Source of the DNA: an uncultured virus (IMG/VR IMGVR_UViG_3300027659_000012)
Lineage: Duplodnaviria > Heunggongvirae > Uroviricota > Caudoviricetes
Reading direction: 5' to 3' (one strand)
Virus record (IMG/VR): IMGVR_UViG_3300027659_000012
Length of the DNA stretch: 64,000 nucleotides
This document shows, in pieces, positions 1-64,000 of the stretch. Numbering within the stretch: position 1 is the first letter of the stretch; every line of letters begins with the position of its first letter. The notes beneath the pieces were generated by a model. The model made no database searches, was not told where the DNA came from, and worked only from the letters and a program-made list of their open reading frames with translations. The position numbers and the translations under genes are program-made.

Positions 1-6
1 GAGAAG

Positions 7-297
7 ATGGAAAAGATCACGGCGCTGATCGATACAAATCAGATGGCAGTCATCAATGAACTGATCATCAACTCCATTGAATCCATCTTTGATGCCGATA
101 ATGTCTATGCTGCCGCAGATTCTACTCCCGCAGAACTTACGCAATTCATCGAATCTCTGAATAGAAAACAAATGGAAAAGATCGAGGCATTCATCGCGAA
201 TGCTCCGAAGCTTCAACACACCTGTGAATTCACTTGTTGCAAGTGTGAACTAGAAAACTCCATCAATCTTCAAGGAATTCAGTCTTTTTTCGAATAA
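7..297 (+). CDS. Baseplate hub / tail assembly protein, T4 gp26-like (C-terminal part; probably begins before the window)
   Basis: Ends with PKLQH..CxxC..LQGIQSFF, typical of gp26/gp51-family proteins of T4-like phages; lies upstream of the tape-measure-like gene. Confidence 0.7.
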   Translation: MEKITALIDTNQMAVINELIINSIESIFDADNVYAAADSTPAELTQFIESLNRKQMEKIEAFIANAPKLQHTCEFTCCKCELENSINLQGIQSFFE

Positions 298-347
298 GCC
301 TCTCGCACGAATCATTGGAAAATTTGTATCAAACGAATTTTGCTCTG

Positions 348-476
348 ATGCAACATCATAAATATAGCCTAACGGAATTAGATGATATGTTACCGTGGGA
401 GAGGGAAATCTATACCGCATTACTCATAGAACATCTAAAAGAAGAAAAACGTAAGAACGAATCGGCTAATCACTAA
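348..476 (+). CDS. gp51-like baseplate hub assembly peptide (frame open from 285; possibly made by -1 frameshift)
   Basis: Hand translation: MQHHKYSLTELDDMLPWEREIYTALLIEHLKEE, the conserved gp51-like motif; absent from the ORF track because it is short. Confidence 0.7.
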   Translation: MQHHKYSLTELDDMLPWEREIYTALLIEHLKEEKRKNESANH

Positions 477-481
477 CCATC

Positions 482-2110
482 ATGGAATCCATAAGCAATA
501 ATCTGTTACTTCAGGACGTGATCCTAGAATTACAAATCTCTAACGAAAATGTTTCGGGTATAGAGACCGGAGTGACGATGCTCACTGATTCCATTTCAAA
601 GTTATCTGTCACAAATACGAAAGATAACAGTCAACTCATCGAACGAGATGATAAGATGATTACTGTATTGAAGACGATCGGTCTGGTCAACACTCACATG
701 TTGAATACAATGGATCGTTTGTATAAGTTTTTCATGGATAATGATATGGTTCGTGCCGAGGAACATCGGGATTTGGTGGATGCCATCGAAGATATCGGCA
801 AAGGTTCAACTAAAGGTGGAGCAACGTTTGATACGAAAAAACCAAAGGGAATACTCGGTCTCTTAGCCGGAGTCGCGGTATTTGCGGCAGGCGTATTGAT
901 AGGATTCTTCGAAGAGCTAGTGCGAAAGATCAAGATGCTCGGCTTTTATGGAAAAATACTTGGAGTATTTTCTAGTATCAGTACGATGTTCGGTCGTATC
1001 GGAGAATTTATCACCGAATCAAAGTTGTACGAAAAGATGAAAGATGCTTTTAGTAAAGTAGGAAGCATCTTCGGCGGAATCGGTAGGTTCTTTGGAAAGA
1101 TTGGTTCCGTCCTAGGAAAAGTATTAGAACCAGCATTGAACTTCATTCGACAAATGCCAATTAGTCGTTTTATTGGTACCATTGCCGAAATGGTTGGTAA
1201 AATGTTTAGTCTAATCATGAAACCAATTAAATTTATTATGAGGCTCTTTGGTAGTGTCGGCAGCGCCAGTGCTTTAGGCACAATCTTTAGATTGGGCAAA
1301 GGTCTCGGAAAGATTTTAGGTAAACTAGCATTGCCAATCACCATCATCATGGGCATCGTTGAAGCAGCGATGGGAGCGTTCGAAGGTTATAAGACCGGCG
1401 GAATTATGGGGGCAATCAAAGGAGGACTAAAGGGACTTCTGGAAAGTTTAATTGGATGGATGATTGATATCCCCAAAGATCTAATTTCTTGGCTATTAGA
1501 AAAATTTGGTTTTGAAAATGCCTCGAAGTGGCTTGACAGCTGGAATTTTGGTATGCTATTCGATGGTCTCTGGAAAGCTTTCTCCGATCTATGGAATGGA
1601 GTCGTTTCGGCATTAGGCGCAGTTAGTGATTGGTGGAGTAGTTGGTCCTTTGAAGGAGTATTCACGAGCATCAAAGATTTCTTCTTCGGAATCTGGGATG
1701 ATGTCATTGACTGGTTAGATGGAATGGGGCAAGGTCTACTCGATGTGTTTGGTAGCGCCACGAATTTCATGTTAGATTTCTATCGTAAAATTCTCAACAT
1801 CATCTTGCCGGATCCAACGAAACATACAAGCATGACGGATCCACTTTATTGGGTCGCTAAGGCAGTGCCTGATGCGGTATACGATTTTGCCAAGGTACAA
1901 CAAGCCCCGAACATTGTTGCAAACAGCATTCAAGGAGTTCCTGGAACAAATGGAGGAGCGCTGATGTCAAGCGGTGGAGGTGGAGCAAATGTTACGATCA
2001 TCAACGACTATTCGAAGGGTCCGGTCACGACGAACGTTACTGCCGCAAATATGGGGCAAAAAGGTCAAACGATGACCAACAACTCCGGCGGGTCGTCATA
2101 TTCATACTAA
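482..2110 (+). CDS. Tape-measure / baseplate hub protein (gp29-like)
   Basis: Long helical Gly/Phe/Trp-periodic sequence with hydrophobic segments, directly after the gp26/gp51-like genes. Confidence 0.6.
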   Translation: MESISNNLLLQDVILELQISNENVSGIETGVTMLTDSISKLSVTNTKDNSQLIERDDKMITVLKTIGLVNTHMLNTMDRLYKFFMDNDMVRAEEHRDLVDAIEDIGKGSTKGGATFDTKKPKGILGLLAGVAVFAAGVLIGFFEELVRKIKMLGFYGKILGVFSSISTMFGRIGEFITESKLYEKMKDAFSKVGSIFGGIGRFFGKIGSVLGKVLEPALNFIRQMPISRFIGTIAEMVGKMFSLIMKPIKFIMRLFGSVGSASALGTIFRLGKGLGKILGKLALPITIIMGIVEAAMGAFEGYKTGGIMGAIKGGLKGLLESLIGWMIDIPKDLISWLLEKFGFENASKWLDSWNFGMLFDGLWKAFSDLWNGVVSALGAVSDWWSSWSFEGVFTSIKDFFFGIWDDVIDWLDGMGQGLLDVFGSATNFMLDFYRKILNIILPDPTKHTSMTDPLYWVAKAVPDAVYDFAKVQQAPNIVANSIQGVPGTNGGALMSSGGGGANVTIINDYSKGPVTTNVTAANMGQKGQTMTNNSGGSSYSY

Positions 2111-2111
2111 T

Positions 2112-2147
2112 AAAAAACCGGCAGCCCGATTAAAGACTGCCGGTTTT
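2112..2147. terminator. Bidirectional intrinsic terminator
   Basis: AAAACCGGCAG...CTGCCGGTTTT inverted repeat between convergent genes. Confidence 0.8.
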
Positions 2148-2168
2148 AGAGTGCGATATCAATTGATA

Positions 2169-3080
2169 TTAGCCACGTGCCAACTTAGCAAAATAGCTAA
2201 GCGAGTCATCGTCATCGGATGCGGTGTTGCCACCACCAAACGATTCGGGTTCTGGTTCGCTGGCCGACTTTGGAGCAGCATAAGGAGCCACCTCATCGAG
2301 GGTTACCTGTTCTGCAGTTGTAAACGTCTCGCTGTATGACTGCTCACCCAGAACCTCAGAGAGCTTACGCTTGAGTTCTGCGTAGGTCTTATAGTTCGCC
2401 GGATCAGTGAAGTCCTTGAGCGAATAGATGCTGTTGTAGACCTTTTCCAGACGAGTCTCGTCGCCCGAATAGAGTTCGGAGACACCATCGAATTCGCTCT
2501 TATCATAGTTACGATATCCTTCGACCTGACGAATCTTGAGCTTAAAGTTTGCACCTGTCCAGAGGTCGAAAGGATTGATAGGCTTCTCATCCTGGAATTG
2601 TGGTTGCATGATGTCCATGACTTTGTCAAAGATCTTCTTACCATACTTGAAGAGGAAAACCTTACCTTCATTGGATGGATTCGAAGGATCACTGACGATC
2701 AGGATGTTCGAGACATAATGCAAACGACGCTTGCGAAGGCGTGCGATTTCTTTATCCTCTTCACGACCAGAATTCCAGAGAACAGAGTTGATCTCGCTGA
2801 CGGGGTCAGGTTGACCAATCGAAGTCAATGAATTCTCGATGTACCAACGACCGGTTGGTCCTTTAAATCCGTGATCCCAGAAGCGTACCCAAGGGAGGTC
2901 TTCACCTTCCTTGGCGGGAAGGAAACGAATCACGGCGTAGCCGTTTCCGGCTTTGTCTACGGTTGGGGCCCAGAGACGATCGTCGCCGTACGTCTTGGTT
3001 GCTCCACCCACTTTTTCAGCCGCGCTCACGAGTTTATCGATAGAGGCGGAACGGTTTTGTTTCAGTTTTTCGAATGACAT
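2169..3080 (-). CDS. gp32: ssDNA-binding protein gp32
   Basis: DKAGNGYAVIRFLP, GRWYIENS, GANFKLKIR..GYRNYDKSEF motifs and acidic tail ending LSYFAKLA. Confidence 0.95.
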   Translation of the reverse strand: MSFEKLKQNRSASIDKLVSAAEKVGGATKTYGDDRLWAPTVDKAGNGYAVIRFLPAKEGEDLPWVRFWDHGFKGPTGRWYIENSLTSIGQPDPVSEINSVLWNSGREEDKEIARLRKRRLHYVSNILIVSDPSNPSNEGKVFLFKYGKKIFDKVMDIMQPQFQDEKPINPFDLWTGANFKLKIRQVEGYRNYDKSEFDGVSELYSGDETRLEKVYNSIYSLKDFTDPANYKTYAELKRKLSEVLGEQSYSETFTTAEQVTLDEVAPYAAPKSASEPEPESFGGGNTASDDDDSLSYFAKLARG

Positions 3081-3166
3081 ATTATTTACAGTGTATTGTG
3101 TTGTATTAGCGTTGTATGATTTCCTTATGTCGCTTGCGACGAGTAGATTCTACCATAAAAATAGAC

Positions 3167-3802
3167 TCATGTAAATGATTTAATTACGATGAGCTTACTT
3201 TTCTGATGATCCATTCGTCGGGCGATGAAGGGTTTGTATTGAACCACACGTTGGAATAATTCTTCAAAGATTCCTAATGGGTCCGATACGAGCTTATTTA
3301 TCCTAGGGATAAAATTTAGCAATTCCTCGAGCATCACGACCGACTCGAGGGAAATTTTCTGACTTTGAAGCAGTTCAATGATGAGAGGAACAGGACGAGA
3401 GGGCGAGACCTTGAAGCAATCATCGAACGAGTACTGTATACTCGCTGCCAGATCACTCACCAGTGAGATATCGCTCCTAAAGGTATAGTCCAATCGTTGC
3501 ATCTTGCCGATCCAGTTCATCGGCGCCTGATCGTTCATGGAGCCCACCCAGAAGTTGCCCTCGAGATGGTTTGCCAAGAAGTAGGTGATCACGTCTTCCT
3601 TTTTAGGGAACTTTCGGGCAGTTTTCTCGAAAAAGTATCGATCCTTCTTTGCCTCGAAGGTCGACCTCTTGAGTTTAGGCCCGCAAAAGTTGAATTTGAA
3701 GGCATCATATGAACCCTTATCGAAATGCAGCTTGATCGCCATATAGGTCGACCAGACATCAAACGGGGACATACGAGAGGGTGGAGTTAGTGTATCGTTC
3801 AA
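3167..3802 (-). CDS. gp59: Helicase loader gp59
   Basis: YMAIKLHF..YDAFKF..KDRYFFEK motif; gp33-gp59-gp32 gene order. Confidence 0.9.
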   Translation of the reverse strand: MNDTLTPPSRMSPFDVWSTYMAIKLHFDKGSYDAFKFNFCGPKLKRSTFEAKKDRYFFEKTARKFPKKEDVITYFLANHLEGNFWVGSMNDQAPMNWIGKMQRLDYTFRSDISLVSDLAASIQYSFDDCFKVSPSRPVPLIIELLQSQKISLESVVMLEELLNFIPRINKLVSDPLGIFEELFQRVVQYKPFIARRMDHQKSKLIVIKSFT

Positions 3803-4059
3803 TCGGCGAAGAGGCTGCTTGGTTTTGGAAGGATATTGTTTCGCTGGGCCTCGGCTTCGAGCTTGTCTTTCAAGGAGCCTACGACCAGCGCTGCCATGTC
3901 ATCAGGGTCGATTTCTGTCTCGTCGCAGATCTGAATGATCGCCTCAAGATAGGTGATATGATCCTCATTTACGAGTCTCTCTACGCGTGCGCTGAGCTGT
4001 TCCTTAGTGAGTACGGGAACTAGGTCCTCGACGGTTTCGTTAGTTAGTGTGGCTGTCAT
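3799..4059 (-). CDS. gp33: Late transcription coactivator gp33
   Basis: TYLEAII..C..LKDKLEAEA..N.LP motif; gene order. Confidence 0.85.
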   Translation of the reverse strand: MTATLTNETVEDLVPVLTKEQLSARVERLVNEDHITYLEAIIQICDETEIDPDDMAALVVGSLKDKLEAEAQRNNILPKPSSLFAD

Positions 4060-4063
4060 GATA

Positions 4064-5305
4064 TTAGATCTTATTTTCGATTACGCGGAGGAGGATGATG
4101 TGTTCATTGATTCTTCCATTGGGTTCTTTCTTCTTGATCTTAGGATCATCGAATAGCTTCTCAAGTTGCTTAGGAGTACTCGAGATGATGGAGCCGAGCG
4201 TGCCCTGTGGCTTCCTGAGAGTGGTGGTGAAGCTCAAGGATGGGTCAAAGTTCTTGATCGAGCAACCTTTAACCTCAAATCCAGCCGCGCCCTTGGCCTG
4301 ATAGACACTCAATTGGCGATACTTCGTGTTGAAGACATAGAGCCTCTGAGCCGTCGGGATACGAATTGGATTGATCGAGTCCAGGTTATAGTCCTGAGAG
4401 TTTTGTTGGTACTTGATGGATGACACCTGTTTGGTCGCGTCCTTGGTCTTCTTGACACGTGGCACACGCTGAGCCTTCTGGACCTTTCCGTATTTTTGCA
4501 CTTCCTCGATCATCGCGGTAAGCGCTTTGACTCGACTCTTGAGACCGGGTTTTGTGAGGTAAGAATAGCCTTCGACCGAATCCGGATCGCTCTTGTCGAG
4601 GGCCTGTTGATACTCGGTCAGGTGATTCTGAAGCCAAGTCTCGACGAACACACAACCATTCGCAGCGATGCCATTATCGCGAATATAGGACGTGAGGTTC
4701 AGAGGAGACACCTGGACTTCCGAGGTGCACCATTCATCGATCATCACCTCGAGCTTCGCAATGACTTCCTTGTCAACCTTGAGTCGAAGGCGCTCCATCA
4801 CGGGCAGATACATTTCAGGGGACTTCCTCTTGGTCTCGATTGGGCTGCCATCGGCATTCACCTTGGCAACAGAACCGAGCACTTGAAGGACATCATTGAT
4901 CTCATGCTTCACGAGCTGACGATCGTTCTTGGCAATGGCACCCTCGGTGAAAGGCAACTTATCGAAGTACTCCTGGGCATTCGGATGAATCTCAGGCATT
5001 CCACGATCCATTCCACGCACTAACTTACCAATAGTCGAGGGCATCACGTTAGGATTCGCCGAGGAGATGATCGAGATTTCTTCCTTAGAATAGCCTTCGC
5101 GCTTCATGAATGCCAACACTGCAGGCTTCATGTCTGCCATCGACAAGTAATAATTATAGAAGTTCATCATACGCATGCGCTGAGTAAAAAACTTCTCGAC
5201 AGGCCAGGTTTCCCAGCCTTTCCATTCGGGCTCTTCGCCTGTCCATTTTGAATCAGCAGCCAGGACACGTCCGGCTCTGAATACGCCGCCTTTTGTAATT
5301 GCCAT
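4064..5305 (-). CDS. Hypothetical protein
   Basis: Long ORF; likely start MAITKGG, since the track start overlaps the upstream gene. Confidence 0.7.
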   Translation of the reverse strand: MAITKGGVFRAGRVLAADSKWTGEEPEWKGWETWPVEKFFTQRMRMMNFYNYYLSMADMKPAVLAFMKREGYSKEEISIISSANPNVMPSTIGKLVRGMDRGMPEIHPNAQEYFDKLPFTEGAIAKNDRQLVKHEINDVLQVLGSVAKVNADGSPIETKRKSPEMYLPVMERLRLKVDKEVIAKLEVMIDEWCTSEVQVSPLNLTSYIRDNGIAANGCVFVETWLQNHLTEYQQALDKSDPDSVEGYSYLTKPGLKSRVKALTAMIEEVQKYGKVQKAQRVPRVKKTKDATKQVSSIKYQQNSQDYNLDSINPIRIPTAQRLYVFNTKYRQLSVYQAKGAAGFEVKGCSIKNFDPSLSFTTTLRKPQGTLGSIISSTPKQLEKLFDDPKIKKKEPNGRINEHIILLRVIENKI

Positions 5306-5312
5306 ATGAGTA

Positions 5313-5585
5313 TTAAGCGTAGTTGAATTGAGTAACGTTCTGAAGGAGGAATGCACGCCAGCCTTTTTCTTCGATATCAAATGCGCGAATCACTTCGGCA
5401 TTTTCTTTCACGACCTTAGTTCCCTTAGGATGGGACTCGGCAGGAATAAAGCCGAGATAACGAGTGCATTTCATGGTGCGAAGGGTACCATCGAGCTTCT
5501 CGAAGGTGACGGTGCAAATGGCATTATCCAGGGCATCCAATGTGCGCTGGCGAAACTGTTGCCGATATTGGGTGGTGGTGATCAT
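5313..5585 (-). CDS. Sm-like / WYL_2-type SH3 beta-barrel protein
   Basis: VTFEKLDGTLRTMKCT...FDIEEKGWRAF motif; likely start MITTT. Confidence 0.7.
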   Translation of the reverse strand: MITTTQYRQQFRQRTLDALDNAICTVTFEKLDGTLRTMKCTRYLGFIPAESHPKGTKVVKENAEVIRAFDIEEKGWRAFLLQNVTQFNYA

Positions 5586-5589
5586 ATTA

Positions 5590-5793
5590 TTACAGTGAGT
5601 TTGGGTTGAAGGTGGAGGAAGTGAGGAGCTTTTCAAATTCGCGCTCGACGATGGCATCATAGTCATTCTCAGAGGAGATGGTCTTGCATTCATCAACCGA
5701 GAGTTCAGAGATAAGGCGCTTTTGAGCAGCGTGACGCTGAGCGATTTCGGCGATGAGGTTCTTACGAGCGATGTTTTCAATTTTAGTTTTCAT
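5590..5793 (-). CDS. Hypothetical early protein
   Basis: ORF directly downstream of the promoter at 5828-5855. Confidence 0.6.
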   Translation of the reverse strand: MKTKIENIARKNLIAEIAQRHAAQKRLISELSVDECKTISSENDYDAIVEREFEKLLTSSTFNPNSL

Positions 5794-5827
5794 AATATAA
5801 AGAGAGGGTGGTTTCAGTTACAGGAGT

Positions 5828-5855
5828 ATCCTATCAAAAAGAGGGGCAATGTACA
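5828..5855 (-). promoter_or_regulatory. Early-type promoter TGTACA-N16-TAGGAT
   Basis: One copy of a motif seen at least 16 times in the window. Confidence 0.7.
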
Positions 5856-5872
5856 TGCTTTTCTTCATTATT

Positions 5873-5953
5873 TTAAGGAAGAAGCAAAGGATAAAGGGTA
5901 GTTGTGACGAGAAGAATGAGGACGGTGACGATGAGTTTGAAGGTGAAGAACAT
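5873..5953 (-). CDS. 26-aa hydrophobic peptide
   Basis: MFFTFKLIVTVLILLVTTTLYPLLLP between two promoter copies. Confidence 0.4.
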   Translation of the reverse strand: MFFTFKLIVTVLILLVTTTLYPLLLP

Positions 5954-5978
5954 TTTTTAGTAGGTTGGTTACAAGAGG

Positions 5979-6006
5979 ATCCTACCATATTCCGGGGTAA
6001 TGTACA
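5979..6006 (-). promoter_or_regulatory. Early-type promoter
   Basis: TGTACA-N16-TAGGAT, with TGG before the -10 element. Confidence 0.75.
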
Positions 6007-6059
6007 CATCTTTTTACATCGAAAGCGAAAATAGTTTCGCCTCCCTGAAAACCAATCAG

Positions 6060-6272
6060 TTATAAGATGCTGATGGCCAGACAATCTGCAGATTTGCTGT
6101 CATTGGTCAAGATCTCATGCTTTCCGTAATACCATTCATCATGGGCATCTAGTCTAAGCTTTATCTCAACGAGTGCCTTGACCTCATTATATCCGCCCTC
6201 ATATCCATCAATAACCACCATCGTGGACGGGTCATAACTCTGAAGTTGCTCGATAAGTTCTTTGACGTTCAT
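6060..6272 (-). CDS. Hypothetical protein, paralog of 52433..52645
   Basis: Both share LQSYDP..GYEGG..EWYYGKHEI. Confidence 0.7.
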   Translation of the reverse strand: MNVKELIEQLQSYDPSTMVVIDGYEGGYNEVKALVEIKLRLDAHDEWYYGKHEILTNDSKSADCLAISIL

Positions 6273-6556
6273 ATTAGCCAGGTTGTCTCGGTTACCGAAT
6301 CACCACACGTCTCACAATAGCCATCCTCAGTCTCGCATGACTCGTATTGAAAACAGCCAATCAAATCATCGAGTGAGACCGATGACTTTTTCAATTCTTC
6401 CTTGAATCTGGCGCACAAGTAGTCAGTCAATTCATCGATCTGCTCCTCAGTCATGGGTTGGTATTCGCCATACATATTTTGACCATCTACCGTGGTGCCC
6501 CATGACATGCAGCCTTCGCTCTTGACGATCTTTCGTTTCTTTTCCATATCAATCAT
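6269..6556 (-). CDS. Hypothetical protein with C-terminal CxxC
   Basis: Tightly packed ORF in an early gene string. Confidence 0.6.
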   Translation of the reverse strand: MIDMEKKRKIVKSEGCMSWGTTVDGQNMYGEYQPMTEEQIDELTDYLCARFKEELKKSSVSLDDLIGCFQYESCETEDGYCETCGDSVTETTWLI

Positions 6557-6720
6557 TTATTTTAGAGGTGTGAATACGTTAGTGCTAATAGAAAACCAAT
6601 TCGCCAATAAGATGCAGTTGATGTGAATCACGAGATAGATCACTGCTAACAAAAGAAACATTGGCAATGATAGGATGCACATCACATAGATCAGCATCAG
6701 TTGGGCAAAGTGTTTCATAA

Positions 6721-7050
6721 TTATTCCTTGATGATTTCCCGAAAGATTTCGCAATCGGTGAAGTAGTTATCGAACGAATAGACATGACTGTCATGAAAAA
6801 TGTGGCAGACGTTGCCTAGGCAAAGTTCATTCGGCCAGGCACGACACACATAAAAGACTTCGTCAAAATATTCGACTCGCTCACTAGAATTGACATCTGC
6901 CAATAGTTCCTCTTTCCAGTTCTTTGGTTCACCCTTGAAGGTGTAGTATTTCTTGAAGGAATACTTTACGGCAACCTCGCTGCCACGAAGAATACATTCG
7001 AACAAGACTTTTGCCGGAAGGTTATCCAGATTGATTTGAAATTTTGACAT
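6721..7050 (-). CDS. Hypothetical protein
   Basis: Tightly packed ORF. Confidence 0.55.
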   Translation of the reverse strand: MSKFQINLDNLPAKVLFECILRGSEVAVKYSFKKYYTFKGEPKNWKEELLADVNSSERVEYFDEVFYVCRAWPNELCLGNVCHIFHDSHVYSFDNYFTDCEIFREIIKE

Positions 7051-7256
7051 GATTTAGTATTTGGTTAGGTTTCTTATTTCAGCGAGCATCAGTAACATAA
7101 AGCCGATGAATAGCCATTCTTGAGTGTTTGCCATGACGATTAGGTATGCAAACAATCGCATGATTGACGTGATGTTGGCATATTTTCTTTTGGCTAGTGG
7201 CGCCTCAATTTCTTCGAGGCAGATGGGTTTTTTGGTGTTGGTATCGGACATAAAAT

Positions 7257-7781
7257 TTAGAGCCATGTTCGGCGATCATTGCGAGAAGTTCGGGCGAGCA
7301 GACTCTCGTTTCGTTTTTGCAATTCGAGGTTATTCGTGATAAGAATTTCATTTTCTTGCTGAAGCACTTTGACGCGTTGCAATAAATGAATGTATTCTAC
7401 ACGAGAATCATCTAGTCGTGTGGTAAGACTTTCGACATCCGCTGCTAGTTGTCCATTCGCTTCACGAAGGTTCTCTAGATCTTTCGGAAGGCAAACCATA
7501 TCTTTGTGTTGCACCAATCGATCGGCATATTGCTGGGATTCGATAAGATTAGTATTGAGCACCTGATTATCGACTTGAAGCACCTTGATGCACTGCAGCA
7601 GTTTGCCATTCTCGGCGATCAGGCTATCGGCTTCACTCTCGGCATCGCTCAGATCTTCATTGATTTCTTGCAGACGAAGAGCAGCCTCGTAAATAGCGGC
7701 ATTGGCTACTCCATCTGCACAATCGACATCCTCGGCAAGAATGTGTAAGGCAGCAATAAGTGTTTTTGTTGATGATCTCAT
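7257..7781 (-). CDS. Hypothetical coiled-coil protein
   Basis: Heptad-rich ORF. Confidence 0.6.
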   Translation of the reverse strand: MRSSTKTLIAALHILAEDVDCADGVANAAIYEAALRLQEINEDLSDAESEADSLIAENGKLLQCIKVLQVDNQVLNTNLIESQQYADRLVQHKDMVCLPKDLENLREANGQLAADVESLTTRLDDSRVEYIHLLQRVKVLQQENEILITNNLELQKRNESLLARTSRNDRRTWL

Positions 7782-7793
7782 ATTTTATTTTGG

Positions 7794-8369
7794 TTAGACT
7801 TTTCCATTCCAGAGTTTGACTTCCCATTGGCGACGAAGAACAAGACCCTTTAGAGTTTTTCCTTTGACAGTAGAATACTTGGGCATGAGTCGGGCAACGC
7901 TTTTGTAGTTGCCCGAGTTCAATCTGCCTTTGCCATTGATGAGTTGAAGAAGATTGCCTTCGCCACAGTTGTAGGTGAATGATGCAAGGGCATAGATCTG
8001 AGAAGCGGTAAGCTTGACCTTTACATGCTTTTTGACCAAGGTGCAATGCTCGTTGAGCTTTTGATTGAGGATCCGACGAGCATCTTCTTTCGAGACGAAG
8101 TCTTTATTGACCAGCTTCTTGTCAGTAAAACCATAGCCGATGGTTGCAACGCCCGCGGGGCAAATGTAGGTGTGTGCAAAGTACTTTTCGAAGCGCTCGA
8201 TGCCAGTTCGAGTGATGCCGTTCCAAGTGTATTTGTCTGGCAACTTGCACTTGACCAACACCCGCTTGGGATGGTTGTATCGCACCGGAGCAATCTTGCT
8301 CTGAGCCAAAGCCACCAAACAGCCTGCGGTGAGCGTTATGGTTAATGCAGTAAAGATTTTAGTTTTCAT
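7794..8369 (-). CDS. GH24 lysozyme with N-terminal signal peptide
   Basis: FE..Y.CPAGVATIGYG and ALASFTYNCG..GLVLRRQWE motifs; hydrophobic leader. Confidence 0.85.
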   Translation of the reverse strand: MKTKIFTALTITLTAGCLVALAQSKIAPVRYNHPKRVLVKCKLPDKYTWNGITRTGIERFEKYFAHTYICPAGVATIGYGFTDKKLVNKDFVSKEDARRILNQKLNEHCTLVKKHVKVKLTASQIYALASFTYNCGEGNLLQLINGKGRLNSGNYKSVARLMPKYSTVKGKTLKGLVLRRQWEVKLWNGKV

Positions 8370-8374
8370 ATCAA

Positions 8375-8665
8375 TTAGGCAGGGATTGCAACCACAAACT
8401 TACCGCAGCAATTGCTGACAGAATAGCCAGTGAAACCATTCTCGGAGAATGGGCGAATAAAGTCTCCACCGAAAACAACCCAGACGCCGTTGATGCCGAG
8501 AGTGTTCTTGTAGCCATCGCTCTTGGAGGCCAGCTTGAATTGGCTATTGGCGTTTTGTTGAACGCAATCGGTCATTCCATCGAATGCGCTCTTGACATCG
8601 ATGTGGAGGTTAGGGCGATTCTTAGCGATGAAGGACTTGAGGGTGGCGAGTGTTGGCTTTGTCAT
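8375..8665 (-). CDS. Hypothetical early protein
   Basis: First ORF after the promoter at 8696-8723. Confidence 0.65.
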   Translation of the reverse strand: MTKPTLATLKSFIAKNRPNLHIDVKSAFDGMTDCVQQNANSQFKLASKSDGYKNTLGINGVWVVFGGDFIRPFSENGFTGYSVSNCCGKFVVAIPA

Positions 8666-8695
8666 AATGTAGTGGGTAGTCTCAGTTACAAGGGT

Positions 8696-8723
8696 ATCCT
8701 ACCATATCTGGGGCCTTTGTACA
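8696..8723 (-). promoter_or_regulatory. Early-type promoter
   Basis: TGTACA-N16-TAGGAT; leader identical to the one at 17966-18013. Confidence 0.75.
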
Positions 8724-8776
8724 CATCTTTTTACGTAGAAAGTGAAAATAATTTCACTCTCCTGACAACCAATCAC

Positions 8777-9055
8777 TTACGTGAAGATCCAGACATATAA
8801 CTGGCCGAGCATCAATGAATGTAAGATGGTGGCATTCACTCCGGCAGATTGATTTCTACCAAGTGTGTACGTCGCCAAATTTAAGACTATCAGCCCTAGC
8901 CAAAGCAATACCCCATTGATCGAGAGATGTGTAATCGATTTGATGAGGTACCACATCCAGAGCGAAGGCAGCGCCCAGAAGACACTAAATCCGATGAGCT
9001 GTACGACTAAGCCATACTCGGTACCTTCGACGATCTTAGATTTCTTCGGTTTCAT
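8777..9055 (-). CDS. Hypothetical membrane protein
   Basis: Two or three hydrophobic segments; start MKPKK. Confidence 0.5.
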   Translation of the reverse strand: MKPKKSKIVEGTEYGLVVQLIGFSVFWALPSLWMWYLIKSITHLSINGVLLWLGLIVLNLATYTLGRNQSAGVNATILHSLMLGQLYVWIFT

Positions 9056-9341
9056 AAAATTTGGCGAGACGGTGTTGTTTGGCAATAGCTGCTTCAGAGG
9101 CGAGTAGAATTTCATTTATGGTATCACGAATCGAACTCCATCCGAGATAGGTCGCTGCCTGCTCCTCAGTCACCAGTTGTTTGTCAGTGACATCTAATTT
9201 TCCGCTGTGATAGTCATAGAAATAGGTGATGATCTTGTATGGCACCCCATCCTCAATGACAAATCCTCGATCGAGCTTTGTAGAGAAATTACTTTGATTG
9301 ATGAATTCGATTGCCTTGGTTAGTTTTTGGACGTTTGTCAT
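9036..9341 (-). CDS. Hypothetical protein
   Basis: ORF downstream of tRNA-Arg. Confidence 0.55.
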   Translation of the reverse strand: MTNVQKLTKAIEFINQSNFSTKLDRGFVIEDGVPYKIITYFYDYHSGKLDVTDKQLVTEEQAATYLGWSSIRDTINEILLASEAAIAKQHRLAKFYETEEI

Positions 9342-9360
9342 TGGTGTATGTATGTGAAAG

Positions 9361-9435
9361 TGGTGGGTCGTGCAGGAATCGAACCTGCATTGGCGGATTA
9401 GAAATCCGAAGTCCTATCCGTTGAACGAACGACCC
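9361..9435 (-). tRNA. tRNA-Arg(UCU)
   Basis: Cloverleaf, anticodon loop TTTCTAA, T-loop TTCGATT, encoded CCA. Confidence 0.9.
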
Positions 9436-9448
9436 TTAGATGGTTTAC

Positions 9449-9790
9449 TTATCGATGGGTCCAGACGCGAACATAAGAGTCAATAGTGACTGCATCGACC
9501 ATTGCAATACGCTGATAAGGACTTGCTCCCCAATTGCGGGTAAAGTTTTCGCGTTGCTTTTTAGCGGCATCACGATAAGATTGGGCATTTGCATTGTTCT
9601 TACCGAGGCGACCAAAGATGTCGACCTTGGCAATTTGCCGGGCATAAGAAGAATCCTTCAGAGCCTTGAGACGCTCCTCAGCATTAAAAATGCAAACTTC
9701 TTTACGAAGCTGAGCGATGCGAATTTGACCTTCGGCGTCATTGTTAACGGTGAAGCGATAGTTTTCCGAGCGATTAGGGTGTGTTGTCAT
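9449..9790 (-). CDS. Hypothetical early protein
   Basis: Follows the promoter at 9819-9846. Confidence 0.65.
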   Translation of the reverse strand: MTTHPNRSENYRFTVNNDAEGQIRIAQLRKEVCIFNAEERLKALKDSSYARQIAKVDIFGRLGKNNANAQSYRDAAKKQRENFTRNWGASPYQRIAMVDAVTIDSYVRVWTHR

Positions 9791-9879
9791 AATGTAGGGT
9801 GGTTTCAGTTACAAGGATATCCTACCATATTCAGGGCCCAAGTACATGCTTTTTTAGATAAAAGTGAAACTATTTTCGA

Positions 9880-11019
9880 TCAATCTTGACCTTTGCCCTC
9901 GCGCAGGCGAATCAGATACGGAAAGCGAGGAATGCCGGCCGGAGTGAGGTTGAAGTATTTGATCGTGGCGAATTGGCCGACCAGCGACTCGGCTCTAGGA
10001 AGCAATGCCTTAAGAAAGTCGTGGCTGCCTTTGATGTTCGAGCGAAAGGTGACTCCATCCTCGCGTTTCATGATGGCATATCCTGCCATTCTACTCTTGT
10101 TGCCATTGCCTTCTTCGATGGCGACAATCTCATACTCCTCATCCTGAAACTCCTTGCGCTTGAGCAGAGTGGCCGAGCGTTTGAATTCGTACGGCTTGTC
10201 GGTGCGAATCATTTGACCCTCAAATCCCTGAGCGAGATAGTTTTCATAGAGAGTATCCAGTTCCTGCTTGTCTTTGCATCGAGGGCTTCGAACGTATTTG
10301 ATGGGACTCTCGTGCAGTTGATAGTCATCGCAAAGATTGAAGATGATGCGATTGCGCTCAGAGAAGTTCTTCGTGGAATCGGCAATGTCATACCACCAAA
10401 ATTCGATGATCTCTGCACTTTCGATAATATCCTCGGCGGTAGGTTTTGTCTTCTTAATCAGCGACGAAATCTTGTTGAAGTCATCGTGCAATCCATGGCA
10501 ATAGAGTTCGCCATCAAGCACCAGATCCGGATGTTGCAAGAATAGTGGTTGAAGATTTTCCAGGATATGAGGAATCGTCATCCATGGTTTGCCGTTGCGA
10601 GTAAATGCACCATGTCGAGTGATGACTGCTCGCATGCCATCCAGCTTGGGCTGACTGTAAAGAGGGAAAGCAACTTTCTTCTCCACGTCTTCCCATTTCT
10701 TGGCCAACATCGGCTCAACAAAAAGCTGCGAATCGATCAGCGAGATGTCCTCGAAGCAGCCAGACTCCTTCTTCTTTTTCCAGATCGCCTTGGCCTCGAA
10801 GCGAGCCTGTTCGACCACGTCACGAGCATTTGCACGCCCGACGTTTGTTGCCTTGGTGGAAGTCCATTCGGTGATGACCGTCTTGCCGCTGACTTGGCCA
10901 TAAGCGGTGCGATAGAGACCCAGCGAAAGGTCGACCTCGATGCTCCAGCGATTTACTGCTCCGGTGGAGGTTCGGGAATAGAGAGTAGGCAGATATTCAA
11001 TATTGTTGGTGATGTTCAT
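9880..11019 (-). CDS. gp30: ATP-dependent DNA ligase
   Basis: PMLAK..QPKLDGMRA, LDGELY, FEGQMIR, LLKRK motifs and C-terminal PRFP. Confidence 0.93.
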   Translation of the reverse strand: MNITNNIEYLPTLYSRTSTGAVNRWSIEVDLSLGLYRTAYGQVSGKTVITEWTSTKATNVGRANARDVVEQARFEAKAIWKKKKESGCFEDISLIDSQLFVEPMLAKKWEDVEKKVAFPLYSQPKLDGMRAVITRHGAFTRNGKPWMTIPHILENLQPLFLQHPDLVLDGELYCHGLHDDFNKISSLIKKTKPTAEDIIESAEIIEFWWYDIADSTKNFSERNRIIFNLCDDYQLHESPIKYVRSPRCKDKQELDTLYENYLAQGFEGQMIRTDKPYEFKRSATLLKRKEFQDEEYEIVAIEEGNGNKSRMAGYAIMKREDGVTFRSNIKGSHDFLKALLPRAESLVGQFATIKYFNLTPAGIPRFPYLIRLREGKGQD

Positions 11020-11104
11020 GATGTAATAAGGGTAGCGTCAGCGACAGGTGTATTCTACCATAAATGGGAGATTTGTACACCTATTTTTAGATCAAATGTG
11101 ATTT

Positions 11105-11419
11105 TTAATTGGCGACGATAGTGCAAGCGGCGCCGACACTCTCGGCCACAGTAGTCGCTGGGGAGCCACCAGGGTGCACGGTAATGGTATCACCTATACG
11201 ATGAGCGGCCAATCCATTCACGAAAACATTTGCAGAGCCAGAGGCGGCTTCATCGCCGCAGATCGTCTTATCCGTGACTCGAATCAAATTGTGGCCTTCT
11301 AAGAAAACGTTCGGAGAACCGCCGGTGAATACTCGATTCGCAGGAGGTTCAATTTGACCGCCAGGATTGTGATCGTGCTCCGCAGATCTGTCTACTCCTG
11401 AACGAACGATTGCTGGCAT
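11105..11419 (-). CDS. PAAR-repeat spike tip protein (gp5.4-like)
   Basis: GSPNVF..IRVTD..CG..GSANVFVNG..AHRIGD. Confidence 0.85.
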   Translation of the reverse strand: MPAIVRSGVDRSAEHDHNPGGQIEPPANRVFTGGSPNVFLEGHNLIRVTDKTICGDEAASGSANVFVNGLAAHRIGDTITVHPGGSPATTVAESVGAACTIVAN

Positions 11420-11424
11420 GTTGC

Positions 11425-11688
11425 TTATTTATCGTAGATGCCTTTGATCATCTTCTCGAAAGAATTCACCTTATCGAGGCGATTGGGCCAATAGATGTAA
11501 TCCTTCTCGGGATTTTCCTTAAGGTTTTTCAGCAAAGGCAAGATCGCCTTATAGATCTTGTCAAGCTTTTGTTGAGTCGTTTTAGAATCCTCTGCCTGGG
11601 CAGTTAGGGTCTGTACCGTTTCTAGGTCTTCTTCGTGAACGGCAGTGAAACCGAAATCGAAGGAATCGTCAAGAATTGAAGATGGCAT
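11425..11688 (-). CDS. Conserved T4-like hypothetical protein
   Basis: FDFGFTAV..PLLKNLK.NPEKDYIYWPNR. Confidence 0.7.
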   Translation of the reverse strand: MPSSILDDSFDFGFTAVHEEDLETVQTLTAQAEDSKTTQQKLDKIYKAILPLLKNLKENPEKDYIYWPNRLDKVNSFEKMIKGIYDK

Positions 11689-11941
11689 CGTAGTATGATT
11701 CGTAGAGTTGATCGAGTGAGAGTAGTCCTCCTTTATTTACCAGGACTCGATCGTCATTGGCAAAGAAGAGGGTCGAAGGGATAAACGTCAGGCGATACTC
11801 GACGATACACTTCACATGTTTTTCTAGGTCAAGGTCAATTATTTCGAAGGAAACACCAGTGGCGGCGCAAAATGCTTCGACAGTCTTGTGATACGCCGAG
11901 CAATCTTTGCAGCGTGATAAAGAATAGATGCCAACGCGCAT
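11669..11941 (-). CDS. Thioredoxin / glutaredoxin-like protein
   Basis: CKDC motif and IPST cis-proline motif. Confidence 0.6.
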   Translation of the reverse strand: MRVGIYSLSRCKDCSAYHKTVEAFCAATGVSFEIIDLDLEKHVKCIVEYRLTFIPSTLFFANDDRVLVNKGGLLSLDQLYESYYDAIFNS

Positions 11942-11945
11942 ATCA

Positions 11946-12191
11946 TCACAGAGGAAAGTAACGAACTCCGCGCTTCCAATCGACTTCTTTCAGGCGATAA
12001 TGGTTGCGTTCCATCGATTTCTCCCCTGCATTCGAGGCAACGATCCAACCATCAGGTTGGCGAGTCATCTGCCATGCACGACCAAGTCCATAAGGACCAC
12101 GCTTACGATGAATTCCAAGGGCTTCGAATGGGCTTTTTGCTTCAACGATTGCTTCTGCGCCGTCTTTTTGTTGGATACGATATTGTGTCAT
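11946..12191 (-). CDS. Hypothetical early protein
   Basis: Follows the promoter at 12223-12250. Confidence 0.6.
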   Translation of the reverse strand: MTQYRIQQKDGAEAIVEAKSPFEALGIHRKRGPYGLGRAWQMTRQPDGWIVASNAGEKSMERNHYRLKEVDWKRGVRYFPL

Positions 12192-12372
12192 GATGTAGTA
12201 GGTTGCTTTCAGTTACGGGGTTATTCTACCATAACCAGGGTCAAAGTACACATCTTTTTATCAAGGATGTGATTATTTTTAATGCTATTGATCGTCAATC
12301 GATTGATCGACCTTAATGGTTATTCCCCTTCCCCAATCAAGGTCGATCGATGTGGGTTGTGGGATACAGATC

Positions 12373-12401
12373 ATTATACCAAACCTGCGGGGGATGTAAA
12401 C
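12373..12401 (-). promoter_or_regulatory. T4-early-consensus promoter GTTTAC-N17-TATAAT
   Basis: Exact consensus; the sequence downstream has no convincing ORF. Confidence 0.7.
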
Positions 12402-12413
12402 CAAAAAATGCGG

Positions 12414-13196
12414 TTACGCACAGCTTTTGACCAGCTTGGCCTCATCATCCCGGCGAGTCAATAGGCCATCAAGTCCTTTACCAACCCAGAGATGCTTCAT
12501 CGCGATGATTTGTTTGGCGATGTAATCATAGATGTCTTCTCGGTTATTGATGATCGCGTTCTTGATATTGAGCATTTCGACACGTGAGATGCCACTAACA
12601 CTGCCACCACGATTGAAGACCAGACTCACTAATGCACCAAAGGCATCAGGATGAAGTTTGTCCGATCCAGGAAATGCCTTGATCGTCTCCTTAATAAAGC
12701 GTGGTAATGTGTTGCTCTGAAATACTGTGAACGCCGAGTCCCAAGGGATCGAAATATCTTTGACGCCGCCAATAAGATCTTTGGCTCGCCGAGCAGCGGC
12801 TCCAAGGCAAGGTTGTAACCTAGCAAAATCTCCGGAAGAAAGTTGACCTTTCCAATCCAGAGTGAATTGTGCGCTCGTATTGTAGCCAAGATCATAGCCG
12901 ATGCCTATCGTGACTCCTGAGGCGCCGCCAGGATATGACGGATGCTTTAACGCGCGGTCGTAATAAGATTTACCGCCTCCGACCTCATAGTCAAGGATAA
13001 GTTTAAGTGCATTCGCGGATAGAGAAGTTTGTGAGCTTGATGCTGATGGTGTTACAACAGTCGGGATAGTCGGAGCGACCACACCTACTTTATCGGCAAT
13101 CGCTTGCCATGTTTGCTTTCCATCGATACCATCATCGGCTAATCCTAATGCTTTCTGCACGGATTTGACCAAACTCTCTCTATTCGCAAAGTTCAT
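12414..13196 (-). CDS. Endolysin (peptidoglycan-binding domain plus lysozyme-like domain)
   Basis: VQKALGLADDGIDGKQTW binding motif; YEVGGG..SGVTIGIGYDLG..LVSLVFNRG..GLLTRR catalytic domain. Confidence 0.85.
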   Translation of the reverse strand: MNFANRESLVKSVQKALGLADDGIDGKQTWQAIADKVGVVAPTIPTVVTPSASSSQTSLSANALKLILDYEVGGGKSYYDRALKHPSYPGGASGVTIGIGYDLGYNTSAQFTLDWKGQLSSGDFARLQPCLGAAARRAKDLIGGVKDISIPWDSAFTVFQSNTLPRFIKETIKAFPGSDKLHPDAFGALVSLVFNRGGSVSGISRVEMLNIKNAIINNREDIYDYIAKQIIAMKHLWVGKGLDGLLTRRDDEAKLVKSCA

Positions 13197-13199
13197 ATA

Positions 13200-13406
13200 T
13201 TATTTGCCGGTTTGCTTGGCCTTACCGATGTTGAGAGCCAACGTGTCGATGATGGAATATACCAATGCGAGTTTCGAACCTGCCTTAGGCGTAGGAGTAA
13301 CGGCAGCGATGGTCGAGGCGACGGTAACGGCAGCGGCGACGATGTTGAACCATGAATAAGATTCGATCAGGGTAACTAGCGTCGTGATGATTGTTGTGAT
13401 GTCCAT
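13200..13406 (-). CDS. Putative holin
   Basis: Small hydrophobic protein (ASTIAAVTPTP..LALNIGKAK) next to the endolysin. Confidence 0.6.
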   Translation of the reverse strand: MDITTIITTLVTLIESYSWFNIVAAAVTVASTIAAVTPTPKAGSKLALVYSIIDTLALNIGKAKQTGK

Positions 13407-13451
13407 ATTTTTGTTTTTTTAGTTTTTCACTGAAGCATGATGTATTGAATT

Positions 13452-13459
13452 TTATTTAT
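13452..13459 (-). promoter_or_regulatory. T4 late promoter TATAAATA
   Basis: Exact motif upstream of the holin and endolysin. Confidence 0.7.
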
Positions 13460-14097
13460 ACTCGGAACTTTCCGAAGGGTGACCAGACCGAGGCAACAGC
13501 CTTAAAAACAAAATATGCAAAGATGAGTGCTGCCATGGCAATGACCGCCTTTTTGTAAACTCCGGCATCCTCGAGTTTAAGACGTAGCGTGGTCTGTTGT
13601 TCCACGGAGTAGCCGAGTTTAGTCTTTAGATCTTCGATGACTTTATCTTTATTGCCGCTCACTTTCATCCATTGCTCCGATTCGACATCTTTCTGTCGAG
13701 AATACTCCAAGATTTGATCCAATACTGCCTCGGCATTGAACTGTTCGGCGATCAATGCCTGGTTTGCCAGATTAAGCAAGTTGATATGCGTATCGGCGCT
13801 ATTTAAGAAACGAATCAATCCCGCATGAAGTGAGACGCCATTGCTATCCACGTCGGTGTATGGCTTCATCATTACAGCATATTCTAAGGATTTCGTGATA
13901 TCTGCATCGACAGCTGTGATATCGATCTGTTGTGCCGCAGTCGCCTCTTTGATTTTTTCCTGAACGACGATTGCCTTTTGAACCGAGGGCACAACGCTCT
14001 GCGCAATTTCAGGATTCTTCATAACTGTAATCACTCGCTCAGGAGCACATGATTGAGACAATACCCCCACGACTAATAGCACTATGATTGTTTTCAT
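13456..14097 (-). CDS. Putative unimolecular spanin
   Basis: Lipoprotein-type signal ending SQSC, coiled-coil body, C-terminal TM helix; in the lysis cassette. Confidence 0.55.
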   Translation of the reverse strand: MKTIIVLLVVGVLSQSCAPERVITVMKNPEIAQSVVPSVQKAIVVQEKIKEATAAQQIDITAVDADITKSLEYAVMMKPYTDVDSNGVSLHAGLIRFLNSADTHINLLNLANQALIAEQFNAEAVLDQILEYSRQKDVESEQWMKVSGNKDKVIEDLKTKLGYSVEQQTTLRLKLEDAGVYKKAVIAMAALIFAYFVFKAVASVWSPFGKFRV

Positions 14098-14111
14098 AGA
14101 AATATATATGC

Positions 14112-14150
14112 AAAAAAATGCCGTACCCTCCAGAGAAGATACGGCATTTT
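14112..14150. terminator. Intrinsic terminator
   Basis: AAAAATGCCGTA...TACGGCATTTTT. Confidence 0.75.
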
Positions 14151-14166
14151 TGTAACCTTAACGATA

Positions 14167-14538
14167 TTATTTCTTAGACTTTTTCTTCTTCGTAGTAGTG
14201 ACGATTGGTTCCACCACAACTTCTTCGCGAAGCGTAACGATTTCTTCGGTCCTTGGATTAGGATTTGCCAGAGCTTCATCGCTGATGCGTTTGGCCACGA
14301 TGATATCCCTTTGTAAAGTTACCTTCAACGCGGAATATTTGGTCAAGACCGCCTCAAACCCATTTCGGGTGGACGACACGATGTTAAGATCATTGGCAAA
14401 TTCTTTATCTTCATTTAATGCATTGTATTTTTCAAAAACATCGCCGAAACCGGATCGGAATCTGCGAACGCTCGTGATGTCATCGATGAATGAATTTACT
14501 TTATCTAGCTTAGTCTGAAGGTCGTATAGGGTGGCCAT
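14167..14538 (-). CDS. Hypothetical late protein
   Basis: TATAAATA at 14546-14553 upstream. Confidence 0.65.
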   Translation of the reverse strand: MATLYDLQTKLDKVNSFIDDITSVRRFRSGFGDVFEKYNALNEDKEFANDLNIVSSTRNGFEAVLTKYSALKVTLQRDIIVAKRISDEALANPNPRTEEIVTLREEVVVEPIVTTTKKKKSKK

Positions 14539-14714
14539 AAGTTTTTATTTATACACCTCGGCTCTTGTTGAACTCCTTCAGCGGCATATCGACCTTGGTA
14601 TAGGTGCAATCCGGGCTTTTCTTGAGCTTATTTTTTATAAACTCCTGAATAGCTGTGGTATCATGTTTCATAAACACATTCCAAGACTTATCGGACCACT
14701 TTAGCACCTCGACT

Positions 14715-14951
14715 TTATCGATTTCCATAGCGGCTGATGAGTGGATGTTTCTCTGAATACTTCAGTGAATAATTCATTGGACGATGCCATCCACGAATCT
14801 GTTGCCCATCCACATTATGGAATGAACTGACATCGCCCTTGGTAGCTGCCTTGGTGGCGAGCATCGTAAGCTTTGCCTTGTTGACCGTATCATCATAAGC
14901 ATCTCCGAGTCTTAGGCGATATACCGATTTCCAGAATAGTTTGCTGATCAT
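14715..14951 (-). CDS. Hypothetical protein
   Basis: ORF in an early gene string. Confidence 0.5.
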   Translation of the reverse strand: MISKLFWKSVYRLRLGDAYDDTVNKAKLTMLATKAATKGDVSSFHNVDGQQIRGWHRPMNYSLKYSEKHPLISRYGNR

Positions 14952-15140
14952 GTCTTTGTTAGTTAGGGTCTACTCCGCCGGGTCCATTCAAAAGAAAGTC
15001 TTCCACTTCTTGCTCACAGATCACTCGATCCACTGCATTGCCCAGAATTTTGTATTTCTTGACAAGAAGGGCAAGTGTGTCTTCGATTTCTTCAATGAGT
15101 TCGTATTCACGTTCGCGATAGTATTCTTCGTTTTTCATAA

Positions 15141-15398
15141 TTAAAGCAGTTTGCGTTTACCGATCAGAGCATGGGCACTATCAGCTACTTGGGTATAGAG
15201 ATCCTCGAGGGCTTCGTCGAGCGAGTAGTAGTTGTTGAGATCTACTTCCCATTCGTTGCGAAAGAAACCGCTCTTGATGTCGGTGCCGGTGATAAGCTTG
15301 TCTCTAAACTTCATTACGGTAGTGGAGAGGTAATCGCCATTGCGTTGCTTTACCTCGATGCGGCCGATTCGTTGGTCTTTGATGTGTGTCAGTGTCAT
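15141..15398 (-). CDS. Hypothetical protein
   Basis: ORF in an early gene string. Confidence 0.55.
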   Translation of the reverse strand: MTLTHIKDQRIGRIEVKQRNGDYLSTTVMKFRDKLITGTDIKSGFFRNEWEVDLNNYYSLDEALEDLYTQVADSAHALIGKRKLL

Positions 15399-15418
15399 AA
15401 TAAAAATTGGTGAGAGGA

Positions 15419-15667
15419 TTAGCCTTCGCGGACGATGCGAACGGTGGTGAAGCGCTCATTTGGATTCATGACGTATGTGTCACCCTTATTGTCAACTACG
15501 TGCAGCGTCTTGATGTTGACCTTGGCAACGATGAAGAGGTTGGTGATCTTATCGAATTGTCCACGACCATCGAAGATCTCGGTGGTGACTTCAAGCTTAT
15601 CGTTGAACTTGTAGATTTGCTTGAGGGTTGGAAGAGCTGCGACCGGTGCTTTTTTGAGGAGTTTCAT
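15419..15667 (-). CDS. Hypothetical early protein
   Basis: Start MKLLKK after the promoter at 15702-15729. Confidence 0.6.
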   Translation of the reverse strand: MKLLKKAPVAALPTLKQIYKFNDKLEVTTEIFDGRGQFDKITNLFIVAKVNIKTLHVVDNKGDTYVMNPNERFTTVRIVREG

Positions 15668-15790
15668 AATGTAGTTTGTTGCCATTAGCAGCAACAAGGA
15701 TATCCTACCATATTAGGGGACATTGTACACATCTTTTTACATAAAAATGAAAAAGATTTTGCTGCTCTGGCAGCCAAAGGGTTGTCCAGA

Positions 15791-16306
15791 TTAAAAGCGT
15801 TCTTTGATTTGATCCAGAGACAAAAACATCGTCCCATACTTAGGATAGACCACATCCACACAGGCATTCACATATCGAGGATCCTCTTCTTGCCAAAAGA
15901 GACGCCGCTTTCGCATCACTGACTTATTATGCACATGCCCGTGAACGTTGACCTTGCGTGCCCTGAGCTCATCTGGATGAATCGGGCAATGAGTGAGCCA
16001 GGCACTCTTATAGCTGATTATGCCATGAATCTCCTCAAACACATTTGCCTGGGCCGAGGTGTTGGTGTAGTCGTCATGATTGCCCTTGACCAAGATCTTG
16101 CGACCTGGCAATGTAGCAACGATTTTCAGCGATTCGGCATCGAATGCCACATCCCCGAGCATATAGATCACGTCATTCTTACGAATGTTTCTTACCCAAT
16201 CCTGAACGAAAAGTTCGGTATTGTGCTGAGTATCCTTGACAAAGGTACGAAATTTGGCAATCGATTTGTGCCCGAGATGTGGGTCTGCTGTGAAAAATAC
16301 GCTCAT
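15791..16306 (-). CDS. Calcineurin-like metallophosphoesterase
   Basis: D.HLGH, LGDV, GNHD, H.P, HGHVH motifs; likely start MSVFF. Confidence 0.85.
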   Translation of the reverse strand: MSVFFTADPHLGHKSIAKFRTFVKDTQHNTELFVQDWVRNIRKNDVIYMLGDVAFDAESLKIVATLPGRKILVKGNHDDYTNTSAQANVFEEIHGIISYKSAWLTHCPIHPDELRARKVNVHGHVHNKSVMRKRRLFWQEEDPRYVNACVDVVYPKYGTMFLSLDQIKERF

Positions 16307-16525
16307 AATATATTTTAGAAATTGTGCCAATATGAAACTGAAAGCTCTTGGGGTGTTAAAAATTCATTATCTTGTGGAATGCCAATCTTCATATGACGAC
16401 TAATAGCCATAGTAAGAGGGTTGGGTACGCATGAGAGCGACATTGCTGATAGTACCAAAAGCCATAAAACAACGATAAGATTTTTAAATTTCATTTACAA
16501 CAAAGAATACGCTCATAATATATTT
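16296..16525. repeat. 20-bp direct repeat AATACGCTCATAATATATTT at 16296-16315 and 16506-16525
   Basis: Exact match read from the sequence. Confidence 0.9.
16315..16494 (-). CDS. Small putative lipoprotein (59 aa)
   Basis: MKFKNLIVVLWLLVLSAMSLSC... signal peptide with lipobox-like Cys; between the 20-bp repeats. Confidence 0.5.
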   Translation of the reverse strand: MKFKNLIVVLWLLVLSAMSLSCVPNPLTMAISRHMKIGIPQDNEFLTPQELSVSYWHNF

Positions 16526-16529
16526 GATT

Positions 16530-16620
16530 TGGCGGGCAGTGTAGGATTTGAACCCACGGAGAGCTCATCGCCCTCTTCCGTTTTCAAGACGGACGCCTTA
16601 GACCACTCAGCCAACTGCCC
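16530..16620 (-). tRNA. tRNA-Ser(UGA)
   Basis: Cloverleaf with long variable arm, loop CTTGAAA, GCCA end. Confidence 0.92.
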
Positions 16621-16627
16621 TTAAAAT

Positions 16628-16759
16628 TTATCTGCGACCTTGGCCGCGATTTGGTTTCTTGTAGTTCTTCGAACCCTTTAGTCTCGAGGTCTTGCTTTTT
16701 GCATGGACTCCTGGACGCTTTGTGCTCTTGACTTGATCTTTCTTGATTCCATTTTTCAT
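16628..16759 (-). CDS. Small basic T4-like protein
   Basis: Hand translation: MKNGIKKDQVKSTKRPGVHAKSKTSRLKGSKNYKKPNRGQGRR. Confidence 0.55.
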   Translation of the reverse strand: MKNGIKKDQVKSTKRPGVHAKSKTSRLKGSKNYKKPNRGQGRR

Positions 16760-16771
16760 ATGATGTATTTA

Positions 16772-17044
16772 TCAGCACTCCACTACCACGAAATAGCGAT
16801 CGTCGGCGATATGAATCACTGTCTCGTTGCTCGATTCGCCAAATTCACCCTTCTTGACCTCTTCACCCGAGAGTGTGTACAAGAAATGATTTGGCAAGGA
16901 GTATCGGAGAAATCCTCCTGCATCCAGTTCAAGCGATGATTCACCAAGGATTTTTTGCCAATCTTTGATATCGGCATCCATCGCCTCAAAGGCAAGTGAG
17001 AGTGCAGTCAAGAATTTATCCAGTTGTTGGTCGGTGTCGTTCAT
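16772..17044 (-). CDS. Hypothetical protein
   Basis: Tightly packed ORF. Confidence 0.55.
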   Translation of the reverse strand: MNDTDQQLDKFLTALSLAFEAMDADIKDWQKILGESSLELDAGGFLRYSLPNHFLYTLSGEEVKKGEFGESSNETVIHIADDRYFVVVEC

Positions 17045-17388
17045 AGTTTTAGGTCGGTGTATTGGTAGTTTTGTGTGATGTGATGTTCCAGTCGTTTGAG
17101 AGCTCCCTTGTTGAATCGATCAGCCGGACATTCCAGAGCAATATAGGAATCGATGTCAAAGCGAATCAGGCCATCAACATTCAAGATCATGAACATTGGC
17201 ATATACTTCTGGGCATTCATGGCTTTAACGATTCGATTCTTACTAGGAATCTCAAGGATGCCAAAGTAGACTTCCTTATGATCTTCATCCCAATGTACGG
17301 TAGCTTTCTTTTCGAGAAGAAAATCAAACTTATCGGCGAAGTCCTTCAATTGAGAAGTGAGCTGAGTGATGTATTGTTTCTTAGTCAT
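17041..17388 (-). CDS. Hypothetical protein
   Basis: Likely start MTKKQY. Confidence 0.55.
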   Translation of the reverse strand: MTKKQYITQLTSQLKDFADKFDFLLEKKATVHWDEDHKEVYFGILEIPSKNRIVKAMNAQKYMPMFMILNVDGLIRFDIDSYIALECPADRFNKGALKRLEHHITQNYQYTDLKL

Positions 17389-17392
17389 GGTA

Positions 17393-17614
17393 TTAAGAGT
17401 TGAGGGCAGAATGGGTATCATCAACAATGAACTCCGTGATTGAGTAGTCATCATACGCTTGAAGGTTGTAACGATTATTGATGCGATCGACAGCAATCTC
17501 GACCTTGCGCTCCTCAAGTGTGAACACTGCCTTGTCATAAGAGGAGAAAACACCAAGCACTTCACCACCTTCATAGTGAGTGATGCCAAAGAGAAGGAAC
17601 ATTGTAGATTTCAT
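17393..17614 (-). CDS. Hypothetical protein
   Basis: YEG.EVLGVFSS..KA motif common in small phage proteins. Confidence 0.55.
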   Translation of the reverse strand: MKSTMFLLFGITHYEGGEVLGVFSSYDKAVFTLEERKVEIAVDRINNRYNLQAYDDYSITEFIVDDTHSALNS

Positions 17615-18002
17615 AATATCGATGAGTTGTTTAGTTTAGCGAATGATTTGTTCTTCGAGTTGTTTGACGCGCTTGAGTAAGCGATCATAGTCGGCTTTCG
17701 CAACAAACAGTTTGTACATCGACGTACCAACAGAGGAGGTCGTAGGAATCCAAAATTTGTGAATAAGCGTTTTAGTCTTCATAATATAGAGAGGATTAGG
17801 ATTAGCCTTGGACGCGGCTAGCACCGACAACATGGGCACAAGCGAGGGTAACAGTCACACCGGACTTGACGGTGACATTCAGATAGAGGTTGACGGCCTT
17901 TTGGCGATCGCTGCCGCGATAGATTTCCATAGTGCCAGCGGTTACGATGAAGGGGAATTTTGCTTTTGTCATAATGTAGTGGGTAGTCTCAGTTACAAGG
18001 GT

Positions 18003-18030
18003 ATCCTACCATAAAGGGGGCCAAAGTACA
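18003..18030 (-). promoter_or_regulatory. Early-type promoter
   Basis: TGTACT-N16-TAGGAT. Confidence 0.7.
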
Positions 18031-18079
18031 CAACTTTTTACATCAAAAGCGAAAATACTTTGGCCCCGCTGATTATCAA

Positions 18080-18472
18080 TCACTTATGAACGATGACCTT
18101 CATGTAGGCAGGCAGCCTATTGGCGTAAACCTGAACTTCTCGATCATTCTTCACATAGACGTCGAACACGTATGCTCTGCCGCGAGCAGCCTTTTTGCTC
18201 GTCACTGCTGATCCTCGATCTTGTACAACGAATTCTCCGTTGCTATCGAGTTTGCCCTTCAACGCGGGTATTGTAACCTTCGTTCCAAATGGGAACTTTG
18301 GATGTGCCGCGAGTGTGACGCCTTTTACGGCACGTTTGGTTTTCGAGTCAGCGACCCTGCCTGAGCCATCACGATAATAGGTGATGCGTGCCCAGTACGT
18401 TTCTTCCTTTGCAGACCCTAGCGTTGTGCATATGCTTAAGGCCAACATTGTCAATAGGAATATGTTTTTCAT
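18080..18472 (-). CDS. Secreted 3D-domain (MltA/RlpA-like) cell-wall protein
   Basis: Signal peptide; ARITYY..LAAHPKFPFGTKV..VQDRGSAV..FDVYV. Confidence 0.75.
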   Translation of the reverse strand: MKNIFLLTMLALSICTTLGSAKEETYWARITYYRDGSGRVADSKTKRAVKGVTLAAHPKFPFGTKVTIPALKGKLDSNGEFVVQDRGSAVTSKKAARGRAYVFDVYVKNDREVQVYANRLPAYMKVIVHK

Positions 18473-18535
18473 ATTTTCTCGTTTCTTGTTGGTTTCAGTA
18501 TATTGCAGCATCCGTTTGATACCGCGATATGAGAA

Positions 18536-18615
18536 TGGTAGTCCCGGTGGGGGCTTGAACCCACGACCTCGCACTTATAAGGCACGCGCTCTGACCACGA
18601 CTGAGCTACGGGACA
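18536..18615 (-). tRNA. tRNA-Ile(UAU)
   Basis: Cloverleaf, anticodon loop CTTATAA, ACCA end. Confidence 0.85.
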
Positions 18616-18622
18616 ATTAAAA

Positions 18623-18697
18623 TGGAGCCTCCTATCCGATTCGAACGGATGACCTACAAATTACAAATTTGTTGCACTACCACTGTGCTAAGGAGGC
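18623..18697 (-). tRNA. tRNA-Thr(UGU)
   Basis: Cloverleaf, loop TTTGTAA, CCA. Confidence 0.92.
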
Positions 18698-18699
18698 GA

Positions 18700-18774
18700 T
18701 GGCTCCGACTCGTGGGATCGAACCACGGACCCGATGATTAACAGTCATCTGCTCTGCCGCTGAGCTAAGTCGGA
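18700..18774 (-). tRNA. tRNA-Asn(GUU)
   Basis: Cloverleaf, loop CTGTTAA, GCCA. Confidence 0.93.
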
Positions 18775-18806
18775 TTTATCACTTACATTATTATATATAA
18801 GAAAGA

Positions 18807-19004
18807 TTTTTGAACAGGTGAGTCGCTACTCTCACTTCTTACATTTTTAAATAGGACCAAAGATTCAATGGCCATCACACCATGTCTACATCTTCTACCA
18901 TGCATCACTGCATTGTTACCGTTTGGAGACCAACTTAAGGGTGATACCCTTACAAGCTGTAAGCTGCCTCGTCTCAACCTGATGCTCAGGTCTCTGTTCA
19001 AAAA
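18807..19004 (-). ncRNA. Candidate structured ncRNA A
   Basis: Closing stem TTTTTGAACAG/CTGTTCAAAAA and several internal hairpins; strand inferred from flanking tRNAs. Confidence 0.5.
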
Positions 19005-19006
19005 GG

Positions 19007-19173
19007 TTTCTATCGCCGAAGAAGTCCCCCGTTTCCACAGAGGCTAAGTGATCCTTCTTCGCTTTTCTACAAGTACTAGCTCGCTGGAGAGCTTGACCGC
19101 GCGCGGCGTGGCTACACTCATTTTCCGGTCTGTTTTCTCTGAATAGTTCGGGCGATCAAACTCACGATAGAAA
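19007..19173 (-). ncRNA. Candidate structured ncRNA B
   Basis: Closing stem TTTCTATCG/CGATAGAAA, internal hairpins, no ORF. Confidence 0.5.
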
Positions 19174-19208
19174 AATTGTTGCGCTTATTTTACTAAACTT
19201 AAAAATTG

Positions 19209-19216
19209 TATAAATA
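19209..19216 (+). promoter_or_regulatory. T4 late promoter TATAAATA
   Basis: Exact motif just before the ATG at 19225. Confidence 0.75.
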
Positions 19217-19224
19217 CTATTACT

Positions 19225-19557
19225 ATGACAAATTACGATTCAAGAGACCCTTTAGTTGAAGCTGCTCGCCAGTTTCTTTTGGCAGAAGAACAAATGATTA
19301 AGGTTTACGTGAATTTTGAATTCGCGATGTATGACGATGATGCTAAAACTGAAAGAGCAGCAAAAAAGACTCAGGTTTTAATCAAAAAAATCGCCGCAGA
19401 TCACGGATTTACAGTAGTTGATACAGATGAAAATCTAGGAGGTGCTGAAATTGAGGCAACATTTTCTGGTCCAAAAAACAAAATCATAAGTTGGTTACGT
19501 TCTCGCAGCGGAGATAAAAAATCGTCTGATGATCAACTGCTTAAAAAATACAGCTAA
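19225..19557 (+). CDS. Late protein, possibly an internal head protein
   Basis: Late promoter; N-terminal segment ending LLAEE resembles prohead-protease-cleaved leaders. Confidence 0.6.
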   Translation: MTNYDSRDPLVEAARQFLLAEEQMIKVYVNFEFAMYDDDAKTERAAKKTQVLIKKIAADHGFTVVDTDENLGGAEIEATFSGPKNKIISWLRSRSGDKKSSDDQLLKKYS

Positions 19558-19566
19558 AGAAGGGGA

Positions 19567-19719
19567 TTTATCTGTCAGACCTTTAATTGTGCATGCCCCT
19601 CACGCACGCACGACATCTTCGCTGAATCACGGAAGGGCCGTTGTGTAGTAGCAATGCTACCTCAGACGAATCATCAGCTAGGTCTTCACAGTCGCGTGTA
19701 GATATTCTCGACAGATAAA
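19567..19719 (-). ncRNA. Candidate structured ncRNA C
   Basis: 10-bp closing stem TTTATCTGTC/GACAGATAAA and inner AGACCT/AGGTCT stem. Confidence 0.5.
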
Positions 19720-19723
19720 AGGA

Positions 19724-20338
19724 TAGAATGACTGAGATGTCCAGCCTAGGACTCTCAAATAGCGGTCTTCATGAAAGGCATGCCCTCAGTCATTCAGTTT
19801 GTCCATAGGGTGTGCATCCCATCGCCTTAAGCAGGACTGGCTCTACCTAGTACTATAACCATTGCCATAGGTGGCTTCTTTGCTATGCATTCCTATTCGC
19901 CAAGGAAGCAAAGAACGGTCAGACGAAAGTGAACCAACTGCTTGACATGACGCACACTACTTTATCAGGTATAGCCGCCATCAGTCAAGCAATTGGAGTT
20001 TTGTCCATGGCATCATTCGATGCTTACGTTCACGCAGGACTGGCACTAGCTAATGGTTAGCCCACATTAGTCAGGGTCCATAGAGTATTCACTCTTCGAT
20101 TCGAGCAGGACTGGCTCTAGCTACGGACATCCTCATAGCGGGATTTCTACAATGTGTGGTTATTGACCCACACGGAATTTCAAGCCTGTACGCACTCCGA
20201 ATGCGCCTAACTCACCGATTTCCATTGCAAAAATAATCTCTACCGTTAAACCGACTTTCACTGGTCACGAATTCTTCGCAAATTAAATTTGCTTCACTGG
20301 TAGAGTCGCCGATGCATCGTAATCGAATACATTAGCAA
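19724..20338 (-). ncRNA. Candidate large structured ncRNA(s) with a three-fold repeated module
   Basis: No ORF; long hairpins; plus-strand GTCCAT...GCAGGACTGGCWCTA at 19801-19845, 20003-20048 and 20076-20119. Confidence 0.55.
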
Positions 20339-20341
20339 AAT

Positions 20342-20410
20342 TGGTGGACACCGGGGAATCGAACCCCGTCCGCGATGCCGAAACATCACGTCGAACTCCT
20401 ATGAGTGCCC
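20342..20410 (-). ncRNA. Minimal tmRNA-like RNA (tRNA-like domain only)
   Basis: GGGCACT-CATAGGAGTTCGAC-GTGATG-TTTCGG-CATCGC-GGAC-GGGGTTCGATTCCCC-GGTGTCC-ACCA; G3-U70, no D stem, no anticodon loop. Confidence 0.75.
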
Positions 20411-20419
20411 ATATAAAAT

Positions 20420-20494
20420 TGGCGGGCAGGCAGGAATCTAACCTACGATCTTTAGCCTATGGGGCTAACGCTTTATACACTAAGCTACTGCTCC
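20420..20494 (-). tRNA. Atypical or pseudo tRNA with CAU anticodon
   Basis: Cloverleaf, but C33 in loop CCCATAG, T-loop TTAGATT and an imperfect acceptor stem. Confidence 0.55.
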
Positions 20495-20501
20495 GATGAA
20501 A

Positions 20502-20587
20502 TGGTGGGTAGAGATGGATTCGAACCAACGTAAGCTTACGCTAGCAGATTTACAGTCTGCCCCCTTTAGCCGCTCGGGCATCTACCC
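20502..20587 (-). tRNA. tRNA-Tyr(GUA)
   Basis: Long variable arm, loop CTGTAAA, ACCA. Confidence 0.93.
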
Positions 20588-20595
20588 ACATGAAT

Positions 20596-20671
20596 TGGTT
20601 GCGGAAGTTGGGACTCGAACCCACGTAACATGCTTATGAGACACGTATCTGAACCACTCGATTATTCCGCG
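20596..20671 (-). tRNA. tRNA-Met(CAU) with initiator-like acceptor stem
   Basis: Loop CTCATAA; C1-A72 mismatch; ACCA. Confidence 0.75.
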
Positions 20672-20783
20672 TTTGAAAATTTAGAGAGCTTTAACAGGCA
20701 TACATACCATGCAAATCCGAGGACGTGAACTTAATCACCGCATGTGCATCGCCACTCTCCGTGAGTCCGGTTGCAAATTGAAT

Positions 20784-20895
20784 GCTCATTTAATGGTAGG
20801 CGTTGTCGCGTTCAAATCTCTACCCGCATAGAGCAGTTCAAGATCCTCCTTCGCTTACCGCACAGGGCATGAAGCCCTTTGTCCCATTAAAGAGC
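20784..20895 (-). ncRNA. Candidate structured ncRNA D
   Basis: Closing stem GCTCTTTAATGG/CCATTAAA(T)GAGC and internal hairpins. Confidence 0.4.
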
Positions 20896-21005
20896 AAAGT
20901 TTTTAAGAAATTCAGGTTATGTCAAAGACTATCTTTACAACCAAGACTTGGTCTCAGAGGAATTGAAGGTGCCGTCGTGAAGAGCAGCTCAATCAATCAT
21001 GGTGT

Positions 21006-21034
21006 ATTCTACCTTATTTTGAAGGCTTTGTACA
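21006..21034 (-). promoter_or_regulatory. Early-type promoter upstream of the tRNA/ncRNA cluster
   Basis: TGTACA-N17-TAGAAT followed by non-coding sequence. Confidence 0.65.
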
Positions 21035-21046
21035 CCTAATTTTTAC

Positions 21047-21172
21047 TTATTCTTCGCTTTCGACCGGAGACTCAAGAGGAGCTTCCGCTACTTGAGTTTC
21101 GGCCGCAATCGCAGCATCTCGAAGCATTTGTTCATATGCGCGAGATGAGTCAGATGGAGCTAGGTTGTTCAT
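21047..21172 (-). CDS. Small acidic late peptide (41 aa)
   Basis: TATAAATA at 21182-21189; MNNLAPSDSSRAYEQMLRD...ESEE. Confidence 0.5.
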   Translation of the reverse strand: MNNLAPSDSSRAYEQMLRDAAIAAETQVAEAPLESPVESEE

Positions 21173-21192
21173 AGTAAATTTTATTTATAAAG

Positions 21193-21270
21193 TGGTAGGG
21201 GCGCTCGGATTCGAACCGAGGATCCTTCGTTTATGAGACGAACGCTTTAAGACCACTAAGCTACACCCCT
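21193..21270 (-). tRNA. tRNA-Met or Ile2 (CAU)
   Basis: Cloverleaf, loop CTCATAA, ACCA. Confidence 0.88.
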
Positions 21271-21285
21271 TTTTGTTTTTGAAAT

Positions 21286-21368
21286 TGGTAGCCGTGGTCG
21301 GACTCGAACCGACAAGCTTGCGCGGCAGATTTTAAATCTGCTGAGTTTACCGATTTCTCCACACGGCC
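21286..21368 (-). tRNA. tRNA-Leu(UAA)
   Basis: Long variable arm, loop TTTAAAA, ACCA. Confidence 0.9.
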
Positions 21369-21376
21369 GTTATATT

Positions 21377-21556
21377 TCAATGATTGTCTGCCGCCTCGTT
21401 GACCGTGGCAGAAAAGCCGAGGCATAATGTGAGTGTCAGCGTTGCCCAGAAGACCAAGGCGTTCATCTCGTGAGGAATGATGTCCAGAGAACGAACTGCC
21501 AAATATACACCGATATTGGCAAGGGCAGCGATGCCAGTGATGAGTGCTATTTTCAT
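21377..21556 (-). CDS. Small two-TM membrane protein
   Basis: Likely start MKIALITG; two hydrophobic helices. Confidence 0.5.
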   Translation of the reverse strand: MKIALITGIAALANIGVYLAVRSLDIIPHEMNALVFWATLTLTLCLGFSATVNEAADNH

Positions 21557-21560
21557 GATC

Positions 21561-21734
21561 TTAGAAGTTAGGGAATAGATCGCTCCAGATTTCGGCAAAG
21601 GCATCGCCATCGATGGAGCCATCTGCAAGCTCAGCGCTAAGCGTTTCAAACTCACCGCACTGTTCGCGGTCAAGTTGGCAATTGTCCCACATCTCGGAGA
21701 CTCGGTCGTAAGTGTTATTTTCAATTGTTTTCAT
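21561..21734 (-). CDS. Small acidic early protein (57 aa)
   Basis: Hand translation; 14 D/E against 3 K/R; first gene after the promoter at 21773-21801. Confidence 0.6.
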   Translation of the reverse strand: MKTIENNTYDRVSEMWDNCQLDREQCGEFETLSAELADGSIDGDAFAEIWSDLFPNF

Positions 21735-21830
21735 AATGTAGTTGAGGTTAAGTTCTTCTTGGTTACGTGGTTATCTTACCATGTTTGAGGGTGTTTGTAC
21801 ACCAGATTCTTCATTCTTTTTCATTTATTT

Positions 21831-22103
21831 TTAGCCGCAGGCAATGACCTTGAAGCCTGTGTGGAGACCAAAGTCGCGAAGGACATTGCTTCCAAAGAGG
21901 ATAGCCGTCCAGCGACCGTCATAGGTAGGAATGACCGTGTGCCAAGCTCCTGAATCCAGGATACCGAGTTCTTTAAGCTTGGCAACCACTTTCTCTTTGG
22001 TCGCATAGGACTTGACATAGGCTCCGTTGATAGTGATCTCACCTTGGGCTCCAGTGATGGTGCAAGCTTCGGTTTGTTGGGCGACGGTCAATTGTGTTTT
22101 CAT
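21831..22103 (-). CDS. Hypothetical early protein
   Basis: Start MKTQLT after the promoter at 22138-22165. Confidence 0.6.
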   Translation of the reverse strand: MKTQLTVAQQTEACTITGAQGEITINGAYVKSYATKEKVVAKLKELGILDSGAWHTVIPTYDGRWTAILFGSNVLRDFGLHTGFKVIACG

Positions 22104-22195
22104 AATGTAGTTTGTCGCCATTAGCAGCAACAAGGATATCCTACCATATACAGGGCCCAAGTACATGCTTTTTTACATTAAAAGCGAAAATAGTT

Positions 22196-22837
22196 TCACT
22201 CGTCCCCATCAACGGCTTGCGCGCCCTTCTTCTTGGCTTCTGCGGCAAGCTTTTTCTTTACCACGACGTCACGCTTCTTCAATCGGGCTATAACCTCATC
22301 CGAATCCATCCAGAGGTCCTTGTTATTGAGCAGTGCCTGAATCTCTGCCTTAGTCAAGAAATCCGAATAGACATCAGTCAGCAACTTCTCTGACCATTTA
22401 CGTTCATGAACCAGATTGTCGTACATCTCTCCGCCTTTGCCAAAGGAACCGCCCGAATAGTTGTGGAACATGAACATCGAGTGAGGCGCGATCTGAAACT
22501 CATCAGCAGCCAAGAAGAGCATGGTTGCCGCACTCATGCAGATACCTTCTACGCTGGCAATGATGTGAGCCTCGGTCTCGGCCAGAGCCTGGAGAAACTG
22601 GATCGTCGTAAAGAGGTTTCCACCCGGGGAATTGATGTGAATCTTAATCGCATCCGAATTACGAGTATTGCGAATCTCCTGAAACCAATCAGTGTATTCG
22701 CTGGCCTCGCCAATTTCATCCGAGACATAGTACTCGTAGAACTTTCCGTATTCGTTTGAATAGGACTTGCTGTCTGCGGCTTTAAGGAGTTCGGCGAGTC
22801 CGTTAGAGCTTTTACGATTTTTTTTGTTAGAATGCAT
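22196..22837 (-). CDS. ClpP-like protease
   Basis: IHINSPGG, CMSAATML, FMFHN, DLWM motifs. Confidence 0.85.
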   Translation of the reverse strand: MHSNKKNRKSSNGLAELLKAADSKSYSNEYGKFYEYYVSDEIGEASEYTDWFQEIRNTRNSDAIKIHINSPGGNLFTTIQFLQALAETEAHIIASVEGICMSAATMLFLAADEFQIAPHSMFMFHNYSGGSFGKGGEMYDNLVHERKWSEKLLTDVYSDFLTKAEIQALLNNKDLWMDSDEVIARLKKRDVVVKKKLAAEAKKKGAQAVDGDE

Positions 22838-23567
22838 GGCCGAATAGTTTTTGTTTGTTATAGAATTGAATAGCTTCATCGAGTCCCTTGGTCCATTTAT
22901 CACGGTGTTGTTGAAAGATTATAGGATTTGGATCATTATCGACGACCATGATGGTGATCAGATTGACGATAGGAATGCCTGTACGCTCCTCAAACATTAT
23001 TGTATAAGCTGCTTCTTGCATGAAGTAGTTCTCGATGTGTTGCTCGCTCTTGATGCGTGAACTGGTCTTGAAGTCAATCACACTCAGGCGACCATCAAAT
23101 TCAGCGATCAGGTCTACGCGTCCGGCAATGCCGAGATGATCACTATAGAGTGGGCATTCCTGAAGGACGACTTTACCGATTCGCTCATCGAGAACCTTTT
23201 GCACCGTCTTGAAGCTTTGAATAACGTGAGGCATCTCATCCTCGGCAAAGATCTCTTCTTCGTTGTTCAGATACTTCTCGGCCAGCAAATGCAATGCGGT
23301 GCCACGAGAACATGCATGACGAGTGATTCGATTCGCCTCCTCTTCGCCTACTCGCTTGCGCCATTCAATGATTGCCTCTTTACCTCTGGCTCCTAGCACT
23401 GTGGTGATCGAGGGATATTTCTTACCAGTCGGAGTAAGATAGGTCCTACCTTTTGCCGAGCTTTCGTCGGAGAGGTCTTCATAACCCAGAGAAACTGGCT
23501 CATGAATGAACGTTTTGTTGCGAATGAATGTAGGCTTAGATGCAGATATAATCATAATGAGTCCCAA
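22827..23567 (-). CDS. PD-(D/E)xK exonuclease (Cas4 / exonuclease A-like)
   Basis: YPSITTVL, RGTALH, AGRVDLIAEFDG..IDFKTS, YFMQ..AY. Confidence 0.85.
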   Translation of the reverse strand: MGLIMIISASKPTFIRNKTFIHEPVSLGYEDLSDESSAKGRTYLTPTGKKYPSITTVLGARGKEAIIEWRKRVGEEEANRITRHACSRGTALHLLAEKYLNNEEEIFAEDEMPHVIQSFKTVQKVLDERIGKVVLQECPLYSDHLGIAGRVDLIAEFDGRLSVIDFKTSSRIKSEQHIENYFMQEAAYTIMFEERTGIPIVNLITIMVVDNDPNPIIFQQHRDKWTKGLDEAIQFYNKQKLFGHAF

Positions 23568-23699
23568 TCAATGTATTCCGAGGGTTCATCTCGAGCTTTA
23601 GCGTCTCGATGTCCCTTCGAGGGTTTTTGCCCCTTTGTGGTATTGTGTGTGTATTTTGTGTGTGAATCGTCGTAGTAAGCGTCACGATCTTTGTCGCGC

Positions 23700-24470
23700 T
23701 TAAACGAGGAATTGCTGGTTTTTCGGCTCTTGCCCATTTTCTTCTTCTCTTTCTTGTATTTCTCTTGTCATGATATAGTCACGAACGATTTGTGATCGTA
23801 CGATATCTTCCCAGGTAAATTCAATATGCTTAAAGTAATTTAATTTATCTATGATGCGAAAGAATTTAAGGATTCCTTTGCGATCGTTGTTCTTGGAAAA
23901 GTCAGACTGATAATAATCACCTGCGAAGATAATTCGAGTGCTATCACCGATACGAGTCATGATCGAGTCGAGTTCATGGAAGTTGCAGTTCTGGCACTCA
24001 TCGACCACAATAACCGAGTTGTTCAGTGTAATACCACGAATGTAAGATGTCGTAATGAAACGAATTGCGCCCTTCTTGACCAGAGTTTCCCAGGCTTTTC
24101 CATCACCAAACAGATCATTGACGATGCTGATGTAAGGAACCGTATAGGCGGCTTCCTTTTCCCCTTGAGTTCCAGGTAAAAATCCCATATCCCGCGTAGG
24201 AACCACCGAACGAACGATGACTAAGCGTTTCTTGAACTTACTTTTGATGACCAGCTCGAGGGCTTTTGCCAAGGCAATAAAGGTCTTTCCTGCACCGGCC
24301 GATCCTGAGAGGATGACGTTATAGTCTTTGTCGAATGACTCAAAGAACTTTTGTTGAGATTCGGTCAGTGCCTCGATCTTCTTGAGATTCAATGGAACTG
24401 GTCGGGCAACTGTCTCCTTGACTGTAGAGGCAACGATGTTTAATTTCTTTTTTGGTGCTGGTTTTGCCAT
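23700..24470 (-). CDS. phoH: PhoH-like ATPase
   Basis: GSAGAGKT, YIRGITL, VDECQN, GDYYQSD, DIVRS. Confidence 0.92.
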   Translation of the reverse strand: MAKPAPKKKLNIVASTVKETVARPVPLNLKKIEALTESQQKFFESFDKDYNVILSGSAGAGKTFIALAKALELVIKSKFKKRLVIVRSVVPTRDMGFLPGTQGEKEAAYTVPYISIVNDLFGDGKAWETLVKKGAIRFITTSYIRGITLNNSVIVVDECQNCNFHELDSIMTRIGDSTRIIFAGDYYQSDFSKNNDRKGILKFFRIIDKLNYFKHIEFTWEDIVRSQIVRDYIMTREIQEREEENGQEPKNQQFLV

Positions 24471-24727
24471 TATCGTGTCTCAATACTATTTTTACGACCG
24501 CTTGCTTTCTTGATCTTTCCAAGGACATCATTCCATCCTGAACCAGCTCGTTGCAGGACAGATTTCCCGCCTTGGTAGGATATGGCAGCCGAGGCAACTC
24601 CTCGTTTGACACATGCTTCACCTTGGCAATTCGGGCAAGGCAGACTTATAGGAAGGTCGCGATCATTGATGAACTGAGTTTCTTCCCAGCGTTCATTGCA
24701 TTCGATGCAAAAGTAGTCGTATCTCAT
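24470..24727 (-). CDS. FmdB-like zinc-ribbon protein
   Basis: YDYFCxxC..CPNC..GWNDVL.KIK. Confidence 0.75.
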   Translation of the reverse strand: MRYDYFCIECNERWEETQFINDRDLPISLPCPNCQGEACVKRGVASAAISYQGGKSVLQRAGSGWNDVLGKIKKASGRKNSIETR

Positions 24728-24772
24728 AGTGTTGTAGTAGATTTATATCGAAATTCGCACAAGCCTATTCTA

Positions 24773-24961
24773 TCACAAAACTTTATTGATGTACATGCCT
24801 TTTTCTTCCAGGCTGACAATAGATTCTATCAGCATCTTTAACTTCGATCTGAAGAAGGGTATTCGATCCAGGGCTCCTTCCTTCTCGAGGCGAAGGATGA
24901 AGTACTGGGTCTGATGCAGGTCGTTGTGTAGTCGATCAAGTTTTGAAGTTGAATTGAGCAT
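24773..24961 (-). CDS. Hypothetical protein
   Basis: Short ORF in a conserved block. Confidence 0.5.
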   Translation of the reverse strand: MLNSTSKLDRLHNDLHQTQYFILRLEKEGALDRIPFFRSKLKMLIESIVSLEEKGMYINKVL

Positions 24962-24991
24962 TTACGATGAGGCGCTTGACACCTATCGTAT

Positions 24992-25432
24992 TTATGCCGG
25001 GAACAGCGTAGGAAATGCTTTTTCTGCGACTTTGATTGTCAAGGTAGGACAAATATCCGTAAGCTTCTTGTCCTTCATGGCGATGACTAATTCTGCATCC
25101 TCGGCATGGATTCCTTCTAACAATTGGATGAAAAGCATTTCTTTTCTGACCTTGGGCAGAGGATTACCTACGAGGAGGTTACCAAGCATCTTGATCGACG
25201 AATCGATACGTGCCGGTTGCATCCCTGCCGGAGATTCATCCTTCTTGTATGGAGGAGCTCCTTCTGGAATATCTAAGACAATTTTAGGATTAAAGTTGCC
25301 TTGAATAAGGGTCTTCAACGAGAAAGATTCGTTATCTTGTAGGACCTTAACCTTGGCTGCAGTAGTTTTCGCCTTCGTCACCAGCTTTAAGATTTCGTGC
25401 GGCAGTAAGTTTGATTTTGGTTTAGCAATCAT
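24992..25432 (-). CDS. Conserved T4-like hypothetical protein
   Basis: PEGAPPY..KEMLFIQLLEGIH..AELVI.MKDKKL; downstream of RNase H. Confidence 0.75.
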   Translation of the reverse strand: MIAKPKSNLLPHEILKLVTKAKTTAAKVKVLQDNESFSLKTLIQGNFNPKIVLDIPEGAPPYKKDESPAGMQPARIDSSIKMLGNLLVGNPLPKVRKEMLFIQLLEGIHAEDAELVIAMKDKKLTDICPTLTIKVAEKAFPTLFPA

Positions 25433-25442
25433 ATTTTATATA

Positions 25443-26306
25443 TCAAGAAAAGAATTCGCTGGCACAACCGATCAAGAGGTTGCATCGCTTGCTGATGAGG
25501 TAATTTAGGACCTTAGCGTTGCCTTTTTGTGGAGATGCATTATGTCCGTCTAAGATCATCTTGGTAATTTTCTCAGGAATGTAAGAAAGATCGATGAGTT
25601 GACGATTACGAACGAAGTTACGATAGACCTCGCTAGGCATAGTCTCGGCCAGAGAGTTTTTAGTCAGACTCCATTCGGCGATCTTCTTTGCGGTAAGTGG
25701 GGTTTGTCTGCCGCCGGAGGTAAAGACATCATCGGCCGAGAGGACATTCGGAACTCCGTCTGAACTGTCACCCTTTAAGATGTGCTCGAACAAATAGACC
25801 GAAGGATTCTTGTCGGTAACGAGCTTTTTCGTCATCGGAGAAAACTGCTTGACATTGTCGTATCGCTGGAGCTGAATGAAATCTTTGTCGGCCGAGACGA
25901 TCATCACATCGTCATGTTGCCCGAATTCCTGAGTAGCCTCGACCAGCGTGGCGATGATGTCATCGGCCTCGACGTTATCGAACTGAAGAACCGAATAAGG
26001 CATAAACTCGATGATCTCTTCACGAACCAGATTCATGATGCGAAACACCTCGGTCCAGTCATGGCCACTGGTACCTTCCTCACGATTCTTACGACGTGAT
26101 GCCTTGTATTCAGGATAGACATCTCTACGCCAGGAGCCGCCATCACACACCACGATAAGCTTGCCATACTTAGCCTTGAACTTCATATTGTACATACGAA
26201 GAGTGTTCAGGATCATGTGGCGGATTAGGCCTTCGTCTAGTTTCTGGTTCTTGTTCTGGGAAAGCATAGTTCCCATACAGACACCGCTAAAGTCGAGTAG
26301 TATCAT
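25443..26306 (-). CDS. rnh: RNase H / 5'-3' exonuclease
   Basis: MILLD, WRR..YPEYK..R, EADDIIA, SADKDF.QL, GDSSDGVPN. Confidence 0.93.
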   Translation of the reverse strand: MILLDFSGVCMGTMLSQNKNQKLDEGLIRHMILNTLRMYNMKFKAKYGKLIVVCDGGSWRRDVYPEYKASRRKNREEGTSGHDWTEVFRIMNLVREEIIEFMPYSVLQFDNVEADDIIATLVEATQEFGQHDDVMIVSADKDFIQLQRYDNVKQFSPMTKKLVTDKNPSVYLFEHILKGDSSDGVPNVLSADDVFTSGGRQTPLTAKKIAEWSLTKNSLAETMPSEVYRNFVRNRQLIDLSYIPEKITKMILDGHNASPQKGNAKVLNYLISKRCNLLIGCASEFFS

Positions 26307-26313
26307 TAGGCAG

Positions 26314-26769
26314 TTATTCTACCATATTTTCCGGAACTTGTACATACATTTTTTTAATGTATTTTGCCAAGTGTCTACGAGTCACCTTTACTGCTATCCA
26401 ATCATTATAAAAATTGGCATCTAGGATAGCGTCAAGAGCAAACTGTTCCTTGGCCTCAAGATAGGCACATTCGCTTTTAGAGGCGCAAAGATGAATGATC
26501 TCCTTCTCAAAGTTCTCAGCTCCGAATTCCTTGATGTCAGCCAACAAAGGACCATTCGAGCCACAATATTTGCGCCAATCACTCTCGACCACGGAGCGAA
26601 CTTTCTTGCCCTTCCTCACCACGGTCCTCTTGCTCCAGAAGAATTTTTTGCCGATGTACTTCCTCCCATTCAGGAGGTTTCGAATCACATACACGAACCC
26701 ATAGATCAACTTTGGATCAAGTTCTCCCTCGGCAAATTCTATTGGTTTCCCTTGATAATACCATTGCAT
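26314..26769 (-). CDS. GIY-YIG endonuclease
   Basis: GFVYVI.N..NGRKYIGKK..WRKYCGS..YLE..QF..FYN. Confidence 0.8.
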   Translation of the reverse strand: MQWYYQGKPIEFAEGELDPKLIYGFVYVIRNLLNGRKYIGKKFFWSKRTVVRKGKKVRSVVESDWRKYCGSNGPLLADIKEFGAENFEKEIIHLCASKSECAYLEAKEQFALDAILDANFYNDWIAVKVTRRHLAKYIKKMYVQVPENMVE

Positions 26770-26782
26770 GAATAGTATCTAT

Positions 26783-26983
26783 TCAATCCAGGGAATCGTC
26801 GTATCCATCTAGTTCCCCGCCATAAACGCGATGAAGACCACAAAACGGACAATATTCCGGATAGAGTTCTTCCTCGGGCAATTGATCGGTGTCTTGATCA
26901 TCCTCATCAAATAGTTCGTCGCTGTCGTCCCATATGAGTTCATACGAGTACTTGCATCTTGGGCACGTATTTTCTTCTAACAT
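26783..26983 (-). CDS. Acidic zinc-ribbon protein
   Basis: CPRC...CPFCG. Confidence 0.6.
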   Translation of the reverse strand: MLEENTCPRCKYSYELIWDDSDELFDEDDQDTDQLPEEELYPEYCPFCGLHRVYGGELDGYDDSLD

Positions 26984-26995
26984 ATGCGTTATTTA

Positions 26996-28651
26996 TTATG
27001 CCTCGCAAGAGGCACAGTTTAGGATCGAGCGAGCGAGCTCTTGTGAAGGGTTAGCGCTGCGTTGATAATACAACGACTTGATTCCTTGTTGCCAGGCAAA
27101 GATCATAAGTTCGTTAACCTCCTTGGGTTTGGTATTAGGAGGAATCATAAGGTTCAGCGATTGTCCTTGATCGATCCACTTCTGACGCTGAGCTGCCTGA
27201 ATGACGATCTCTTTCTGAGAGATTTCGCCGAATGTCTTGAACACATCCTTTTCGTCCTGAGTCAGGAATTCAAGGTGTTGGACAGAACCGCCGTGAGACA
27301 GCACATCTTTCCAGACCTCGAGGTTATCTTGACCTTTGCTCTTAAGAAGTTTGGCAAGATAAGGATTCTTAAAGGTAAACTTACCCTTAGCAAGATCCTT
27401 AGTGAAGTAGTTGCTGTTCAGCGGCTCGATGGAAGGAGAGACCTGACCAAGAATGAATGAACTCGAGGTAGTAGGTGCCACTGCCAGCGTAGTAGAGTTA
27501 CGACGACCATATCCGGCGAGCAATGGAGGTTCACCAAACAATGAAGCGAGCTCAACGGAGGCAGCATCACATTTCTTTCGAAGAGTCGAGAAGACTTCAT
27601 TGTTGAGCATCTTGGCATCCATCGATTCGAATGCGATTTGCTTCAACTGAAGAAGCGAATGCCAACCAAGCACACCGATTCCGATAGCGCGCTGATTGAT
27701 GGCAAACTTTCTCGGCGCATCCATGAACGGAATGTCCTCGGTCTTGTCGACGAATTCAGTGATCACTGCATCCAAGAAACAGTTTAGCGTCTCAATGGCA
27801 TCGGTATCTTTCAATTCGTCCCAACGTTCCAGATTAATCGAGGAAAGGCAGCAAACAAAAGATTCATCGGTCTGATTGCTCAGAAAGATTTCGGTACAAA
27901 GGTTACTATGATTGATCTTGAGACCTTTGTCCTTGTAAACCTGAGGAGCCGCATCATTGGCATTGTCGGTAAAGAAGAGGTATGGATAGCCAGATTCGAA
28001 ACGCTTCTTAATGACTTGACCCCAGATCTTGCGTTTATCTTTATCACCTTCGAGCATGCTTTCCATCCAAGCATTCGTAATCGTGACACCGATCGAAAGA
28101 TCCTGAATCGAGTTGCCTTCACCACGAATCTTTAAGAATTCCTCGATGTCTCCGTGATCGATCGGCAGATAGGCCGCAAAAGAGCCGCGGCGAACATTGC
28201 CTTGCGAGACGACATTCATCAGCTTATCATAGAGTTCCATGAAATGGACAGATCCTGTCGAGGTTCCGCCAGTCGAGATAGGAGTACCGCGTGAACGAAG
28301 AGCCCCGAAATATGCCGAGGTACCACCACCGGATTTGGTCATCATTCCGATCTCGGCAAGCTTATTGCCTACAATCTCCTCGAGACGATCATCGATATAA
28401 GAACCGAAACAAGAAATTGGTAAACCTCTCTCACGACCAAAGTTACTCCAGACCGGAGAAGATAGTGAGAAGAAACCGGCATGCATGTAAGATTCAAACT
28501 TATCTGCAAATCCATCGATCTTCAAATATCGCTCTGCTGCCTCGGCAATATCACGAATTCTTTGTTCCGGGGTTTCTCCTTCAATTAAATACCCACGCTC
28601 TAGGAACTTGCGCGAGTCTTTGTTCAACCAATAAATGTCCTTGTTACTCAT
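26996..28651 (-). CDS. nrdA: Class I ribonucleotide reductase alpha subunit
   Basis: PISC, SNLCTEI, CCLSS, APTTSSS, KSLYY and C-terminal CASCEA; short, no obvious ATP cone. Confidence 0.95.
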   Translation of the reverse strand: MSNKDIYWLNKDSRKFLERGYLIEGETPEQRIRDIAEAAERYLKIDGFADKFESYMHAGFFSLSSPVWSNFGRERGLPISCFGSYIDDRLEEIVGNKLAEIGMMTKSGGGTSAYFGALRSRGTPISTGGTSTGSVHFMELYDKLMNVVSQGNVRRGSFAAYLPIDHGDIEEFLKIRGEGNSIQDLSIGVTITNAWMESMLEGDKDKRKIWGQVIKKRFESGYPYLFFTDNANDAAPQVYKDKGLKINHSNLCTEIFLSNQTDESFVCCLSSINLERWDELKDTDAIETLNCFLDAVITEFVDKTEDIPFMDAPRKFAINQRAIGIGVLGWHSLLQLKQIAFESMDAKMLNNEVFSTLRKKCDAASVELASLFGEPPLLAGYGRRNSTTLAVAPTTSSSFILGQVSPSIEPLNSNYFTKDLAKGKFTFKNPYLAKLLKSKGQDNLEVWKDVLSHGGSVQHLEFLTQDEKDVFKTFGEISQKEIVIQAAQRQKWIDQGQSLNLMIPPNTKPKEVNELMIFAWQQGIKSLYYQRSANPSQELARSILNCASCEA

Positions 28652-28667
28652 AATCTAAAGTTATATA

Positions 28668-29390
28668 TCAAATTTTTGAATCTAATTTTGCTGCTCGTCG
28701 GCGATCCCACGCTTCACGCATTTTTTGCTTACTTTCTTCAGATTGTTTTTTCCCATACATTGGGTTACCTTCTCCGCTAACGCGTTTACTAATCTTTTCT
28801 CGTGTTTCTTCATCAATTGGATTTTCTTTATAGTAATCTATCATAATTTGTGATTGAGCTTCACGATTTTTAGTATCGCTCCAACGTTTTTTATTACATT
28901 CTGATGCATGAATGCGTTGTTCTTGGCTTACCCATTCTTCATATCTTTCCCGACGAGTATTCACCATCTTTTCATATACTGCTTTACTTCTATTGCGCTT
29001 CTCGTCATTTTGAAGCTGAATAGTTTCTAACGATTTTGGTTTACTCATTTTAAATTTAGTTTTTTCATTCAAGATATATCCTCCTTTATTTCTAAAATTA
29101 GAATTACCATTACTTTGGTTTATAAACGTATCATTGTTTTTAGCATCAATTTTATTTAGAAATCTAAATTCATAGAGTAATACATCTGCGGCGCTATCAA
29201 AGAATTTTATTCGAAGAATTTCAAAAGAAGTTATGCCATCCAATTTAATTAAGTTTTTAACTATTTTGGATGATGTCTGATATCCACCTTTAGTCATAAA
29301 ATTAGAAAAATTGGCATTTGAATACTTACAACCAGCATAATATCGTTGAGAAGGTATATGTTTAATAATATAAAAATATGGGTTTTGCAT
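28668..29390 (-). mobile_element. Free-standing homing endonuclease (GIY-YIG-like plus NUMOD3)
   Basis: PYFYII..YYAG, GYQTSS, GEGNPMYGKKQSEESKQKM; AT-rich; between nrdB and nrdA. Confidence 0.8.
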
Positions 29391-29427
29391 ATTCTTATTT
29401 TTAATACACGCTACCTCATGAGTATAT

Positions 29428-30423
29428 TTAATCGCCGAATAAATCTTCTTCTCCAAATGATTGATTCTTCTTAGCGTACTCAACTGGTCTAGATGAGAAA
29501 AAGTCGGTCATATTATTTCCGAGCAGTTCTTCGTCAAACCACACGGTCTTCGAGAGCAATTCTTGATCCACGTCGGTGAATGGCAAAGGCATCGAGATTT
29601 GTTTCATCGACTCGTTGATACGATTCTTGATGAACTCTTTTAGGATGGGTGCCGACAATGATTTCTCATCGATACCGTTTACCATCCAATCTACGATCTT
29701 ACTCTCGGCCAAGAAAGCCTCTTGCGCCGCACCTTGAATACGCTGCTCGAGTTCGGCATCAAACAATTCAGGATGCTCTTGGCGAATAGTATTGATGATC
29801 TGAATACCAACTAAGGCATGAATGTTTTCTTCATTGCGAGTGTATTTCACTTGCTGATCTGTATCCTTCATCACGTTCTTAAATCGAGCAAAGTGATTGA
29901 TGATGTAAAACTGAGAGAAGAGCGAAACGTTCTCGACGAAGAGAGTAAAGAGAATGATCGCGTATAGGTATTGCTTCTTCGAATCCTTATAGAAGCGATG
30001 AGTATACTTACGAAGGTACTTGACTCGACCTTGAATCCATTCGAGCTTAAGATTCTCCTCGAAGATGTCCTCTAATTCCAGGACAGAGAGGAGACGCTCA
30101 TATGCATTGTTATGAATCACCTCGGTATTTGCCATGACATAGCCAAGATCCTGAAGTGTCGGATGAGGAAGGTTCTCGCCAAGTTTAGCCCAGAAAGTTT
30201 TCACTGCCACTTCGATTTGACCGATGGCGGAGAGGGTACGCACAACGATCTCGCGTTCTTGATCGTTGAGTTCTACCTTAAATTGCTGGATGTCACTCTT
30301 GAAATTAAATTCTTTGTCGGTCCAAAAACCATCGTGCATGGCCTGAATGAACTGCTCGGCCCAAGGGTAACGATTTGGCTTTCTACTGATCTGCTCTTCG
30401 AATATGCTGTATTGGTTGTTCAT
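29428..30423 (-). CDS. nrdB: Class I ribonucleotide reductase beta subunit
   Basis: EVIHNNAY, VENVSLFSQF, EENIH, DFFSSRPVEY. Confidence 0.95.
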   Translation of the reverse strand: MNNQYSIFEEQISRKPNRYPWAEQFIQAMHDGFWTDKEFNFKSDIQQFKVELNDQEREIVVRTLSAIGQIEVAVKTFWAKLGENLPHPTLQDLGYVMANTEVIHNNAYERLLSVLELEDIFEENLKLEWIQGRVKYLRKYTHRFYKDSKKQYLYAIILFTLFVENVSLFSQFYIINHFARFKNVMKDTDQQVKYTRNEENIHALVGIQIINTIRQEHPELFDAELEQRIQGAAQEAFLAESKIVDWMVNGIDEKSLSAPILKEFIKNRINESMKQISMPLPFTDVDQELLSKTVWFDEELLGNNMTDFFSSRPVEYAKKNQSFGEEDLFGD

Positions 30424-30522
30424 GTCTTTGATGGTTAAAAATCTCGTTGCTATAGAGGCAGCAACAGGCCTAATTATACACTAAAAATCACACAAGTAAA
30501 TACTTTTTACTCAGAAAATGAT

Positions 30523-30852
30523 TTAGGCCGCATCCTCACTAAGGGGACGGGCACGGATCATCTTCATTGCCCCAGTTTCGGCATCTCGAAGGACGATCTT
30601 GGTCTTGCCGTCACGATTCTTGGCAAACTGATAGAGCTCATTCTGCTTCTCGTCATTCAGATCGAGAAACTTACTCCAGCGCTCAAACTTAGAGCGACCA
30701 GGCATGAAACGACGAAAAACATCGGATGGAAGATCGAATATAGACTGCTTCGAACCTGAAGGCTTGATGCCCTTAAACTTTGGTCCTCCTGTCGGTGGAG
30801 TCGCCACCGAACCAGTACTCGTTCCCGCTCCTTCTCCGTCTTCGTTCTTCAT
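30523..30852 (-). CDS. Late hypothetical protein
   Basis: TATAAATA at 30858-30865 upstream. Confidence 0.65.
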   Translation of the reverse strand: MKNEDGEGAGTSTGSVATPPTGGPKFKGIKPSGSKQSIFDLPSDVFRRFMPGRSKFERWSKFLDLNDEKQNELYQFAKNRDGKTKIVLRDAETGAMKMIRARPLSEDAA

Positions 30853-30860
30853 GACGATAT

Positions 30861-31229
30861 TTATATAGACTGAAGTTTCTTTACGACAAAAAGATCCACC
30901 GGAATATCCACATACTCATCCTCAGGCAAATAGTTCAGATACAAAAGAAAGGTTTTGAGAGCAGGCCACATTGCCTCGTCTATTCGATGAAAGCACATGG
31001 TTCGGGCTGCCTCGATATAGAAGATGTTATGGATCGTGATCAGATGATTCAGGATGAGCCTCTCTTGCAGCTCCTTCTTTTCCTTATACCGACCGAATAA
31101 TCTCTTTAGGTACTTGAACTTCGACAGATCATCATAGAATTCCTGGATGTCGATACATCTAGGATTGTTATAATGCTTAGCCGCATACAGCTCAAAGTTT
31201 CGATCGGTTAACTCGTCGATGAGTTGCAT
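30861..31229 (-). CDS. Conserved T4-like hypothetical protein
   Basis: YAAKHYNNP.C..EF.DDL..FKYLKRL..ERLILNH. Confidence 0.8.
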   Translation of the reverse strand: MQLIDELTDRNFELYAAKHYNNPRCIDIQEFYDDLSKFKYLKRLFGRYKEKKELQERLILNHLITIHNIFYIEAARTMCFHRIDEAMWPALKTFLLYLNYLPEDEYVDIPVDLFVVKKLQSI

Positions 31230-31230
31230 A

Positions 31231-31542
31231 TTATTTTAGCAGATCACTAACACTTTTTCCTTTTTCCCAGAACTTGCAGCTCCAGTAGTTGGCTTTCCAC
31301 TTGGGTCCGGGATCGGTATCACAACCGTGTCTTGCTCTATAACTCTTGAGGCGAGCCGGATCATCTCGCTTGATCTCCATATTCGGATCGCCAAATCCTA
31401 GCTTAATCACGTTGCCCTTTTCGTTCTTGACATAGACATAAAACTTATGCTTTTCGTCGTCAGAACGAAAGGGATTATTCAACGTGACTTGCTTGCCGTC
31501 ATACTCGGCTGCTTCAGCTATATATTCTCCAAATGATTTCAT
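31231..31542 (-). CDS. Putative virion internal protein with capsid-targeting-like N-terminus
   Basis: Likely start MKSFGEYIAE; KFYVYVK..FGDP..SYRARH.C..YWSC. Confidence 0.7.
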   Translation of the reverse strand: MKSFGEYIAEAAEYDGKQVTLNNPFRSDDEKHKFYVYVKNEKGNVIKLGFGDPNMEIKRDDPARLKSYRARHGCDTDPGPKWKANYWSCKFWEKGKSVSDLLK

Positions 31543-31603
31543 TTTTTGGTTTACAACCTCCACAGTTTTGGTATAATTCTACTAGATTCGACGATACAAA
31601 CTA

Positions 31604-33580
31604 TCAAGGATAATTTTGGATGCCTTCTTCTTCTTGTTTCTTGTTGGCCTTAAGAAACGTTGCATATTCTTCCTTGATTTGAAGAATCGACTTGCCGACC
31701 ACTGAATAGTTTTTGACGAAGTCTTCAAGTTTACCAGAACCATCTGATCTGAGTGCAAGCTGAGCAATCTTAAGATCACGTGCCTCAGTGAAGCTTTCAT
31801 TCATGCGACTCAGACGATCAAGGACAAAATCTTTGCTTCCCATCTTTCGTTGGTTGAAAGCAATCTTTGTGACTGGAAGGTCCTTTGACTTGAACTCAAT
31901 GGACGTACTAGAGATTGACTTGATAACACCGAAGTTAGTCTTATCACCGACACTGTACTTGGCAACGCGAGCCTTGATTTCTTCTACACCTTCTTCAAGA
32001 TCTTCAACTTCTTCAAACAATGACAGCTTGCCGATAGGCACGCTCACTTCGTCTCCGCCATCATTGAGCTTGACATCAATAATTTCTTTATCACTGCTGA
32101 CGTTAGTAACTTTACCAACTTTGCCATTGCGAAGAGTAACACGAACACCAATCTTGATCTCATCGGCCTTTGATTCATTCTGAATTGCCTTGGTCACCGT
32201 CTTGCGACGATTCTTAAGGTACTCATCTGATTCATCAGAGTCGCCATCATTATCGACGTCGTCGTCGTCTTTACCAACAGGGTCGAGGGCTTCGGTCTTG
32301 CAAGTACCTTCACCTTCGGCTTTTTCCTTTTTCTTCTTGGCTTCTTGGTCTTCGATAGCATCTTCAAGATCATCGATAGCACAATCAGTGGTTTTTTGCT
32401 CGGTGAGAGGCGTAACATGTCTGAAACTACTTGTTTCAGTTCTACCTGACAATGAACTCTTATACTTTACGGTATATTCTTTTGCTATATCGCCAGCATG
32501 GACACTTTGTTCTGTATCGGCAATCTTAACGATTGTTCCTTTAGCTGTAACCTCAGGTCGGGTTGTTTTACCTGTTGACCAATCAGTAGTACCACTACTA
32601 ATCGTCACTCTTACTGAATCTCCTACTTTAAGATCAGCCACCTTTTTTCCTTCAGTGACAGGAATCTCACCTTCACGATCAAAGTTAAGGCTAACCGAGC
32701 CTTCGTTCTTTTTACGACTCTTCATTAAAAGTTCAAATGTGCGACCTTCATATCCATTGGAAGACCATGTTTTCAACTCATCTTTCGTCATGAGCTTGCA
32801 GATCTGTTCGATTGCTTTAAAGTCTTGATTGGAAAGATATTTCTCAATCTGCGATCCGGTAATTTTGGTAATAGTTGATGTATTCATATTTTCTTGGATT
32901 TCTTCGAGCTCGACTGACTCGTTCTTTTTGGCCTTATCTCTGGCATCCACATATGCGTCATAGACATCGTCGGCTCTATCATTCAACGTTCTCACTGCAG
33001 TGTAATAGGTCTCAAGTGAGTCATCATCAAGGTTGCGTTCTTTTGCTTTTTTATATTTTTCTTCTGCCTCATCGGCTTGTCTACGCAGAAACTTATATTT
33101 GGTATGCAATGTTTCCATATAGCCAGCATTTTCTTCAAGATCGCTAACTACTCCTTCTTTCATTACGCCATATTCAACTCTATTACCTCTGATATGTTGC
33201 CAACTTCCGTCAGCATAATTAACAACATACACGGATGCAAATGACCCATCCGGTTTTACACTTCCAAGAACATTTTTAATTTTCTTTTTAATACTCTTTA
33301 AGTATGGAACTTTTTGAATATCAGAAGAACTCATCTGTTTATAATCATTATTTTGAAGTTCATGGCGCAACATTCCTTGTGCACCACTTTGACTTATAGC
33401 TTCTTCAAGCTCAACAGACTCATTCTTCTGAGCCGCATAGTAGGCACCAAGTGCCATCATGATGCGTTCATCCTTGGTCTTGCCGTCAAATCGAGCATCA
33501 TCGCTGTTGACGAAGTCTTCGATCCAATCCTTTGCCGGAGCAGAGGCACCCAGTTTTTCATTGATTTGTTCTTGATTCAT
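31604..33580 (-). CDS. Modular internal head / prohead-core-like polyprotein
   Basis: Repeated KNESVELEE and (L/V/F)xE linkers, LDPVGKDDDDVDNDGD module, SH3/KOW-like modules. Confidence 0.65.
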   Translation of the reverse strand: MNQEQINEKLGASAPAKDWIEDFVNSDDARFDGKTKDERIMMALGAYYAAQKNESVELEEAISQSGAQGMLRHELQNNDYKQMSSSDIQKVPYLKSIKKKIKNVLGSVKPDGSFASVYVVNYADGSWQHIRGNRVEYGVMKEGVVSDLEENAGYMETLHTKYKFLRRQADEAEEKYKKAKERNLDDDSLETYYTAVRTLNDRADDVYDAYVDARDKAKKNESVELEEIQENMNTSTITKITGSQIEKYLSNQDFKAIEQICKLMTKDELKTWSSNGYEGRTFELLMKSRKKNEGSVSLNFDREGEIPVTEGKKVADLKVGDSVRVTISSGTTDWSTGKTTRPEVTAKGTIVKIADTEQSVHAGDIAKEYTVKYKSSLSGRTETSSFRHVTPLTEQKTTDCAIDDLEDAIEDQEAKKKKEKAEGEGTCKTEALDPVGKDDDDVDNDGDSDESDEYLKNRRKTVTKAIQNESKADEIKIGVRVTLRNGKVGKVTNVSSDKEIIDVKLNDGGDEVSVPIGKLSLFEEVEDLEEGVEEIKARVAKYSVGDKTNFGVIKSISSTSIEFKSKDLPVTKIAFNQRKMGSKDFVLDRLSRMNESFTEARDLKIAQLALRSDGSGKLEDFVKNYSVVGKSILQIKEEYATFLKANKKQEEEGIQNYP

Positions 33581-33595
33581 ATCTGTATCTATTTA

Positions 33596-34420
33596 TTAAA
33601 TTTTCTCTACTGCATTGAGCCATTTGCGATATGACTTGCCATCGCTGGCCTCGACGATGATATAGTTTGGTCCACACTTTGAAATGGTTCCGCTGAGATC
33701 CGTTCCGATGATATTGACTCGATCATTGACCGAGAATAGTTCTCCGTGAACATATGCCTCACGCGTCTCGGATATAGTCTCGAGCTGGATATGTTTGCGA
33801 AAGCTGTAGGACTCTTTAAGCCCCATTCCGGCACGCACTGCGTTGAACAGTTCACGCACCTCGCCGAATCCCTTTGGAACTCCTTTGGCAAAAGATTCTA
33901 AATCGTTCGCTTTTGCTGCATCGCGCATCTTAGTCGAACTCATTCCCTCGGCTCCATCGGAATCGGGATCGCGTTGATTGTTACTGACAACGTTGATGCC
34001 ATCCGAGAATTCGTAGGTACCATGAGAGGCATGAACTCCATTGTAGCGATTTAAGAGCGTCTCAAATTCCTTGACGCGATCGCTACCACAAACCAATGTG
34101 AGCTTGGTGAATCCTTGTTTGTTCAACTTGACCGCCGCGTCCAACACAGTTTTGATGTGCTTATCCTCGATGATGTTGCGACCATACTTAGGAAAGATCT
34201 TGCGCAAGAATTTGATCTTATCTTCGTAAGAAAGAGGGTTCTTCTTAGGATCATGTGTCTGCGAGGCAAAGATCGCATATTTTTTACCTTGAGCTTCCTT
34301 TACGACCTTCTGAAAGAGTGTCTCGTGACCGATATTCGGCGGCTGGAATCTACCAAAGGTAATCACGATCTCATTGATGCGTGATTCGGTAAATGTCTTA
34401 AATGATTTCAATTGTCCCAT
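33596..34420 (-). CDS. HIGH-motif (cytidyltransferase-like) nucleotidyltransferase
   Basis: FGRFQPPNIGH, KNPL, GSDR, RDPD..MSSTKMR. Confidence 0.85.
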   Translation of the reverse strand: MGQLKSFKTFTESRINEIVITFGRFQPPNIGHETLFQKVVKEAQGKKYAIFASQTHDPKKNPLSYEDKIKFLRKIFPKYGRNIIEDKHIKTVLDAAVKLNKQGFTKLTLVCGSDRVKEFETLLNRYNGVHASHGTYEFSDGINVVSNNQRDPDSDGAEGMSSTKMRDAAKANDLESFAKGVPKGFGEVRELFNAVRAGMGLKESYSFRKHIQLETISETREAYVHGELFSVNDRVNIIGTDLSGTISKCGPNYIIVEASDGKSYRKWLNAVEKI

Positions 34421-34441
34421 ACACTAATTTATATCGGCAAA

Positions 34442-34672
34442 TTACTGACCGTAACCCACAGGATTACTGAATCTTTTAATCACATCCTCGGCAGTCTCGG
34501 CATTCGGGCTCATTTCTTTCTCATCAAGCTTATCGGCACCGCTCGAACCTTGCTGACGTTGCCAGGCATAATACGATAACAAGCCATCAGGATCGTATTT
34601 TGGATCGGTTTTATGCGAGAATGTGTAGTCTACGACATTAAAGTCCTTGAATGATAGAGGTTTATTGCTCAT
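34442..34672 (-). CDS. Small late protein
   Basis: TATAAATA at 34685-34692; N-terminus LSFKDF. Confidence 0.55.
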   Translation of the reverse strand: MSNKPLSFKDFNVVDYTFSHKTDPKYDPDGLLSYYAWQRQQGSSGADKLDEKEMSPNAETAEDVIKRFSNPVGYGQ

Positions 34673-34692
34673 ATAGTGTGTATCTATTTATA

Positions 34693-35592
34693 TTATTTTG
34701 CTTTGCTGGCTTTGAATTGCGGCGTGGTAACCTTAATATCGCGGCCATTGATCGTCAGAACCAGTCCTTCAATGTCCGGTCCCAGCTTTAATTTATCTAA
34801 GATGCTTTCATGATGCAGAATATAGTCAGCAACCTCATCTTTCACCTTTTGAATCACCGCACGAATGTTTGCCTTGGATTCCTTATCTCCATGTTTGAGT
34901 GAAGTCAGCGTTACTCTGGCATCTTTACCCAGACTCAGGATCGGGTCGATCATGCCAGATACGTCGATTGCGCCTTGCATAGAAAGTGAAGGATCGATCA
35001 CACGAATCTTATCATTCGATGCGGCAACAATTGCCTTTAAGATTTTCTCTCCATCCGGATGAGGTTTGCCAGTCGAAGAATAGACCACCGCATGCGGAAA
35101 CAGAGTCATCAGAGAACCTAACTTTTTCTTATCATACTTGACGGTGACGAACGTGATGCCCTCTTCGTCAAATGCAGCCATCGGATTATAGAAGATCTCA
35201 GTGATCACCTTGGCATCTGAAGGTACAACCGACATGGCCTTGCAATGAATGATCTCATTGAATAGATCATCGTAGTGCTGTGCCCGTAACATCACTTCAC
35301 CAGTAGAACCACGACTCTTGGCATAGGCAGAGAAAGAACCGGGATTGAAGATTGGGCCAGAGCGTGAGCTCTCGAAGAAAGGCTTGCCGTGAATGTCTTT
35401 ACCGAATCTAGCACCAAGACCATCGATCTTTAGTGCAACCTTGATGTCCTTTATTTTACCTTTCATCACAGAGGCGACGCTCTGAATAAAGTCGATGAAT
35501 TCGACATCCTTCATCTTCTGAAGGTGCAGCATATTCTGCCGAGTTGTCGCCATAACATCCTCGACTAGGTGTTCTTTAAATGATCTGATCAT
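34693..35592 (-). CDS. Ligase-like covalent nucleotidyltransferase-fold protein
   Basis: KIDG (motif I-like) and IEGLVL..IK (motif IV/V-like); N-terminus MIRSFKEHLVE. Confidence 0.55.
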   Translation of the reverse strand: MIRSFKEHLVEDVMATTRQNMLHLQKMKDVEFIDFIQSVASVMKGKIKDIKVALKIDGLGARFGKDIHGKPFFESSRSGPIFNPGSFSAYAKSRGSTGEVMLRAQHYDDLFNEIIHCKAMSVVPSDAKVITEIFYNPMAAFDEEGITFVTVKYDKKKLGSLMTLFPHAVVYSSTGKPHPDGEKILKAIVAASNDKIRVIDPSLSMQGAIDVSGMIDPILSLGKDARVTLTSLKHGDKESKANIRAVIQKVKDEVADYILHHESILDKLKLGPDIEGLVLTINGRDIKVTTPQFKASKAK

Positions 35593-35595
35593 GGT

Positions 35596-36696
35596 TCAAT
35601 AGGATTTATAGTATTCTGCGCGCATGTTATCGATCGCGCGATGATCATAGTCGACACCGACAGTATCGATCAGCTTAAGGAATGCTGCCATCTTTTCGAC
35701 GCTATCTTTCTCGGCATCACCGCGATAGAGACCTTGGGCTCCTTTTGACCAGAGAGTATGAGCGAAGGCACCAATGAGTTTTGTCTGATCCGAATGATTG
35801 AAGTATTTCTTGACCAATTCGGCACCACCAGTAAAGGAATCAAACAGATCCAGATCGTGTTTATTCGGTACTCGATCGAAGAGCATCTCGAACATTACGG
35901 CCAGATCAGTGACGTGACTCGATTGATTGGTAGGTATCTCGCGGTAGACATGAAGTCCATCCTGAACGATATGCTTGCCGACTGCGTCAAGGGCCGGAGC
36001 GATCTTGATTCTCAGCCCGGCAGTGACAGAGAATGCCAGGTCGGTCGCCTTGGTTTTTGTAGGCACTTCTTTCTTTCCTTTAAGAATGATGATATCACGG
36101 AGGGTCTTGCTCGAGAATGCCCGAACAAGATACTTATGAAACACTCCCTTGATTCCTGAGGTGATATCATTCCATGCGGATGAATGAGAGAACATGCTCC
36201 ATTGTGTAGGTTTGCCATGAACAAAGTCAACCAATTCGATGTCGATTTGAATGTTGATATCAAATTCAATGAAGTGCCAGAGTGTGATGAATTGACCTGC
36301 AGACTTTTTGAAGCCGATCAGATGCGCATCGCCAAATTTATGGCCAGTGCTGGATTTTAAGAAAGCCTCGATGTTCTTCTCCTCCATCTTGTCGACCTGA
36401 GTATCCACATCGCCGACAGTGTTTTTGTATTTGGTAAATTCCGGAGTGGATATCGCACGATTGAAGAAATGAAAGGCAGAACCGCTCAGATACTTCTTGC
36501 TCTTGAACAGTTCGCCGCTCCAGAGTGGAAGACCATACTTCTTCTTGAAGGCGCCGTTAACGATCTCGAGTGTCTTCTCGATCTTGGGAACGATCGCGTC
36601 ACGGTTGATCTTAGAGAGGTCGATACGATCGGCACCTTTATCGCCGATCATGACGTTACCGCCTTCGTTGAGTGTAAATTCGTTAAATGATAACAT
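35596..36696 (-). CDS. Pol-beta-superfamily nucleotidyltransferase-like protein
   Basis: LSGSA..GDVD..IQID; N-terminus MLSFNEFTLNEGGN. Confidence 0.6.
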   Translation of the reverse strand: MLSFNEFTLNEGGNVMIGDKGADRIDLSKINRDAIVPKIEKTLEIVNGAFKKKYGLPLWSGELFKSKKYLSGSAFHFFNRAISTPEFTKYKNTVGDVDTQVDKMEEKNIEAFLKSSTGHKFGDAHLIGFKKSAGQFITLWHFIEFDINIQIDIELVDFVHGKPTQWSMFSHSSAWNDITSGIKGVFHKYLVRAFSSKTLRDIIILKGKKEVPTKTKATDLAFSVTAGLRIKIAPALDAVGKHIVQDGLHVYREIPTNQSSHVTDLAVMFEMLFDRVPNKHDLDLFDSFTGGAELVKKYFNHSDQTKLIGAFAHTLWSKGAQGLYRGDAEKDSVEKMAAFLKLIDTVGVDYDHRAIDNMRAEYYKSY

Positions 36697-36701
36697 CTTT
36701 G

Positions 36702-36715
36702 TTATTTATAAATAA
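36702..36715. promoter_or_regulatory. Palindromic back-to-back late promoters
   Basis: TTATTTATAAATAA contains TATAAATA on both strands between divergent genes. Confidence 0.75.
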
Positions 36716-36738
36716 GGAAGACTGCAACAAGTCATCAT

Positions 36739-37734
36739 ATGGATTTTGTAAAGGAACTCGCGAAGATACTTAAAGATGCAAAAGTCGAAAGACCTAAAAA
36801 AGACATCATAGTTAAATCGAAAGATCGTAACTCCTCGAAAGATATCATAGAGAAATGGCTTAAGAAAAATAAGATAATATACAAAGATGTATTCAAAGCG
36901 TCAAAATCATCCAGCATAAACGTATTTGAGCTTACGGGTATAGCAGATATTATCTTTAAACCCATTATCCAAAAAGGAGCCGGCGGTGTCAAGTTTGAAC
37001 ACGAACTTGAGAGAGATTTAAAAAACTACTGGAATGGAGTAGAAAAGAAAGATTTGCAGCATGGAGATGTCCTTATAGAAATGGAAAAAGTAGTAAAGAT
37101 ATCGCCTAAAGATGTATGGACTACAGTGCCTATGGGATCACAAAATCAAAGGCGTTTACTTACTTTTAATGGAGCAAATTTATCTGTATCAAATTCAACA
37201 GGGAAAACTCTTACTGACATCACCCTTAAAAATAGCGCTGGAAAAGAAGTCTATTTGTCCCTTAAAATGTCGAAATCGTTTTATATTTTATCTGCAGCAG
37301 TTGAACAATATTTTGCTAATGCAACTACTCAGGTGAAATTGTGTAAATTTTTTGGATTGGATGGTTATAAAATGGGAGGATTTGGAGCTAAGTATCAATG
37401 CGACACGGGAAAAGCAAATTATTCAAAAGCAAAGGACAATATTCAAAACTTTCTAAGTGAAGTATATGGCACAGATGTCATCATCATCCATAAAAAAACG
37501 GCTGGAGATGTGAAAGTTTCAAAGATTACAAAAGGAGCTTTTTCTAAAATAGCGCTAAATGCTTTAAATGAAGATTCTTATGTGTACCCCGAACCTGGAG
37601 TTCGAAAGTATGCAGTGATTAAAATGCGAGGTACGATTAATGGAGCCTCATATAAAATAGATTTTCAATTTAGAGGCACAACAGCATCTGATACCGGCCC
37701 AAAATATCTAAGAATATTATTGGAACGAATCTAA
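36739..37734 (+). CDS. Hypothetical protein, possible PD-(D/E)xK nuclease
   Basis: AT-rich and basic; KFEHEL..LTDI..YLSLK pattern. Confidence 0.5.
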   Translation: MDFVKELAKILKDAKVERPKKDIIVKSKDRNSSKDIIEKWLKKNKIIYKDVFKASKSSSINVFELTGIADIIFKPIIQKGAGGVKFEHELERDLKNYWNGVEKKDLQHGDVLIEMEKVVKISPKDVWTTVPMGSQNQRRLLTFNGANLSVSNSTGKTLTDITLKNSAGKEVYLSLKMSKSFYILSAAVEQYFANATTQVKLCKFFGLDGYKMGGFGAKYQCDTGKANYSKAKDNIQNFLSEVYGTDVIIIHKKTAGDVKVSKITKGAFSKIALNALNEDSYVYPEPGVRKYAVIKMRGTINGASYKIDFQFRGTTASDTGPKYLRILLERI

Positions 37735-38184
37735 TTAGCAATAGATACTCATCAGCGCCTTCTCACTCTGGAGTGCATCAATCTCCCAAGGTAATTCTTC
37801 ATATTCAACGGTGTTACTATCGAACCTCTCGCCTTCCCAGATCGAGATGTTGGAATTCTCATAGTCATATCTCAGTTGACCGCACGAATATTGTTTGACA
37901 TGCGACATCTCATGAGCCAGAGTCGTGATCATCAACTCTTTATTTTCCGGAGTAAAGTCAATACGAATGATGAATTCATAGTGTTTTCCACCTACAGCAA
38001 AATCATCAGCTAAACAATCGCCGTGAATGCCTTCTCCCTCTAAAAGATCATGAACCATCTGAACGATGATCTTCAATCTTCGCTTTCTTGGCATCAGTTT
38101 TTTGATGAAGAATTGGGCAGAATCTTTTATAATCCTGCCCAATTCCTTATCTTTCGAACATCCGTTGACTCTTACTTCAATCAA
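37735..38184 (-). CDS. Zinc metallopeptidase-like protein
   Basis: TLAHEMSHVKQY..PWEIDA. Confidence 0.75.
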   Translation of the reverse strand: MIEVRVNGCSKDKELGRIIKDSAQFFIKKLMPRKRRLKIIVQMVHDLLEGEGIHGDCLADDFAVGGKHYEFIIRIDFTPENKELMITTLAHEMSHVKQYSCGQLRYDYENSNISIWEGERFDSNTVEYEELPWEIDALQSEKALMSIYC

Positions 38185-38850
38185 TTAAGGTATATTTATG
38201 AATACCTTAGCAAGTGCCTCGGCGCACAGTCTGGCAACCTCGATGTGCTCTTTCTGCGTACCGTTGCCGCTTCGAACATCGATGTAATGAATCCAACTGC
38301 GAATGGTGCCGTTCATGTACATTCGACTCATCATGTTTCCTTCAGGCAACACCGAGCGAGCCACTTCTTTAGCGATGCCTTGCTTGATTGCCCATTGATA
38401 GGTACTGATCGCTTGCTCGTTGTTTGCCAACTGAATCATTTTCCATTTAGCCTGCAAATCATCATCATCGGTATCCACCGAATTTTGACGATTCTTTTCA
38501 TCTTGCAATCGAGCCTCACGCACCACCATCGGCAATGCCGCGACCGGATCGGCGTATCGCTGAGAGAACTCTTGAAAGGAGAACGAGCGATGCCGCAAGA
38601 TCTGACGAGCAATGTCACGAGTCGTCTCGATCTCTAGCACGGCATTACACATCTCGAAAGGAGAGAAATGCTTGTGCTTCAGGAGATACGCGATCAACTT
38701 ATCGATGGTGTCTGTATTCAGCTGATTACTTGGATTTGATACTCGAGCGCAGAAGCCGATCAAATCCTTAATATCCTTCACCTCCGTTCCGGCAAAATAC
38801 TCTGCATCCGGAATGGTGTAGCCAACTAATTTTACTTTTGTATGTGTCAT
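38185..38850 (-). CDS. thyX: Flavin-dependent thymidylate synthase
   Basis: ARVS, HFSPFE, RHRSFSFQEFSQRY, ARSVLP. Confidence 0.95.
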   Translation of the reverse strand: MTHTKVKLVGYTIPDAEYFAGTEVKDIKDLIGFCARVSNPSNQLNTDTIDKLIAYLLKHKHFSPFEMCNAVLEIETTRDIARQILRHRSFSFQEFSQRYADPVAALPMVVREARLQDEKNRQNSVDTDDDDLQAKWKMIQLANNEQAISTYQWAIKQGIAKEVARSVLPEGNMMSRMYMNGTIRSWIHYIDVRSGNGTQKEHIEVARLCAEALAKVFINIP

Positions 38851-40253
38851 TAAACTTTGAATCCTGAGAAGTTCTTTGCTTTGGTTCCTGCGCTGAATGG
38901 AGTGGAGGCCACCGGAGGTGGAGCACTCGATTCACCGGAGATGTTTGCGGTCGGGTCAGCGATGTCATATAATCGCATCTTGGCCAGATCTACACCGACA
39001 GTGAATCGCTTGTTAGCAGTAGGGTCATTGTATCTATTCTTCAATTGCTTGACCATAATCTGATTCATCTTATCGAGCTGCTCGGTACGAATGAATGCCA
39101 ACATCAGGTCTGCAGTCGCAGGCAGACCAAACGATTCAGAGGTATCGGTGATCTCGACATCAGATGAAGAGAAGCCTGCTCTCGTAACCTGAGTTGCACT
39201 CCAGATCGGGACATTGAATTCAACGGCCAATCCGCGAATCTCCTCGGCAATCGACTTGATCAACGAATAGGTATTGACCGATCCACCCAAACCTTTCATA
39301 CGAGACGAAGCACAGATATTCAGGTAATCGACGTAGATGATATCGGGAACGAAGTTTTTCTTGAGCTTCAACTCATTCAGCAATGCCCTAAAGTGGCCGC
39401 AATGAGCCGCCGCTGTAGGATATTCCTTGATGATCAGTTTGCCATGAGTCTTCTCGGAAATCTTCTTGACTTTGCTGTTAAACGTGTCCTTCGATAGGTT
39501 GACGATCTGATCGATTCGAGTATCAAACAGGTTAGCATCGATACGCTCGGCGATCTTCTCCTCGGCCATCTCCAGTGTGATGTACAATACGTTTCGACCT
39601 TGTGCCAGAGCCGCAGAGGCCATATGACACATGCCGAGACTTTTTCCACAACCAGTTCCTGCCAAGATGATGTTGAGCGTCTTACGAGGGATTCCTCCAC
39701 CAGTAATGACGTTGAACATATCCAGGTCGAATGCGATCTTATCTTCCTTCTTATGATAGAAATCGAAACGACCATCTGCATTCTCGAGATAATCATGCCC
39801 GACATTGGTATCAAACGTAACGCTCAACGCCTTAGATAGGATGTCAGGAATCATGCCTTCACCATTTTCTCCACTCTTTCCGTCGATGATAGAAATGGAT
39901 TCCATGATCGCCAGATAGACGGCACGGTCCTTACACCATTTTTCCGTAGAATCTACGAGCCATTCGAGCTCGACCGGTTCAGGTACGTCGATATTACGAA
40001 TCGATTCGGCGATGTTCATTCGATCCGAGGTCGTGACATAGTCAGAGCTCTGAAATTCGATGTCGAGCACCGCACCGTTTGGTAACTTATTGTATTTGCC
40101 GATGAACTTCAATATGAGTTCATAAACGGCTTTATTATGGCCCTCAAAATACTCGGGCTTGATATGTGGTAATGCTTTACGGCAAAAGATCTCGTTCTGA
40201 ATTAAGTTCTTGAGTATGATCGCTTGCAGGTTCTGTTCCATTATTTTCTCCAA
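38850..40253 (-). CDS. gp41: Replicative DNA helicase gp41
   Basis: AGTGCGKS, YITLEMAEE, VDYLNI, SESFGLPATAD, KQLKNRY. Confidence 0.95.
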   Translation of the reverse strand: MEKIMEQNLQAIILKNLIQNEIFCRKALPHIKPEYFEGHNKAVYELILKFIGKYNKLPNGAVLDIEFQSSDYVTTSDRMNIAESIRNIDVPEPVELEWLVDSTEKWCKDRAVYLAIMESISIIDGKSGENGEGMIPDILSKALSVTFDTNVGHDYLENADGRFDFYHKKEDKIAFDLDMFNVITGGGIPRKTLNIILAGTGCGKSLGMCHMASAALAQGRNVLYITLEMAEEKIAERIDANLFDTRIDQIVNLSKDTFNSKVKKISEKTHGKLIIKEYPTAAAHCGHFRALLNELKLKKNFVPDIIYVDYLNICASSRMKGLGGSVNTYSLIKSIAEEIRGLAVEFNVPIWSATQVTRAGFSSSDVEITDTSESFGLPATADLMLAFIRTEQLDKMNQIMVKQLKNRYNDPTANKRFTVGVDLAKMRLYDIADPTANISGESSAPPPVASTPFSAGTKAKNFSGFKV

Positions 40254-40533
40254 TTTTAAATTCGCTTTCTTCGATGATGTTCGCCAATACTTCTCCTAGG
40301 TAGTTATTCAATTCAGTGTCTTCAAATACTACCATTCCATCCGGGCAATCCTCGATCTTGTAATTAAACTTCAGAGTTGCACCGCCAGATTCAGGATTTT
40401 CCTTGATGCCTACTTGTCCGTAGGTATAGACTAGACCTTCCCATTTTCCACTCAGTAATTGTACCGAATAGAAGTCCGACGTTTCTTTTTCTACGAACCG
40501 ATAATCAGTTCCTTCGACTATTTGGCATTGCAT
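40177..40533 (-). CDS. gp40-like head vertex assembly chaperone (tentative)
   Basis: Size and position between uvsX and gene 41, as in T4. Confidence 0.45.
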   Translation of the reverse strand: MQCQIVEGTDYRFVEKETSDFYSVQLLSGKWEGLVYTYGQVGIKENPESGGATLKFNYKIEDCPDGMVVFEDTELNNYLGEVLANIIEESEFKIGENNGTEPASDHTQELNSERDLLP

Positions 40534-40536
40534 ATT

Positions 40537-41610
40537 TTAATTTTCTTGCTCGGGGTTAGAGATTTCTTCTACTGATTCTACGATCATCTCGCGCTGACCG
40601 ACCTGGAATTTATCCTCGATGAACTTGGCGAATGTGGTCTTGGAGAAGATGGTTTCCCAGAAATCCTTGGTCATGGTCTGAGCTTCACGAAGGTTGCCGG
40701 TCAATTCTACCTTATTCAATGGATCATAGCCGGTGTACCAACCATTCTTTGGCTTGACAACGAATCCACCTTGCAATGCAATCTCGAGCAGACCGCTCCA
40801 TTTTTGAATACCACCAGTCCATGAGACAGAGATAGGAATCTTGGACTTTTCTTTGACGAAGCGAGACTTCTCGATGTTGATGATGAAGTGATAGCCTTGA
40901 ATTTCGGTGCCGTCTTTGTCTTGCTGACGACCGATGATCCAGACATTGTCGGCCGAGTACATGATGCCAGTGCCGCCAGAAACGACGGACTTGGAATACA
41001 TTTCCTGGGTTTGATAGGTATGATTGATTGCCAAGAGAGGCACATTCTTCATGGTCAAGTAAGGTGTCGCCATACGGAAAAGACCCTTCAGAGACTTGGC
41101 GCGTGTCATATCGGCGACACTCTTCTCGTTCAGTGCATCTTCCATTTCTTTCTTGGAGGCAAGGTTGCCGACCGAGTCGACGATGATGATAACCTTATCC
41201 TCACGAGAGATGGTGTTGAGCTGATGAACCAGATCGAACTTGAGCTCCTCGATATCCTTGATTGGTGTATGAAGCACACGACTGGTGTCGATGCCAAACG
41301 ATTCGAAATAGGATTGCGGGGAACCAAACTCGGAGTCATAGAACATCAGGATGGCTTCAGGATACTTCTTGAGGTATGCCGCTCCCATGAGCAAGGCGAA
41401 CGAGGTCTTGAAGTGCTTTGATGGACCAGCCAAGACTGTGAGGCCAGAGGTGAGTCCTCCGTCAATAGCACCAGACAGTGCCACGTTAATCATCGGCACC
41501 GCAGTGGTGGTGATGTCTTTTGCAGCATAGAAGATGCTGTCGGTGAGTACCGCACTCTCGGTGATACGAGAGTTCTTTCTTAGTTTTTCGAGTAGTGTGT
41601 TTGTTGCCAT
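40537..41610 (-). CDS. uvsX: RecA-like recombinase UvsX
   Basis: AGPSKHFKT, YDSEFG, DSVGNLASKKE, EKSRFVKEKSKIP. Confidence 0.95.
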   Translation of the reverse strand: MATNTLLEKLRKNSRITESAVLTDSIFYAAKDITTTAVPMINVALSGAIDGGLTSGLTVLAGPSKHFKTSFALLMGAAYLKKYPEAILMFYDSEFGSPQSYFESFGIDTSRVLHTPIKDIEELKFDLVHQLNTISREDKVIIIVDSVGNLASKKEMEDALNEKSVADMTRAKSLKGLFRMATPYLTMKNVPLLAINHTYQTQEMYSKSVVSGGTGIMYSADNVWIIGRQQDKDGTEIQGYHFIINIEKSRFVKEKSKIPISVSWTGGIQKWSGLLEIALQGGFVVKPKNGWYTGYDPLNKVELTGNLREAQTMTKDFWETIFSKTTFAKFIEDKFQVGQREMIVESVEEISNPEQEN

Positions 41611-41656
41611 AGAGCTTGTTAGGTGGATATTCTACCATATCCGGGGAAAATGTACA

Positions 41657-42703
41657 TTATAAAAAGAATGAATCGAGAGAATTATTTTCGATGGTCGGCG
41701 CAGAGGTAGCATCGATTCCTGTCCAATGAGGATAGAATTCGCGAGAAAGGTGAACTGACTGAGGCTTCTCCATCTTGGCAAAGTCTAGCTCACCGATTGA
41801 ATTGGCCAAGTAATCCGTCCAGCGAATCAGTTTTGCCCGAGTCGCGATACGTTCTACTTCATTGGCAAATACTCGTCTGCATTCATTTCGTTGCTCCCAG
41901 GAGCCATAGAAAGGTTGTCCTTTATAGTAGCCAGTTTTCGGTAGCTTACGAGAAGGATTCTCGATCAAGAGCGGTTCATAGATCGAGACGTCATCGATTG
42001 GCAATGCCTCGACCGCATCGACATATCGTTTGACCAGATCCTTGGTATTCTGGACATGATCCGAGGAGATTCTACAAAGGTGATGGCGAATGTCAATGTT
42101 GCCAAAGTAGCATTCCAGAGCTTCGACTTCTTTGACAGGAATGCAATTCTCGATACCGTCATTGATCACACCATTTAGTGTCTTGAACGGAATCGAATTG
42201 ACCGTCCAACCCGGACGATACATACAGATCGAATGAGAATCGCCGATCACTACCTTATTAGTTTTATGAGGGAACTTTACGGTAGGCGCATGGATATGCA
42301 TTCGCTTTAGGTTCTCCATATCCACCTCGAGCCATTCGGGTTGAATCTCCTTATTGTTTTCCTTTGCCTTGAGGATGCGTTCGATGAGCATATCATGATA
42401 CGGAGGGAAATCACATGCTAAAGAGATGACTCGTCCTTTGAACTGAGAGAATGCCTTGACGTTGGCGACGTTAGAATATGCCTGCAGTCCTCCAAAAAGA
42501 TTTAGAGAACCGAACCAATCGTTTCCGTGATAGACATAGAGGGTGTCGTATTGGTTATAGTCCTCGAGCTTACCGCCAAAGTTGATGTCAATATCTACGC
42601 CGAGTTCACGAATCATATCTGCATAGATGACACCTTGAGAGGAGCGATGCGAGGTGGGTCGATCAGAGATCGAATTGAAAGGGCAACTGAGTAGTGCTTT
42701 CAT
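41657..42703 (-). CDS. SGNH-like protein in the DNA-modification cluster
   Basis: VIGDSHS, FGNIDIRHH, SVHLS motifs. Confidence 0.5.
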   Translation of the reverse strand: MKALLSCPFNSISDRPTSHRSSQGVIYADMIRELGVDIDINFGGKLEDYNQYDTLYVYHGNDWFGSLNLFGGLQAYSNVANVKAFSQFKGRVISLACDFPPYHDMLIERILKAKENNKEIQPEWLEVDMENLKRMHIHAPTVKFPHKTNKVVIGDSHSICMYRPGWTVNSIPFKTLNGVINDGIENCIPVKEVEALECYFGNIDIRHHLCRISSDHVQNTKDLVKRYVDAVEALPIDDVSIYEPLLIENPSRKLPKTGYYKGQPFYGSWEQRNECRRVFANEVERIATRAKLIRWTDYLANSIGELDFAKMEKPQSVHLSREFYPHWTGIDATSAPTIENNSLDSFFL

Positions 42704-42738
42704 GTGAGTATTCTATCTTAAATCGGGGTGAATGTAAA

Positions 42739-43728
42739 TTACTTTTTTAAAGAAAATTCTTTAGGGAATATCCAACTATATGGGATTCGTTTGGTCGGAG
42801 ATTTGACTCCATGAGAGATGGCAATGTGCTTATAGAAAAAGCACGTTTTATCCTCGATGTTGAGCATCTTCTGAGAGGTCATTGGATTTCGAGAATCCTC
42901 ACAAAGGATTTGCATCTGCTCTAACCAAAGGCGACACATATCATTTTCAGCAATGAATTGTCCATCTCCATCGATCGAGTATTTCGTCTTGCCATTCACA
43001 TTCTTTCCGCCGAATACTTGAAACAATCCGTCGAAATGTCCGGTGCCGCCATAGAGTACACTCTCAGGATCGACGAGATTCGGAAATGACATGGCAAGGT
43101 AACGTGCTGCATTTTTACAAGGATAGAGTGGGGAACGAAATCCTTGTTCTTCCTTGAAATGCTTCTCCATCAATTTAGCGAATTCCATCATGGTGTATGG
43201 ACGCTCGCGATTCTCGAGATGATGAGCCATGGCCTCGGCCGCTTTCAACGGTCCAGTTAATAACCAGTCCTTGACGTTCGTATTGAGCGGATAATAGATC
43301 TGAAACAAATCGTTTCGAGCATGCCGATCATTGACAAACTTCTCACGAGTAGATTCAACACCATTCTCGATCAGATGCGTCAGAGTCCCCCAGTGTTCAT
43401 TGGTGAATGAGAAGACGAGCGTATACCAAAGAATGTCCTTCAGGTCAGTCATGGTACGCATCAGGTCACAGAAGGGATGCTCGTGCCAATGCAGTCTATG
43501 AGAGAAGATCTGATAATCCTCGGCCAGCAACTTGTCCTCACGCTTGTCGAATGCATGGCAGAACTCAAAGAACTTGTCGAGTCTCTGATCCAATGTCCAG
43601 CCGCGCATCCAACTATCTAAAGGCTTCTTGCCATCCTTGAGCGGGACAGTGAGGTCTGTACCTAGATATGTGATGTTGGTGTATTTCGTTCCGTCCTCAA
43701 TGAAGTCTTCAAGTGTATTATTGTGCAT
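42739..43728 (-). CDS. aGPT-Pplase / amino acid:DNA transferase-like protein 2
   Basis: Paralog of 45382..46581 (NIEDKTC against NVEDVCC; LYGGTG against YYGSNA). Confidence 0.5.
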   Translation of the reverse strand: MHNNTLEDFIEDGTKYTNITYLGTDLTVPLKDGKKPLDSWMRGWTLDQRLDKFFEFCHAFDKREDKLLAEDYQIFSHRLHWHEHPFCDLMRTMTDLKDILWYTLVFSFTNEHWGTLTHLIENGVESTREKFVNDRHARNDLFQIYYPLNTNVKDWLLTGPLKAAEAMAHHLENRERPYTMMEFAKLMEKHFKEEQGFRSPLYPCKNAARYLAMSFPNLVDPESVLYGGTGHFDGLFQVFGGKNVNGKTKYSIDGDGQFIAENDMCRLWLEQMQILCEDSRNPMTSQKMLNIEDKTCFFYKHIAISHGVKSPTKRIPYSWIFPKEFSLKK

Positions 43729-44602
43729 CGTTCTTTTTCCAGTCTCGATATGAATCGGTATTGTCTATGATTGATTTATCATGAAGGATCGGATCGGTCC
43801 CCACGTTCCACATCAAGACGCGCCGACCGCTATTCTTTGGAATCCATTTCCAGACTTTTGCATCGTAAGAGTCGACAGTAGGAAATGGAGGCAGATTTTC
43901 TGGCTTCTCACTCTGAGGGAAATCAAGCGGTTCGCTGATAACATCGGCTCGTCCGAGTTCACCGGCTTTTAGGTTTCGGGCCACGGCAACGCATGTAAAC
44001 TTGGCATTCGGCCAGGCAATCTGAAGCGCCCGGGATAATACTCCGGTCGAGATGGCCACGTAGACCTCATCCGGTTCAGGAATAGTCGAGGCAGCATGCA
44101 CGATGGCTGCAGTAGCCAATTCGTGTTTCAGACCAAGAGGAATGAAGTATGCTCCATTGTCGGCTGCCCACTTCTTGGCGTATAGGTTTAGATTGGGCAT
44201 GGCCGCGATTCGCTCAAAGATCACCTTGGCTCCTCGCTCGATGCAGCACGCCTGATGAACCGAGATGCGCTTGGAGCTTGGCATGAAGAGTACGATCTTC
44301 TTTTCAGGATGGCGCTGAGCGACATCACACAGAGATACACCGGCCAGACCCACACGTGGTTGGCAATATACCAACGTATCTGCCTTGACTTTCGACATCA
44401 GCAAATCGCCGGCTCGAGTCTTGGTTCCGACAGTCAGATCATCTCGAACCACCAAAACACCCTCGTGCTCCACTACCACAGGATTTGGGTTATATGGCAC
44501 CCAACCTTCGCAGAGTGAAAGGTAGTATTCCTTTGCATCCTCTGGGCTCATGAGTCCAATATCTTTATTGAATCCGTCAATGACGTGTGTATCGTGCGAC
44601 AT
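43718..44602 (-). CDS. PLP-dependent fold-type II enzyme (cysteine synthase / TrpB-like)
   Basis: VVRDDL..GTKTR (PLP Lys), FIPLGL, VAISTGVL, YDAKVW, WNVG. Confidence 0.7.
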   Translation of the reverse strand: MSHDTHVIDGFNKDIGLMSPEDAKEYYLSLCEGWVPYNPNPVVVEHEGVLVVRDDLTVGTKTRAGDLLMSKVKADTLVYCQPRVGLAGVSLCDVAQRHPEKKIVLFMPSSKRISVHQACCIERGAKVIFERIAAMPNLNLYAKKWAADNGAYFIPLGLKHELATAAIVHAASTIPEPDEVYVAISTGVLSRALQIAWPNAKFTCVAVARNLKAGELGRADVISEPLDFPQSEKPENLPPFPTVDSYDAKVWKWIPKNSGRRVLMWNVGTDPILHDKSIIDNTDSYRDWKKNDAQ

Positions 44603-44667
44603 GCTAGTATTCTACACTAAATATCTACGCTTGTAAATACTTTTTTACAATTTCATGATCTTTCTGG

Positions 44668-44675
44668 TATAAATA
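44668..44675 (+). promoter_or_regulatory. T4 late promoter TATAAATA
   Basis: Exact motif upstream of the homing endonuclease. Confidence 0.75.
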
Positions 44676-44738
44676 GTACTGTTCGCGGAATTGCCGTTCC
44701 CAACAGCTCTACAATCAAACATTAACCCCAATCGCAGC

Positions 44739-45464
44739 ATGAAATTATTTATAGTCTACCTTATCACGTATCAAGGTAATAAGCTTCCTCCATTCTATAT
44801 TGGCTCTACTTCTTTAGAGAAATTCAATAAAGGATATTCTGGATCAGTATCGTCCAAAGAATACAAAACTCTTTGGAAAACCGAATTGAGAAGTAACCCG
44901 CACCTATTTAAGAGAAGAATAGTTAGTTCATACTTTACTCCCGAGGAAGCAATATCTGCAGAATCTAGGTTTCATTACGTTCTTCGAGTGAATAGAAATC
45001 CGCTTTATGCAAATAAGTGCATAGCCGGAAATTCCCCTAGATCAATGGGATTCGTTGGTCATGGAGAGAATAACCCGATGTTTGGTCACGTCTATAGCGA
45101 TGAAACCCGAGAAAAGATGCGAAACGCAAAACTTGGAAGTAAAGCTAAAGAAAGTACTAAAGAAATTTGGAGGAAAAATCGTAAAGGTCACTGGACCGGA
45201 GACAAAAATCCGACTAAAACAAATCTAACAATGTTAGGTAAAAAGCATTCTGAGGAATCTAAGAAGAAAATGTCAGAATTAGCAAAGGGCAAATATGCTG
45301 GAGATAAAAACCCAATGTATGGAAAGTCAGCAATGAAAGGAAGAAAACATTCTCCAGAAACAAAGGCGAGAATGGCAGAGGCTAGGAAAAAGTACTGGGA
45401 GAATAAGTCCAATCTGCATATTCAGGAAGTTGTTTCACCTTCCTTATGTACTGAATCTCAGTAA
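44739..45464 (+). mobile_element. Free-standing homing endonuclease (GIY-YIG-like plus NUMOD3 repeats), antisense to the cluster
   Basis: IVYLITY..FYIGST; NPMFG / NPMYG..HS.E repeats; AT-rich; overlaps the neighbour's 3' end. Confidence 0.85.
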
Positions 45465-46581
45465 GACCAGCATTTTTGATAACTTGATCTTTGGTGTAAA
45501 CCCCATCAAAGTCATTGAAACTTTTAACTAGACCCAAATCTAGCATGGCTTTTTGTCTTCCATATGGGTGAATAATCTTACTTGAATTCCATATTTTATC
45601 TGCATCCAAGTGATTATACGAATCGCCTGATTTGAAATAATTGGTGAGATACCTTATGAAGTCACAACAGACATCCTCGACGTTATATGGGAATCCACCT
45701 GTGTCGGCAAAAAGATTCATCATGATCTCGTCGACTAACTGCTCGGATTTCATCTTCGTCTTGGCCGTTGCCAGATATGAGATGCTTTGAATCGCGTTGC
45801 TACCGTAATAGAATAGCGATTCCTTATTCACGAACTGAGGAAACCAATCGGCGACATCTGCCACGATCGCGGCATACTGGAAATGGTACTGACGAAGATT
45901 GTTCTTAACGTTCCAGTTCAGCATGAATGAGCCAATCTCGCGAAGATCTTTCTTTCCTCCTTTGACTAAGAAATCTGCCAACTCTCTGGCTAAGCGAGGA
46001 GCAAATTCACAAAGGTAATAGTCTCCACCTTTCTTGTAGCCTTCGACTGGTTTAGGAAATGCCGGAAACTGATAGCCCACTGAGGTGTAGAATGAATTCT
46101 GCTCGTGACGAACGATGTCACACATCTTCTCGATGGTGTCGGCCCGATAGAGCTTAAAGAGAAGCGTATTGTGATAGCCACTCGGCTTCAAGGCATAGTT
46201 AATACCAGAACCGCATACCCGATGAAGGATGAAGACGTAGAGCCATTCGGCCAAACCAAAGACATCTTGCTTTCCGCTCCAGTTATTGGCAACCTCGACT
46301 CGCTGATCGAAGACTTGCCCGGCCTTCATCTTCTCCCAATAAGGGTGACTCTCACTCCAGCCATGAAAGCAATCATGAACGATCTGAGAGAAACCCGCAT
46401 AGGCACGTTCTACTACGTCATACAACTCGACCTTCTCCATCAGGTCATCACCAATATTCGAATCGGCATGGCTAATCATGCCATAAGGAGCATGATCGCT
46501 AACGTTGCATTTCTCTTGCTGCTCTTTTGCCAAGGCATAGTAGCGTAAGAATTCGTCGTAGTATTCCGTCTTTTCGATCAT
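45382..46581 (-). CDS. aGPT-Pplase / amino acid:DNA transferase-like protein 1
   Basis: FQYAAIVADV..YYGSNAIQSI..VEDVCCDFIRY resembles the HhH-derived aGPT-Pplase pattern; likely start MIEKTE. Confidence 0.55.
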   Translation of the reverse strand: MIEKTEYYDEFLRYYALAKEQQEKCNVSDHAPYGMISHADSNIGDDLMEKVELYDVVERAYAGFSQIVHDCFHGWSESHPYWEKMKAGQVFDQRVEVANNWSGKQDVFGLAEWLYVFILHRVCGSGINYALKPSGYHNTLLFKLYRADTIEKMCDIVRHEQNSFYTSVGYQFPAFPKPVEGYKKGGDYYLCEFAPRLARELADFLVKGGKKDLREIGSFMLNWNVKNNLRQYHFQYAAIVADVADWFPQFVNKESLFYYGSNAIQSISYLATAKTKMKSEQLVDEIMMNLFADTGGFPYNVEDVCCDFIRYLTNYFKSGDSYNHLDADKIWNSSKIIHPYGRQKAMLDLGLVKSFNDFDGVYTKDQVIKNAGLTEIQYIRKVKQLPEYADWTYSPSTFS

Positions 46582-46582
46582 A

Positions 46583-47026
46583 TTATTCAGTGATATAGAC
46601 CGCAGTCTCACGACCGCCACACTTGAAGTTAATAACTGCATCTTCGCCGGTCCAGCGAATTGCCGAGATTTGCTTCGAAGCTTCAGCGCTTGTTGGACGA
46701 TTGAGAAAGTCACGACCTTCGACTTGGCCATCCATACCACCTCGGCAATACGAGACGATGAATGAGCAATAGTTGATCATGTCCTTGGCGCTATCCTCGA
46801 CGCTTTCGAAGTTCGGGACATAAGAAGGATCATGTTCCATTGCAGCGATCACACTGCGAAGGCGAAGCATCTTGGCATGGACGATATCCAGCAAGGTCGA
46901 AACCCCGCGAGGATAATAGTCGGCTTGCTTAATGATGCTATGCGAGTTCTGATAATCGTTACCCTTCTTACGTTGAAGGTTGGCGCATTCGTCTAGTACC
47001 TTGATTGATTCCTTATCGTTTTCCAT
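46583..47026 (-). CDS. Nucleotide-modification-associated all-alpha NTP-PPase-like protein (Nmad1 / DUF1599-like)
   Basis: KKGNDY..KMLRL..ESVEDSAKDMINY. Confidence 0.7.
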   Translation of the reverse strand: MENDKESIKVLDECANLQRKKGNDYQNSHSIIKQADYYPRGVSTLLDIVHAKMLRLRSVIAAMEHDPSYVPNFESVEDSAKDMINYCSFIVSYCRGGMDGQVEGRDFLNRPTSAEASKQISAIRWTGEDAVINFKCGGRETAVYITE

Positions 47027-47069
47027 GTTGGGAGTATTTTATATTGTTTTGAGTAATTTGTACACATCT

Positions 47070-47801
47070 TTATGCATCGCCTAATGCTTTTTGTGCCATG
47101 CGCTGGGTCTCAAGATGCTCGTCTTGTTTGTCGATGAATTTTTGAATCAGATGAAAGTGGCAAGAATAGACATGAAGGCTACCTACTTGCCAAGTGATAT
47201 CACCTGCGATCAGATCTCGACCAAGCTTTTGATTGTAATCGGCGACCAGCTTATCTAGCACAAATTTCTGCCAGGCATAGTCATTGCGATATCCGAAGAT
47301 GACATCATTCGAACGCATCTGCACGACGCAATGAATCTTGCCATCGCGAATCAGGTATTGAACCGCATTGGTGCAGATGAAGTCGCTCATACCACCTTTG
47401 CACCAATCAGTGTGCATAGTAGGACGAGTGTAGATAGTGACTGCTCGACGAGAATTTGGGCTGACCACTAACTCGTTGAGGACAGAGAGATATTGCCCAT
47501 GATTCTGCTTGCCAAAGACCAGATAGCCATAGTTTGAATTGATCACTCCATCCGGAGTAGCCACAGATTTCCAGATCTGAGGAACCTTGCCAGGAATATC
47601 ATTGACATTCAAAGATTCCGACAGGTACCAATCCAATTCGTGCTGGATATACTCATGATTGAGTTCACCGAAGATTGCCGGAGCATCAGCCAAAAAGCTG
47701 GCACCTACCAGCTCGATGGTGCTGGTACCGGTTTTATCCTCGATAAGATTGCCCGAGCGAAGTTCGGAGATGAAGTGTTGCTGAATATCTTTTGTTGTCA
47801 T
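47070..47801 (-). CDS. gp42: dCMP hydroxymethylase
   Basis: Colinear with recalled T4 gp42: DKTG..TIE..GASF, INSNYG, IYTRP.M, MSDFICTN, MRSNDV.FGYRNDYAWQ, GSLHVY. Confidence 0.92.
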   Translation of the reverse strand: MTTKDIQQHFISELRSGNLIEDKTGTSTIELVGASFLADAPAIFGELNHEYIQHELDWYLSESLNVNDIPGKVPQIWKSVATPDGVINSNYGYLVFGKQNHGQYLSVLNELVVSPNSRRAVTIYTRPTMHTDWCKGGMSDFICTNAVQYLIRDGKIHCVVQMRSNDVIFGYRNDYAWQKFVLDKLVADYNQKLGRDLIAGDITWQVGSLHVYSCHFHLIQKFIDKQDEHLETQRMAQKALGDA

Positions 47802-47803
47802 GA

Positions 47804-48130
47804 TCAGTGTGTGAAGATGTATTTGCGATTTTCGATGATGCCCTTCATGTAGAATTCATCCGAGCGATCCAGATTAGCATGAGCAGTTTTAGAGCCAATG
47901 AACAATACCTTGTGCTCGAGTTTTACTCTGCTGCCCTTTAGATATTCACTGCAATCATCGATGAACATCTTTGCGAGCTTGGATTCGGCGGAAATATCCC
48001 AGTTGATGTTGCCATCATCCTCGGCAACCACTTGACGCACGCGATCAAAGAGAAATTGTTGAAGTGGGCATTGTTGTTCTGGAGATTCTACCGAGAACAT
48101 GTATTTTAGGCGTTTAAGGATTGGTATCAT
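47804..48130 (-). CDS. Hypothetical protein
   Basis: Packed ORF with a promoter-like motif upstream. Confidence 0.5.
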   Translation of the reverse strand: MIPILKRLKYMFSVESPEQQCPLQQFLFDRVRQVVAEDDGNINWDISAESKLAKMFIDDCSEYLKGSRVKLEHKVLFIGSKTAHANLDRSDEFYMKGIIENRKYIFTH

Positions 48131-48170
48131 ATCGGTGTTATTCTACTATATCTGGAGAAAAAGTAAATGC

Positions 48171-48611
48171 TTATTTTCTAAATTGTTCGGCCTGAGACAG
48201 ACTTCTCATCTTTGTAGCGAGCTCATTCGAATTGACCTCATGAAGAAGGTTCATTTGCGAAATGGGCCAACCAAGCATATTCGTCATGGCATTCGTACGG
48301 TACCTGACGAAGTCTTTCCTCGACCCACATTCCCAGACCTTGATCTTTGGGGTCGAGTCATATTCTACGAAGATCAGACGATCGACGTTCATGCACTTAT
48401 CGCGATTGGTCTGCTTATCCGCCTGGATTGAGAAGACATTCATGCCAGGATGACGATTCTGGGTCTTGACCTCGATCTGACACCCGTTAGCGTCGATCAG
48501 ATCCTTGATGATGTCGAAGCGATCCTCAGAGATGATGGCATCTTCCAGATAGGCCACCAACTTTTCACCAATCTCTCCGAGCCGATGCTTGTTTGTAATT
48601 GGAGCACTCAA
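48171..48611 (-). CDS. PD-(D/E)xK nuclease-like protein
   Basis: GEIGEKLV..KDL..IEVKT. Confidence 0.55.
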   Translation of the reverse strand: MSAPITNKHRLGEIGEKLVAYLEDAIISEDRFDIIKDLIDANGCQIEVKTQNRHPGMNVFSIQADKQTNRDKCMNVDRLIFVEYDSTPKIKVWECGSRKDFVRYRTNAMTNMLGWPISQMNLLHEVNSNELATKMRSLSQAEQFRK

Positions 48612-48817
48612 TATATTATGTCATCACCGTTTGGATCGCCGAACTCTTCAAATTCACCAAACATTTCATCGATAGTTCGCGTATCAAATGTTTCATGCAT
48701 CATGATGGTCTTGAAGGCATGCTTCCAATCATCCACAGTAGAAAAACGATTCAGAGACAGTTGAATCTCTTTATCGTCAAAGGTGTTGTTGACAGTGATT
48801 TTAATTTTATGATTCAT
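48608..48817 (-). CDS. Hypothetical protein
   Basis: Packed ORF. Confidence 0.5.
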   Translation of the reverse strand: MNHKIKITVNNTFDDKEIQLSLNRFSTVDDWKHAFKTIMMHETFDTRTIDEMFGEFEEFGDPNGDDIIY

Positions 48818-48818
48818 A

Positions 48819-49064
48819 TTAGGATTTATAGTTTTGAATTTCTACCAGATAGTCTACCAGATCAGCGATCTTTTCATCATCAAGAATAACCATATCAGCA
48901 TAAGGTTTGCCCTTTAAGCATTGCCAGGCAAGAATGAGACGATTTTTGAATGAACGATTTTGCGGATCGGTTTTAAAGAATGAAATTTCTGTACCAAATC
49001 CCGGTTCATGTTCGATCCACATGCCCTCTGACTCACAGTCGCATTTGAAGAATTGACCTTTCAT
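48819..49064 (-). CDS. Hypothetical protein
   Basis: Packed ORF. Confidence 0.5.
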   Translation of the reverse strand: MKGQFFKCDCESEGMWIEHEPGFGTEISFFKTDPQNRSFKNRLILAWQCLKGKPYADMVILDDEKIADLVDYLVEIQNYKS

Positions 49065-49149
49065 AGTTTTCCTTTATAGTTTAAAAATGTTACACATAAT
49101 ACACTGCAGATCATTACGACAGCTGCACAGATGATGGGGATGTCTTCGA

Positions 49150-49542
49150 TCATTTTAGTAAGGCTTCGGTGATTCGTTGTGCATTCTCTTGAATCGATGG
49201 ATATTCAAGAGAACTAAATTCTTTTCCGTGTTTCGCAATAAATGCTTTCCAATCCGCAAGAGCTTCAGGCGAAATAGGATTCTGTGATGGTCGAGCTTCA
49301 GAGGCTTCACGAATAATGTCCATGAGTTGATCTTCTTTTTCTCTCGCAGCAGCAGTAATTTCTGCCTTATGAGGATGCACTTGTTGACGAATTGAAGTAG
49401 ATCCAGCAGCAACTCTTACAAGCCACCAACCTTCACGCAATCCGCCATAGGCCCAAGGATCATTATCCTGAACATATTTTCGACCAACTTTCTTATAGCG
49501 GATTTCATTCATTTTTTCGTATGCTCTTGTTTCTGCGTTCAT
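49150..49542 (-). CDS. Hypothetical protein
   Basis: YKKVGRKY motif. Confidence 0.55.
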   Translation of the reverse strand: MNAETRAYEKMNEIRYKKVGRKYVQDNDPWAYGGLREGWWLVRVAAGSTSIRQQVHPHKAEITAAAREKEDQLMDIIREASEARPSQNPISPEALADWKAFIAKHGKEFSSLEYPSIQENAQRITEALLK

Positions 49543-49568
49543 ATCTTATATTTTTATCAGTGTTACTT

Positions 49569-50081
49569 TTACGGATACATTTTACTGTGTTTGTCGGCAT
49601 TGTCAAGAAGTTTTTTTGTCTTCTCGTTTTGAAGTTGCACCATCACTTTAAATTTTCGCAACTGTTCTGCCGGTGGTTGCAGAGATTCCCATGATGCTGG
49701 AATTGCTTCACCCAAAGAATATGCCGCTTCTCTCCAGCCATCACGTTCTTCAATCAACTCAGCTACAAGTTTAGCGCGTTCTTTCAAGTCAGGACGATCA
49801 CTAACGATTTTCTTTAGTTTCACTTGATTGTCATGAGAAGCTTTCCAGCTATTACATTCACGTTCAAGTTTTAAGTTTGCCGCTTCAGCTTCAAGCATAT
49901 TTTGCTCGCAGATGTTAGATACTCGTTCATATTGCCGAGCTAGAGCATTTGCTGCATCCCGCTCTTCTTTAAGCATTCCAATTTCTGCTCTGGATTTCAC
50001 GCTATCAACAATAAGACATATCATGCCAATCGTGCAAACGATACCTGCAAAGGCAAAAAAGATAATGTCTGCTTTGTTCAT
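49569..50081 (-). CDS. Membrane-anchored coiled-coil protein
   Basis: N-terminal TM helix followed by heptads. Confidence 0.55.
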   Translation of the reverse strand: MNKADIIFFAFAGIVCTIGMICLIVDSVKSRAEIGMLKEERDAANALARQYERVSNICEQNMLEAEAANLKLERECNSWKASHDNQVKLKKIVSDRPDLKERAKLVAELIEERDGWREAAYSLGEAIPASWESLQPPAEQLRKFKVMVQLQNEKTKKLLDNADKHSKMYP

Positions 50082-50101
50082 AAGTTAGTGGTTAGTAAAA
50101 G

Positions 50102-50311
50102 TTAGGCATACATGAGGAACATGCGATCTTGCAGTTCGGCCGCATAACCACGAGCGATGCGGGCAATGGTGTCATCGGCAATGTTATGTTCGATCAAAAT
50201 GTTAATGGCTTCGACAAACTCATGAAGCATCTCGATTGGAGGGATAGAGCTAAGATCCATGCGAGTGATGGCTTTGAATTCGGTGGCGAGGTAGTCAATT
50301 GGTGTTTTCAT
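50102..50311 (-). CDS. Hypothetical early protein
   Basis: First ORF after the promoter at 50341-50368. Confidence 0.6.
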   Translation of the reverse strand: MKTPIDYLATEFKAITRMDLSSIPPIEMLHEFVEAINILIEHNIADDTIARIARGYAAELQDRMFLMYA

Positions 50312-50438
50312 AATGTAGAGGAGAGGTTGCTTACGAGGTTATTCTACCATATCTGGGGCTAATGTACACATCTTTTTACGTAGAAAGTGAATTATTTTCA
50401 CTTGCTCCCATAACTCGTTTGGTATAAATACTTGTACC

Positions 50439-50792
50439 ATGAAACTCAGCTACATCTTTACCGTCCAAAACCAACTCCAGACCGACCACTGGCAGACAAA
50501 AAGCTTTGCCGAACACAAAGCTCTCTCCACTGCCTATGAAGGCCTCGGTGGACTCTTTGACAGCTTTATCGAGACCTACTTCGGCAAGAACGGTATCGAT
50601 GCAGCTCCTACGGCTTGCACTGCGATCACTCATTCCTATAAGGGTGACTTGATTGGTCAATACACCAACACACGCGACGTGGTTGATGCATATCTCGGCG
50701 AATGCACCGGTGGCAGCTCGGACCTTGAAAACATTCGCGCCGATATCAAGGGTGAATTCAATCAACTCTTGTATCGCCTTCAACAGAAGTAA
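50439..50792 (+). CDS. Ferritin/Dps-like four-helix protein
   Basis: HWQT.SFAEHKAL..YE..D.FIETY; TATAAATA at 50423-50430. Confidence 0.7.
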   Translation: MKLSYIFTVQNQLQTDHWQTKSFAEHKALSTAYEGLGGLFDSFIETYFGKNGIDAAPTACTAITHSYKGDLIGQYTNTRDVVDAYLGECTGGSSDLENIRADIKGEFNQLLYRLQQK

Positions 50793-51482
50793 TCAACGAT
50801 GCTCGCTGATCTCAAGTTCAGCTAAGATCCTTCCACGGCATCCATTGCGCTCGGCAAGATAGTGCTGATGGAAGTGTCCACAATAGAGGCGACTGGGTTT
50901 TGATAGCTCCACTATCTTGCCTATGTCGTCTCTTTCTTTTGTGCAGTCGCGCCAGAGATATTCATCCTTGTCACACCAGCCGATGATGCCTTGCTTGTCG
51001 AAAGGACCCAACCAGGTCGGGGCAGAATGTGTGATGAGCACGTCACATTCGACGGCGAACTCCGGACGAAGGACGAACGGCTCATCCTCCCAATAAGCAA
51101 CCAAAGGTTGCCGTATTCGGCGATCGATAGAGATTGCGCCGCCTACGAATAGAAACTTTTCTCCGTTTATAAATTCGACATGGTAATCCGGAATCAGACG
51201 AAGGTTAGACCACTCGTGAATCTCATCATTGAAGAAGCCAGGGTCGTCATGATTTCCCCGAATCGAGAGGAACTGGATATCGCGCTTCGAGAAAAACTCA
51301 TTGGCAATTTCAAGGCAACGCATCTCCTTGGAGTAGCTGTCCTTAAAGCCGATGCCTAAATCTCCGACGCAGATCAGGTAACAGCCAGAGATTTCGGCGG
51401 TATTGATTCTGCGAAACATGGCATCCCAATTGCCATGCACATCTCCGAGCATATAGACTGGTTTATTCAAGGAATTCTGCAT
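50793..51482 (-). CDS. Metallophosphoesterase
   Basis: GDVHG, VGDLG, RGNHD, THSAP, GHFH. Confidence 0.85.
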   Translation of the reverse strand: MQNSLNKPVYMLGDVHGNWDAMFRRINTAEISGCYLICVGDLGIGFKDSYSKEMRCLEIANEFFSKRDIQFLSIRGNHDDPGFFNDEIHEWSNLRLIPDYHVEFINGEKFLFVGGAISIDRRIRQPLVAYWEDEPFVLRPEFAVECDVLITHSAPTWLGPFDKQGIIGWCDKDEYLWRDCTKERDDIGKIVELSKPSRLYCGHFHQHYLAERNGCRGRILAELEISEHR

Positions 51483-51852
51483 AGTGTACTGTGTTTTTTG
51501 AACGACCTCTTTGTTTTTCTGCCAGTTGAGCGATAGTTAATGGATCATCAATGTATGCGCGAGTGCGATAGCTGCCCATAAAATCATATACCCAAAGTTG
51601 GTTCTTACCGATAGGATACATAAACGCTACAACAGCGTGTCCTTTCGCTTTACCATCTACATCATCAGTATATCCATACACTACTACCTTACTCCACTTA
51701 CATTTAGATTCTTTAAGACCTTCACGAAAAGCAATTGCAGTGGGAAGACAATCATTAGCGCCCTGCCACTCCATCCACTTTTGCGGATTGCTTGGTAGTG
51801 TACTACACGAGGCATGGATAAGAGCAACTAATGATAGTAGTAATTTTTTCAT
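51463..51852 (-). CDS. Putative lipoprotein with Cys-His (transglutaminase/papain-like) motif
   Basis: Signal peptide ending ASC; NDCLP..GHAV..WVYD. Confidence 0.45.
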   Translation of the reverse strand: MKKLLLSLVALIHASCSTLPSNPQKWMEWQGANDCLPTAIAFREGLKESKCKWSKVVVYGYTDDVDGKAKGHAVVAFMYPIGKNQLWVYDFMGSYRTRAYIDDPLTIAQLAEKQRGRSKNTVHYAEFLE

Positions 51853-51868
51853 TGCTATATTTAAAATA

Positions 51869-52429
51869 TTATGTCCAAAGATATTTACGATTCTTAATAA
51901 TAATCTCCATTGTAAGAGTATCAGTGTCTTCTATTTGTTTATTTATGCGTATATTTTCCGCATATGCCTCTGCAAAAGACATACCATATCTCTCTTCACA
52001 AGAAAGCATACGTTTAAGACCACTGCCATCTTCAGACGGCACAAGCCATTCTGAATGAGGCTTTATTGGCGTAGGATGCGATTCATCTTCTTGCTTTTCC
52101 AATTTGGGACGTTCATTCTTAATGTAGTGATAAGCGGTCCAAAGTTGATTTCTGACTTCAGAACGTTCATTCTTGTATTCTTCGCTAATATATCCTTTTG
52201 CAAGATCATCAGCATAAAGCTCGTCACTCCAGATAGAATCTAACCCCTTCTCAACTTCAATAAAATGAACTAATATCTCAAATAAAACAATATCAATTAA
52301 TCCATATGAGTCATAGTAATTATTGCCTATTTTTTTGAATAGCCATTTACTTTTAGGAAAGAAATAGTCGCGGATATTCCATTTTAATTCGCGCCAAAAA
52401 TATCGATGAGTAAGTAGTTTGACTTTCAT
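51869..52429 (-). CDS. Hypothetical protein
   Basis: ORF ending IKNRKYLWT. Confidence 0.6.
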   Translation of the reverse strand: MKVKLLTHRYFWRELKWNIRDYFFPKSKWLFKKIGNNYYDSYGLIDIVLFEILVHFIEVEKGLDSIWSDELYADDLAKGYISEEYKNERSEVRNQLWTAYHYIKNERPKLEKQEDESHPTPIKPHSEWLVPSEDGSGLKRMLSCEERYGMSFAEAYAENIRINKQIEDTDTLTMEIIIKNRKYLWT

Positions 52430-52432
52430 AAT

Positions 52433-52645
52433 TTAATGTATACATATTGCTTGACAATCAAATGGATCAGAGTCGACATGAACAATTTCGTGTTTACCAT
52501 AATACCATTCGGTATATACGTCAAGTTTAATTTTTAAGTCAACCGCATCTTTTGCTTCATCGACACCACCTTCATAGCCACCAATGATAACCATAAGCTC
52601 AGGATCGTAAGACTGTAGTTTTTCAATCAACTGTTTGACTTTCAT
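52433..52645 (-). CDS. Hypothetical protein, paralog of 6060..6272
   Basis: Shared motifs. Confidence 0.7.
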   Translation of the reverse strand: MKVKQLIEKLQSYDPELMVIIGGYEGGVDEAKDAVDLKIKLDVYTEWYYGKHEIVHVDSDPFDCQAICIH

Positions 52646-53634
52646 AAGTTAGCTTTACAATGTTCTTCGTGATGATAGTCCCAATATTCTCCGCAATCAG
52701 GGAAACACATTAAAGGATTTACTTTGTCAGGAAAAACTTTGTTGAGCAGCTTGCTATCGATCACCGCTTGCAAATCCTCAATCTTCATCTTGAGTGCAAG
52801 ATTCTCTTCGATCAGCAACTCAGGTTGATACTCATCGTCAGCCAACTGACCTAGCGCTTGTTGTGCGATCAGTTTGCAGGTCTCAGATTTGCGTGGACGT
52901 TTGACGATTTCTTCCAAAGCGGCTTTGTACTGGTCTCGTTCACTTTCAATACTTGTGATGTCCTTTGCTGATTTGGATTTCAACAAATAATTCAACATCT
53001 GAGCAGGTTTAAGATCTTTCTTTACTCCAAAACCAGCATAGTATTCATAGCATGTTTTGATCTCTTCTTGGAGTGCTTCAAGATCTTCTCTATCTCCCCA
53101 AGCCTCAATCTTAGCCTTATCAGCTATAGCAATTAATAAAGCGATATTATCAAGGATGTAACCAGCATCAGGATGATCAAAGAAGTTGGGCATTGATTGA
53201 GAAATCAATTCATTGGCTTCATCTTGTTGACTTTCAAGTAGAGCATGTTCTCTAACATAATACTTAACACGATCAGGAATGTTCTCATATGTATGAGTAG
53301 TGATATTGCTTACAGGAAGTTCAAAGAGAATTTTATCAAGAATTTCTTGTTGCCTTTTGACAGCAAAAGACTTTACATCACCAGTCTTTATGTAACAATC
53401 AAGTTCGTTTCGAAGTTTCTCATTCTCTTCTGTGAGTCTTTTAATATTAAATCTATCACCATTGACAGTCGCCTGTAATGCATTAATTTCTCTTTGATAC
53501 CAAAGGCAGTCTCCTTCATATTGATCGATAGTTTTTGTCATAGTAGATTCGGTTGGTTGTTTTTCAAAGCAGGTCATACACGTATCATATATTTCAGTGA
53601 AGAGTGTGTCATTGCAGTGTTTACAGTGTTTCAT
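52642..53634 (-). CDS. Mosaic coiled-coil hypothetical protein
   Basis: Its N-terminal segment is duplicated inside 53734..55038. Confidence 0.6.
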   Translation of the reverse strand: MKHCKHCNDTLFTEIYDTCMTCFEKQPTESTMTKTIDQYEGDCLWYQREINALQATVNGDRFNIKRLTEENEKLRNELDCYIKTGDVKSFAVKRQQEILDKILFELPVSNITTHTYENIPDRVKYYVREHALLESQQDEANELISQSMPNFFDHPDAGYILDNIALLIAIADKAKIEAWGDREDLEALQEEIKTCYEYYAGFGVKKDLKPAQMLNYLLKSKSAKDITSIESERDQYKAALEEIVKRPRKSETCKLIAQQALGQLADDEYQPELLIEENLALKMKIEDLQAVIDSKLLNKVFPDKVNPLMCFPDCGEYWDYHHEEHCKANL

Positions 53635-53733
53635 AATTTAAACCAAGTAATAGTAAGTGTTTTAAGTAAAAGATAGCAGATAATTGGTCCTACAACCAAT
53701 CCTGCAATGAATGAAATAATTAGTGATAACATA

Positions 53734-55038
53734 TTATTGTATCGGTGTTCCCTTTATTTTTTCTTTCTCATTTAAAATAATATACTTTCTTAAAGTACGA
53801 ATTTCTCTAATTAAATCTGATAGCATATTATAAGGTTTATCTTTCCATCTATGCCCATCACTTGCAAATGGTTCATCACCGCACACATTATTCCAAAACG
53901 CTTGACGAACCAATGACGGAATATCAATGGGATAAGCGATGATGTGTTTGATACCTTCTGCCATTTCATCATCACGTTTATGATTTTCAAGATTGCCTAC
54001 AGGAAGTTCAAAGAGAGTCTTACCGGGAATACCTTTTAGTTTGCCCATTTTTATGATATGTTGAGATTCTCTTTTATAAAGATCATCTAAATCTTCACTC
54101 ATATGACGATTAGACATTTTCAGGCTTTTAATTTCTTTTTGATAGTCTTCGATAGTTTTTGTCATAGTAGATTCGGTTGGTTGTTTTTCAAAGCAGGTCA
54201 TACATGTATCATATACTTCAGTGAAAAGGGTGTCGTTCATGGTTTCAGTTTTGGTTGGATTTGTCAGCGCGTTGAACTCCGCCTCGGTCAGATACTCACC
54301 ATTGATATACCATGCTTCGTAGCCGTCCGAATGTGCGACAGCAGGGCCGTCTGGGTTGTGGAGCTTGCCGTTGATATAGTGCGCTTCATAGCCGGCCGGA
54401 CCTGTGACGGCAGGGCCGTCTGTCCGGTGGATTTTGCCGTTGATATACCATGCTTCGTAGCCGCTCGCAAATATGGCAGCAGGGCCGTCTAGCCGGTGCA
54501 AGATGGTCATATCCCTGTCGGGATAATAACGGGTGTTGCCGTTTTCGATTTGGATATATTGTATTTCCATGGTTTGGTTTGGTTGGGGATTTGTGAGCGC
54601 GTTGAACTCAGCTTCGGTCAGTTCTTCGCCCTGTATACACCATTCGTTGCAGCCGTTCGCCCGTGTGACAGCAGGGCCGTTTGGATTGTGGAGTTCGCCG
54701 TTGATCCACCACGCTTCGTAGCCGTTCGCCCGTGTGACAGCAGGGCCGTTAGGGTTGTGGAGTTTGTTGTTGATATACCATGCTTCGTAGCCGTCCGGAC
54801 CCGTGACAGCAGGGCCGTTAGGGTTGTGGAGTTCGTTGTTGATATACCATTGTTTGCTGCCGTTTGTCTCTGTGACAGCAGGGCCATTTGGGTTGTGGAG
54901 TTTCCCGTTGATATACCACGCTTCGTAGCCATCCAAACTTATTACGGCAGGACCGTCGAGCCGGTGGTAGATGGCCATCGCCTTGTCGGAATAATAGCAA
55001 GTAAAGCCGTCTCCGCATAGGATGTATTGTGTTGTCAT
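53734..55038 (-). CDS. H(R/N)xxGPA-repeat protein, mosaic
   Basis: Tandem ~22-aa LHNPNGPAV..GYEAWYING repeats. Confidence 0.7.
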   Translation of the reverse strand: MTTQYILCGDGFTCYYSDKAMAIYHRLDGPAVISLDGYEAWYINGKLHNPNGPAVTETNGSKQWYINNELHNPNGPAVTGPDGYEAWYINNKLHNPNGPAVTRANGYEAWWINGELHNPNGPAVTRANGCNEWCIQGEELTEAEFNALTNPQPNQTMEIQYIQIENGNTRYYPDRDMTILHRLDGPAAIFASGYEAWYINGKIHRTDGPAVTGPAGYEAHYINGKLHNPDGPAVAHSDGYEAWYINGEYLTEAEFNALTNPTKTETMNDTLFTEVYDTCMTCFEKQPTESTMTKTIEDYQKEIKSLKMSNRHMSEDLDDLYKRESQHIIKMGKLKGIPGKTLFELPVGNLENHKRDDEMAEGIKHIIAYPIDIPSLVRQAFWNNVCGDEPFASDGHRWKDKPYNMLSDLIREIRTLRKYIILNEKEKIKGTPIQ

Positions 55039-55102
55039 GGTTTCGTTTTGTTGTTGGCTGTTAGGTGAGTCTTGTGCCCCGGCGGTGCCAGCGCACGAGC
55101 GT

Positions 55103-55867
55103 TCATCCGAGGATGTTGCCGATTCGATCCCATATGGTTGGACGTTCGATTTTCGCGGGTCTGCGGCTTAGCCATTCCTTTTCGGTTTCCCACCCGTAGT
55201 CGTGTTTAACCAGTCCGTTGAGACTGCGGCTGATTCTCATTATTTGGTAATCGAATCCGAATCCACATTTTACGACGTAATATCCCTTCTCGCAAAGAGG
55301 CGAACAAGGCGCGGATGGACAATCCGCCTTCAGTGTAAGCGCGTTGAACTCCGCTTCGGACAGTTCTTTGCCGTTGATAACCCATGATTTGTAGCCGTCG
55401 GGCCACGTGACGGCAGGACCGTCTGGATTGTGGAGGAGTCCGTTGATATAGTGTGCCGTGTAGCCGTTCGGACCTATGGCAGCAGGGCCGTCTAGCCGGT
55501 GCAAGATGGTCATATCCCTGTCGGAATAATAATAGGTGTTGCCGTTATCGTTTTGGACATATTGTATTTCCATGGGTTGGTTTGGTTGGGGATTTGTGAG
55601 CGCGTCAAACTCCTCCTCGGTCAGTTCTTTGCCGTTGATCCACCATTGTTTGTAGCCGTTCGGATATGTGACCGCAGGGCCGTCTGGGTTGTGGCGTTCG
55701 CCGTTGATCCACCAAAATTTGGAGCCATGGTTCCCTATGATTGCAGGACCGTCTGCCCTGTGGGTGATCGTCATCGCCTTGTCGGCAAAATAGTAGGTAT
55801 TTCCGTCGGCGTGTTTGATATATTGTGTCTTCATGGTTTCAGTTTTGGGTTGGGTGGTTGGTGTCAT
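55103..55867 (-). CDS. H(R/N)xxGPA-repeat protein
   Basis: Same repeat family. Confidence 0.7.
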   Translation of the reverse strand: MTPTTQPKTETMKTQYIKHADGNTYYFADKAMTITHRADGPAIIGNHGSKFWWINGERHNPDGPAVTYPNGYKQWWINGKELTEEEFDALTNPQPNQPMEIQYVQNDNGNTYYYSDRDMTILHRLDGPAAIGPNGYTAHYINGLLHNPDGPAVTWPDGYKSWVINGKELSEAEFNALTLKADCPSAPCSPLCEKGYYVVKCGFGFDYQIMRISRSLNGLVKHDYGWETEKEWLSRRPAKIERPTIWDRIGNILG

Positions 55868-56115
55868 AGTGAAAAGCGCAAACGCTTCCACCACGGACGG
55901 CGGACTGTCTCACGAAAGTCTGTGGTGATCCGATGCCATCTGCGCGAATGCTCGTTCGCCGAGTGAAGGTCCTCATACTCGTATGAGACGCGCCACCGCC
56001 CCCATTGCGAGGGTGCCTCGACAGGGTTGGATAGGTATCGCCCACCGCAGGCTTTTAGTATCTCATCAAACTGTCCGAGTTTACCATCAGGTATTGGTTC
56101 GTTGTAGCATTTCAT
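55864..56115 (-). CDS. Hypothetical protein
   Basis: Start and stop overlap those of its neighbours. Confidence 0.5.
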   Translation of the reverse strand: MKCYNEPIPDGKLGQFDEILKACGGRYLSNPVEAPSQWGRWRVSYEYEDLHSANEHSRRWHRITTDFRETVRRPWWKRLRFSL

Positions 56116-56456
56116 TTCTTATTAGGTTGCTTAGGATTTGTGCGTGCGTTGAACTCCTCTTCGGTCAGTTGCTTGCCGTTAATATACCATGATTTGCTGC
56201 CGTCAGAATATATGACAGCAGGGCCGTCTGGGTTGTGGCGTTCGCCGTTGATATAGTGCGCTTCATAGCCGTCCGGACCTATGACAGCGGGGCCGACCAG
56301 GCGGTGGAGTTCGCCGACGATATAGTATGCTTTGCGGCCGCTCGCAAATATGGCATCATCGAGTTGTCGCTGAAGTTCGGCGATTTGCCTTTTAAGATCG
56401 GCGATGTGATCGCTGCTCTTGATTCGCTTGGCATCTGGATTTCCTTTGTAAGGCAT
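56112..56456 (-). CDS. H(R/N)xxGPA-repeat protein
   Basis: Same repeat family; likely start MPYKG. Confidence 0.65.
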   Translation of the reverse strand: MPYKGNPDAKRIKSSDHIADLKRQIAELQRQLDDAIFASGRKAYYIVGELHRLVGPAVIGPDGYEAHYINGERHNPDGPAVIYSDGSKSWYINGKQLTEEEFNARTNPKQPNKK

Positions 56457-56457
56457 A

Positions 56458-56772
56458 TTATTTTTTATATTTGTCACGCTGTTCTTCGAGCCATGATTTG
56501 GGTCTGCCTGACCAGTCGAAAGACCAGAGATTGAAGAAAGGCAAATCTCTTTCGATATCATAAACCTCTAGCTCTTCGAGCCAGACAAATGAAGAAGAGG
56601 AGTTCAATTGGGTCTTGCGAACCGTATACTCTTTGCCTACCTCGAGCAGCCGCTGATCCTCGACCACGTTGGTGAACCAGTGAATCGTCAAGGGTTCATT
56701 GAAGACGACCTTCTGGCCATCCTCAGGAAATCCCATTTCTTTTTTACCGTCAACTGTATCGTGGATGCTCAT
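56458..56772 (-). CDS. Hypothetical protein
   Basis: LEVGKEYTV motif. Confidence 0.55.
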   Translation of the reverse strand: MSIHDTVDGKKEMGFPEDGQKVVFNEPLTIHWFTNVVEDQRLLEVGKEYTVRKTQLNSSSSFVWLEELEVYDIERDLPFFNLWSFDWSGRPKSWLEEQRDKYKK

Positions 56773-56975
56773 CAGCTAAAGAAGATGCACGAGATTGCTA
56801 ATATGATTGCGCCGAGAGCAATCAAGATGAAAGCTACTGGCAACATGAAAGCAGTAAAGACAATATGAATAATTGCCCAGGCCCAACTCAATGAGCGCGC
56901 AACTATTCCGAGGATGATCAAAGCAAAGAAGCACATGATCGCGACAGGCATCGTCATTTCAGTAGGCATTTCCAT
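56772..56975 (-). CDS. Small two-TM membrane protein
   Basis: Hydrophobic; after the promoter at 57003-57031. Confidence 0.5.
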   Translation of the reverse strand: MEMPTEMTMPVAIMCFFALIILGIVARSLSWAWAIIHIVFTAFMLPVAFILIALGAIILAISCIFFS

Positions 56976-57290
56976 ATTTTTTAGAGTTTCAATTACGCCA
57001 GTATTCTACCATATTCCGAGAGACATGTACATGCCCTTTTTAATCTTTTTCGGCAAAATAGTCTAGCGCCATTGCGAAAATAAAGCATATGCAGATAACC
57101 ATCATAATTTTTAGTTCGATACTCATATTACCAGAATTTTAAATTTCTACCCGCGTTGCCGATGATAAAGAAACAGGTGACGATGTGGACAAACCACCAG
57201 AAGGTTCGAATCAGCGCCGCGACGTCCGATTCGACATCATGATCGCTTATCTTGTGACCCATCGTCTTGGCCCAGATTCTCCAGAGGCGT

Positions 57291-57716
57291 TTAGTCATTA
57301 ATTGGTTTAAGAACCTCTTTGATGTTCTTGGCACCGTATTGATTGGCCGAATGAATATACGTCCGCATCGGAGGCATACCCGCTTCTTGCCACTTGCGAA
57401 GAATGAATTCCGCACATGATTTGCCAGTCTTCTCACGAAGGTTGCCATACTCGATGACACCGCTAGTGGGTTGAGTCACATCATGATAATGACGAATATG
57501 CTCGAAGTGAAGATCATGATCAAAGGACACGGTGTCAGGAAGCCCATTCTTGTTGATGTAACGAACGAACGAGTCGTAGTTGCGAACGATTTGCCACTGG
57601 TTATTCGCGACACCTGATGCATCGATCAGGTTGATATCCCTATCACTAAGGTATGCGCCATTAGGATAACGCACGTCATCCAAGAATAGGTTATAAGGCT
57701 CGTATGTATTTTCCAT
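57291..57716 (-). CDS. Cyclic-phosphate-processing receiver-like domain protein
   Basis: LFLDDVR.P, VSFDHDL, KTG, IHSAN..GAKNI. Confidence 0.7.
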   Translation of the reverse strand: MENTYEPYNLFLDDVRYPNGAYLSDRDINLIDASGVANNQWQIVRNYDSFVRYINKNGLPDTVSFDHDLHFEHIRHYHDVTQPTSGVIEYGNLREKTGKSCAEFILRKWQEAGMPPMRTYIHSANQYGAKNIKEVLKPIND

Positions 57717-57719
57717 ATA

Positions 57720-57962
57720 TTATTTTTTAATTGCAGCGAAGATCTCTTCGACTCCTGAGATTATGTCCTGAACTTCTCCGTTGTCGGAATATACCACTAA
57801 CCGCGGAACGGCCTTGATGTTATGATCCTTAAAGAAGGTAGGAAATTCATCGGCATCTTTGATGGTAACTCGATCTAAAAAACCGGTTGCCAATAAGCGT
57901 TGTTTTAATTGTTGGCATGGAGTGCACCAGGATGCAGAGGCCAGAATAAATGTCTTTTTCAT
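57720..57962 (-). CDS. Thioredoxin / glutaredoxin
   Basis: ASWCTPC..AVPRL. Confidence 0.75.
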   Translation of the reverse strand: MKKTFILASASWCTPCQQLKQRLLATGFLDRVTIKDADEFPTFFKDHNIKAVPRLVVYSDNGEVQDIISGVEEIFAAIKK

Positions 57963-57967
57963 ATGTG

Positions 57968-58261
57968 TTATTTTTCTTCTATTGCTGAGTGAACCACACA
58001 AAAATCTGCGATGCATTCTTTACGATTGATCATGTGTTGCTTACCACGTTTTGTCATCTGTTCAGACCACCATTCAAAAAAGTGATCGAGGATTTGCGTC
58101 TCGGTCCAGATGGTTTCAATTGGTTCATCATTTTCTCCGGGTTCTACCCACTTGTATTTCTTTTCTTTCTTACCGAAGATGCGATCCCAATTGTCTCGTC
58201 CTTCCATGGAAAGGATACGCGATTGAATCGCATCGCCAGTAATATCATTCTTCGCTGCCAT
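57968..58261 (-). CDS. Conserved hypothetical protein
   Basis: KNDITGD.I.S..NWDRIF. Confidence 0.6.
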   Translation of the reverse strand: MAAKNDITGDAIQSRILSMEGRDNWDRIFGKKEKKYKWVEPGENDEPIETIWTETQILDHFFEWWSEQMTKRGKQHMINRKECIADFCVVHSAIEEK

Positions 58262-58461
58262 AGACGTGTGATTTTAGATAGGTTAAATATTCCTCAGAAT
58301 GAGCCGCAGAATTATAGACATAGTCAAAGAGAAAGTCGATGAAGCGTTGATCGTCATCATCGACACTCAGTTTGGAGAGCAGTTGTTGAAACTGTGCTTC
58401 CTCCTCCTTGGCATAGGCAGTCTGGATCGTGCGAAGCTCCTCAATTATCCCTTCTTCCAAT

Positions 58462-59166
58462 TTAGTTAATTTTCTCATAATATCTGTCGTGTGTTTCTCG
58501 ATACATGTCGATGCGACCAATGATCTCTTCGATCAAAGGATCCCTTTGCCCAGCAACACTGATCGCGAAGGGCTTCACGTAATTATATATGCCATCAATG
58601 AGCCGCTGCTCAGAGGTAGGATGCTCTCTACGATTCTTTTTGAAGCGAGCGTCCCATTCTTTACGGGATTGTTCCCATTCTTGGGTTTTTGCATTGAACT
58701 CTTCGTCATCCATACACCGAGCGGGGTCATTTCGAGATACTTCAACATCACCGACCAATTTACCACGCAAGAAGACAGCAGTGTATTCGATCCAGCCAGA
58801 CACAAAACGTTGCCATTTATTACTGCCTAACGGTTCGCCCTTTGGATAATCGTCGTGATGATAGCTTTCATAGAACTCGATACCTCCAGTAAACGCTTCT
58901 TTTTCCCACCAAGTAGTGAGCGTCTCGGTATGGCCAATACGATCCATGATAGATTCACCATTTGGATCGCTAGGTTCTACCCATTGAGTCGTCTTATGTT
59001 GCTGCCAGAGCTGACCCTCGGCATCGATCTTATAGAACACCATTCCTTGTTCAGGTGTGTCCTTAGTCTGAAAGGCCACATTCTCGGCACCTTCCCAGGT
59101 ATCGATCACCTTCTGAGGAAGCTCAGGAAGGAGATACTCGCATTTGATATAGTCGAACATTCCCAT
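58462..59166 (-). CDS. Conserved hypothetical protein
   Basis: MGMFDYI.C..FQTKD..GWIEY.A.F..G. Confidence 0.7.
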   Translation of the reverse strand: MGMFDYIKCEYLLPELPQKVIDTWEGAENVAFQTKDTPEQGMVFYKIDAEGQLWQQHKTTQWVEPSDPNGESIMDRIGHTETLTTWWEKEAFTGGIEFYESYHHDDYPKGEPLGSNKWQRFVSGWIEYTAVFLRGKLVGDVEVSRNDPARCMDDEEFNAKTQEWEQSRKEWDARFKKNRREHPTSEQRLIDGIYNYVKPFAISVAGQRDPLIEEIIGRIDMYRETHDRYYEKIN

Positions 59167-59491
59167 AATTTTATTTTGTGTGTGAGGCTAAGATGAGACC
59201 GAGGTTTGCCATGGCATATGATGCCCAGACAATGAACCACGGCCAATTTGATTTATATGCGTAAGAGATGGCTACTACCAAATATAAGACGAATACGATC
59301 GCCACGATAGTTTCTTCAAGGTTTTCTATTTTCATCAGGTTTTTTAAGTTTGTAACGATCGCGAAATCCATTTAATGCCAGAGCAAAGTTATGCTGACCG
59401 ACGGTCCAGGCATCACTTAAGATTTCTTGACCACGAAAGATGTAAATGTCTTGCTTTACGGATTGTGTACGTATAGGTGCCATATTGTAAT

Positions 59492-59785
59492 TTATGATTC
59501 GATTTCTTTGCGGGTTTTGAAATCCCAAGGGTCAACGCCAATCTCTTTCAGGCGCTCATCGACTCGATCGCACTCGACATCGCCAGGATCCCCTCCTTGC
59601 CATTCGCTAAACACTTCATTTTCTTGACCTTCGACTCGCATACGGGCTTTCTTATCAAAGATGGTACGATTGCTTTCGCAATAGCCACAACTGCCATGAT
59701 TGCGGCAGCTATGATCGAAGCGCTTGGAACCACGATAGGCTTTACGCTTTTCTTTCTTATGAATGATTGCTTTTTCTAGGCTCAT
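59492..59785 (-). CDS. Conserved hypothetical protein, possibly Zn-binding
   Basis: SCRNHGSCGYC. Confidence 0.65.
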   Translation of the reverse strand: MSLEKAIIHKKEKRKAYRGSKRFDHSCRNHGSCGYCESNRTIFDKKARMRVEGQENEVFSEWQGGDPGDVECDRVDERLKEIGVDPWDFKTRKEIES

Positions 59786-59797
59786 AGTAAATTGAGG

Positions 59798-59995
59798 TTA
59801 GAACATGATGTAAGCAAGTCCTTGGCACTTGGTCTTACGAAGCTTAGGAAGAGCTGCATAGTGAGCATCCAGAGCATCGCGTTCTTGCGCAGAGGCAAGA
59901 CGAGAGTATTCAGAATTGGCCACAGTGAGGATCCAACCACCGCCGACTCCGGCGTAGGCGAATGAGAAATCTTTTTTGAGGGAGTTGATTGTCAT
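59798..59995 (-). CDS. Hypothetical early protein
   Basis: Downstream of the promoter at 60219-60246. Confidence 0.5.
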   Translation of the reverse strand: MTINSLKKDFSFAYAGVGGGWILTVANSEYSRLASAQERDALDAHYAALPKLRKTKCQGLAYIMF

Positions 59996-60280
59996 AATAT
60001 AGAGGGAGGTTTCAGGTTATAGAGTAAAGGCAACAAGTTTGGCACCTTGATTCATGGCAATGTCTATCGCTTCAGATTTTGAAGATGTGCTTCCTATAAC
60101 TTGCCAATCGCTGCCTTGGTTGATTCCATAGATTCGAAGCATTCCACTGGAGGATTCTTCGATGGCGGTTTCTGAGAATTTGATTGTCATAATATAGAGA
60201 GGAGTTGCTTACATGGTTATTCTACCATATCTGGCGCCTTTGTACATCACTTTTTACATAGAAAGTGAAAATAATTTCAT

Positions 60281-60309
60281 AAAAATGGGGACCCCTGAGG
60301 ATCCCCACT
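60281..60309 (-). terminator. Intrinsic terminator
   Basis: TGGGGA(T)CC..GGTCCCCA hairpin followed by TTTTT on the minus strand. Confidence 0.65.
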
Positions 60310-60322
60310 GATTTACAATGAC

Positions 60323-60544
60323 TTAGGCGCTCACGAAGGAATAGAGTTCCTCAGCACGTTGAAGGATATTCTTCGTCTTAGGAAACATTCCATCAACCTC
60401 GGTCTCGGTAAGCATCTGCTTGGTCGGATCCTTTTCTTCCTCGAGTCGAAGCAATTGCATCTTCTCATGGAACTTTGTCATTTCATCTTGGTGGGCCATC
60501 TCAAGGACATTGAGACGGATTTCATAGGCATTTTTGTTGCTCAT
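60323..60544 (-). CDS. Conserved T4-like hypothetical protein
   Basis: NAYEIRL.VLEMA..P...IL.RAEELYSFV. Confidence 0.7.
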   Translation of the reverse strand: MSNKNAYEIRLNVLEMAHQDEMTKFHEKMQLLRLEEEKDPTKQMLTETEVDGMFPKTKNILQRAEELYSFVSA

Positions 60545-60590
60545 AGGTGTGTGTAGTTAATGTAAGGATTATTCCGTACAATCCTATATA

Positions 60591-61532
60591 TCACACGTTA
60601 CGACAGGCAAACTCGATGGCTCGATCGGCCTCGACCTCAAGTGGACGATGGCGATACCATCCACCGGTTTCGTCGTCGATCTCACGACACAACAGAGCCA
60701 CTTCATTCGAGGTGATTGGGTATCCCTTGCGCATGGCAGTCGAGGCGATGCTCATCATCATGGCGTACATCTTAGCATACCAGCCAGTCTCTTGAATGGC
60801 ATGATACTCGGCCACGATTTTGCGATTCACAAATGGGCAATCTCGATATGATGTCCATCGATAATTGGTATTCGTCAATTGGGTCTTGCGATACTCGTCA
60901 ATCTTCTTTTGAATTGCCTCGGGAAATTTATTGGACATTCCCATCTTATTCACTGCAGTGACGAAGGCATGACGCGACATCAGTTCATCCGGATCGATCA
61001 TCGGCGCATCCTTATGTGAGAAGATGAACTGATAAGAATTCGGATACTGAGCCGGAACATAGTACATCCTCGACAAATCCTTGGTCTGCGGATCGCCGAG
61101 TGAAGCAAACTCCTTATTGAGCGCATACCAAAAATGTCGAATCTTCTCGGCCAAGATGGGTTTAGTCAAAGGCAAGATGATACGAAACTTTGGATGCTCC
61201 TTGGTGGATGAAGAGCTTGAGTAGCAGACAAAACGATTCTTCTTGAAGACCTCAATGGCATCCTCAAACGAGGTGTCATAGTCATCGACATCCAGGGCAG
61301 CCCATCCACCCCATCCGATAACGTTTGCGTTACGCCGAAGATCATCCTTCTTGAACATGGCCGGAGAAATCAAGGCAGAACCTTGTGTCATCTCACCTTT
61401 CTTCGGTTTATATCCCGGTTGGCCACTCAACGAATAGAGCAATTCCTCAAATTTATCCCAATTCGAGAAACGCATCGAGCGATGAGTCTTATTGTCGAAG
61501 ATCGACTTGAATATCGTCAGTCCGTATTCCAT
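60591..61532 (-). CDS. AEP / PrimPol-like primase
   Basis: AALDVD, YSSSS....PKFRIILPL, DPQTKDLSRMYYVP; likely start MEYGLT. Confidence 0.7.
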   Translation of the reverse strand: MEYGLTIFKSIFDNKTHRSMRFSNWDKFEELLYSLSGQPGYKPKKGEMTQGSALISPAMFKKDDLRRNANVIGWGGWAALDVDDYDTSFEDAIEVFKKNRFVCYSSSSSTKEHPKFRIILPLTKPILAEKIRHFWYALNKEFASLGDPQTKDLSRMYYVPAQYPNSYQFIFSHKDAPMIDPDELMSRHAFVTAVNKMGMSNKFPEAIQKKIDEYRKTQLTNTNYRWTSYRDCPFVNRKIVAEYHAIQETGWYAKMYAMMMSIASTAMRKGYPITSNEVALLCREIDDETGGWYRHRPLEVEADRAIEFACRNV

Positions 61533-61533
61533 G

Positions 61534-62019
61534 TTAAGCTTCGCCGAATGCCTTCGTTGCAAGACCGTGATTACCTTCATGAGAAGGTGCCGTCCATCCC
61601 TCGGGCTTGACGAGGTCGGGAAGACCGAGTGGGTTCGGGCGAGATGCTTTGATGCCGACATTCTTGTTCATGTTTGCCTCCATCACCGCATACCATGCCT
61701 TGCTGAAATCTACCTTCAACAGATCGAGGGTGCCTACGGCAACTACAACCAAATCGATTAGGCTATCGATAACTTCCTCGGCATTCTTCTCAACGATCGC
61801 CTTCTGGCCTTCGTCTACTTCTTCTTGAAGGAAGTTGAAGCGAAACTTGATGAATTCTACGAGTTGATCAGGAGTCAACTTATCAATGGCCTCTTGCACT
61901 CCATACTTGTTGTGCATCATATTCATGTCATCGGCAACTACTGTGATGGCGCCAAGATTATTTTGTATGAGATGCTGAATGCATTCCCATTGCGATTGTG
62001 CTGCTTCTTGTTTTGTCAT
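61534..62019 (-). CDS. MazG-like dNTP pyrophosphatase (dUTPase/dCTPase-like)
   Basis: LQEEVDE, EVIDSLIDL, VMEANMNK, KPEGW. Confidence 0.8.
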   Translation of the reverse strand: MTKQEAAQSQWECIQHLIQNNLGAITVVADDMNMMHNKYGVQEAIDKLTPDQLVEFIKFRFNFLQEEVDEGQKAIVEKNAEEVIDSLIDLVVVAVGTLDLLKVDFSKAWYAVMEANMNKNVGIKASRPNPLGLPDLVKPEGWTAPSHEGNHGLATKAFGEA

Positions 62020-62046
62020 AATGTGTGTGTTGTGTAGAAATATATA

Positions 62047-64000
62047 TCAACCGAAGAAATCCTCGAGACTCGAACGAGGTTCAGGACTCCATCCGATGGC
62101 ATCCAGAATCAGGACCAATGGGTCAATGAATGCCTTCTGAAACTGCATATCATAGTCGATGTACTTGTGAAGTCCCAGTTCTTTTGGAAGTTTGTCAGGA
62201 AACGAAATGACATTCTCATTCAAGGAGTTTGGCATCTTGAGATATGAATAGCGAATACGCTCGCCATTCTGAATCTGAGGATACTTCTTATCGAGACCGG
62301 CATCCTTGAGTGCTCGATTGTAGAGCAATGCACCACGACAATGAAGTGGAGTGCCTTTGGTGTAGATGGTGCTTTTGTTTGCCCACTTGCGAATGCTTGA
62401 TAATCCACGAGGAAAAGAGATCTCCTCGGGTTCCATCGAACCGAATTGAATTCTAAATTCATTCAGAGCTCGCTGAGTGGCAGACTCGTCACCAGTCATA
62501 ATCACCTTGAACATCTGCTTGAAAGCATCTCGGCAAATTGCAGGAGTCGAACTCTTAATTGCCTCGATGCCAACCATCTTGATCTTTGGCTCGGCATATC
62601 GAACACCTTCGTTGTCATGCACGTTCATGATGTAGCGCTTCTTGGCGGTCCAGATGGCACGATCGGCGATGGCTTCTCGCTTCATCACCATGGTATTCTT
62701 GAAAGCATTGGTCAATTTAGCGAGCTTTGCGAATGCCTCGGCCAGGATGGGTTCGATACCTTTCGAGCCGAATTCATCCAGGAAATTGATAGGATTGACT
62801 GGTTTGAAGTGATCCACGATATCCTTCACAGAGACATAGAGCGAATCGGTGTCCATTGCGATGATGCGATCCTTAGGCTTTTTATCCTTTAGCATATTGG
62901 AAAGCCAATCATTGAGAGTCTCTTCACCCCAACGATTGACTAACTGACCCGAGAGTGTGATACCCTCGGCGATGGCAAGATTGAAGTAGCGAAAGTATCG
63001 ATTACCCATGGCACCATAAAGACTATTCAAAAGAATCTTGACCGTCATCTGCTCGGTCTCGAGGCGAGCGATATCAGACTCGACCGCGAAATAGGTCTTG
63101 CGATCGCCTTTGTCCACCGACTCGAGCTTTTGTTTGGCATCCAACATAGCACGCTTGATCTTGACTCGCTTGTTGTAAAGCTCCTCGACGATTTCAGGAA
63201 TGATGCCCATCTTATCTCGACGAAAGCATGCGCCATTTGCGGCCATCGCCAGGTTTGGTTCAGGAGATAGACACTCACCTTTGTTGGCGAGCACATAGTC
63301 CGGAGAAATACCGGGCACGTGCATGTGAGGAACCAAGGTTTCCGGACTCATGTTGTATTGAATGATCAGGTTCGGGTAGAGTGAGTTAAGGTCGAAGGAC
63401 AATACCCAATCATACATGCCCGGAACTGGGTCTTTGACATATCCGCCGGGATAGTCTGCCTTAAAAGAGTTCTCGCTCTGAGGAACTGCGATGTGCTTCT
63501 GCGCCAATCGACGAAAGATAATCGAATCCCAGATTGCCGTAGTGCCGAGAGTTTCTTGATAATTTACACCACCGAGATAGGCCATATTGAAGACCAGATT
63601 GATCAGACCGAGCTTTGCCTCGAAGCGATCGACTAATTCTACGTCCTTGATGTTGTAGTCGACGTAAGTCTGGAAATCATTCTCGTAGAGTTTGATCAAG
63701 GAACCGTGTTCGCCGTAATCAAGCTTACGTTCACCGAGGACGACCTGCGCGATATGATCCAGCTTGTAGGATTCTTGGGCGCCATATGTGTAACCGAACT
63801 TTTTGAAGAGTTCAAGGTAATCGAGCTGCTGGACACCAGAGATATCGAAGAACATCATCTCGCGACCTTTGACAACCACTGTCTTCTGTTCGACCGACGA
63901 CCAAGGCGAAAGACGTTTGGCTGTGTCTGTACCGAGGACGCGTGAGATGCGATTCACGATGTAAGGAACATCGAAGCCACGAATATTCCAGCCAGTGATG
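62047..64000 (-). CDS. gp43: Family B DNA polymerase gp43 (5' end outside the window)
   Basis: TGWNIRGFDVPYI at the window edge; SFDLNSLYP, KILLNSLYG, DTDS, KKRY. Confidence 0.96.
   Translation of the reverse strand, partial: ITGWNIRGFDVPYIVNRISRVLGTDTAKRLSPWSSVEQKTVVVKGREMMFFDISGVQQLDYLELFKKFGYTYGAQESYKLDHIAQVVLGERKLDYGEHGSLIKLYENDFQTYVDYNIKDVELVDRFEAKLGLINLVFNMAYLGGVNYQETLGTTAIWDSIIFRRLAQKHIAVPQSENSFKADYPGGYVKDPVPGMYDWVLSFDLNSLYPNLIIQYNMSPETLVPHMHVPGISPDYVLANKGECLSPEPNLAMAANGACFRRDKMGIIPEIVEELYNKRVKIKRAMLDAKQKLESVDKGDRKTYFAVESDIARLETEQMTVKILLNSLYGAMGNRYFRYFNLAIAEGITLSGQLVNRWGEETLNDWLSNMLKDKKPKDRIIAMDTDSLYVSVKDIVDHFKPVNPINFLDEFGSKGIEPILAEAFAKLAKLTNAFKNTMVMKREAIADRAIWTAKKRYIMNVHDNEGVRYAEPKIKMVGIEAIKSSTPAICRDAFKQMFKVIMTGDESATQRALNEFRIQFGSMEPEEISFPRGLSSIRKWANKSTIYTKGTPLHCRGALLYNRALKDAGLDKKYPQIQNGERIRYSYLKMPNSLNENVISFPDKLPKELGLHKYIDYDMQFQKAFIDPLVLILDAIGWSPEPRSSLEDFFG

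Follow-up and report, generated by a model that had tools for sequence, protein, structure and literature searches.

The tRNA arrays of phages are commonly regarded as a means of codon supply or of anti-defence. The array of phage T4 holds 'species 1' and 'species 2' (rnaC and rnaD), the stable RNAs of the T4 tRNA cluster. GOLLD and ROOL are large, elaborate non-coding RNAs of phages and prophages that often lie by tRNA genes, and both form RNA-only complexes (PMC12286853). A CDS-less tmRNA is known from phage DS6A and two-residue tmRNA tags are on record (PMC11915505). Here we analyzed a stretch of 64,000 nucleotides (the window) from an uncultured virus, in which a sequence-only reading had noticed a large, ornate, structured RNA region with a repeated module, a view that our analysis supports. 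Compared by description, the window RNA resembles species 1 and species 2 in belonging to the tRNA cluster of a T4-type phage, in sharing the strand of the tRNAs and in being presumably matured from a tRNA precursor, but it is much larger (~500-780 nt), modular and pseudoknot-rich, and contains a repeated unit. As in CsrB/RsmZ, a short repeated motif is displayed on hairpins; however, the GGA of the pseudoknot loop covaries away (GGGG, GCGG), so that there is no CsrA-type consensus. Like bacterial Y RNA/YrlA, the RNA would fuse a tRNA-like domain to a binding module, but no YrlA match was found in the region and no Ro60 (TROVE) gene in the records of 4/4 relatives. SmpB and CCA-adding enzyme genes were likewise not found in these four records, one of which is complete, and none of the three genes was detected among the 71 window ORFs (Pfam).

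The Rfam 15 search returned no family in the region beyond tRNAs and a mini-tmRNA, either at gathering score or at E up to 10, and only tRNAs and tmRNA domains in the loci of 9 relatives. The sequence-only reading could not assign the region to GOLLD or ROOL, and these two models indeed gave no match at gathering score in the window, at E<=10 in 19300-20500 or at E<=1 in the 9 relatives' loci. The tmRNA model (RF00023) had no match in 19567-20336 at E up to 10, its only match being a tRNA-like domain (TLD) at 20342-20410.

The window phage is a freshwater T4-like phage. It encodes gp32, gp59, UvsX and a DnaB-type helicase, its gp43-type polymerase is 51% identical to that of a Kyanoviridae phage, and the DNA runs containing 0.41-0.96 of its sampled words bear freshwater, lake, estuary or sediment labels. 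The 10 window tRNAs share one strand and include a minus-strand run of Met (20670-20600), Tyr (20587-20502) and Met (20494-20421), as called by ARAGORN. This run is followed by a CDS-less mini-tmRNA of 69 nt (20342-20410, minus strand), consisting of the tRNA-like domain only and bearing a CCA end, which lies directly upstream of the region, as had been described. It scores 28.6 bits with the Rfam tmRNA model, against a gathering score of 47, matching model positions 1-374 with 306 of them deleted, and ARAGORN makes no tmRNA call at 20342-20410. Its third acceptor pair is G-U and its short P2 is closed by a UUCG loop. Some relatives encode this mini-tmRNA form (42.1 and 39.1 bits), others a full tmRNA (120.5 and 76.9 bits) and others again both; in one relative the full tmRNA carries the tag GKNNVVDSGLALAA.

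From 20341 to ~19560, no ORF longer than 43 aa is present on either strand, in agreement with the earlier description of the region as ORF-free, and ~19560-20341 folds better than 20/20 shuffles (z -2.74). Promoter and terminator scans gave nothing above shuffles. Read 5' to 3' on the minus strand, the mini-tmRNA is followed by M1, block A, pseudoknot 1, unit 1, pseudoknot 2 and unit 2, and then by hp2, hpX, pseudoknot 3, unit 3, hp3, a spacer and M155.

Within the 64-kb window there are exactly three copies of the 11-mer GCCAGTCCTGC (20115-20105, 20044-20034 and 19841-19831), the 10 other matches all carrying 2 mismatches, and a repeat search found one three-copy family, with spacings of 203 and 71. 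These copies head three minus-strand units of ~45 nt, unit 1 (20076-20119), unit 2 (20003-20048) and unit 3 (19801-19845), thereby confirming the coordinates first proposed. R1, a covariance model built from the units, scored them at 59.8, 50.8 and 63 bits, respectively (E 6e-16 to 3e-12), and nothing else in the window reached E 0.01. Each unit had been proposed to be closed by GTCC/GGAC, and this helix, P1, holds as GUCC/GGAC; it becomes GCCC/GGGC, a compensatory change, in the divergent relative L208, the one sequence from which P1 covariation comes. The inner hairpin, P2, had been said to vary while keeping its pairing. This is true both among the three copies (AGAGU/ACUCU in unit 1, GCAUC/GAUGC in unit 2, GGG/CCC in unit 3) and among relatives, where the series also includes AGAGG/CCUCU, and where the unit 2 copy of L222 reads GCAUU/GAUGC, with a G-U pair. 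Unit 1, which is represented in alignments A2 and A7, has a long 5' junction strand (UGC-N-URA...), and an unpaired S-N-U-R-A motif follows CCUG in 14/15 distinct units. Small ORFs starting at the AUG of AUGGAC were considered and dropped, since the change of GAC to GGC is accompanied by one in its pairing partner.

The true repeat is larger than earlier described: it is a ~80-nt module composed of an H-type pseudoknot and the unit that follows. In pseudoknot 1 (20120-20144, minus strand), stem S1 is AUCC/GGAU and S2 is GCUAUG/CGUAGC; in alignment A7, 3/5 pairs of S1 and 3/6 of S2 are changed on both sides, and S1 reads AACC/GGUU in L222. Pseudoknot 2 (20049-20075, minus strand; S1 CC(C)/GGG, S2 ACUAAUG/CAUUAG) was read from sequence and has the same architecture as pseudoknots 1 and 3; its copies are invariant and hence allow no covariation test of their own. 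Pseudoknot 3 (19853-19875, minus strand) pairs GCC/GGC in S1 and CUAU/AUAG in S2, and its S1 is ACC/GGU in L074, with both sides changed. A distinct long hairpin had been claimed after each unit. This stands for 19996-19934 and 19795-19726, whereas the ACTAATG/CATTAG 'hairpin' after unit 1 is stem 2 of the H-type pseudoknot preceding unit 2. The pseudoknots, block A, the mosaic of cassettes with AAUUUU spacers and the presence of a single unit in most relatives had escaped the sequence-only reading.

The pairing was evaluated on 9 distinct pseudoknot-plus-unit sequences, which are related and of low diversity, the units falling into about six lineages. Standard pairs filled 89.3% of the cells, compared with 26.5-44.9% when the 3' partners were slid, and both sides were changed in 8/20 pairs. 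The covariation score was reached by 0/500 shuffles. Stem S1, for instance, occurs as AUCC/GGAU, CUCC/GGAG, CCCC/GGGG and CGUU/AGCG. Folded alone, the three pseudoknot-plus-unit modules were no more stable than shuffles (z -0.49, -1.89 and +0.57); since they are not exceptionally stable by themselves, their support is comparative rather than thermodynamic. Compensatory changes back the pseudoknot, the two helices of the unit and block A alike.

Block A (20148-20229, minus strand) is predicted to form a three-way junction resembling a tRNA or a tmRNA tRNA-like domain, with an acceptor-like stem of 6-7 bp, a T-arm-like hairpin stacked on this stem, and a long arm with a variable tip. RNAalifold on 11 sequences gave 27 pairs, of which 6 are compensated. 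Invariant G-U pairs (e.g. 11/11 at three positions) fit no strand other than the minus strand. Neither ARAGORN nor Rfam called a tRNA at 20148-20229; the tRNA model (RF00005) was not matched and no cloverleaf was called, the tip of the long arm varying in both length and sequence. Compared with the end of a tmRNA tRNA-like domain, block A is closed locally and is followed by more RNA instead of CCA.

The other cassettes also lie on the minus strand. M1 (20238-20336), located between AAUUUU and AUUAUUUUU spacers, comprises two hairpin domains (folding z -2.35) and is restricted to the closest relatives; it is near-invariant between the window and L074, and is present in L097 too. The hairpin hp2 (19934-19996), an inverted repeat of 13 nt forming a 13-bp stem with a conserved tip, folds at z -5.26; in L074 it is shorter, with compensated stem changes, and its homologues in L060, L018, L083 and L053 make it common to a second, larger RNA type, that of L060. 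hpX (19876-19915), with the conserved loop UGGCGAAUA, has a G-C pair replaced by A-U, a compensatory change, when the window and L074 are compared, and has homologues in L079 and L222, but its folding is weak (z -1.55, 15/200 shuffles as good). hp3 (19726-19795), an inverted repeat of 11 nt with an 11-bp stem and a highly conserved interior (z -2.23), is found in L074, L079 and L222 and is missing from an RNA-library variant that skips 19721-19799. M155 (19567-19717), which lies beyond the coordinates first considered, is a separate, multi-branched RNA of 151 nt closed by UAUCUGUC/GACAGAUA, for which RNAalifold on 9 sequences gave 45 pairs, 10 of them compensated. M155 is kept in most relatives, has no Rfam match and lies under contigs from one of the RNA libraries (X16). 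An RNase P RNA was also considered, on the basis of GUGAAAGUCGG in M1 and of a partly complementary segment of hp3, but the idea was dropped, as these two elements are not found together in relatives and no RNase P model matched.

Relatives were searched with a pattern consisting of GCCAGTCCTGC, 15-35 nt and ATGGAC, which retrieved 91 viral contig stretches. True members account for 15/91 (R1 48-72 bits), with one locus identical to the window, and the other 76, which fell short of the E 1e-8 limit, were taken as chance matches. A stricter pattern applied to metagenomes gave 13 true members out of 20 matches, and the 9 of these 13 that were scored reached 52-72 bits. Among 185,579 species-representative bacterial and archaeal genomes, 8 pattern matches and no member were found, the matches scoring 16-27 bits against 52-72 for members scored alongside. 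Blastn of 19300-20700 against 50,697 records of cultured phages matched the tRNA-Tyr only (27 records), and the nearest record, G001, a 26-kb fragment, does not include the region. In the part of the supplements of a viral structured-RNA catalogue (PMC10690425) that was searched, six contig numbers were absent, and the family may still be listed there.

The relatives are uncultured phages with one to three units per record. Most combine a single unit with block A and one or two pseudoknots. Their cassettes always lie within tRNA arrays, on the tRNA strand, and form a mosaic in which the order is shuffled and AAUUUU-like spacers stand between them. All three units are retained in L074, a 140-kb record rated as complete, which matches the region at 82% identity. 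L222 likewise contains three units, but in a different order; block A occurs alone in L094, whereas in L060 a unit is found without block A. Four relatives (L029, L076, L074 and L222) have a further H-type pseudoknot (AAGCC..GAAGG..GGCUU..CCUUC) placed between block A and pseudoknot 1, where it corresponds to a 35-nt insert relative to window positions 20143-20146 that the window lacks; in L222 it becomes GGAUG/CAUCC, with two compensated pairs. The second large RNA type (L060:1080-1760, L202:1965-2448 and L053) begins with GCGGUCAUUGAGGGG, extends over several hundred nt, and contains hp2, a tRNA-like element and, at its end, its own pseudoknot and unit.

Four RNA libraries, one from each of 4 studies, yielded contigs that match parts of the region with at least 85% likeness; DNA may be present in such libraries, so this cover does not prove transcription, and contigs cannot give RNA ends. 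In library X17, a 329-nt contig with a depth of ~180 spans 19939-20194, runs unbroken over unit 1, pseudoknot 2, unit 2 and the hairpin behind it, and includes the 35-nt extra pseudoknot seen in L074. In the same library the bins of the tRNA-Tyr (20484-20606) have a depth of 2-14, and 20197-20483 is without cover, which is not evidence of absence. The depth of the contig above that of the neighbouring tRNA suggests an accumulating product. Library X16 covers M155 and 19965-20194, X19 covers 19725-19946, across unit 3 and both its flanks, and a contig of X20 joins 19720 to 19800, corresponding to the variant without hp3. The depth-180 contig of X17 ends in an Illumina adapter inside the variable hairpin of block A, at ~20195-20210; this junction, a hint from a single contig, could mark either a fixed 5' end of the RNA or a point where reverse transcription stopped.

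Taken together, our favoured yet tentative reading, to which we give somewhat less than even chances, is that the region encodes a stable non-coding RNA of several domains, belonging to a family not described before, which is matured from a tRNA precursor and carries repeated docking sites for a putative factor. The minus strand would be transcribed jointly with the tRNAs and the mini-tmRNA, and the tRNA-processing machinery could excise the RNA at the U-rich AAUUUU-type spacers, with block A and the flanking tRNAs acting as punctuation. The mature RNA would consist of block A followed by the three ~80-nt modules. In each of them the unpaired invariant motifs UAG-N-S-CCA and UG-S-N-URA would be presented on a fixed P1/P2 scaffold, and this repeated, identical display would most likely make the RNA a multivalent docking platform, a sponge or decoy, for one putative trans-acting factor. 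From the neighbourhood, this factor is plausibly related to tRNA, to the ribosome or to trans-translation. The docking reading is drawn from invariant and mostly unpaired motifs on a covarying scaffold, together with their repetition, the tolerance to shuffling and the tRNA-precursor setting. A multivalent protein-binding RNA had been among the earlier proposals, and a multivalent binding role is the most plausible reading for the window; however, multivalency does not characterize the family as a whole, since most relatives carry just one unit.

The cassettes could instead be cis-acting punctuation or stability elements only, serving as RNase P/Z/E landmarks and exonuclease blocks for a long tRNA precursor without any role in trans. 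The setting fits this idea well, since every cassette stands between U-rich spacers and tRNAs or tRNA-like stems, block A mimics an acceptor/T-arm minihelix, some relatives' cassettes end in ACC(A), and the order of cassettes is freely shuffled. Yet the unpaired motifs, including the 11-mer, are invariant where the flanks are ~80% identical, a constancy that spacers would not need, and the depth in X17 suggests a product that accumulates. On balance we consider purely cis-acting elements unlikely, while giving them appreciable weight.

An architectural RNA of the GOLLD/ROOL kind, self-assembling and using the modules as building blocks instead of docking sites, is rather improbable. With a ~780-nt noncoding block containing many helices and pseudoknots, variable peripheral hairpins around conserved cores, and a phage tRNA neighbourhood, the region has the look of such RNAs, for which the RNA-only complexes cited above (PMC12286853) provide a precedent. 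Besides the lack of an Rfam match to GOLLD or ROOL, what sets the window RNA apart is that its parts are separable cassettes reshuffled among relatives. Such separation and reordering, with block A alone in L094 and a unit without block A in L060, is hard to square with one fold.

Phage tRNA arrays are shaped by tRNA-targeting defences, and phages can expand type III antitoxin repeats. The modules might accordingly be an anti-defence decoy that mimics a host RNA (a type III antitoxin repeat, a CRISPR repeat or a targeted tRNA) and soaks up an effector. They are repeated and pseudoknot-forming, as are the 35-45-nt units of ToxI-like antitoxins, they lie in a phage tRNA array, and three copies are present in the window lineage compared with one in most relatives. 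Unlike ToxI-like repeats, the window units are not head-to-tail (0 tandem arrays; unit spacings of 71 and 203) and are diverged, with other domains between them, and no ToxN-family gene was found among the 71 window ORFs (Pfam). Their P2 sequences vary from copy to copy, as those of repeats taken over from a host do not, and none of the 8 pattern matches (16-27 bits) in the 185,579 species genomes is a true copy. A decoy of this type therefore appears highly doubtful.

A comparably low probability is given to a tmRNA-like messenger or ribosome decoy, in which block A, the pseudoknots and one-codon Ala/Gly-stop frames would engage stalled ribosomes or SmpB, and which might work jointly with the adjacent CDS-less mini-tmRNA. 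The window RNA shares with tmRNA and the DS6A-type mini-tmRNA a tRNA-like domain without anticodon arm, strings of H-type pseudoknots and, possibly, a codon-plus-stop-like motif behind a pseudoknot. After CCU, GCN or GGA followed by UAA or UGA is present in 14/15 distinct units, with a free third codon position and alternating UAA/UGA stops. A pseudoknot, which is present and covaries, lies ~13 nt upstream of this motif. In tmRNA, pseudoknot 1 lies upstream of the resume codon at a similar spacing. Block A has the topology of the neighbouring mini-tmRNA, relatives encode full tmRNAs and/or mini-tmRNAs, and both two-residue tags and CDS-less tmRNAs have been recorded (PMC11915505). Against this, block A has no CCA end and cannot be charged, and its alanine-identity position (G3:U70) is G-U in only 6/11 sequences, the others being A-U (3) and G-C (2). 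None of the units is linked to a 3' end that could be charged, unit 1 of the window has CGA where others have a stop, and units occur in phages both with and without full tmRNA. The tmRNA model does not match the RNA, and a comparison with the relatives' full tmRNAs showed no sequence similarity, giving only chance matches of 9-17 nt. The 'frame' is one codon long and a structural reading fits equally well: URA may sit in a small U-turn loop, a possible mini-hairpin P1a around the N-U-R-A-N loop having a G-C closing pair in 9/9 sequences and a second pair in 4/9. Combining a non-chargeable block A with triplicated, pseudoknot-guided 'Ala/Gly-stop' frames that capture SmpB or stalled ribosomes with the mini-tmRNA would make a new trans-translation or ribosome-directed device, which we also regard as highly improbable; if true, it would block host rescue or free ribosomes without tagging.

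Self-cleaving or processing modules that release the intervening hairpins, the other earlier proposal, would suit small conserved three-helix units with invariant junction nucleotides repeated along one transcript, but are very hard to credit, as no Rfam ribozyme (hammerhead, twister, pistol, hatchet, HDV-like and others) matched at E up to 10, the contigs are continuous across units 1 and 2 (X17 at ~180 depth, X16) and unit 3 (X19), and one supposed cargo hairpin is a pseudoknot stem.

Under the docking reading or otherwise, the tRNA array of this freshwater T4-like phage clade also carries elaborate, conserved and apparently abundant non-coding RNAs, none of them matched in Rfam. The compact pseudoknot-plus-hairpin module with its invariant unpaired motifs offers a handle for pull-downs and structure work, and the relatives provide a natural copy-number series of one to three modules. 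The tmRNA, mini-tmRNA and tRNA-like mimics nearby hint at a link to translation or to RNA processing. Should a partner be identified, it would reveal a new mechanism of phage interference; otherwise, the RNA would still be a new large class for structural study.

Several further elements accompany these loci. About 2 kb upstream of the tRNA/mini-tmRNA array is a ClpP-like protease gene (22196-22903, minus strand; Pfam CLP_protease, E 1.8e-10), which has 293 relatives in viral contigs. An R1 scan of the best 80 of these 293 loci scored only the window's own contig and one known relative, so either the family is narrow or it lies farther from the ClpP-like gene in relatives. The ORF at 57291-57716 (minus strand) encodes a cREC_REC 'cyclic-phosphate processing receiver' domain (E 4e-16), a family linked to RNA-end processing systems. 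Four relatives (L074:1233-1329 on the minus strand, L109, L079 and L076) contain an unusually long tRNA-like gene, also odd in having two T-arm-like segments besides its acceptor stem AGAAGAG/CUCUUCU, which ARAGORN calls a 97-nt tRNA-Ser(tga) in L074 and Rfam a tRNA of ~40 bits over 109-112 nt. Finally, a 3' domain follows the unit in L076 (1548-1640), L109 and L202 (1488-1566), in which an 8-bp acceptor-like stem, GGCUAGAG/CUCUAGCC, is followed by ACC and encloses an inner T-arm-like hairpin, giving another tRNA-like mimic.

Follow-up and report, generated by a model that had tools for sequence, protein, structure and literature searches.

The tRNA island of a 64,000-nt stretch of DNA from an uncultured virus (IMG/VR IMGVR_UViG_3300027659_000012; hereafter, the window) contains a 69-nt element that resembles a tmRNA's tRNA-like domain (TLD) with nothing else attached to it. 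This locus raises the questions of whether a TLD alone can be a genuine gene and what a phage would gain from it. Reviews describe that the TLD is bound by SmpB, which stands in for the lower half lacking in its tRNA shape, and that the complex of Ala-TLD, SmpB and EF-Tu moves into the vacant A site to take over the peptide, the template being needed only afterwards. The review by Himeno gives G3·U70 as the determinant for AlaRS.

An earlier note, made from the sequence alone, had described the element as a stand-alone, non-permuted TLD without an mRNA-like domain, and we found all the features it had listed on the minus strand (Table 1), including the alanine identity elements G3·U70, A73 and encoded CCA on an acceptor stem of seven positions. 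Unlike the bacterial SsrA RNA (RF00023), the window element has no mRNA-like domain with its resume codon, stop-terminated tag ORF and pseudoknots, as seen in both sequence and fold. The gap from UUCGAC to GGAC in this non-permuted gene is 18 nt, all of it hairpin, and therefore leaves no space for a tag ORF or pseudoknots; the short helix 2 occupies the place where a full tmRNA has pseudoknots, a tag ORF and a long helix 2. The closure of helix 2 proposed in the note was confirmed, with one refinement to its 6 bp and 6-nt loop. We prefer a helix of 7 bp with a UUCG tetraloop and a closing U·G pair because this is the ViennaRNA MFE fold and because a related genome, G012, has G-C at the closing position. 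With its 4-bp T-stem, the stack of acceptor and T-stem has 11 levels instead of 12, in G012 as well. Such a stack may impair the use by EF-Tu or the ribosome, or the site choice of RNase P, and would matter least for SmpB binding.

Table 1. Features of the element and its island in the window; nucleotide n of the RNA corresponds to window coordinate 20411-n.
Feature	Position	Strand	Basis
Whole TLD-only tmRNA-like gene (mini-tmRNA), 69 nt	20342..20410	-	Sequence, Rfam, leave-out model, covariation, DNA contigs
5' strand of the acceptor stem (nt 1-7) with G3, which forms the wobble with U70	20404..20410	-	Covariation with G012
D-loop analogue, stemless (nt 8-21), with GG dinucleotide and tmRNA-specific UUCGAC at its end	20390..20403	-	RF00023 alignment
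Helix 2 in closed form (nt 22-39), 7 bp with a UUCG tetraloop as cap	20372..20389	-	MFE fold, changes in L121 and G012
GGAC connector (nt 40-43), tmRNA hallmark 5' of the T-arm	20368..20371	-	Sequence, RF00023; unchanged in G012
T-arm (nt 44-58), 4-bp GGGG/CCCC stem and 7-nt T-loop matching the UUCRANU consensus	20353..20367	-	Sequence, fold
Acceptor 3' strand (nt 59-65, U70 = nt 63), discriminator A (nt 66), encoded CCA (nt 67-69)	20342..20352	-	Sequence
tRNA island with 9 of the 10 ARAGORN tRNAs of the window	16530..21368	-	ARAGORN and Rfam tRNA matches

The Rfam tmRNA model RF00023 aligned with the element end to end, from model position 1 to 374, with 306 of the 374 positions deleted, all of them interior. 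The alignment covers every conserved TLD position, namely the initial GGG, UUCGAC, GGAC, the T-loop and the terminal UCCACCA. The score of 37.1 bits (E-value of 3.4e-13 for the 801 nt searched) lies below the gathering score of 47 bits, as does that of the G012 variant (42.1 bits); still, the tmRNA model was the top scorer at the element among the Rfam tRNA-clan families, above the tRNA model. ARAGORN over the window reported 10 tRNAs, none at the element, and no tmRNA. Of the checks suggested in the note, Rfam was favorable, if below threshold, and ARAGORN made no call. A TLD-only covariance model built without the window (R2) gave 40.7 bits (E-value of about 1e-8), compared with 23.9 bits for the best true tRNA of the window. 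The match of the element to a tmRNA TLD is far beyond chance.

Three other origins were considered and rejected. The element shares G3·U70, A73, CCA and the T-loop with tRNA-Ala, but it lacks the D-stem and has a 4-nt loop instead of a 7-nt anticodon loop; a degenerate tRNA-Ala is ruled out by this missing anticodon loop and by UUCGAC and GGAC, which are specific to tmRNA. A phage attP fragment of ssrA, which would comprise only the 3' part of the tmRNA and lie beside an integrase, does not agree with the presence and covariation of both TLD halves, nor with the lack of a nearby integrase: none was found in the window by Pfam and PHROGs annotation of ORFs, or in the recurring, annotated gene clusters of the neighborhood. 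The two-piece tmRNAs of relatives occur in the same neighborhood, but they are permuted, encode tags of the ...ALAA type and have another acceptor stem, and the gene order and acceptor stem speak against derivation of the element from them by deletion.

Whether the short form is real was decided with independent sequence data. One DNA run (X2) contains a 329-nt contig over 20158-20486 with 0 differences from the window, and another (X7) a contig spanning 20335-20462 with the short form of the element, which rejects an assembly deletion. Three IMG/VR contigs carry the same element; two of them (L122 and L123) show no difference from the window inside the element, and the third (L121) differs by a single C-to-U change in helix 2 that turns a G-C pair into G·U. 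The block containing the element is 98.8% identical between the window and L121 over 82 nt, whereas the adjacent block of three tRNAs is 80.9% identical, the other tRNAs are about 74% identical, and the sequence just downstream could not be aligned; the element is thus the best-conserved segment of the island in this comparison. Metagenome scanning anchored on the 5' half of the window element returned 24 matches, two of which were the element itself (one identical, one the L121 contig), the other 22 being chance matches in coding DNA. A generalized scan of IMG/VR for the window subtype found four contigs, all known before, and no further ones.

The more distant G012 (139,990 bp, 100% complete by CheckV), whose matching DNA blocks are 69-85% identical to the window, provides a test by covariation. 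Its element is also 69 nt with the same geometry, and 19 of the 69 positions differ. Fourteen of these differences form seven double changes in stems, the remaining five fall in loops, and no stem change is one-sided. Six of the double changes lead to standard pairs, three in the acceptor stem (pairs 4, 5 and 6) and three in helix 2; the seventh replaces U·G at pair 7:59 of the window with C·A in G012, which is an isosteric wobble-type replacement. The D-loop analogue differs only at positions 14 and 15, and the T-loop has A in place of G at R57. G3·U70, A73, CCA, UUCGAC, GGAC and the 4-bp T-stem are unchanged, so that the alanine identity elements have been kept. A non-functional remnant, be it a decayed tmRNA, a tRNA-Ala pseudogene or an assembly artifact, could be suspected from the sub-threshold Rfam score, from the lowest score in the family described below and from a T-stem one pair short. 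We disfavor this explanation as highly improbable in view of the seven double changes with zero one-sided ones, the conservation in L121 beyond any other island segment, the identical copies in independent DNA-run contigs and the same 69-nt geometry in a phage whose neighboring DNA has diverged so far. The window element is a genuine, selected RNA gene under purifying selection with covariation. No contig from RNA runs covered 20342-20410; contigs of such short RNAs are not expected, and their lack says nothing on expression. Promoter and terminator scans gave counts not above those of shuffled sequences.

The note had known of no characterized phage example, but a phage example has been published. 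The paper by Hudson, Lau and Williams (2014) lists "Mycobacterium phage DS6A (TLD only)" and states, citing Mao et al. (2009), that tmRNA in E. coli is strongly inhibited by a TLD-only molecule of similar kind, whether or not this molecule can be charged, perhaps through titration of SmpB. The decoy idea itself is hence not new. The 2025 tmRNA database paper repeats the DS6A entry and names jakobid mitochondria and two plastids as further places with CDS-less forms. In the literature outside subscription journals, we found no further paper on a TLD-only phage tmRNA and no experiment on a natural one. Full-length phage tmRNAs are already known.

In DS6A, the element lies between gp33 and gp34 (record positions 28478-28560) and has an R2 score of 57.2 bits; it is unannotated in all three DS6A records, which are also the only records that blastn finds with it. 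The elements of DS6A and the window are both phage-encoded and non-permuted, with a G3·U70 acceptor, a D-loop of the UUCGAC type, a closed helix 2, a T-arm and no tag ORF, and the same covariance models detect both. They differ in that the T-stem of DS6A, as in most of the family, counts 5 bp and its helix 2, at about 30 nt, is longer and includes an internal loop plus a conserved CCGCAYGCGG hairpin at the apex. Moreover, DS6A is a temperate siphovirus, whereas the window belongs to a T4-like phage that has its element in a tRNA island and with an encoded CCA.

To what extent such genes occur elsewhere was addressed by scanning IMG/VR, as the note had proposed for viral contigs, with a pattern of UUCGAC, a gap of 8-38 nt, GGAC and the T-arm core, which a full tmRNA cannot match. 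The scan gave at least 120 matches and at least 90 unique sequences, of which at least 83 distinct ones were kept after filtering. Seven of the 90 were dropped: L008 and L041, which ARAGORN calls permuted tmRNAs, L095 as a close variant of L041, L059, an ARAGORN tRNA, and L098, L105 and L025 with imperfect acceptor stems. Although the acceptor stem, G3·U70, the discriminator and CCA lie outside the search pattern, a perfect 7-bp acceptor was present in 83, G3·U70 in 86, discriminator A in 89 and an encoded CCA in 28 of the 90 unique matches listed. In an alignment-free count over the 83 listed sequences, positions 1-6 of helix 2 were paired in 92% of cases, compared with 43.5% in shuffles, and the two free pairs of the T-stem were paired in all 83, with 4-5 pair types. 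An alignment of 94 sequences, which is model-guided and as such leans towards structure, had 94.4% of its cells paired (67.9% when shuffled, 45-55% with slid partners) and double changes at 16 of 21 pairs.

G3·U70 is present in all 94 aligned members, and this strict conservation of the AlaRS determinant argues that charging is under selection. All 83 training sequences combine a 7-bp acceptor with a 5-bp T-stem (12 stacked pairs), and the T-stem has 5 bp in the other 93 aligned members, compared with 4 bp in the window element, which also has the lowest score of the 94. The window form, with this T-stem and its tetraloop-capped helix 2, is the most minimal member. The A-rich internal loop and the apical CCGCAYGCGG-type hairpin of helix 2 are absent from the window element and from L078, L093 and L113, and since these short members also do without it, the hairpin does not define the family.

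The mini-TLDs of five complete carrier phages score 60.4-65.5 bits with RF00023, above the threshold. One complete phage, G002, has a mini-TLD (65.1 bits) in addition to a 392-nt full tmRNA (94.2 bits); the two have a common T-stem, and their acceptor stems are set apart by a compensatory double change, which shows that both genes are maintained. Elsewhere, family members are found between the genes for head protease and major capsid protein, upstream of DnaB-like helicases, and next to replication-initiator, HNH and exonuclease genes. A looser scan of bacterial genomes gave at least 119 parsed matches, including at least 24 true mini-TLDs; among the matches listed, 95 were not mini-TLDs, most of them looking like 3' regions of full tmRNAs. 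Fourteen of the 24 listed bacterial mini-TLDs are of one type of about 84 nt and four are in Poribacteria. All eight titled matches listed for the 84-nt type are cyanobacterial, mostly from Nostocales, and Pfam on the conserved cyanobacterial neighbor genes gave nothing beyond sub-threshold vWA matches. DS6A therefore belongs to a large family across several unrelated phage lineages and some bacterial genomes, and beyond DS6A this family is previously unreported in the searchable literature.

Two other groups of TLD-only molecules can be compared with the phage RNAs. The tagless tmRNAs of jakobid mitochondria and Mallomonadaceae plastids (about 65 bp) are likewise TLDs alone and of similar size, but they descend from the resident tmRNA, form the sole tmRNA of their compartment and are in some cases two-piece. 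The phage RNA would instead be an extra copy alongside an intact host tmRNA. Engineered TLDs, such as the one in PDB 2CZJ and the inhibitor of Mao et al. (2009), are laboratory constructs made from bacterial tmRNAs with a 5-bp T-stem. The RNA crystallized with SmpB in 2CZJ is, according to the Himeno review, a designed TLD consisting of the 5' 25 nt, UUCG and the 3' 34 nt, in which the TLD halves are joined by a short helix 2 with a UUCG loop as in the window element.

The window belongs to a distant T4-like phage from freshwater that encodes gp59, a baseplate protein and, as late-transcription coactivator, gp33; the polymerases of cyanomyoviruses share about 51% identity with its gp43 polymerase. 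Its nearest record (G001) is a 26.5-kb fragment without the element region. Megablast of the 3-kb island against named phages gave a single 79-nt tRNA match, to BcepSauron, and short-query blastn against named phages gave no match with the window element, the L003 element or the adjacent non-coding region, and three partial matches with the L002 element. The mini-TLD lies 10 nt downstream of a tRNA-Met (20421-20494), whose 3' end and A/U-rich trailer are matched by its own (repeat D4), and a gene of the ClpP family is found 1.8 kb upstream. Only one of 80 relatives with this ClpP-like gene has a mini-TLD, and that one is the near-twin of the window; three of the 80 have full two-piece tmRNAs with ...ALAA tags in a tRNA island beside that gene. 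The mini-TLD of G012 has a tRNA-Gly as its neighbor and is displaced by about 5 kb relative to the syntenic site, and in G012 the non-coding RNA block runs straight into tRNA-Met, an arrangement that explains an X7 contig joining 20336 to 20415. From the location in G012 and the X7 junction, we concluded that, inside the tRNA island, the mini-TLD behaves like a cassette that can move. SmpB was found neither in the 79 window ORFs searched with Pfam nor in the 39 searched with PHROGs, and a six-frame search of 11 carrier records, seven of them at least 90% complete, gave 0 matches to PF01668; SmpB must accordingly be supplied by the host.

In many cases, phages use their tRNA islands against host attacks on tRNAs. 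Such a setting is compatible with a role outside ribosome rescue, in which the RNA would be a decoy or substrate for host nucleases directed at tRNA or tmRNA or for defense sensors with SmpB-like domains, modulate RNase R via SmpB, or donate alanine to a non-ribosomal transferase. Two sources lend themselves to this explanation: an eLife article of 2024 describes CoCoNuT defense systems with SmpB-like domains predicted to bind tmRNA-like RNAs, and a paper on AcrIIIA1 describes the regulation of RNase R by SmpB and tmRNA. The gene contexts in the family are, on the other hand, diverse and give no neighborhood signal, and what is conserved corresponds exactly to the features of a TLD competent for translation. 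We consider a role of this kind distinctly unlikely.

On the other side of the element, the minus strand from 20340 down to about 19795 is non-coding and contains three copies of a motif for which none is expected by chance. This stretch is conserved in L121 with compensatory changes and is 82% identical in G012, and in one metatranscriptome 19939-20194 is covered by a contig of high depth (179.8) with adapter at its end, so that the stretch looks like real RNA. A viral scan for the motif gave 88 matches, which is about the rough estimate for chance, and we used from these only multi-copy loci and contigs already known to be related. The note had considered that the element might work together with these neighboring RNAs. 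This suggestion found no support because the two are separable in relatives: the mini-TLD of G012 is about 5 kb away from the non-coding RNA block, and three relatives bearing the motif have no mini-TLD within about 7 kb on each side of the ClpP-like gene.

What would the RNA do in an infected cell? We infer its processing, charging, SmpB binding, ribosome entry and benefit to the phage as follows. As a TLD-only derivative of tmRNA, it would be expressed and processed like the surrounding tRNAs, RNase P and 3' processing would free a 69-nt RNA with an ACCA end, and host AlaRS would charge it with alanine via G3·U70 and A73. Host SmpB would bind to the elbow of D-loop and T-loop and to the GGAC region, and the resulting complex of Ala-RNA, SmpB and EF-Tu could rival host tmRNA both in recruiting SmpB and in occupying the vacant A site of non-stop ribosomes. 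With neither a resume codon nor a tag ORF, the nascent chain would gain the charged alanine at most and no degradation tag, and the net outcome would be the suppression of host SsrA tagging, probably of all host trans-translation, during infection. We tentatively favor, with a probability of about 0.42, such a competitor role for the RNA: charged with alanine, it would vie with host tmRNA over SmpB and stalled ribosomes and thereby suppress tagging. The architecture shared with the designed TLD crystallized with SmpB speaks for the competitor, and a net inhibition of host tagging is in line with the inhibition that Hudson et al. (2014) report for a similar molecule. Several observations speak against it: the same inhibition did not depend on chargeability, a general inhibitor would harm the full tmRNA that G002 itself encodes, the 11-level stack of the window subtype may be a hindrance, and the jakobid tagless tmRNA is regarded as helpful in the database paper.

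The independence from chargeability leads to a simpler alternative, a passive sponge that sequesters host SmpB and for which charging and ribosome entry are irrelevant. Titration of SmpB, as considered by Hudson et al. (2014), would explain inhibition without ribosome entry; it also suits carrier phages without SmpB, and the 11-level stack would matter little. Alanine identity would not be needed for a sponge, yet G3·U70, A73 and a perfect acceptor are kept family-wide, and between the window and G012 the alanine identity has been kept through three compensatory changes in the acceptor stem. Because of this strict conservation, we consider a ribosome-entering competitor or a tag-free rescuer more probable than the sponge, which we judge to be quite unlikely.

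Rescue without a tag would share the first steps with the proposed competitor. The charged RNA would enter non-stop ribosomes together with host SmpB and accept the peptide, and the peptidyl-RNA would be freed by drop-off with Pth or by an ArfB-type factor, so that ribosomes are recycled quickly and phage proteins stay unmarked. The benefit would be more free ribosomes and not inhibition. That the acceptor stem, the CCA end and the AlaRS determinants are conserved is what one would expect for such a function, and a mini-TLD beside a full tmRNA in G002 fits extra rescue capacity better than an inhibitor. According to the reviews, trans-translation up to peptidyl transfer needs only Ala-TLD, SmpB and EF-Tu, and the database paper reports that the tagless tmRNA of jakobid mitochondria is the sole form there, co-occurs with SmpB and is read as helpful with incomplete mRNAs rather than inhibitory. 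In contrast, the Himeno review takes the tagless mitochondrial forms as an argument against a capacity for trans-translation of the bacterial type, and the sole experiment reported on a similar molecule (Hudson et al. 2014) gave inhibition. No release of a peptidyl-TLD without a stop codon on a template is known, and the short T-stem of the window subtype may hinder its function on the ribosome. Tag-free rescue is, in our estimate, possible but on the unlikely side.

Alanine tailing of the RqcH type offers a model for a variation of this scheme. If the A site were empty after translocation of peptidyl-Ala-TLD with SmpB, successive Ala-TLD·SmpB complexes could add alanines without a template, and the resulting C-terminal Ala tail would serve as a minimal Clp degron; it would be a phage-borne, RNA-only analogue of RqcH-type tailing. 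The ClpP-family gene upstream of the element and the ...ALAA-tag tmRNAs beside this gene in relatives fit such tailing, as do natural tmRNAs with Ala-Ala-only tags, which are mentioned in the database paper. We regard it as improbable and retain the alanine-charged competitor as the preferred explanation.

With the window element, a kind known from a single phage gains a variant that is new and more minimal, and such genes are common. In the searchable literature, TLD-only phage tmRNAs rested on the single example of DS6A, which has now become one member of a large family. Since ARAGORN misses these genes, their Rfam scores are near or below the threshold and the DS6A element is unannotated, such genes are systematically missed in annotation. 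Trans-translation is the main bacterial pathway of ribosome rescue as well as a drug target. A natural, widespread, phage-encoded minimal ligand of SmpB would show that this pathway can be manipulated by an RNA of about 70 nt alone and, if so, would provide ready-made inhibitors or probes. The invariant alanine identity of the family makes the distinction between a decoy and a tag-free rescue RNA directly testable.

The mini-TLD, the 69-nt tagless tmRNA tRNA-like domain gene, is polymorphic in both presence and position; within the tRNA island it behaves as a cassette. In sequencing run X7, one contig fused position 20336 of the window directly to position 20415. The related complete phage genome G012 (139,990 bp) has no mini-TLD at the syntenic site (C1:21099-21128) and carries a diverged copy at 15717-15785, about 5 kb away and adjoining a tRNA-Gly gene. 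The coordinates of the features discussed here are collected in the table.

Features in the window and in the genomes compared
Feature	Location	Strand	Remark
Non-coding block	window 19795-20340	minus	directly downstream of the mini-TLD
ClpP-family protease gene	window 22196-22903	minus	PF00574, 41.4 bits (cutoff 20.2)
ORF with cREC_REC domain	window 57291-57716	minus	PF20274, cyclic-phosphate processing receiver domain, 59.9 bits
G002 full-length tmRNA	L326 1501-1892		392 nt; Rfam, 94.2 bits
G002 mini-TLD	L331 about 1501-1582		65.1 bits
DS6A TLD-only element (published)	L125 (JN698994) 28478-28560		
Cyanobacterial genomes with mini-TLD	L144, L153, L157, L166, L169, L176, L185, L188		among the matches listed
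Poribacteria with mini-TLD	L131, L136, L152, L201		among the matches listed

The non-coding block beside the mini-TLD contains three copies of a motif consisting of GCCAGTCCTGC, a variable hairpin and ATGGAC, compared with none expected by chance. The block is 82% identical between G012 and the window, and it is retained in L121, an IMG/VR contig that also carries the mini-TLD, where the hairpin changes are compensatory. A 329-nt contig from one metatranscriptome (run X15) covers window positions 19939-20194 at a depth of 179.8, and its terminus is Illumina adapter sequence. A search of the block against Rfam gave no match. The block probably gives rise to a structured phage RNA of high abundance. 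Between the mini-TLD and this block, L121 also has additional inserts in which T-arm-like sequences occur. Weak tRNA-like matches to the covariance model of TLD-only RNAs (19-21.5 bits) were found at 3354-3429 of L121 and at 676-751 of L122, a second contig with the element; ARAGORN predicts no tRNA at either site. These sites and the inserts in L121 may be further unconventional tRNA-like genes.

Full tmRNAs also occur among the phages compared. G002, a complete 123.6-kb phage (the IMG/VR record behind the mini-TLD sequence L010), encodes both a full-length tmRNA and a mini-TLD, which are separated by 31 kb. The two share an identical T-stem, and their acceptor stems differ by a compensatory change. 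The tag predicted by ARAGORN for the full tmRNA is unusual, lacking the terminal AA. In the window, the mini-TLD has a ClpP-family gene 1.8 kb upstream of it. In three (L260, L262 and L279) of 80 relatives with this ClpP-like gene, ARAGORN predicts full tmRNAs of the two-piece kind, whose tags are of the ...ALAA type; in L260 and L262 the tmRNA precedes the ClpP-like gene at a distance of no more than about 0.5 kb. Phage tmRNA and phage Clp protease may form a functional pair. Separately, the Synechococcus phage S-CRM01 (L124, HQ615693) has a tmRNA-like 3' half at locus positions 1171-1237, comprising GGAC, the T-arm and the acceptor 3' strand, in an unannotated gap immediately after an annotated tRNA-Leu. 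The locus scored 31.7 bits with the mini-TLD model, with a poor 5' half, and may belong to a two-piece tmRNA as its acceptor piece.

TLD-only genes escape ARAGORN-type annotation: the published element of mycobacteriophage DS6A is unannotated in all three DS6A records of the phage collection. Among the matches listed, bacterial genome assemblies also contain conserved mini-TLDs; these measure about 84-86 nt and combine G3·U70 with a perfect acceptor stem. Downstream of the cyanobacterial type, in the same orientation, lie conserved genes whose products have lengths of about 69 and 240 residues and of up to 486 residues. No Pfam family matched these proteins above threshold; the largest gave only weak vWA matches.

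The window also encodes an ORF with a cREC_REC domain, a domain linked to RNA-repair systems. This ORF is of interest because the phage is heavily invested in tRNA-like RNAs.

Follow-up and report, generated by a model that had tools for sequence, protein, structure and literature searches.

What becomes of 5-hydroxymethylcytosine (5-hmC) in a T4-like phage that carries other enzymes where T4 encodes its glucosyltransferase? The question is raised by a 64,000-nucleotide stretch of DNA from an uncultured virus (the window), in which a cassette of six minus-strand genes lies upstream of uvsX (40537..41610, minus strand; T4_UVSX_C, 3.6e-11, plus RecA), a landmark of T4 synteny. The T4 gene order is 41-40-uvsX-segA-b-gt-42, and that of the window is gp41, a small ORF, uvsX, the cassette, and the gp42 homolog. 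The cassette therefore fills the b-gt interval, between uvsX and gene 42 in both genomes, as a sequence-only reading of this DNA had placed it; the coordinates and minus strand that this reading gave for the genes were all correct. Its observation was confirmed, and its interpretation stood in part, since Pfam AADT membership, an SGNH identity for one protein, and a final acylation were not borne out. Given T4-like hmC synthesis combined with relatives of amino-acid-transfer enzymes in place of the glucosyltransferase, the DNA of this phage probably holds a chemically undescribed cytosine decoration.

The base is indicated by the hydroxymethylase (47070..47801, minus strand; 243 aa), a homolog of the T4 dCMP hydroxymethylase gp42. 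It matched Pfam Thymidylat_synt (PF00303) at 7.9e-19 and was 55.6% identical to T4 gp42 over 96% of the length. In a three-way alignment with T4 gp42 and E. coli ThyA, Asp occupied the ThyA-N177 position (RNDYAW) and was kept at the ThyA-D169 position (RSND); another Asp lies three residues before the catalytic Cys (SDFIC). In each of the 48 related loci in which the two diagnostic positions could be read, both were Asp. The Pfam match, the identity to gp42, and the RNDYAW alignment thus agree with the earlier call of a gp42-like enzyme with a cytosine-specifying Asp, and we assign the enzyme to the cytosine, hydroxymethyl type. 5-Hydroxy-dCMP synthases, as described in PMC13326640, carry D169N; the Asp at this position rules out that type for the window enzyme.

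Nucleotide supply appears to be provided for as well. ThyX, already credited with supplying dTMP, was present in the window (Thy1, 1.2e-38). A MazG/PRA-PH-type nucleotide pyrophosphohydrolase gene (61534..62019, minus strand; PF01503, 8.4e-07; phrog_671, 2.4e-18) adjoins the primase and DNA polymerase genes, and its linkage to the genes for DNA polymerase, primase, Nmad1, and the hydroxymethylase recurs in many related loci; the product is likely a gp56-like dCTPase, the source of dCMP for the hydroxymethylase. The Nmad1/DUF1599-family protein (46583..47026, minus strand; 147 aa) scored below threshold against PF07659 (18.3 bits versus a cut-off of 25; E = 0.0029), but 15 of 19 family members matched (best E, 6.2e-7), which upholds the earlier Nmad1-like assignment. 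It also matched phrog_1485 (6.8e-13) and phrog_18404 (8.2e-11). The Nmad1 gene usually adjoins the hydroxymethylase gene, and both lay at most 4 kb upstream of the gene for protein A (below) in 35/47 loci.

Protein A (45382..46581, minus strand; 399 aa from the ATG) was analyzed as a 402-aa in-frame reading (45382 to 46590), which sets the residue numbers used here. Neither A nor the second, distant protein B (42739..43728, minus strand; 329 aa) matched any Pfam or PHROG family, even at an E of ≤10, ruling out membership of the Pfam AADT and HMUDK_hel families. Profiles of A and B compared with AADT and HMUDK_hel sequences gave E values of 0.12 to 0.59 (not significant) and found no match when run against the genomes of five T-modifying phages; only 1/69 superfamily representatives of A touched PF18724, below the cut-off. 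Fold and motif nevertheless agree on a relationship. In a BFVD structure search, aGPT-Pplase-superfamily proteins took ranks 1, 4, 5, and 7 to 9 for A, and eight named superfamily rows fell among ranks 1 to 12 for B, the other top rows being unnamed; the named rows were AADT, Pplase1, or 5-hmdU-kinase-helical-domain proteins. BFVD homologs 60% (A) and 54% (B) identical carry the automatic name "Amino acid:DNA transferase domain-containing." Both proteins have a Glu-x3-Cys motif (E305/C309 in A, or E302/C306 from the ATG; E292-x3-C296 in B) that was invariant in 25/25 A-family and 25/25 B-family sequences and that, in the best local hhalign alignments, aligned to E243/C247 of PUGT, in which C247 is described as the catalytic nucleophile (PMC11472151). 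The Cys and the Glu are both reported as essential in M6 gp51 and ViI gp247 (PMC8989533). By fold and catalytic motif, as judged from models and alignments, we place A and B in the aGPT-Pplase/AADT superfamily as a separate clade. The proposal of two paralogous aGPT-Pplase-like genes therefore holds for the superfamily but not for the Pfam families; similarity between A and B was not visible by BLASTP or hhalign, and their kinship emerged through structure (each model matches the other's homolog) and weak BLASTP bridges.

The fold-type-II PLP enzyme (43718..44602, minus strand; 294 aa) had no Pfam match. It matched phrog_7093 (9.4e-39), the family that contains M6 gp52 (2.2e-159), and aligned directly to M6 gp52 by hhalign (94.7% probability; E = 6e-8; 213 columns), in support of the fold assignment made previously; its profile matched cysteine synthases weakly (0.018). 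We regard it as a homolog of M6 gp52, a DNA-acting decarboxylase. K61, invariant in 18 sequences, is the probable PLP lysine. Between the A and PLP genes lies a GIY-YIG/NUMOD3 homing endonuclease gene (44691..45464, plus strand; NUMOD3, 1.1e-16; phrog_10820; phrog_314) that had been missed. It occurs in 1/80 related loci, that locus being identical to the window, and is an insertion outside the pathway.

The remaining cassette protein, C348 (41657..42703, minus strand; 348 aa; phrog_13881 and phrog_17781), is a two-part protein. Its first ∼100 residues resemble the N-terminus of T4 beta-glucosyltransferase (BGT), a resemblance overlooked earlier: hhalign gave 52%, and a broader profile gave 76.7% (E = 2e-5) over residues 1 to 98 only. 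The match to PF09198 (0.003) was below the cut-off, and 9/22 family members matched. Nothing aligned to the UDP-glucose-binding half of BGT, and C348 shows no recognizable donor-binding domain from any known transferase family. Beyond the BGT-like part, the invariant motifs are GDSH, G-x-ID-x-RHH, LPKTG, and ME..SVH. The GDSH motif fits the SGNH-like label formerly given to C348, but only 2/22 members matched Lipase_GDSL_2 (E of at least 0.14) and no similarity to E. coli TesA was found, so that support for the label is weak.

Pfam scans of the 55 window ORFs detected no glycosyltransferase or kinase family, the sole related signal being the subthreshold PF09198 match on C348. The 5-hmdU DNA kinase family PF18747 was likewise absent from five related records, consistent with the original statement that no P-loop DNA kinase was seen in the window; the parallel statement on glycosyltransferases holds at the level of families, although it passed over the BGT-like N-terminus. 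With a cytosine-type hydroxymethylase, AADT-superfamily proteins A and B, an M6-type PLP enzyme, and no kinase of the 5-hmdU type found, the locus therefore stands as a candidate uncharacterised cytosine hypermodification pathway. In the relative G002, which is 99% complete, genes for GT1 and GT2 glycosyltransferases, a sulfotransferase, and a small APS-kinase-like protein stand in the tail-fibre region, at a distance of 30 to 45 kb; these may have a role in DNA modification.

Gene linkage around A was counted in the 43 IMG/VR loci whose sequence continues for 4.5 kb or more downstream of A. C348 was nearby in 43/43, the PLP enzyme in 39/43, and B in 30/43. In other phages a single protein joins a C348-like to an A-like domain, as seen in seven protein clusters and at locus L111; a compact C348-A-PLP-TS operon recurs in 10 further loci from another phage group, again with an Asp/Asp hydroxymethylase. 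Because C348 is an obligate partner of A, is fused to A-like domains, and also occurs beside gp42-type genes without A, an early role at the core of the pathway is more probable for it than one in final tailoring; these same observations contradict the suggestion that the base is "possibly then acylated," with C348 acting last.

How does this assembly compare with known systems? The T pathways of M6, ViI, PaMx11, and PhiW-14 use a dUMP hydroxymethylase, a 5-hmdU DNA kinase, aGPT-Pplase2/AADT, and a PLP decarboxylase or FAD lyase. Like them, the cassette has a thymidylate-synthase homolog that would make the hydroxymethyl-pyrimidine before replication, a pair of HhH-glycosylase-fold proteins with Glu-x3-Cys, and a gp52-type fold-II PLP enzyme, in clustered and sometimes fused genes. 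Unlike them, it specifies cytosine, with Asp at the specificity position of every linked hydroxymethylase; the Pfam AADT and HMUDK_hel models do not cover its A and B; and the C348 family, without an equivalent in the T pathways, holds the place of the P-loop kinase as obligate, sometimes fused partner. With the glucosyl-5-hmC system of T4 it shares the hydroxymethylase type, the genome position, and the BGT-like start of C348, whereas the AADT-like and PLP enzymes are lacking in T4 and C348 is without an alignable UDP-glucose-binding half. A nonsugar decoration of 5-hmC has precedent in uncultured phages, in which a carbamoyltransferase forms 5-carbamoyloxymethylcytosine and is encoded beside a gp42-type gene, accompanied by MazG-type and deaminase genes (MetaGPA study; PMC8670742); in contrast to that single TobZ-type enzyme, no protein here is related to TobZ. 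The 5-hydroxycytosine arabinosylation of RB69 and DLP3 also involves T4-like phages, a cytosine-specifying thymidylate-synthase homolog, and a cluster of modification genes in the corresponding genome region, but as described in PMC13326640 those enzymes have Asn at the ThyA-D169 position, yielding 5-hydroxy-dCMP that glycosyltransferases then decorate, whereas the window enzyme has retained Asp and the window showed no glycosyltransferase family.

These comparisons are consistent with a postreplicative, kinase-less hypermodification of 5-hmC to an amino-acid-derived base, following the logic of the thymidine pathways minus their DNA kinase. We put the probability of this whole scheme at roughly 0.5; some modification of 5-hmC in DNA by the cassette, of whatever kind, is likely. 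In the well-supported first step, the MazG-type pyrophosphatase and the gp42-type enzyme would provide 5-hm-dCMP, incorporated instead of C, with dTMP coming from ThyX. C348 would then convert the 5-hmC hydroxyl in newly replicated DNA into a leaving group. The favored form of this step, an O-ester made by the Ser/His-containing domain of C348, is tentative and, taken singly, rather unlikely. C348 may act from the sliding clamp, because its C-terminal tail (SLDSFFL) resembles that of the window DNA polymerase (SLEDFFG). By homology, A would flip the base and its conserved Cys would attack C6; expulsion of the leaving group would create an exocyclic methylene, to which a free amino acid adds, on the model of PaMx11 gp46 and M6 gp51 acting on 5-phosphomethyl-dU; B would be an accessory paralog, present in about two-thirds of loci. 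The M6-gp52-type enzyme would finally turn the amino acid now attached to the DNA into an amine by decarboxylation. An aminoalkyl- or aminoalkoxy-methylcytosine is the product expected from this scheme and would shield phage DNA from host nucleases.

A different division of labor is possible, though we consider it doubtful: C348 itself would transfer a group to 5-hmC (acyl, sugar, or polyol, depending on the phage), with A and B as DNA-binding, base-flipping helpers like the 5-hmdU-kinase helical domain and the PLP enzyme making or trimming the donor or the attached group. C348 homologs form more clusters than those of A (1917 versus 918); 25 of 31 loci in a second set with 4 kb on both sides of a C348-like gene had no A; and 4/43 A loci contained A and C348 without PLP or B. 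C348 neighbors also vary by clade, with an inositol-1-phosphate-synthase-like gene in one group and an annotated solute symporter in Aeromonas phage 44RR2.8t, and its N-terminus resembles the acceptor side of BGT. By language-model features, the annotated clusters nearest to A are HMUDK_hel, not AADT; Glu-x3-Cys is also found in the clade-1 proteins of M6 and PaMx11, and M6 gp55 is described as dispensable in vitro (PMC8989533), so that A could act as a helper and not as a transferase. Yet a helper has less reason to keep the AADT-catalytic motif invariant, as A and B do; a PLP enzyme of a type that acts on DNA-bound amino acids accompanies A in most loci; and C348 lacks a recognizable donor-binding domain.

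Two further explanations concern the base and the end point. Deamination of 5-hm-dCMP to 5-hm-dUMP would make 5-hydroxymethyluracil the substrate and lead to a hypermodified thymine as in M6 or ViI, and the characterized AADTs and gp52-type enzymes described in PMC8989533 all act on uracil derivatives. This explanation is nonetheless highly improbable, given the cytosine-specifying Asp of every linked hydroxymethylase, a ThyX for ordinary dTMP, no deaminase family among the 55 window ORFs in Pfam scans, and the failure to find the 5-hmdU DNA kinase used in all T pathways. In G002 a dCMP-deaminase gene does directly adjoin the hydroxymethylase gene, but T4, too, has a dCMP deaminase (cd) among its ordinary genes, which counts against this explanation. 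Alternatively, the DNA might stop at 5-hmC, the helical proteins being glycosylase-like repair or antidefense factors and the PLP enzyme and C348 belonging to unrelated metabolism. Although 8-oxoguanine and 3-methyladenine glycosylases and a queuine salvage enzyme were the next structural matches after AADT, the viral matches were hypermodification proteins, the PLP enzyme comes from a phage-specific DNA-acting family, and the genes recur in tight linkage, with varying order and some fusions, and a gp42-type gene is always close by; little credence is left for this possibility.

The C348 family extends to cultured phages. Relatives of C348 are present in Aeromonas phages 44RR2.8t, 31, and 25, which have gene 42 and encode no glucosyltransferase, and the preferred reading, hypermodification of 5-hmC with C348 acting early, is therefore open to experiment.

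The window carries the replication and nucleotide-metabolism arm of an uncultured T4-like phage (gp32, gp59, ligase, RNase H, NrdAB, gp41, UvsX, primase, and DNA polymerase), with a UvsX ~60% identical to its closest cultured counterparts, from Stenotrophomonas and Acidovorax phages. Six genes separate uvsX (40537-41610) from the gp42 homolog, a hydroxymethylase gene that forms the far boundary of the interval (47070-47801). These encode a 348-amino-acid protein, hereafter C348 (41657-42703), protein B (42739-43728), a PLP-type enzyme (43718-44602), a GIY-YIG/NUMOD3 homing endonuclease (44691-45464), protein A (45382-46581), and an Nmad1 protein (46583-47026). The cassette genes are on the minus strand, and the endonuclease gene, on the plus strand, overlaps the 3' end of the gene for A on the opposite strand. 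In T4, the order in the corresponding place is 41-40-uvsX-segA-b-gt-42; therefore, the cassette occupies the place of the T4 beta-glucosyltransferase, as the sequence-only reading had claimed. Among 50,697 phage records, we found no near-identical DNA match to the 6.1-kb interval and no tblastn match to protein A.

Several features of the window were noted in passing. The homing endonuclease gene between the A and PLP genes was present in 1 of 80 related loci, namely, one identical to the window; segA of T4, in the equivalent interval, is likewise GIY-YIG. Further endonuclease genes lie between nrdA and nrdB (26314-26769, SegE-like; 28668-29483, NUMOD3). A cytidylyltransferase-like gene (33596-34420; phrog_395, 4.5e-67), a cyclic-phosphate-processing receiver domain (57291-57716; cREC_REC, 4.1e-16), and two adjacent ORFs with weak DUF6745 matches (53734-55894) had no link to the cassette.

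The window hydroxymethylase is 55.6% identical to T4 gp42 and has the thymidylate-synthase fold and catalytic Cys of T4-type dCMP hydroxymethylases. When it is aligned with E. coli ThyA and T4 gp42, Asp occupies the positions of both ThyA N177 and ThyA D169, the second of which is thus not Asn. An acidic residue occupies the ThyA-L143 position, three before the catalytic Cys; this position adjoins an alignment gap and was read from the common SDF[IM]C motif. According to a 2026 study of these diagnostic residues, Asp at the N177 position gives dCMP preference, and RB69-type homologs with D169N produce 5-hydroxy-dCMP and not 5-hm-dCMP (PMC13326640). The possibility that the window enzyme is such a 5-hydroxy-dCMP synthase was rejected, since Asp is retained at the D169 position. 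The same Asp/Asp signature was found in all 48 related loci of our first set in which both positions were readable, as well as in a second phage group with compact operons, in a group carrying C348 only, and in Aeromonas phages 44RR2.8t and 25.

The adjacent Nmad1 protein of the window scored 18.3 bits against PF07659 (DUF1599; cut-off, 25). Across its family, 15 of 19 members matched PF07659 at E ≤ 0.1 (best, 6.2e-7), supporting membership; the family profile had no match among PDB sequences. In phrog_18404 ("hydrolase," 264 positions), a MazG-type protein of the window (61534-62019) matched positions 53 to 139 and the Nmad1 protein (46583-47026) matched positions 168 to 254; MazG-Nmad1 fusions therefore occur in other phages.

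Proteins A and B had been called aGPT-Pplase-like, with family HMMs named as the check. Neither protein had a Pfam match, to PF18724 or PF18723 or otherwise, or a PHROG match, even at E ≤ 10, whereas five true amino acid:DNA transferases (AADTs) used as controls (ViI gp247, M6 gp51, PaMx11 gp46, Cr30 gp123, and gp3 of mycobacteriophage Prince) matched PF18724 at 3e-58 to 1e-08. What stood was the fold and the active-site motif. Both proteins are predicted to adopt a two-helical-bundle, HhH-DNA-glycosylase-like fold, and both carry a Glu-x3-Cys pair (E305/C309 in the 402-amino-acid reading of A, which is E302/C306 counted from the ATG; E292/C296 in B) that does not vary in the 25 sequences compared for each protein (25 of 25). 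The best local hhalign alignments, which are sequence alignments only and not significant alone, place these pairs on E243/C247 of PaMx11 gp46 (PUGT). C247 of PUGT is described as the nucleophile attacking C6 (PMC11472151), and M6 gp51 and ViI gp247 each require both the Cys and the Glu (PMC8989533).

Comparison with predicted viral structures placed A and B among members of the same superfamily. For A, rank 1 was a 60%-identical protein automatically named "Amino acid:DNA transferase domain-containing," and ranks 4, 5, and 7 to 9 were AADT, Pplase1, SP10 5-hmdU DNA kinase, and PhiW-14 kinase-helical-domain proteins; for B, 8 of ranks 1 to 12 were named superfamily members, with A's homolog at rank 4. 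In the annotated clusters nearest by language-model features, 11 to 36% of the members carry HMUDK_hel and 12 to 53% carry AADT. An exhaustive profile search for A gave 156 representative clusters, of which 69 were scanned with Pfam; one of these 69 touched PF18724 (19.3 bits; cut-off, 26.2).

The two proteins are distant from each other and from the characterized enzymes. BLASTP of A against B gave no match, and the alignment of their profiles was not significant (hhalign probability 1%; E = 0.049); with BLASTP, B did match a small number of proteins in A's superfamily (5e-5 to 1e-3). Against M6 gp55, a clade 1 protein, hhalign returned E = 0.59 for the A profile and 0.18 for the B profile, and neither profile had a match at E ≤ 10 in the ViI, PaMx11, M6, Cr30, and Prince genomes. 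Foldseek of the A model against the PDB gave nothing at E ≤ 0.001, and both profiles gave chance-level rows only against PDB sequences. Each protein has hundreds of unnamed metagenomic homologs. We assign A and B to the aGPT-Pplase superfamily, as a clade without a curated model.

Residues 21 to 268 of the PLP enzyme matched positions 8 to 278 of the 279 in phrog_7093 (9.4e-39), the same family that M6 gp52 matches at 2.2e-159, and hhalign against M6 gp52 gave full-length homology (94.7%; E = 6e-8) over 213 columns that take in the PFP..YD.K.WK..WN.G motif of the C-terminus. Similarity to ViI gp226 was weak, as was the match of the profile to cysteine synthases (0.018). The window enzyme had no Pfam PALP match even at E ≤ 10, whereas M6 gp52 does match (5.6e-10). 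Residue K61, within VGTKTR, is invariant and, going by this motif, is presumably the PLP (Schiff-base) lysine of a putative fold-type-II enzyme. M6 gp52 itself is reported to be a PLP-dependent decarboxylase acting on glycinyl-thymine in DNA (PMC8989533).

C348 is the least understood part of the cassette, yet by context the most important. Its residues 1 to 98 align to residues 1 to 100 only of T4 beta-glucosyltransferase (BGT; hhalign 52%, or 76.7% with a broader profile). The protein scored 17.7 bits against PF09198, a GT-B family (cut-off, 27), which 9 of 22 C348 family members match weakly. A forced global alignment with BGT recovered nothing, and no homology spanning both Rossmann-like domains, the UDP-glucose-binding half included, was found. 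The rest of C348 holds invariant GDSH, G-x-ID-x-RHH, LPKTG, and ME..SVH motifs. Within these, the invariant GDSH, G-N-I-D, and S-V-H follow the order expected of SGNH/GDSL blocks I, III, and V with their catalytic Ser and His, and the conserved motifs of this part could be such blocks. Lipase_GDSL_2 was matched weakly by 2 of the 22 members (E ≥ 0.14), hhalign against E. coli TesA was null, and the profile found no relative among PDB sequences, with a chance row only.

Most members of the C348 family end in L-[DE]-x-F-[FL]-x. In the window, C348 ends in SLDSFFL (41657-41680, minus strand), and the DNA polymerase ends in SLEDFFG (62047-62070, minus strand). The tails of T4-type polymerases bind the sliding clamp, and the C348 tail may, by its resemblance to them, likewise be a clamp-docking tail. 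Such a C-terminal tail is absent from A, B, and the window's PLP enzyme. When A and C348 were modeled as a complex, the prediction was "no answer" (score 0.00, mark 0.32), neither for nor against an interaction.

The cassette genes are abundant and recur together. IMG/VR has 539 sites that encode a relative of A and 298 with a C348-like gene, and the protein collection contained 918 clusters for A, 452 for B, and 1917 for C348. In the first locus set, the best 80 of the 539 sites, 43 loci had at least 4.5 kb downstream of A; these carried C348 (43/43), the PLP gene (39/43), and B (30/43), in five gene orders. The hydroxymethylase and Nmad1 genes lay ≤4 kb upstream of A in 35 of 47 loci and about 10 kb from A in G002, a 160-kb, 99%-complete relative. 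In addition, seven protein clusters (639 to 790 amino acids) join a C348-like N-terminal half (28 to 36% identity over about 320 residues) to an A-like C-terminal half that retains the Glu/Cys motif. An alignment of seven fused proteins retrieved the 298 C348-like sites, whereas the single fused proteins P0291 and P0325 retrieved no loci. Eighty of these sites were fetched as a second set, in which 10 loci had a compact operon of C348, A, the PLP gene, and a thymidylate-synthase homolog (TS) and one had a true fusion. Among the 31 loci of this set with 4 kb on each side, 6 carried A, PLP, and TS, 4 carried TS only, and 21 carried none of these.

The 5-hmdU DNA kinase family PF18747 was not found in five related records, including the 99%-complete one; this is a weak test, because the same search also missed all control genomes. 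Neither a kinase nor a glycosyltransferase family was detected by Pfam in the 55 ORFs scanned in the window or in 123 ORFs over 0 to 96 kb of G002, a count that leaves out two large ORFs across locus boundaries. The late region of G002 does contain, among tail-fibre genes, a 134-amino-acid APS-kinase-like protein, a sulfotransferase, GT1 and GT2 enzymes, and methyltransferases. The APS-kinase-like protein is the sole kinase-like protein found in G002 and is far from the cassette. In these searches, no P-loop 5-hmdU DNA kinase was found alongside A and B. The methyltransferases of this island are of the FkbM and TylF types, and G002 also carries host-like genes for a CHASE2-adenylate/guanylate cyclase, a RimK-type ATP-grasp protein, curli CsgG/CsgF, and a curlin-repeat protein (host-like genes and island together, L090:7635-14525, L094:17716-19755, and L095:3667-13915).

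The observation of the sequence-only reading was confirmed, and its interpretation as a candidate cytosine-hypermodification pathway was largely supported for gene identity and linkage, with weak support for the SGNH assignment of C348. The mechanism that we favor would be a variant of the known hydroxymethyl-pyrimidine hypermodification scheme. Judging by context alone, C348 would activate 5-hmC; homology suggests that A would substitute the activated 5-hmC through its conserved Cys and that the PLP enzyme would then decarboxylate the product. In its fullest form, to which we give a probability of roughly 0.3, C348 and the Pfam-less aGPT-Pplase clade would constitute an "activate and substitute" machine that docks on the sliding clamp and needs no kinase. 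Within it, C348 would convert the 5-hmC hydroxymethyl group in DNA to an ester, the cysteine enzyme would exchange the ester for an amino acid, and the PLP enzyme would trim this to an amine, giving a new class of hypermodified cytosine widespread in aquatic T4-like phages. To our knowledge, esterification of 5-hmC in DNA is chemistry not yet described.

All amino-acid- or amine-type DNA hypermodifications known to us are of thymine, and the only 5-hmC decorations that we know of are sugars and one carbamoyl group. AADT/PLP chemistry on cytosine, if true, would add a class to the natural DNA bases, and activation without a kinase would be an enzyme activity not previously known for DNA. Such bases matter for the way phages withstand restriction and CRISPR, as well as for the sequencing of modified DNA and the enzymatic tools that act on it. 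A literature search of incomplete coverage found no description of AADT-type chemistry on cytosine.

Cultured phages also carry C348 homologs, which were found in 43 phage records, including Aeromonas phages 44RR2.8t, 31, 25, and phiAS4, Stenotrophomonas phage IME13, and Tenacibaculum phages. A gp42-type gene is present in both 44RR2.8t and 25. In a 2010 review, Aeromonas phages 44RR, 31, and 25 are listed with genes 42 and 56 and no glucosyltransferase, and the question is raised whether such phages carry other Hm-dCMP modifications (PMC2993671). Since the cultured phages 44RR2.8t, 31, and 25 carry C348-family genes, this question is directly testable, and the clamp-docked activate-and-substitute reading, if true, would explain what they do with hydroxymethylcytosine. 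In 44RR2.8t, the C348 homolog is the N-terminal half of a 795-amino-acid protein (ORF233c); phage 31 likewise has the 795-amino-acid fusion, whereas the C348 homolog of phage 25 stands alone. The C-terminal 429 residues of ORF233c had no significant match to the A profile (E = 0.14) or clade 1 proteins (E = 0.045); solely two short motifs seen by eye would make this half aGPT-Pplase-like.

The neighbors of these homologs vary. In 44RR2.8t, the neighboring gene is annotated as a sodium:solute symporter (L180:5408-6931). In phage 25 (L181:3776-5957), the C348 homolog is preceded by two genes missing from 44RR2.8t, one of which has an N-terminal dinucleotide-binding motif that may be of the UDP-galactopyranose mutase type. 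In a C348-only phage group, C348 is followed by a gene (L109:9137-10324) with 43% identity (E = 4e-107) to Caulobacter phage Cr30 gp121 (L002:8054-9235), which is annotated as an inositol-1-phosphate synthase and lies two genes from the true AADT gp123 (PF18724, 1.3e-52). A DNA modification linked to a cyclitol is thereby hinted at in two distinct contexts, the C348-only group and Cr30.
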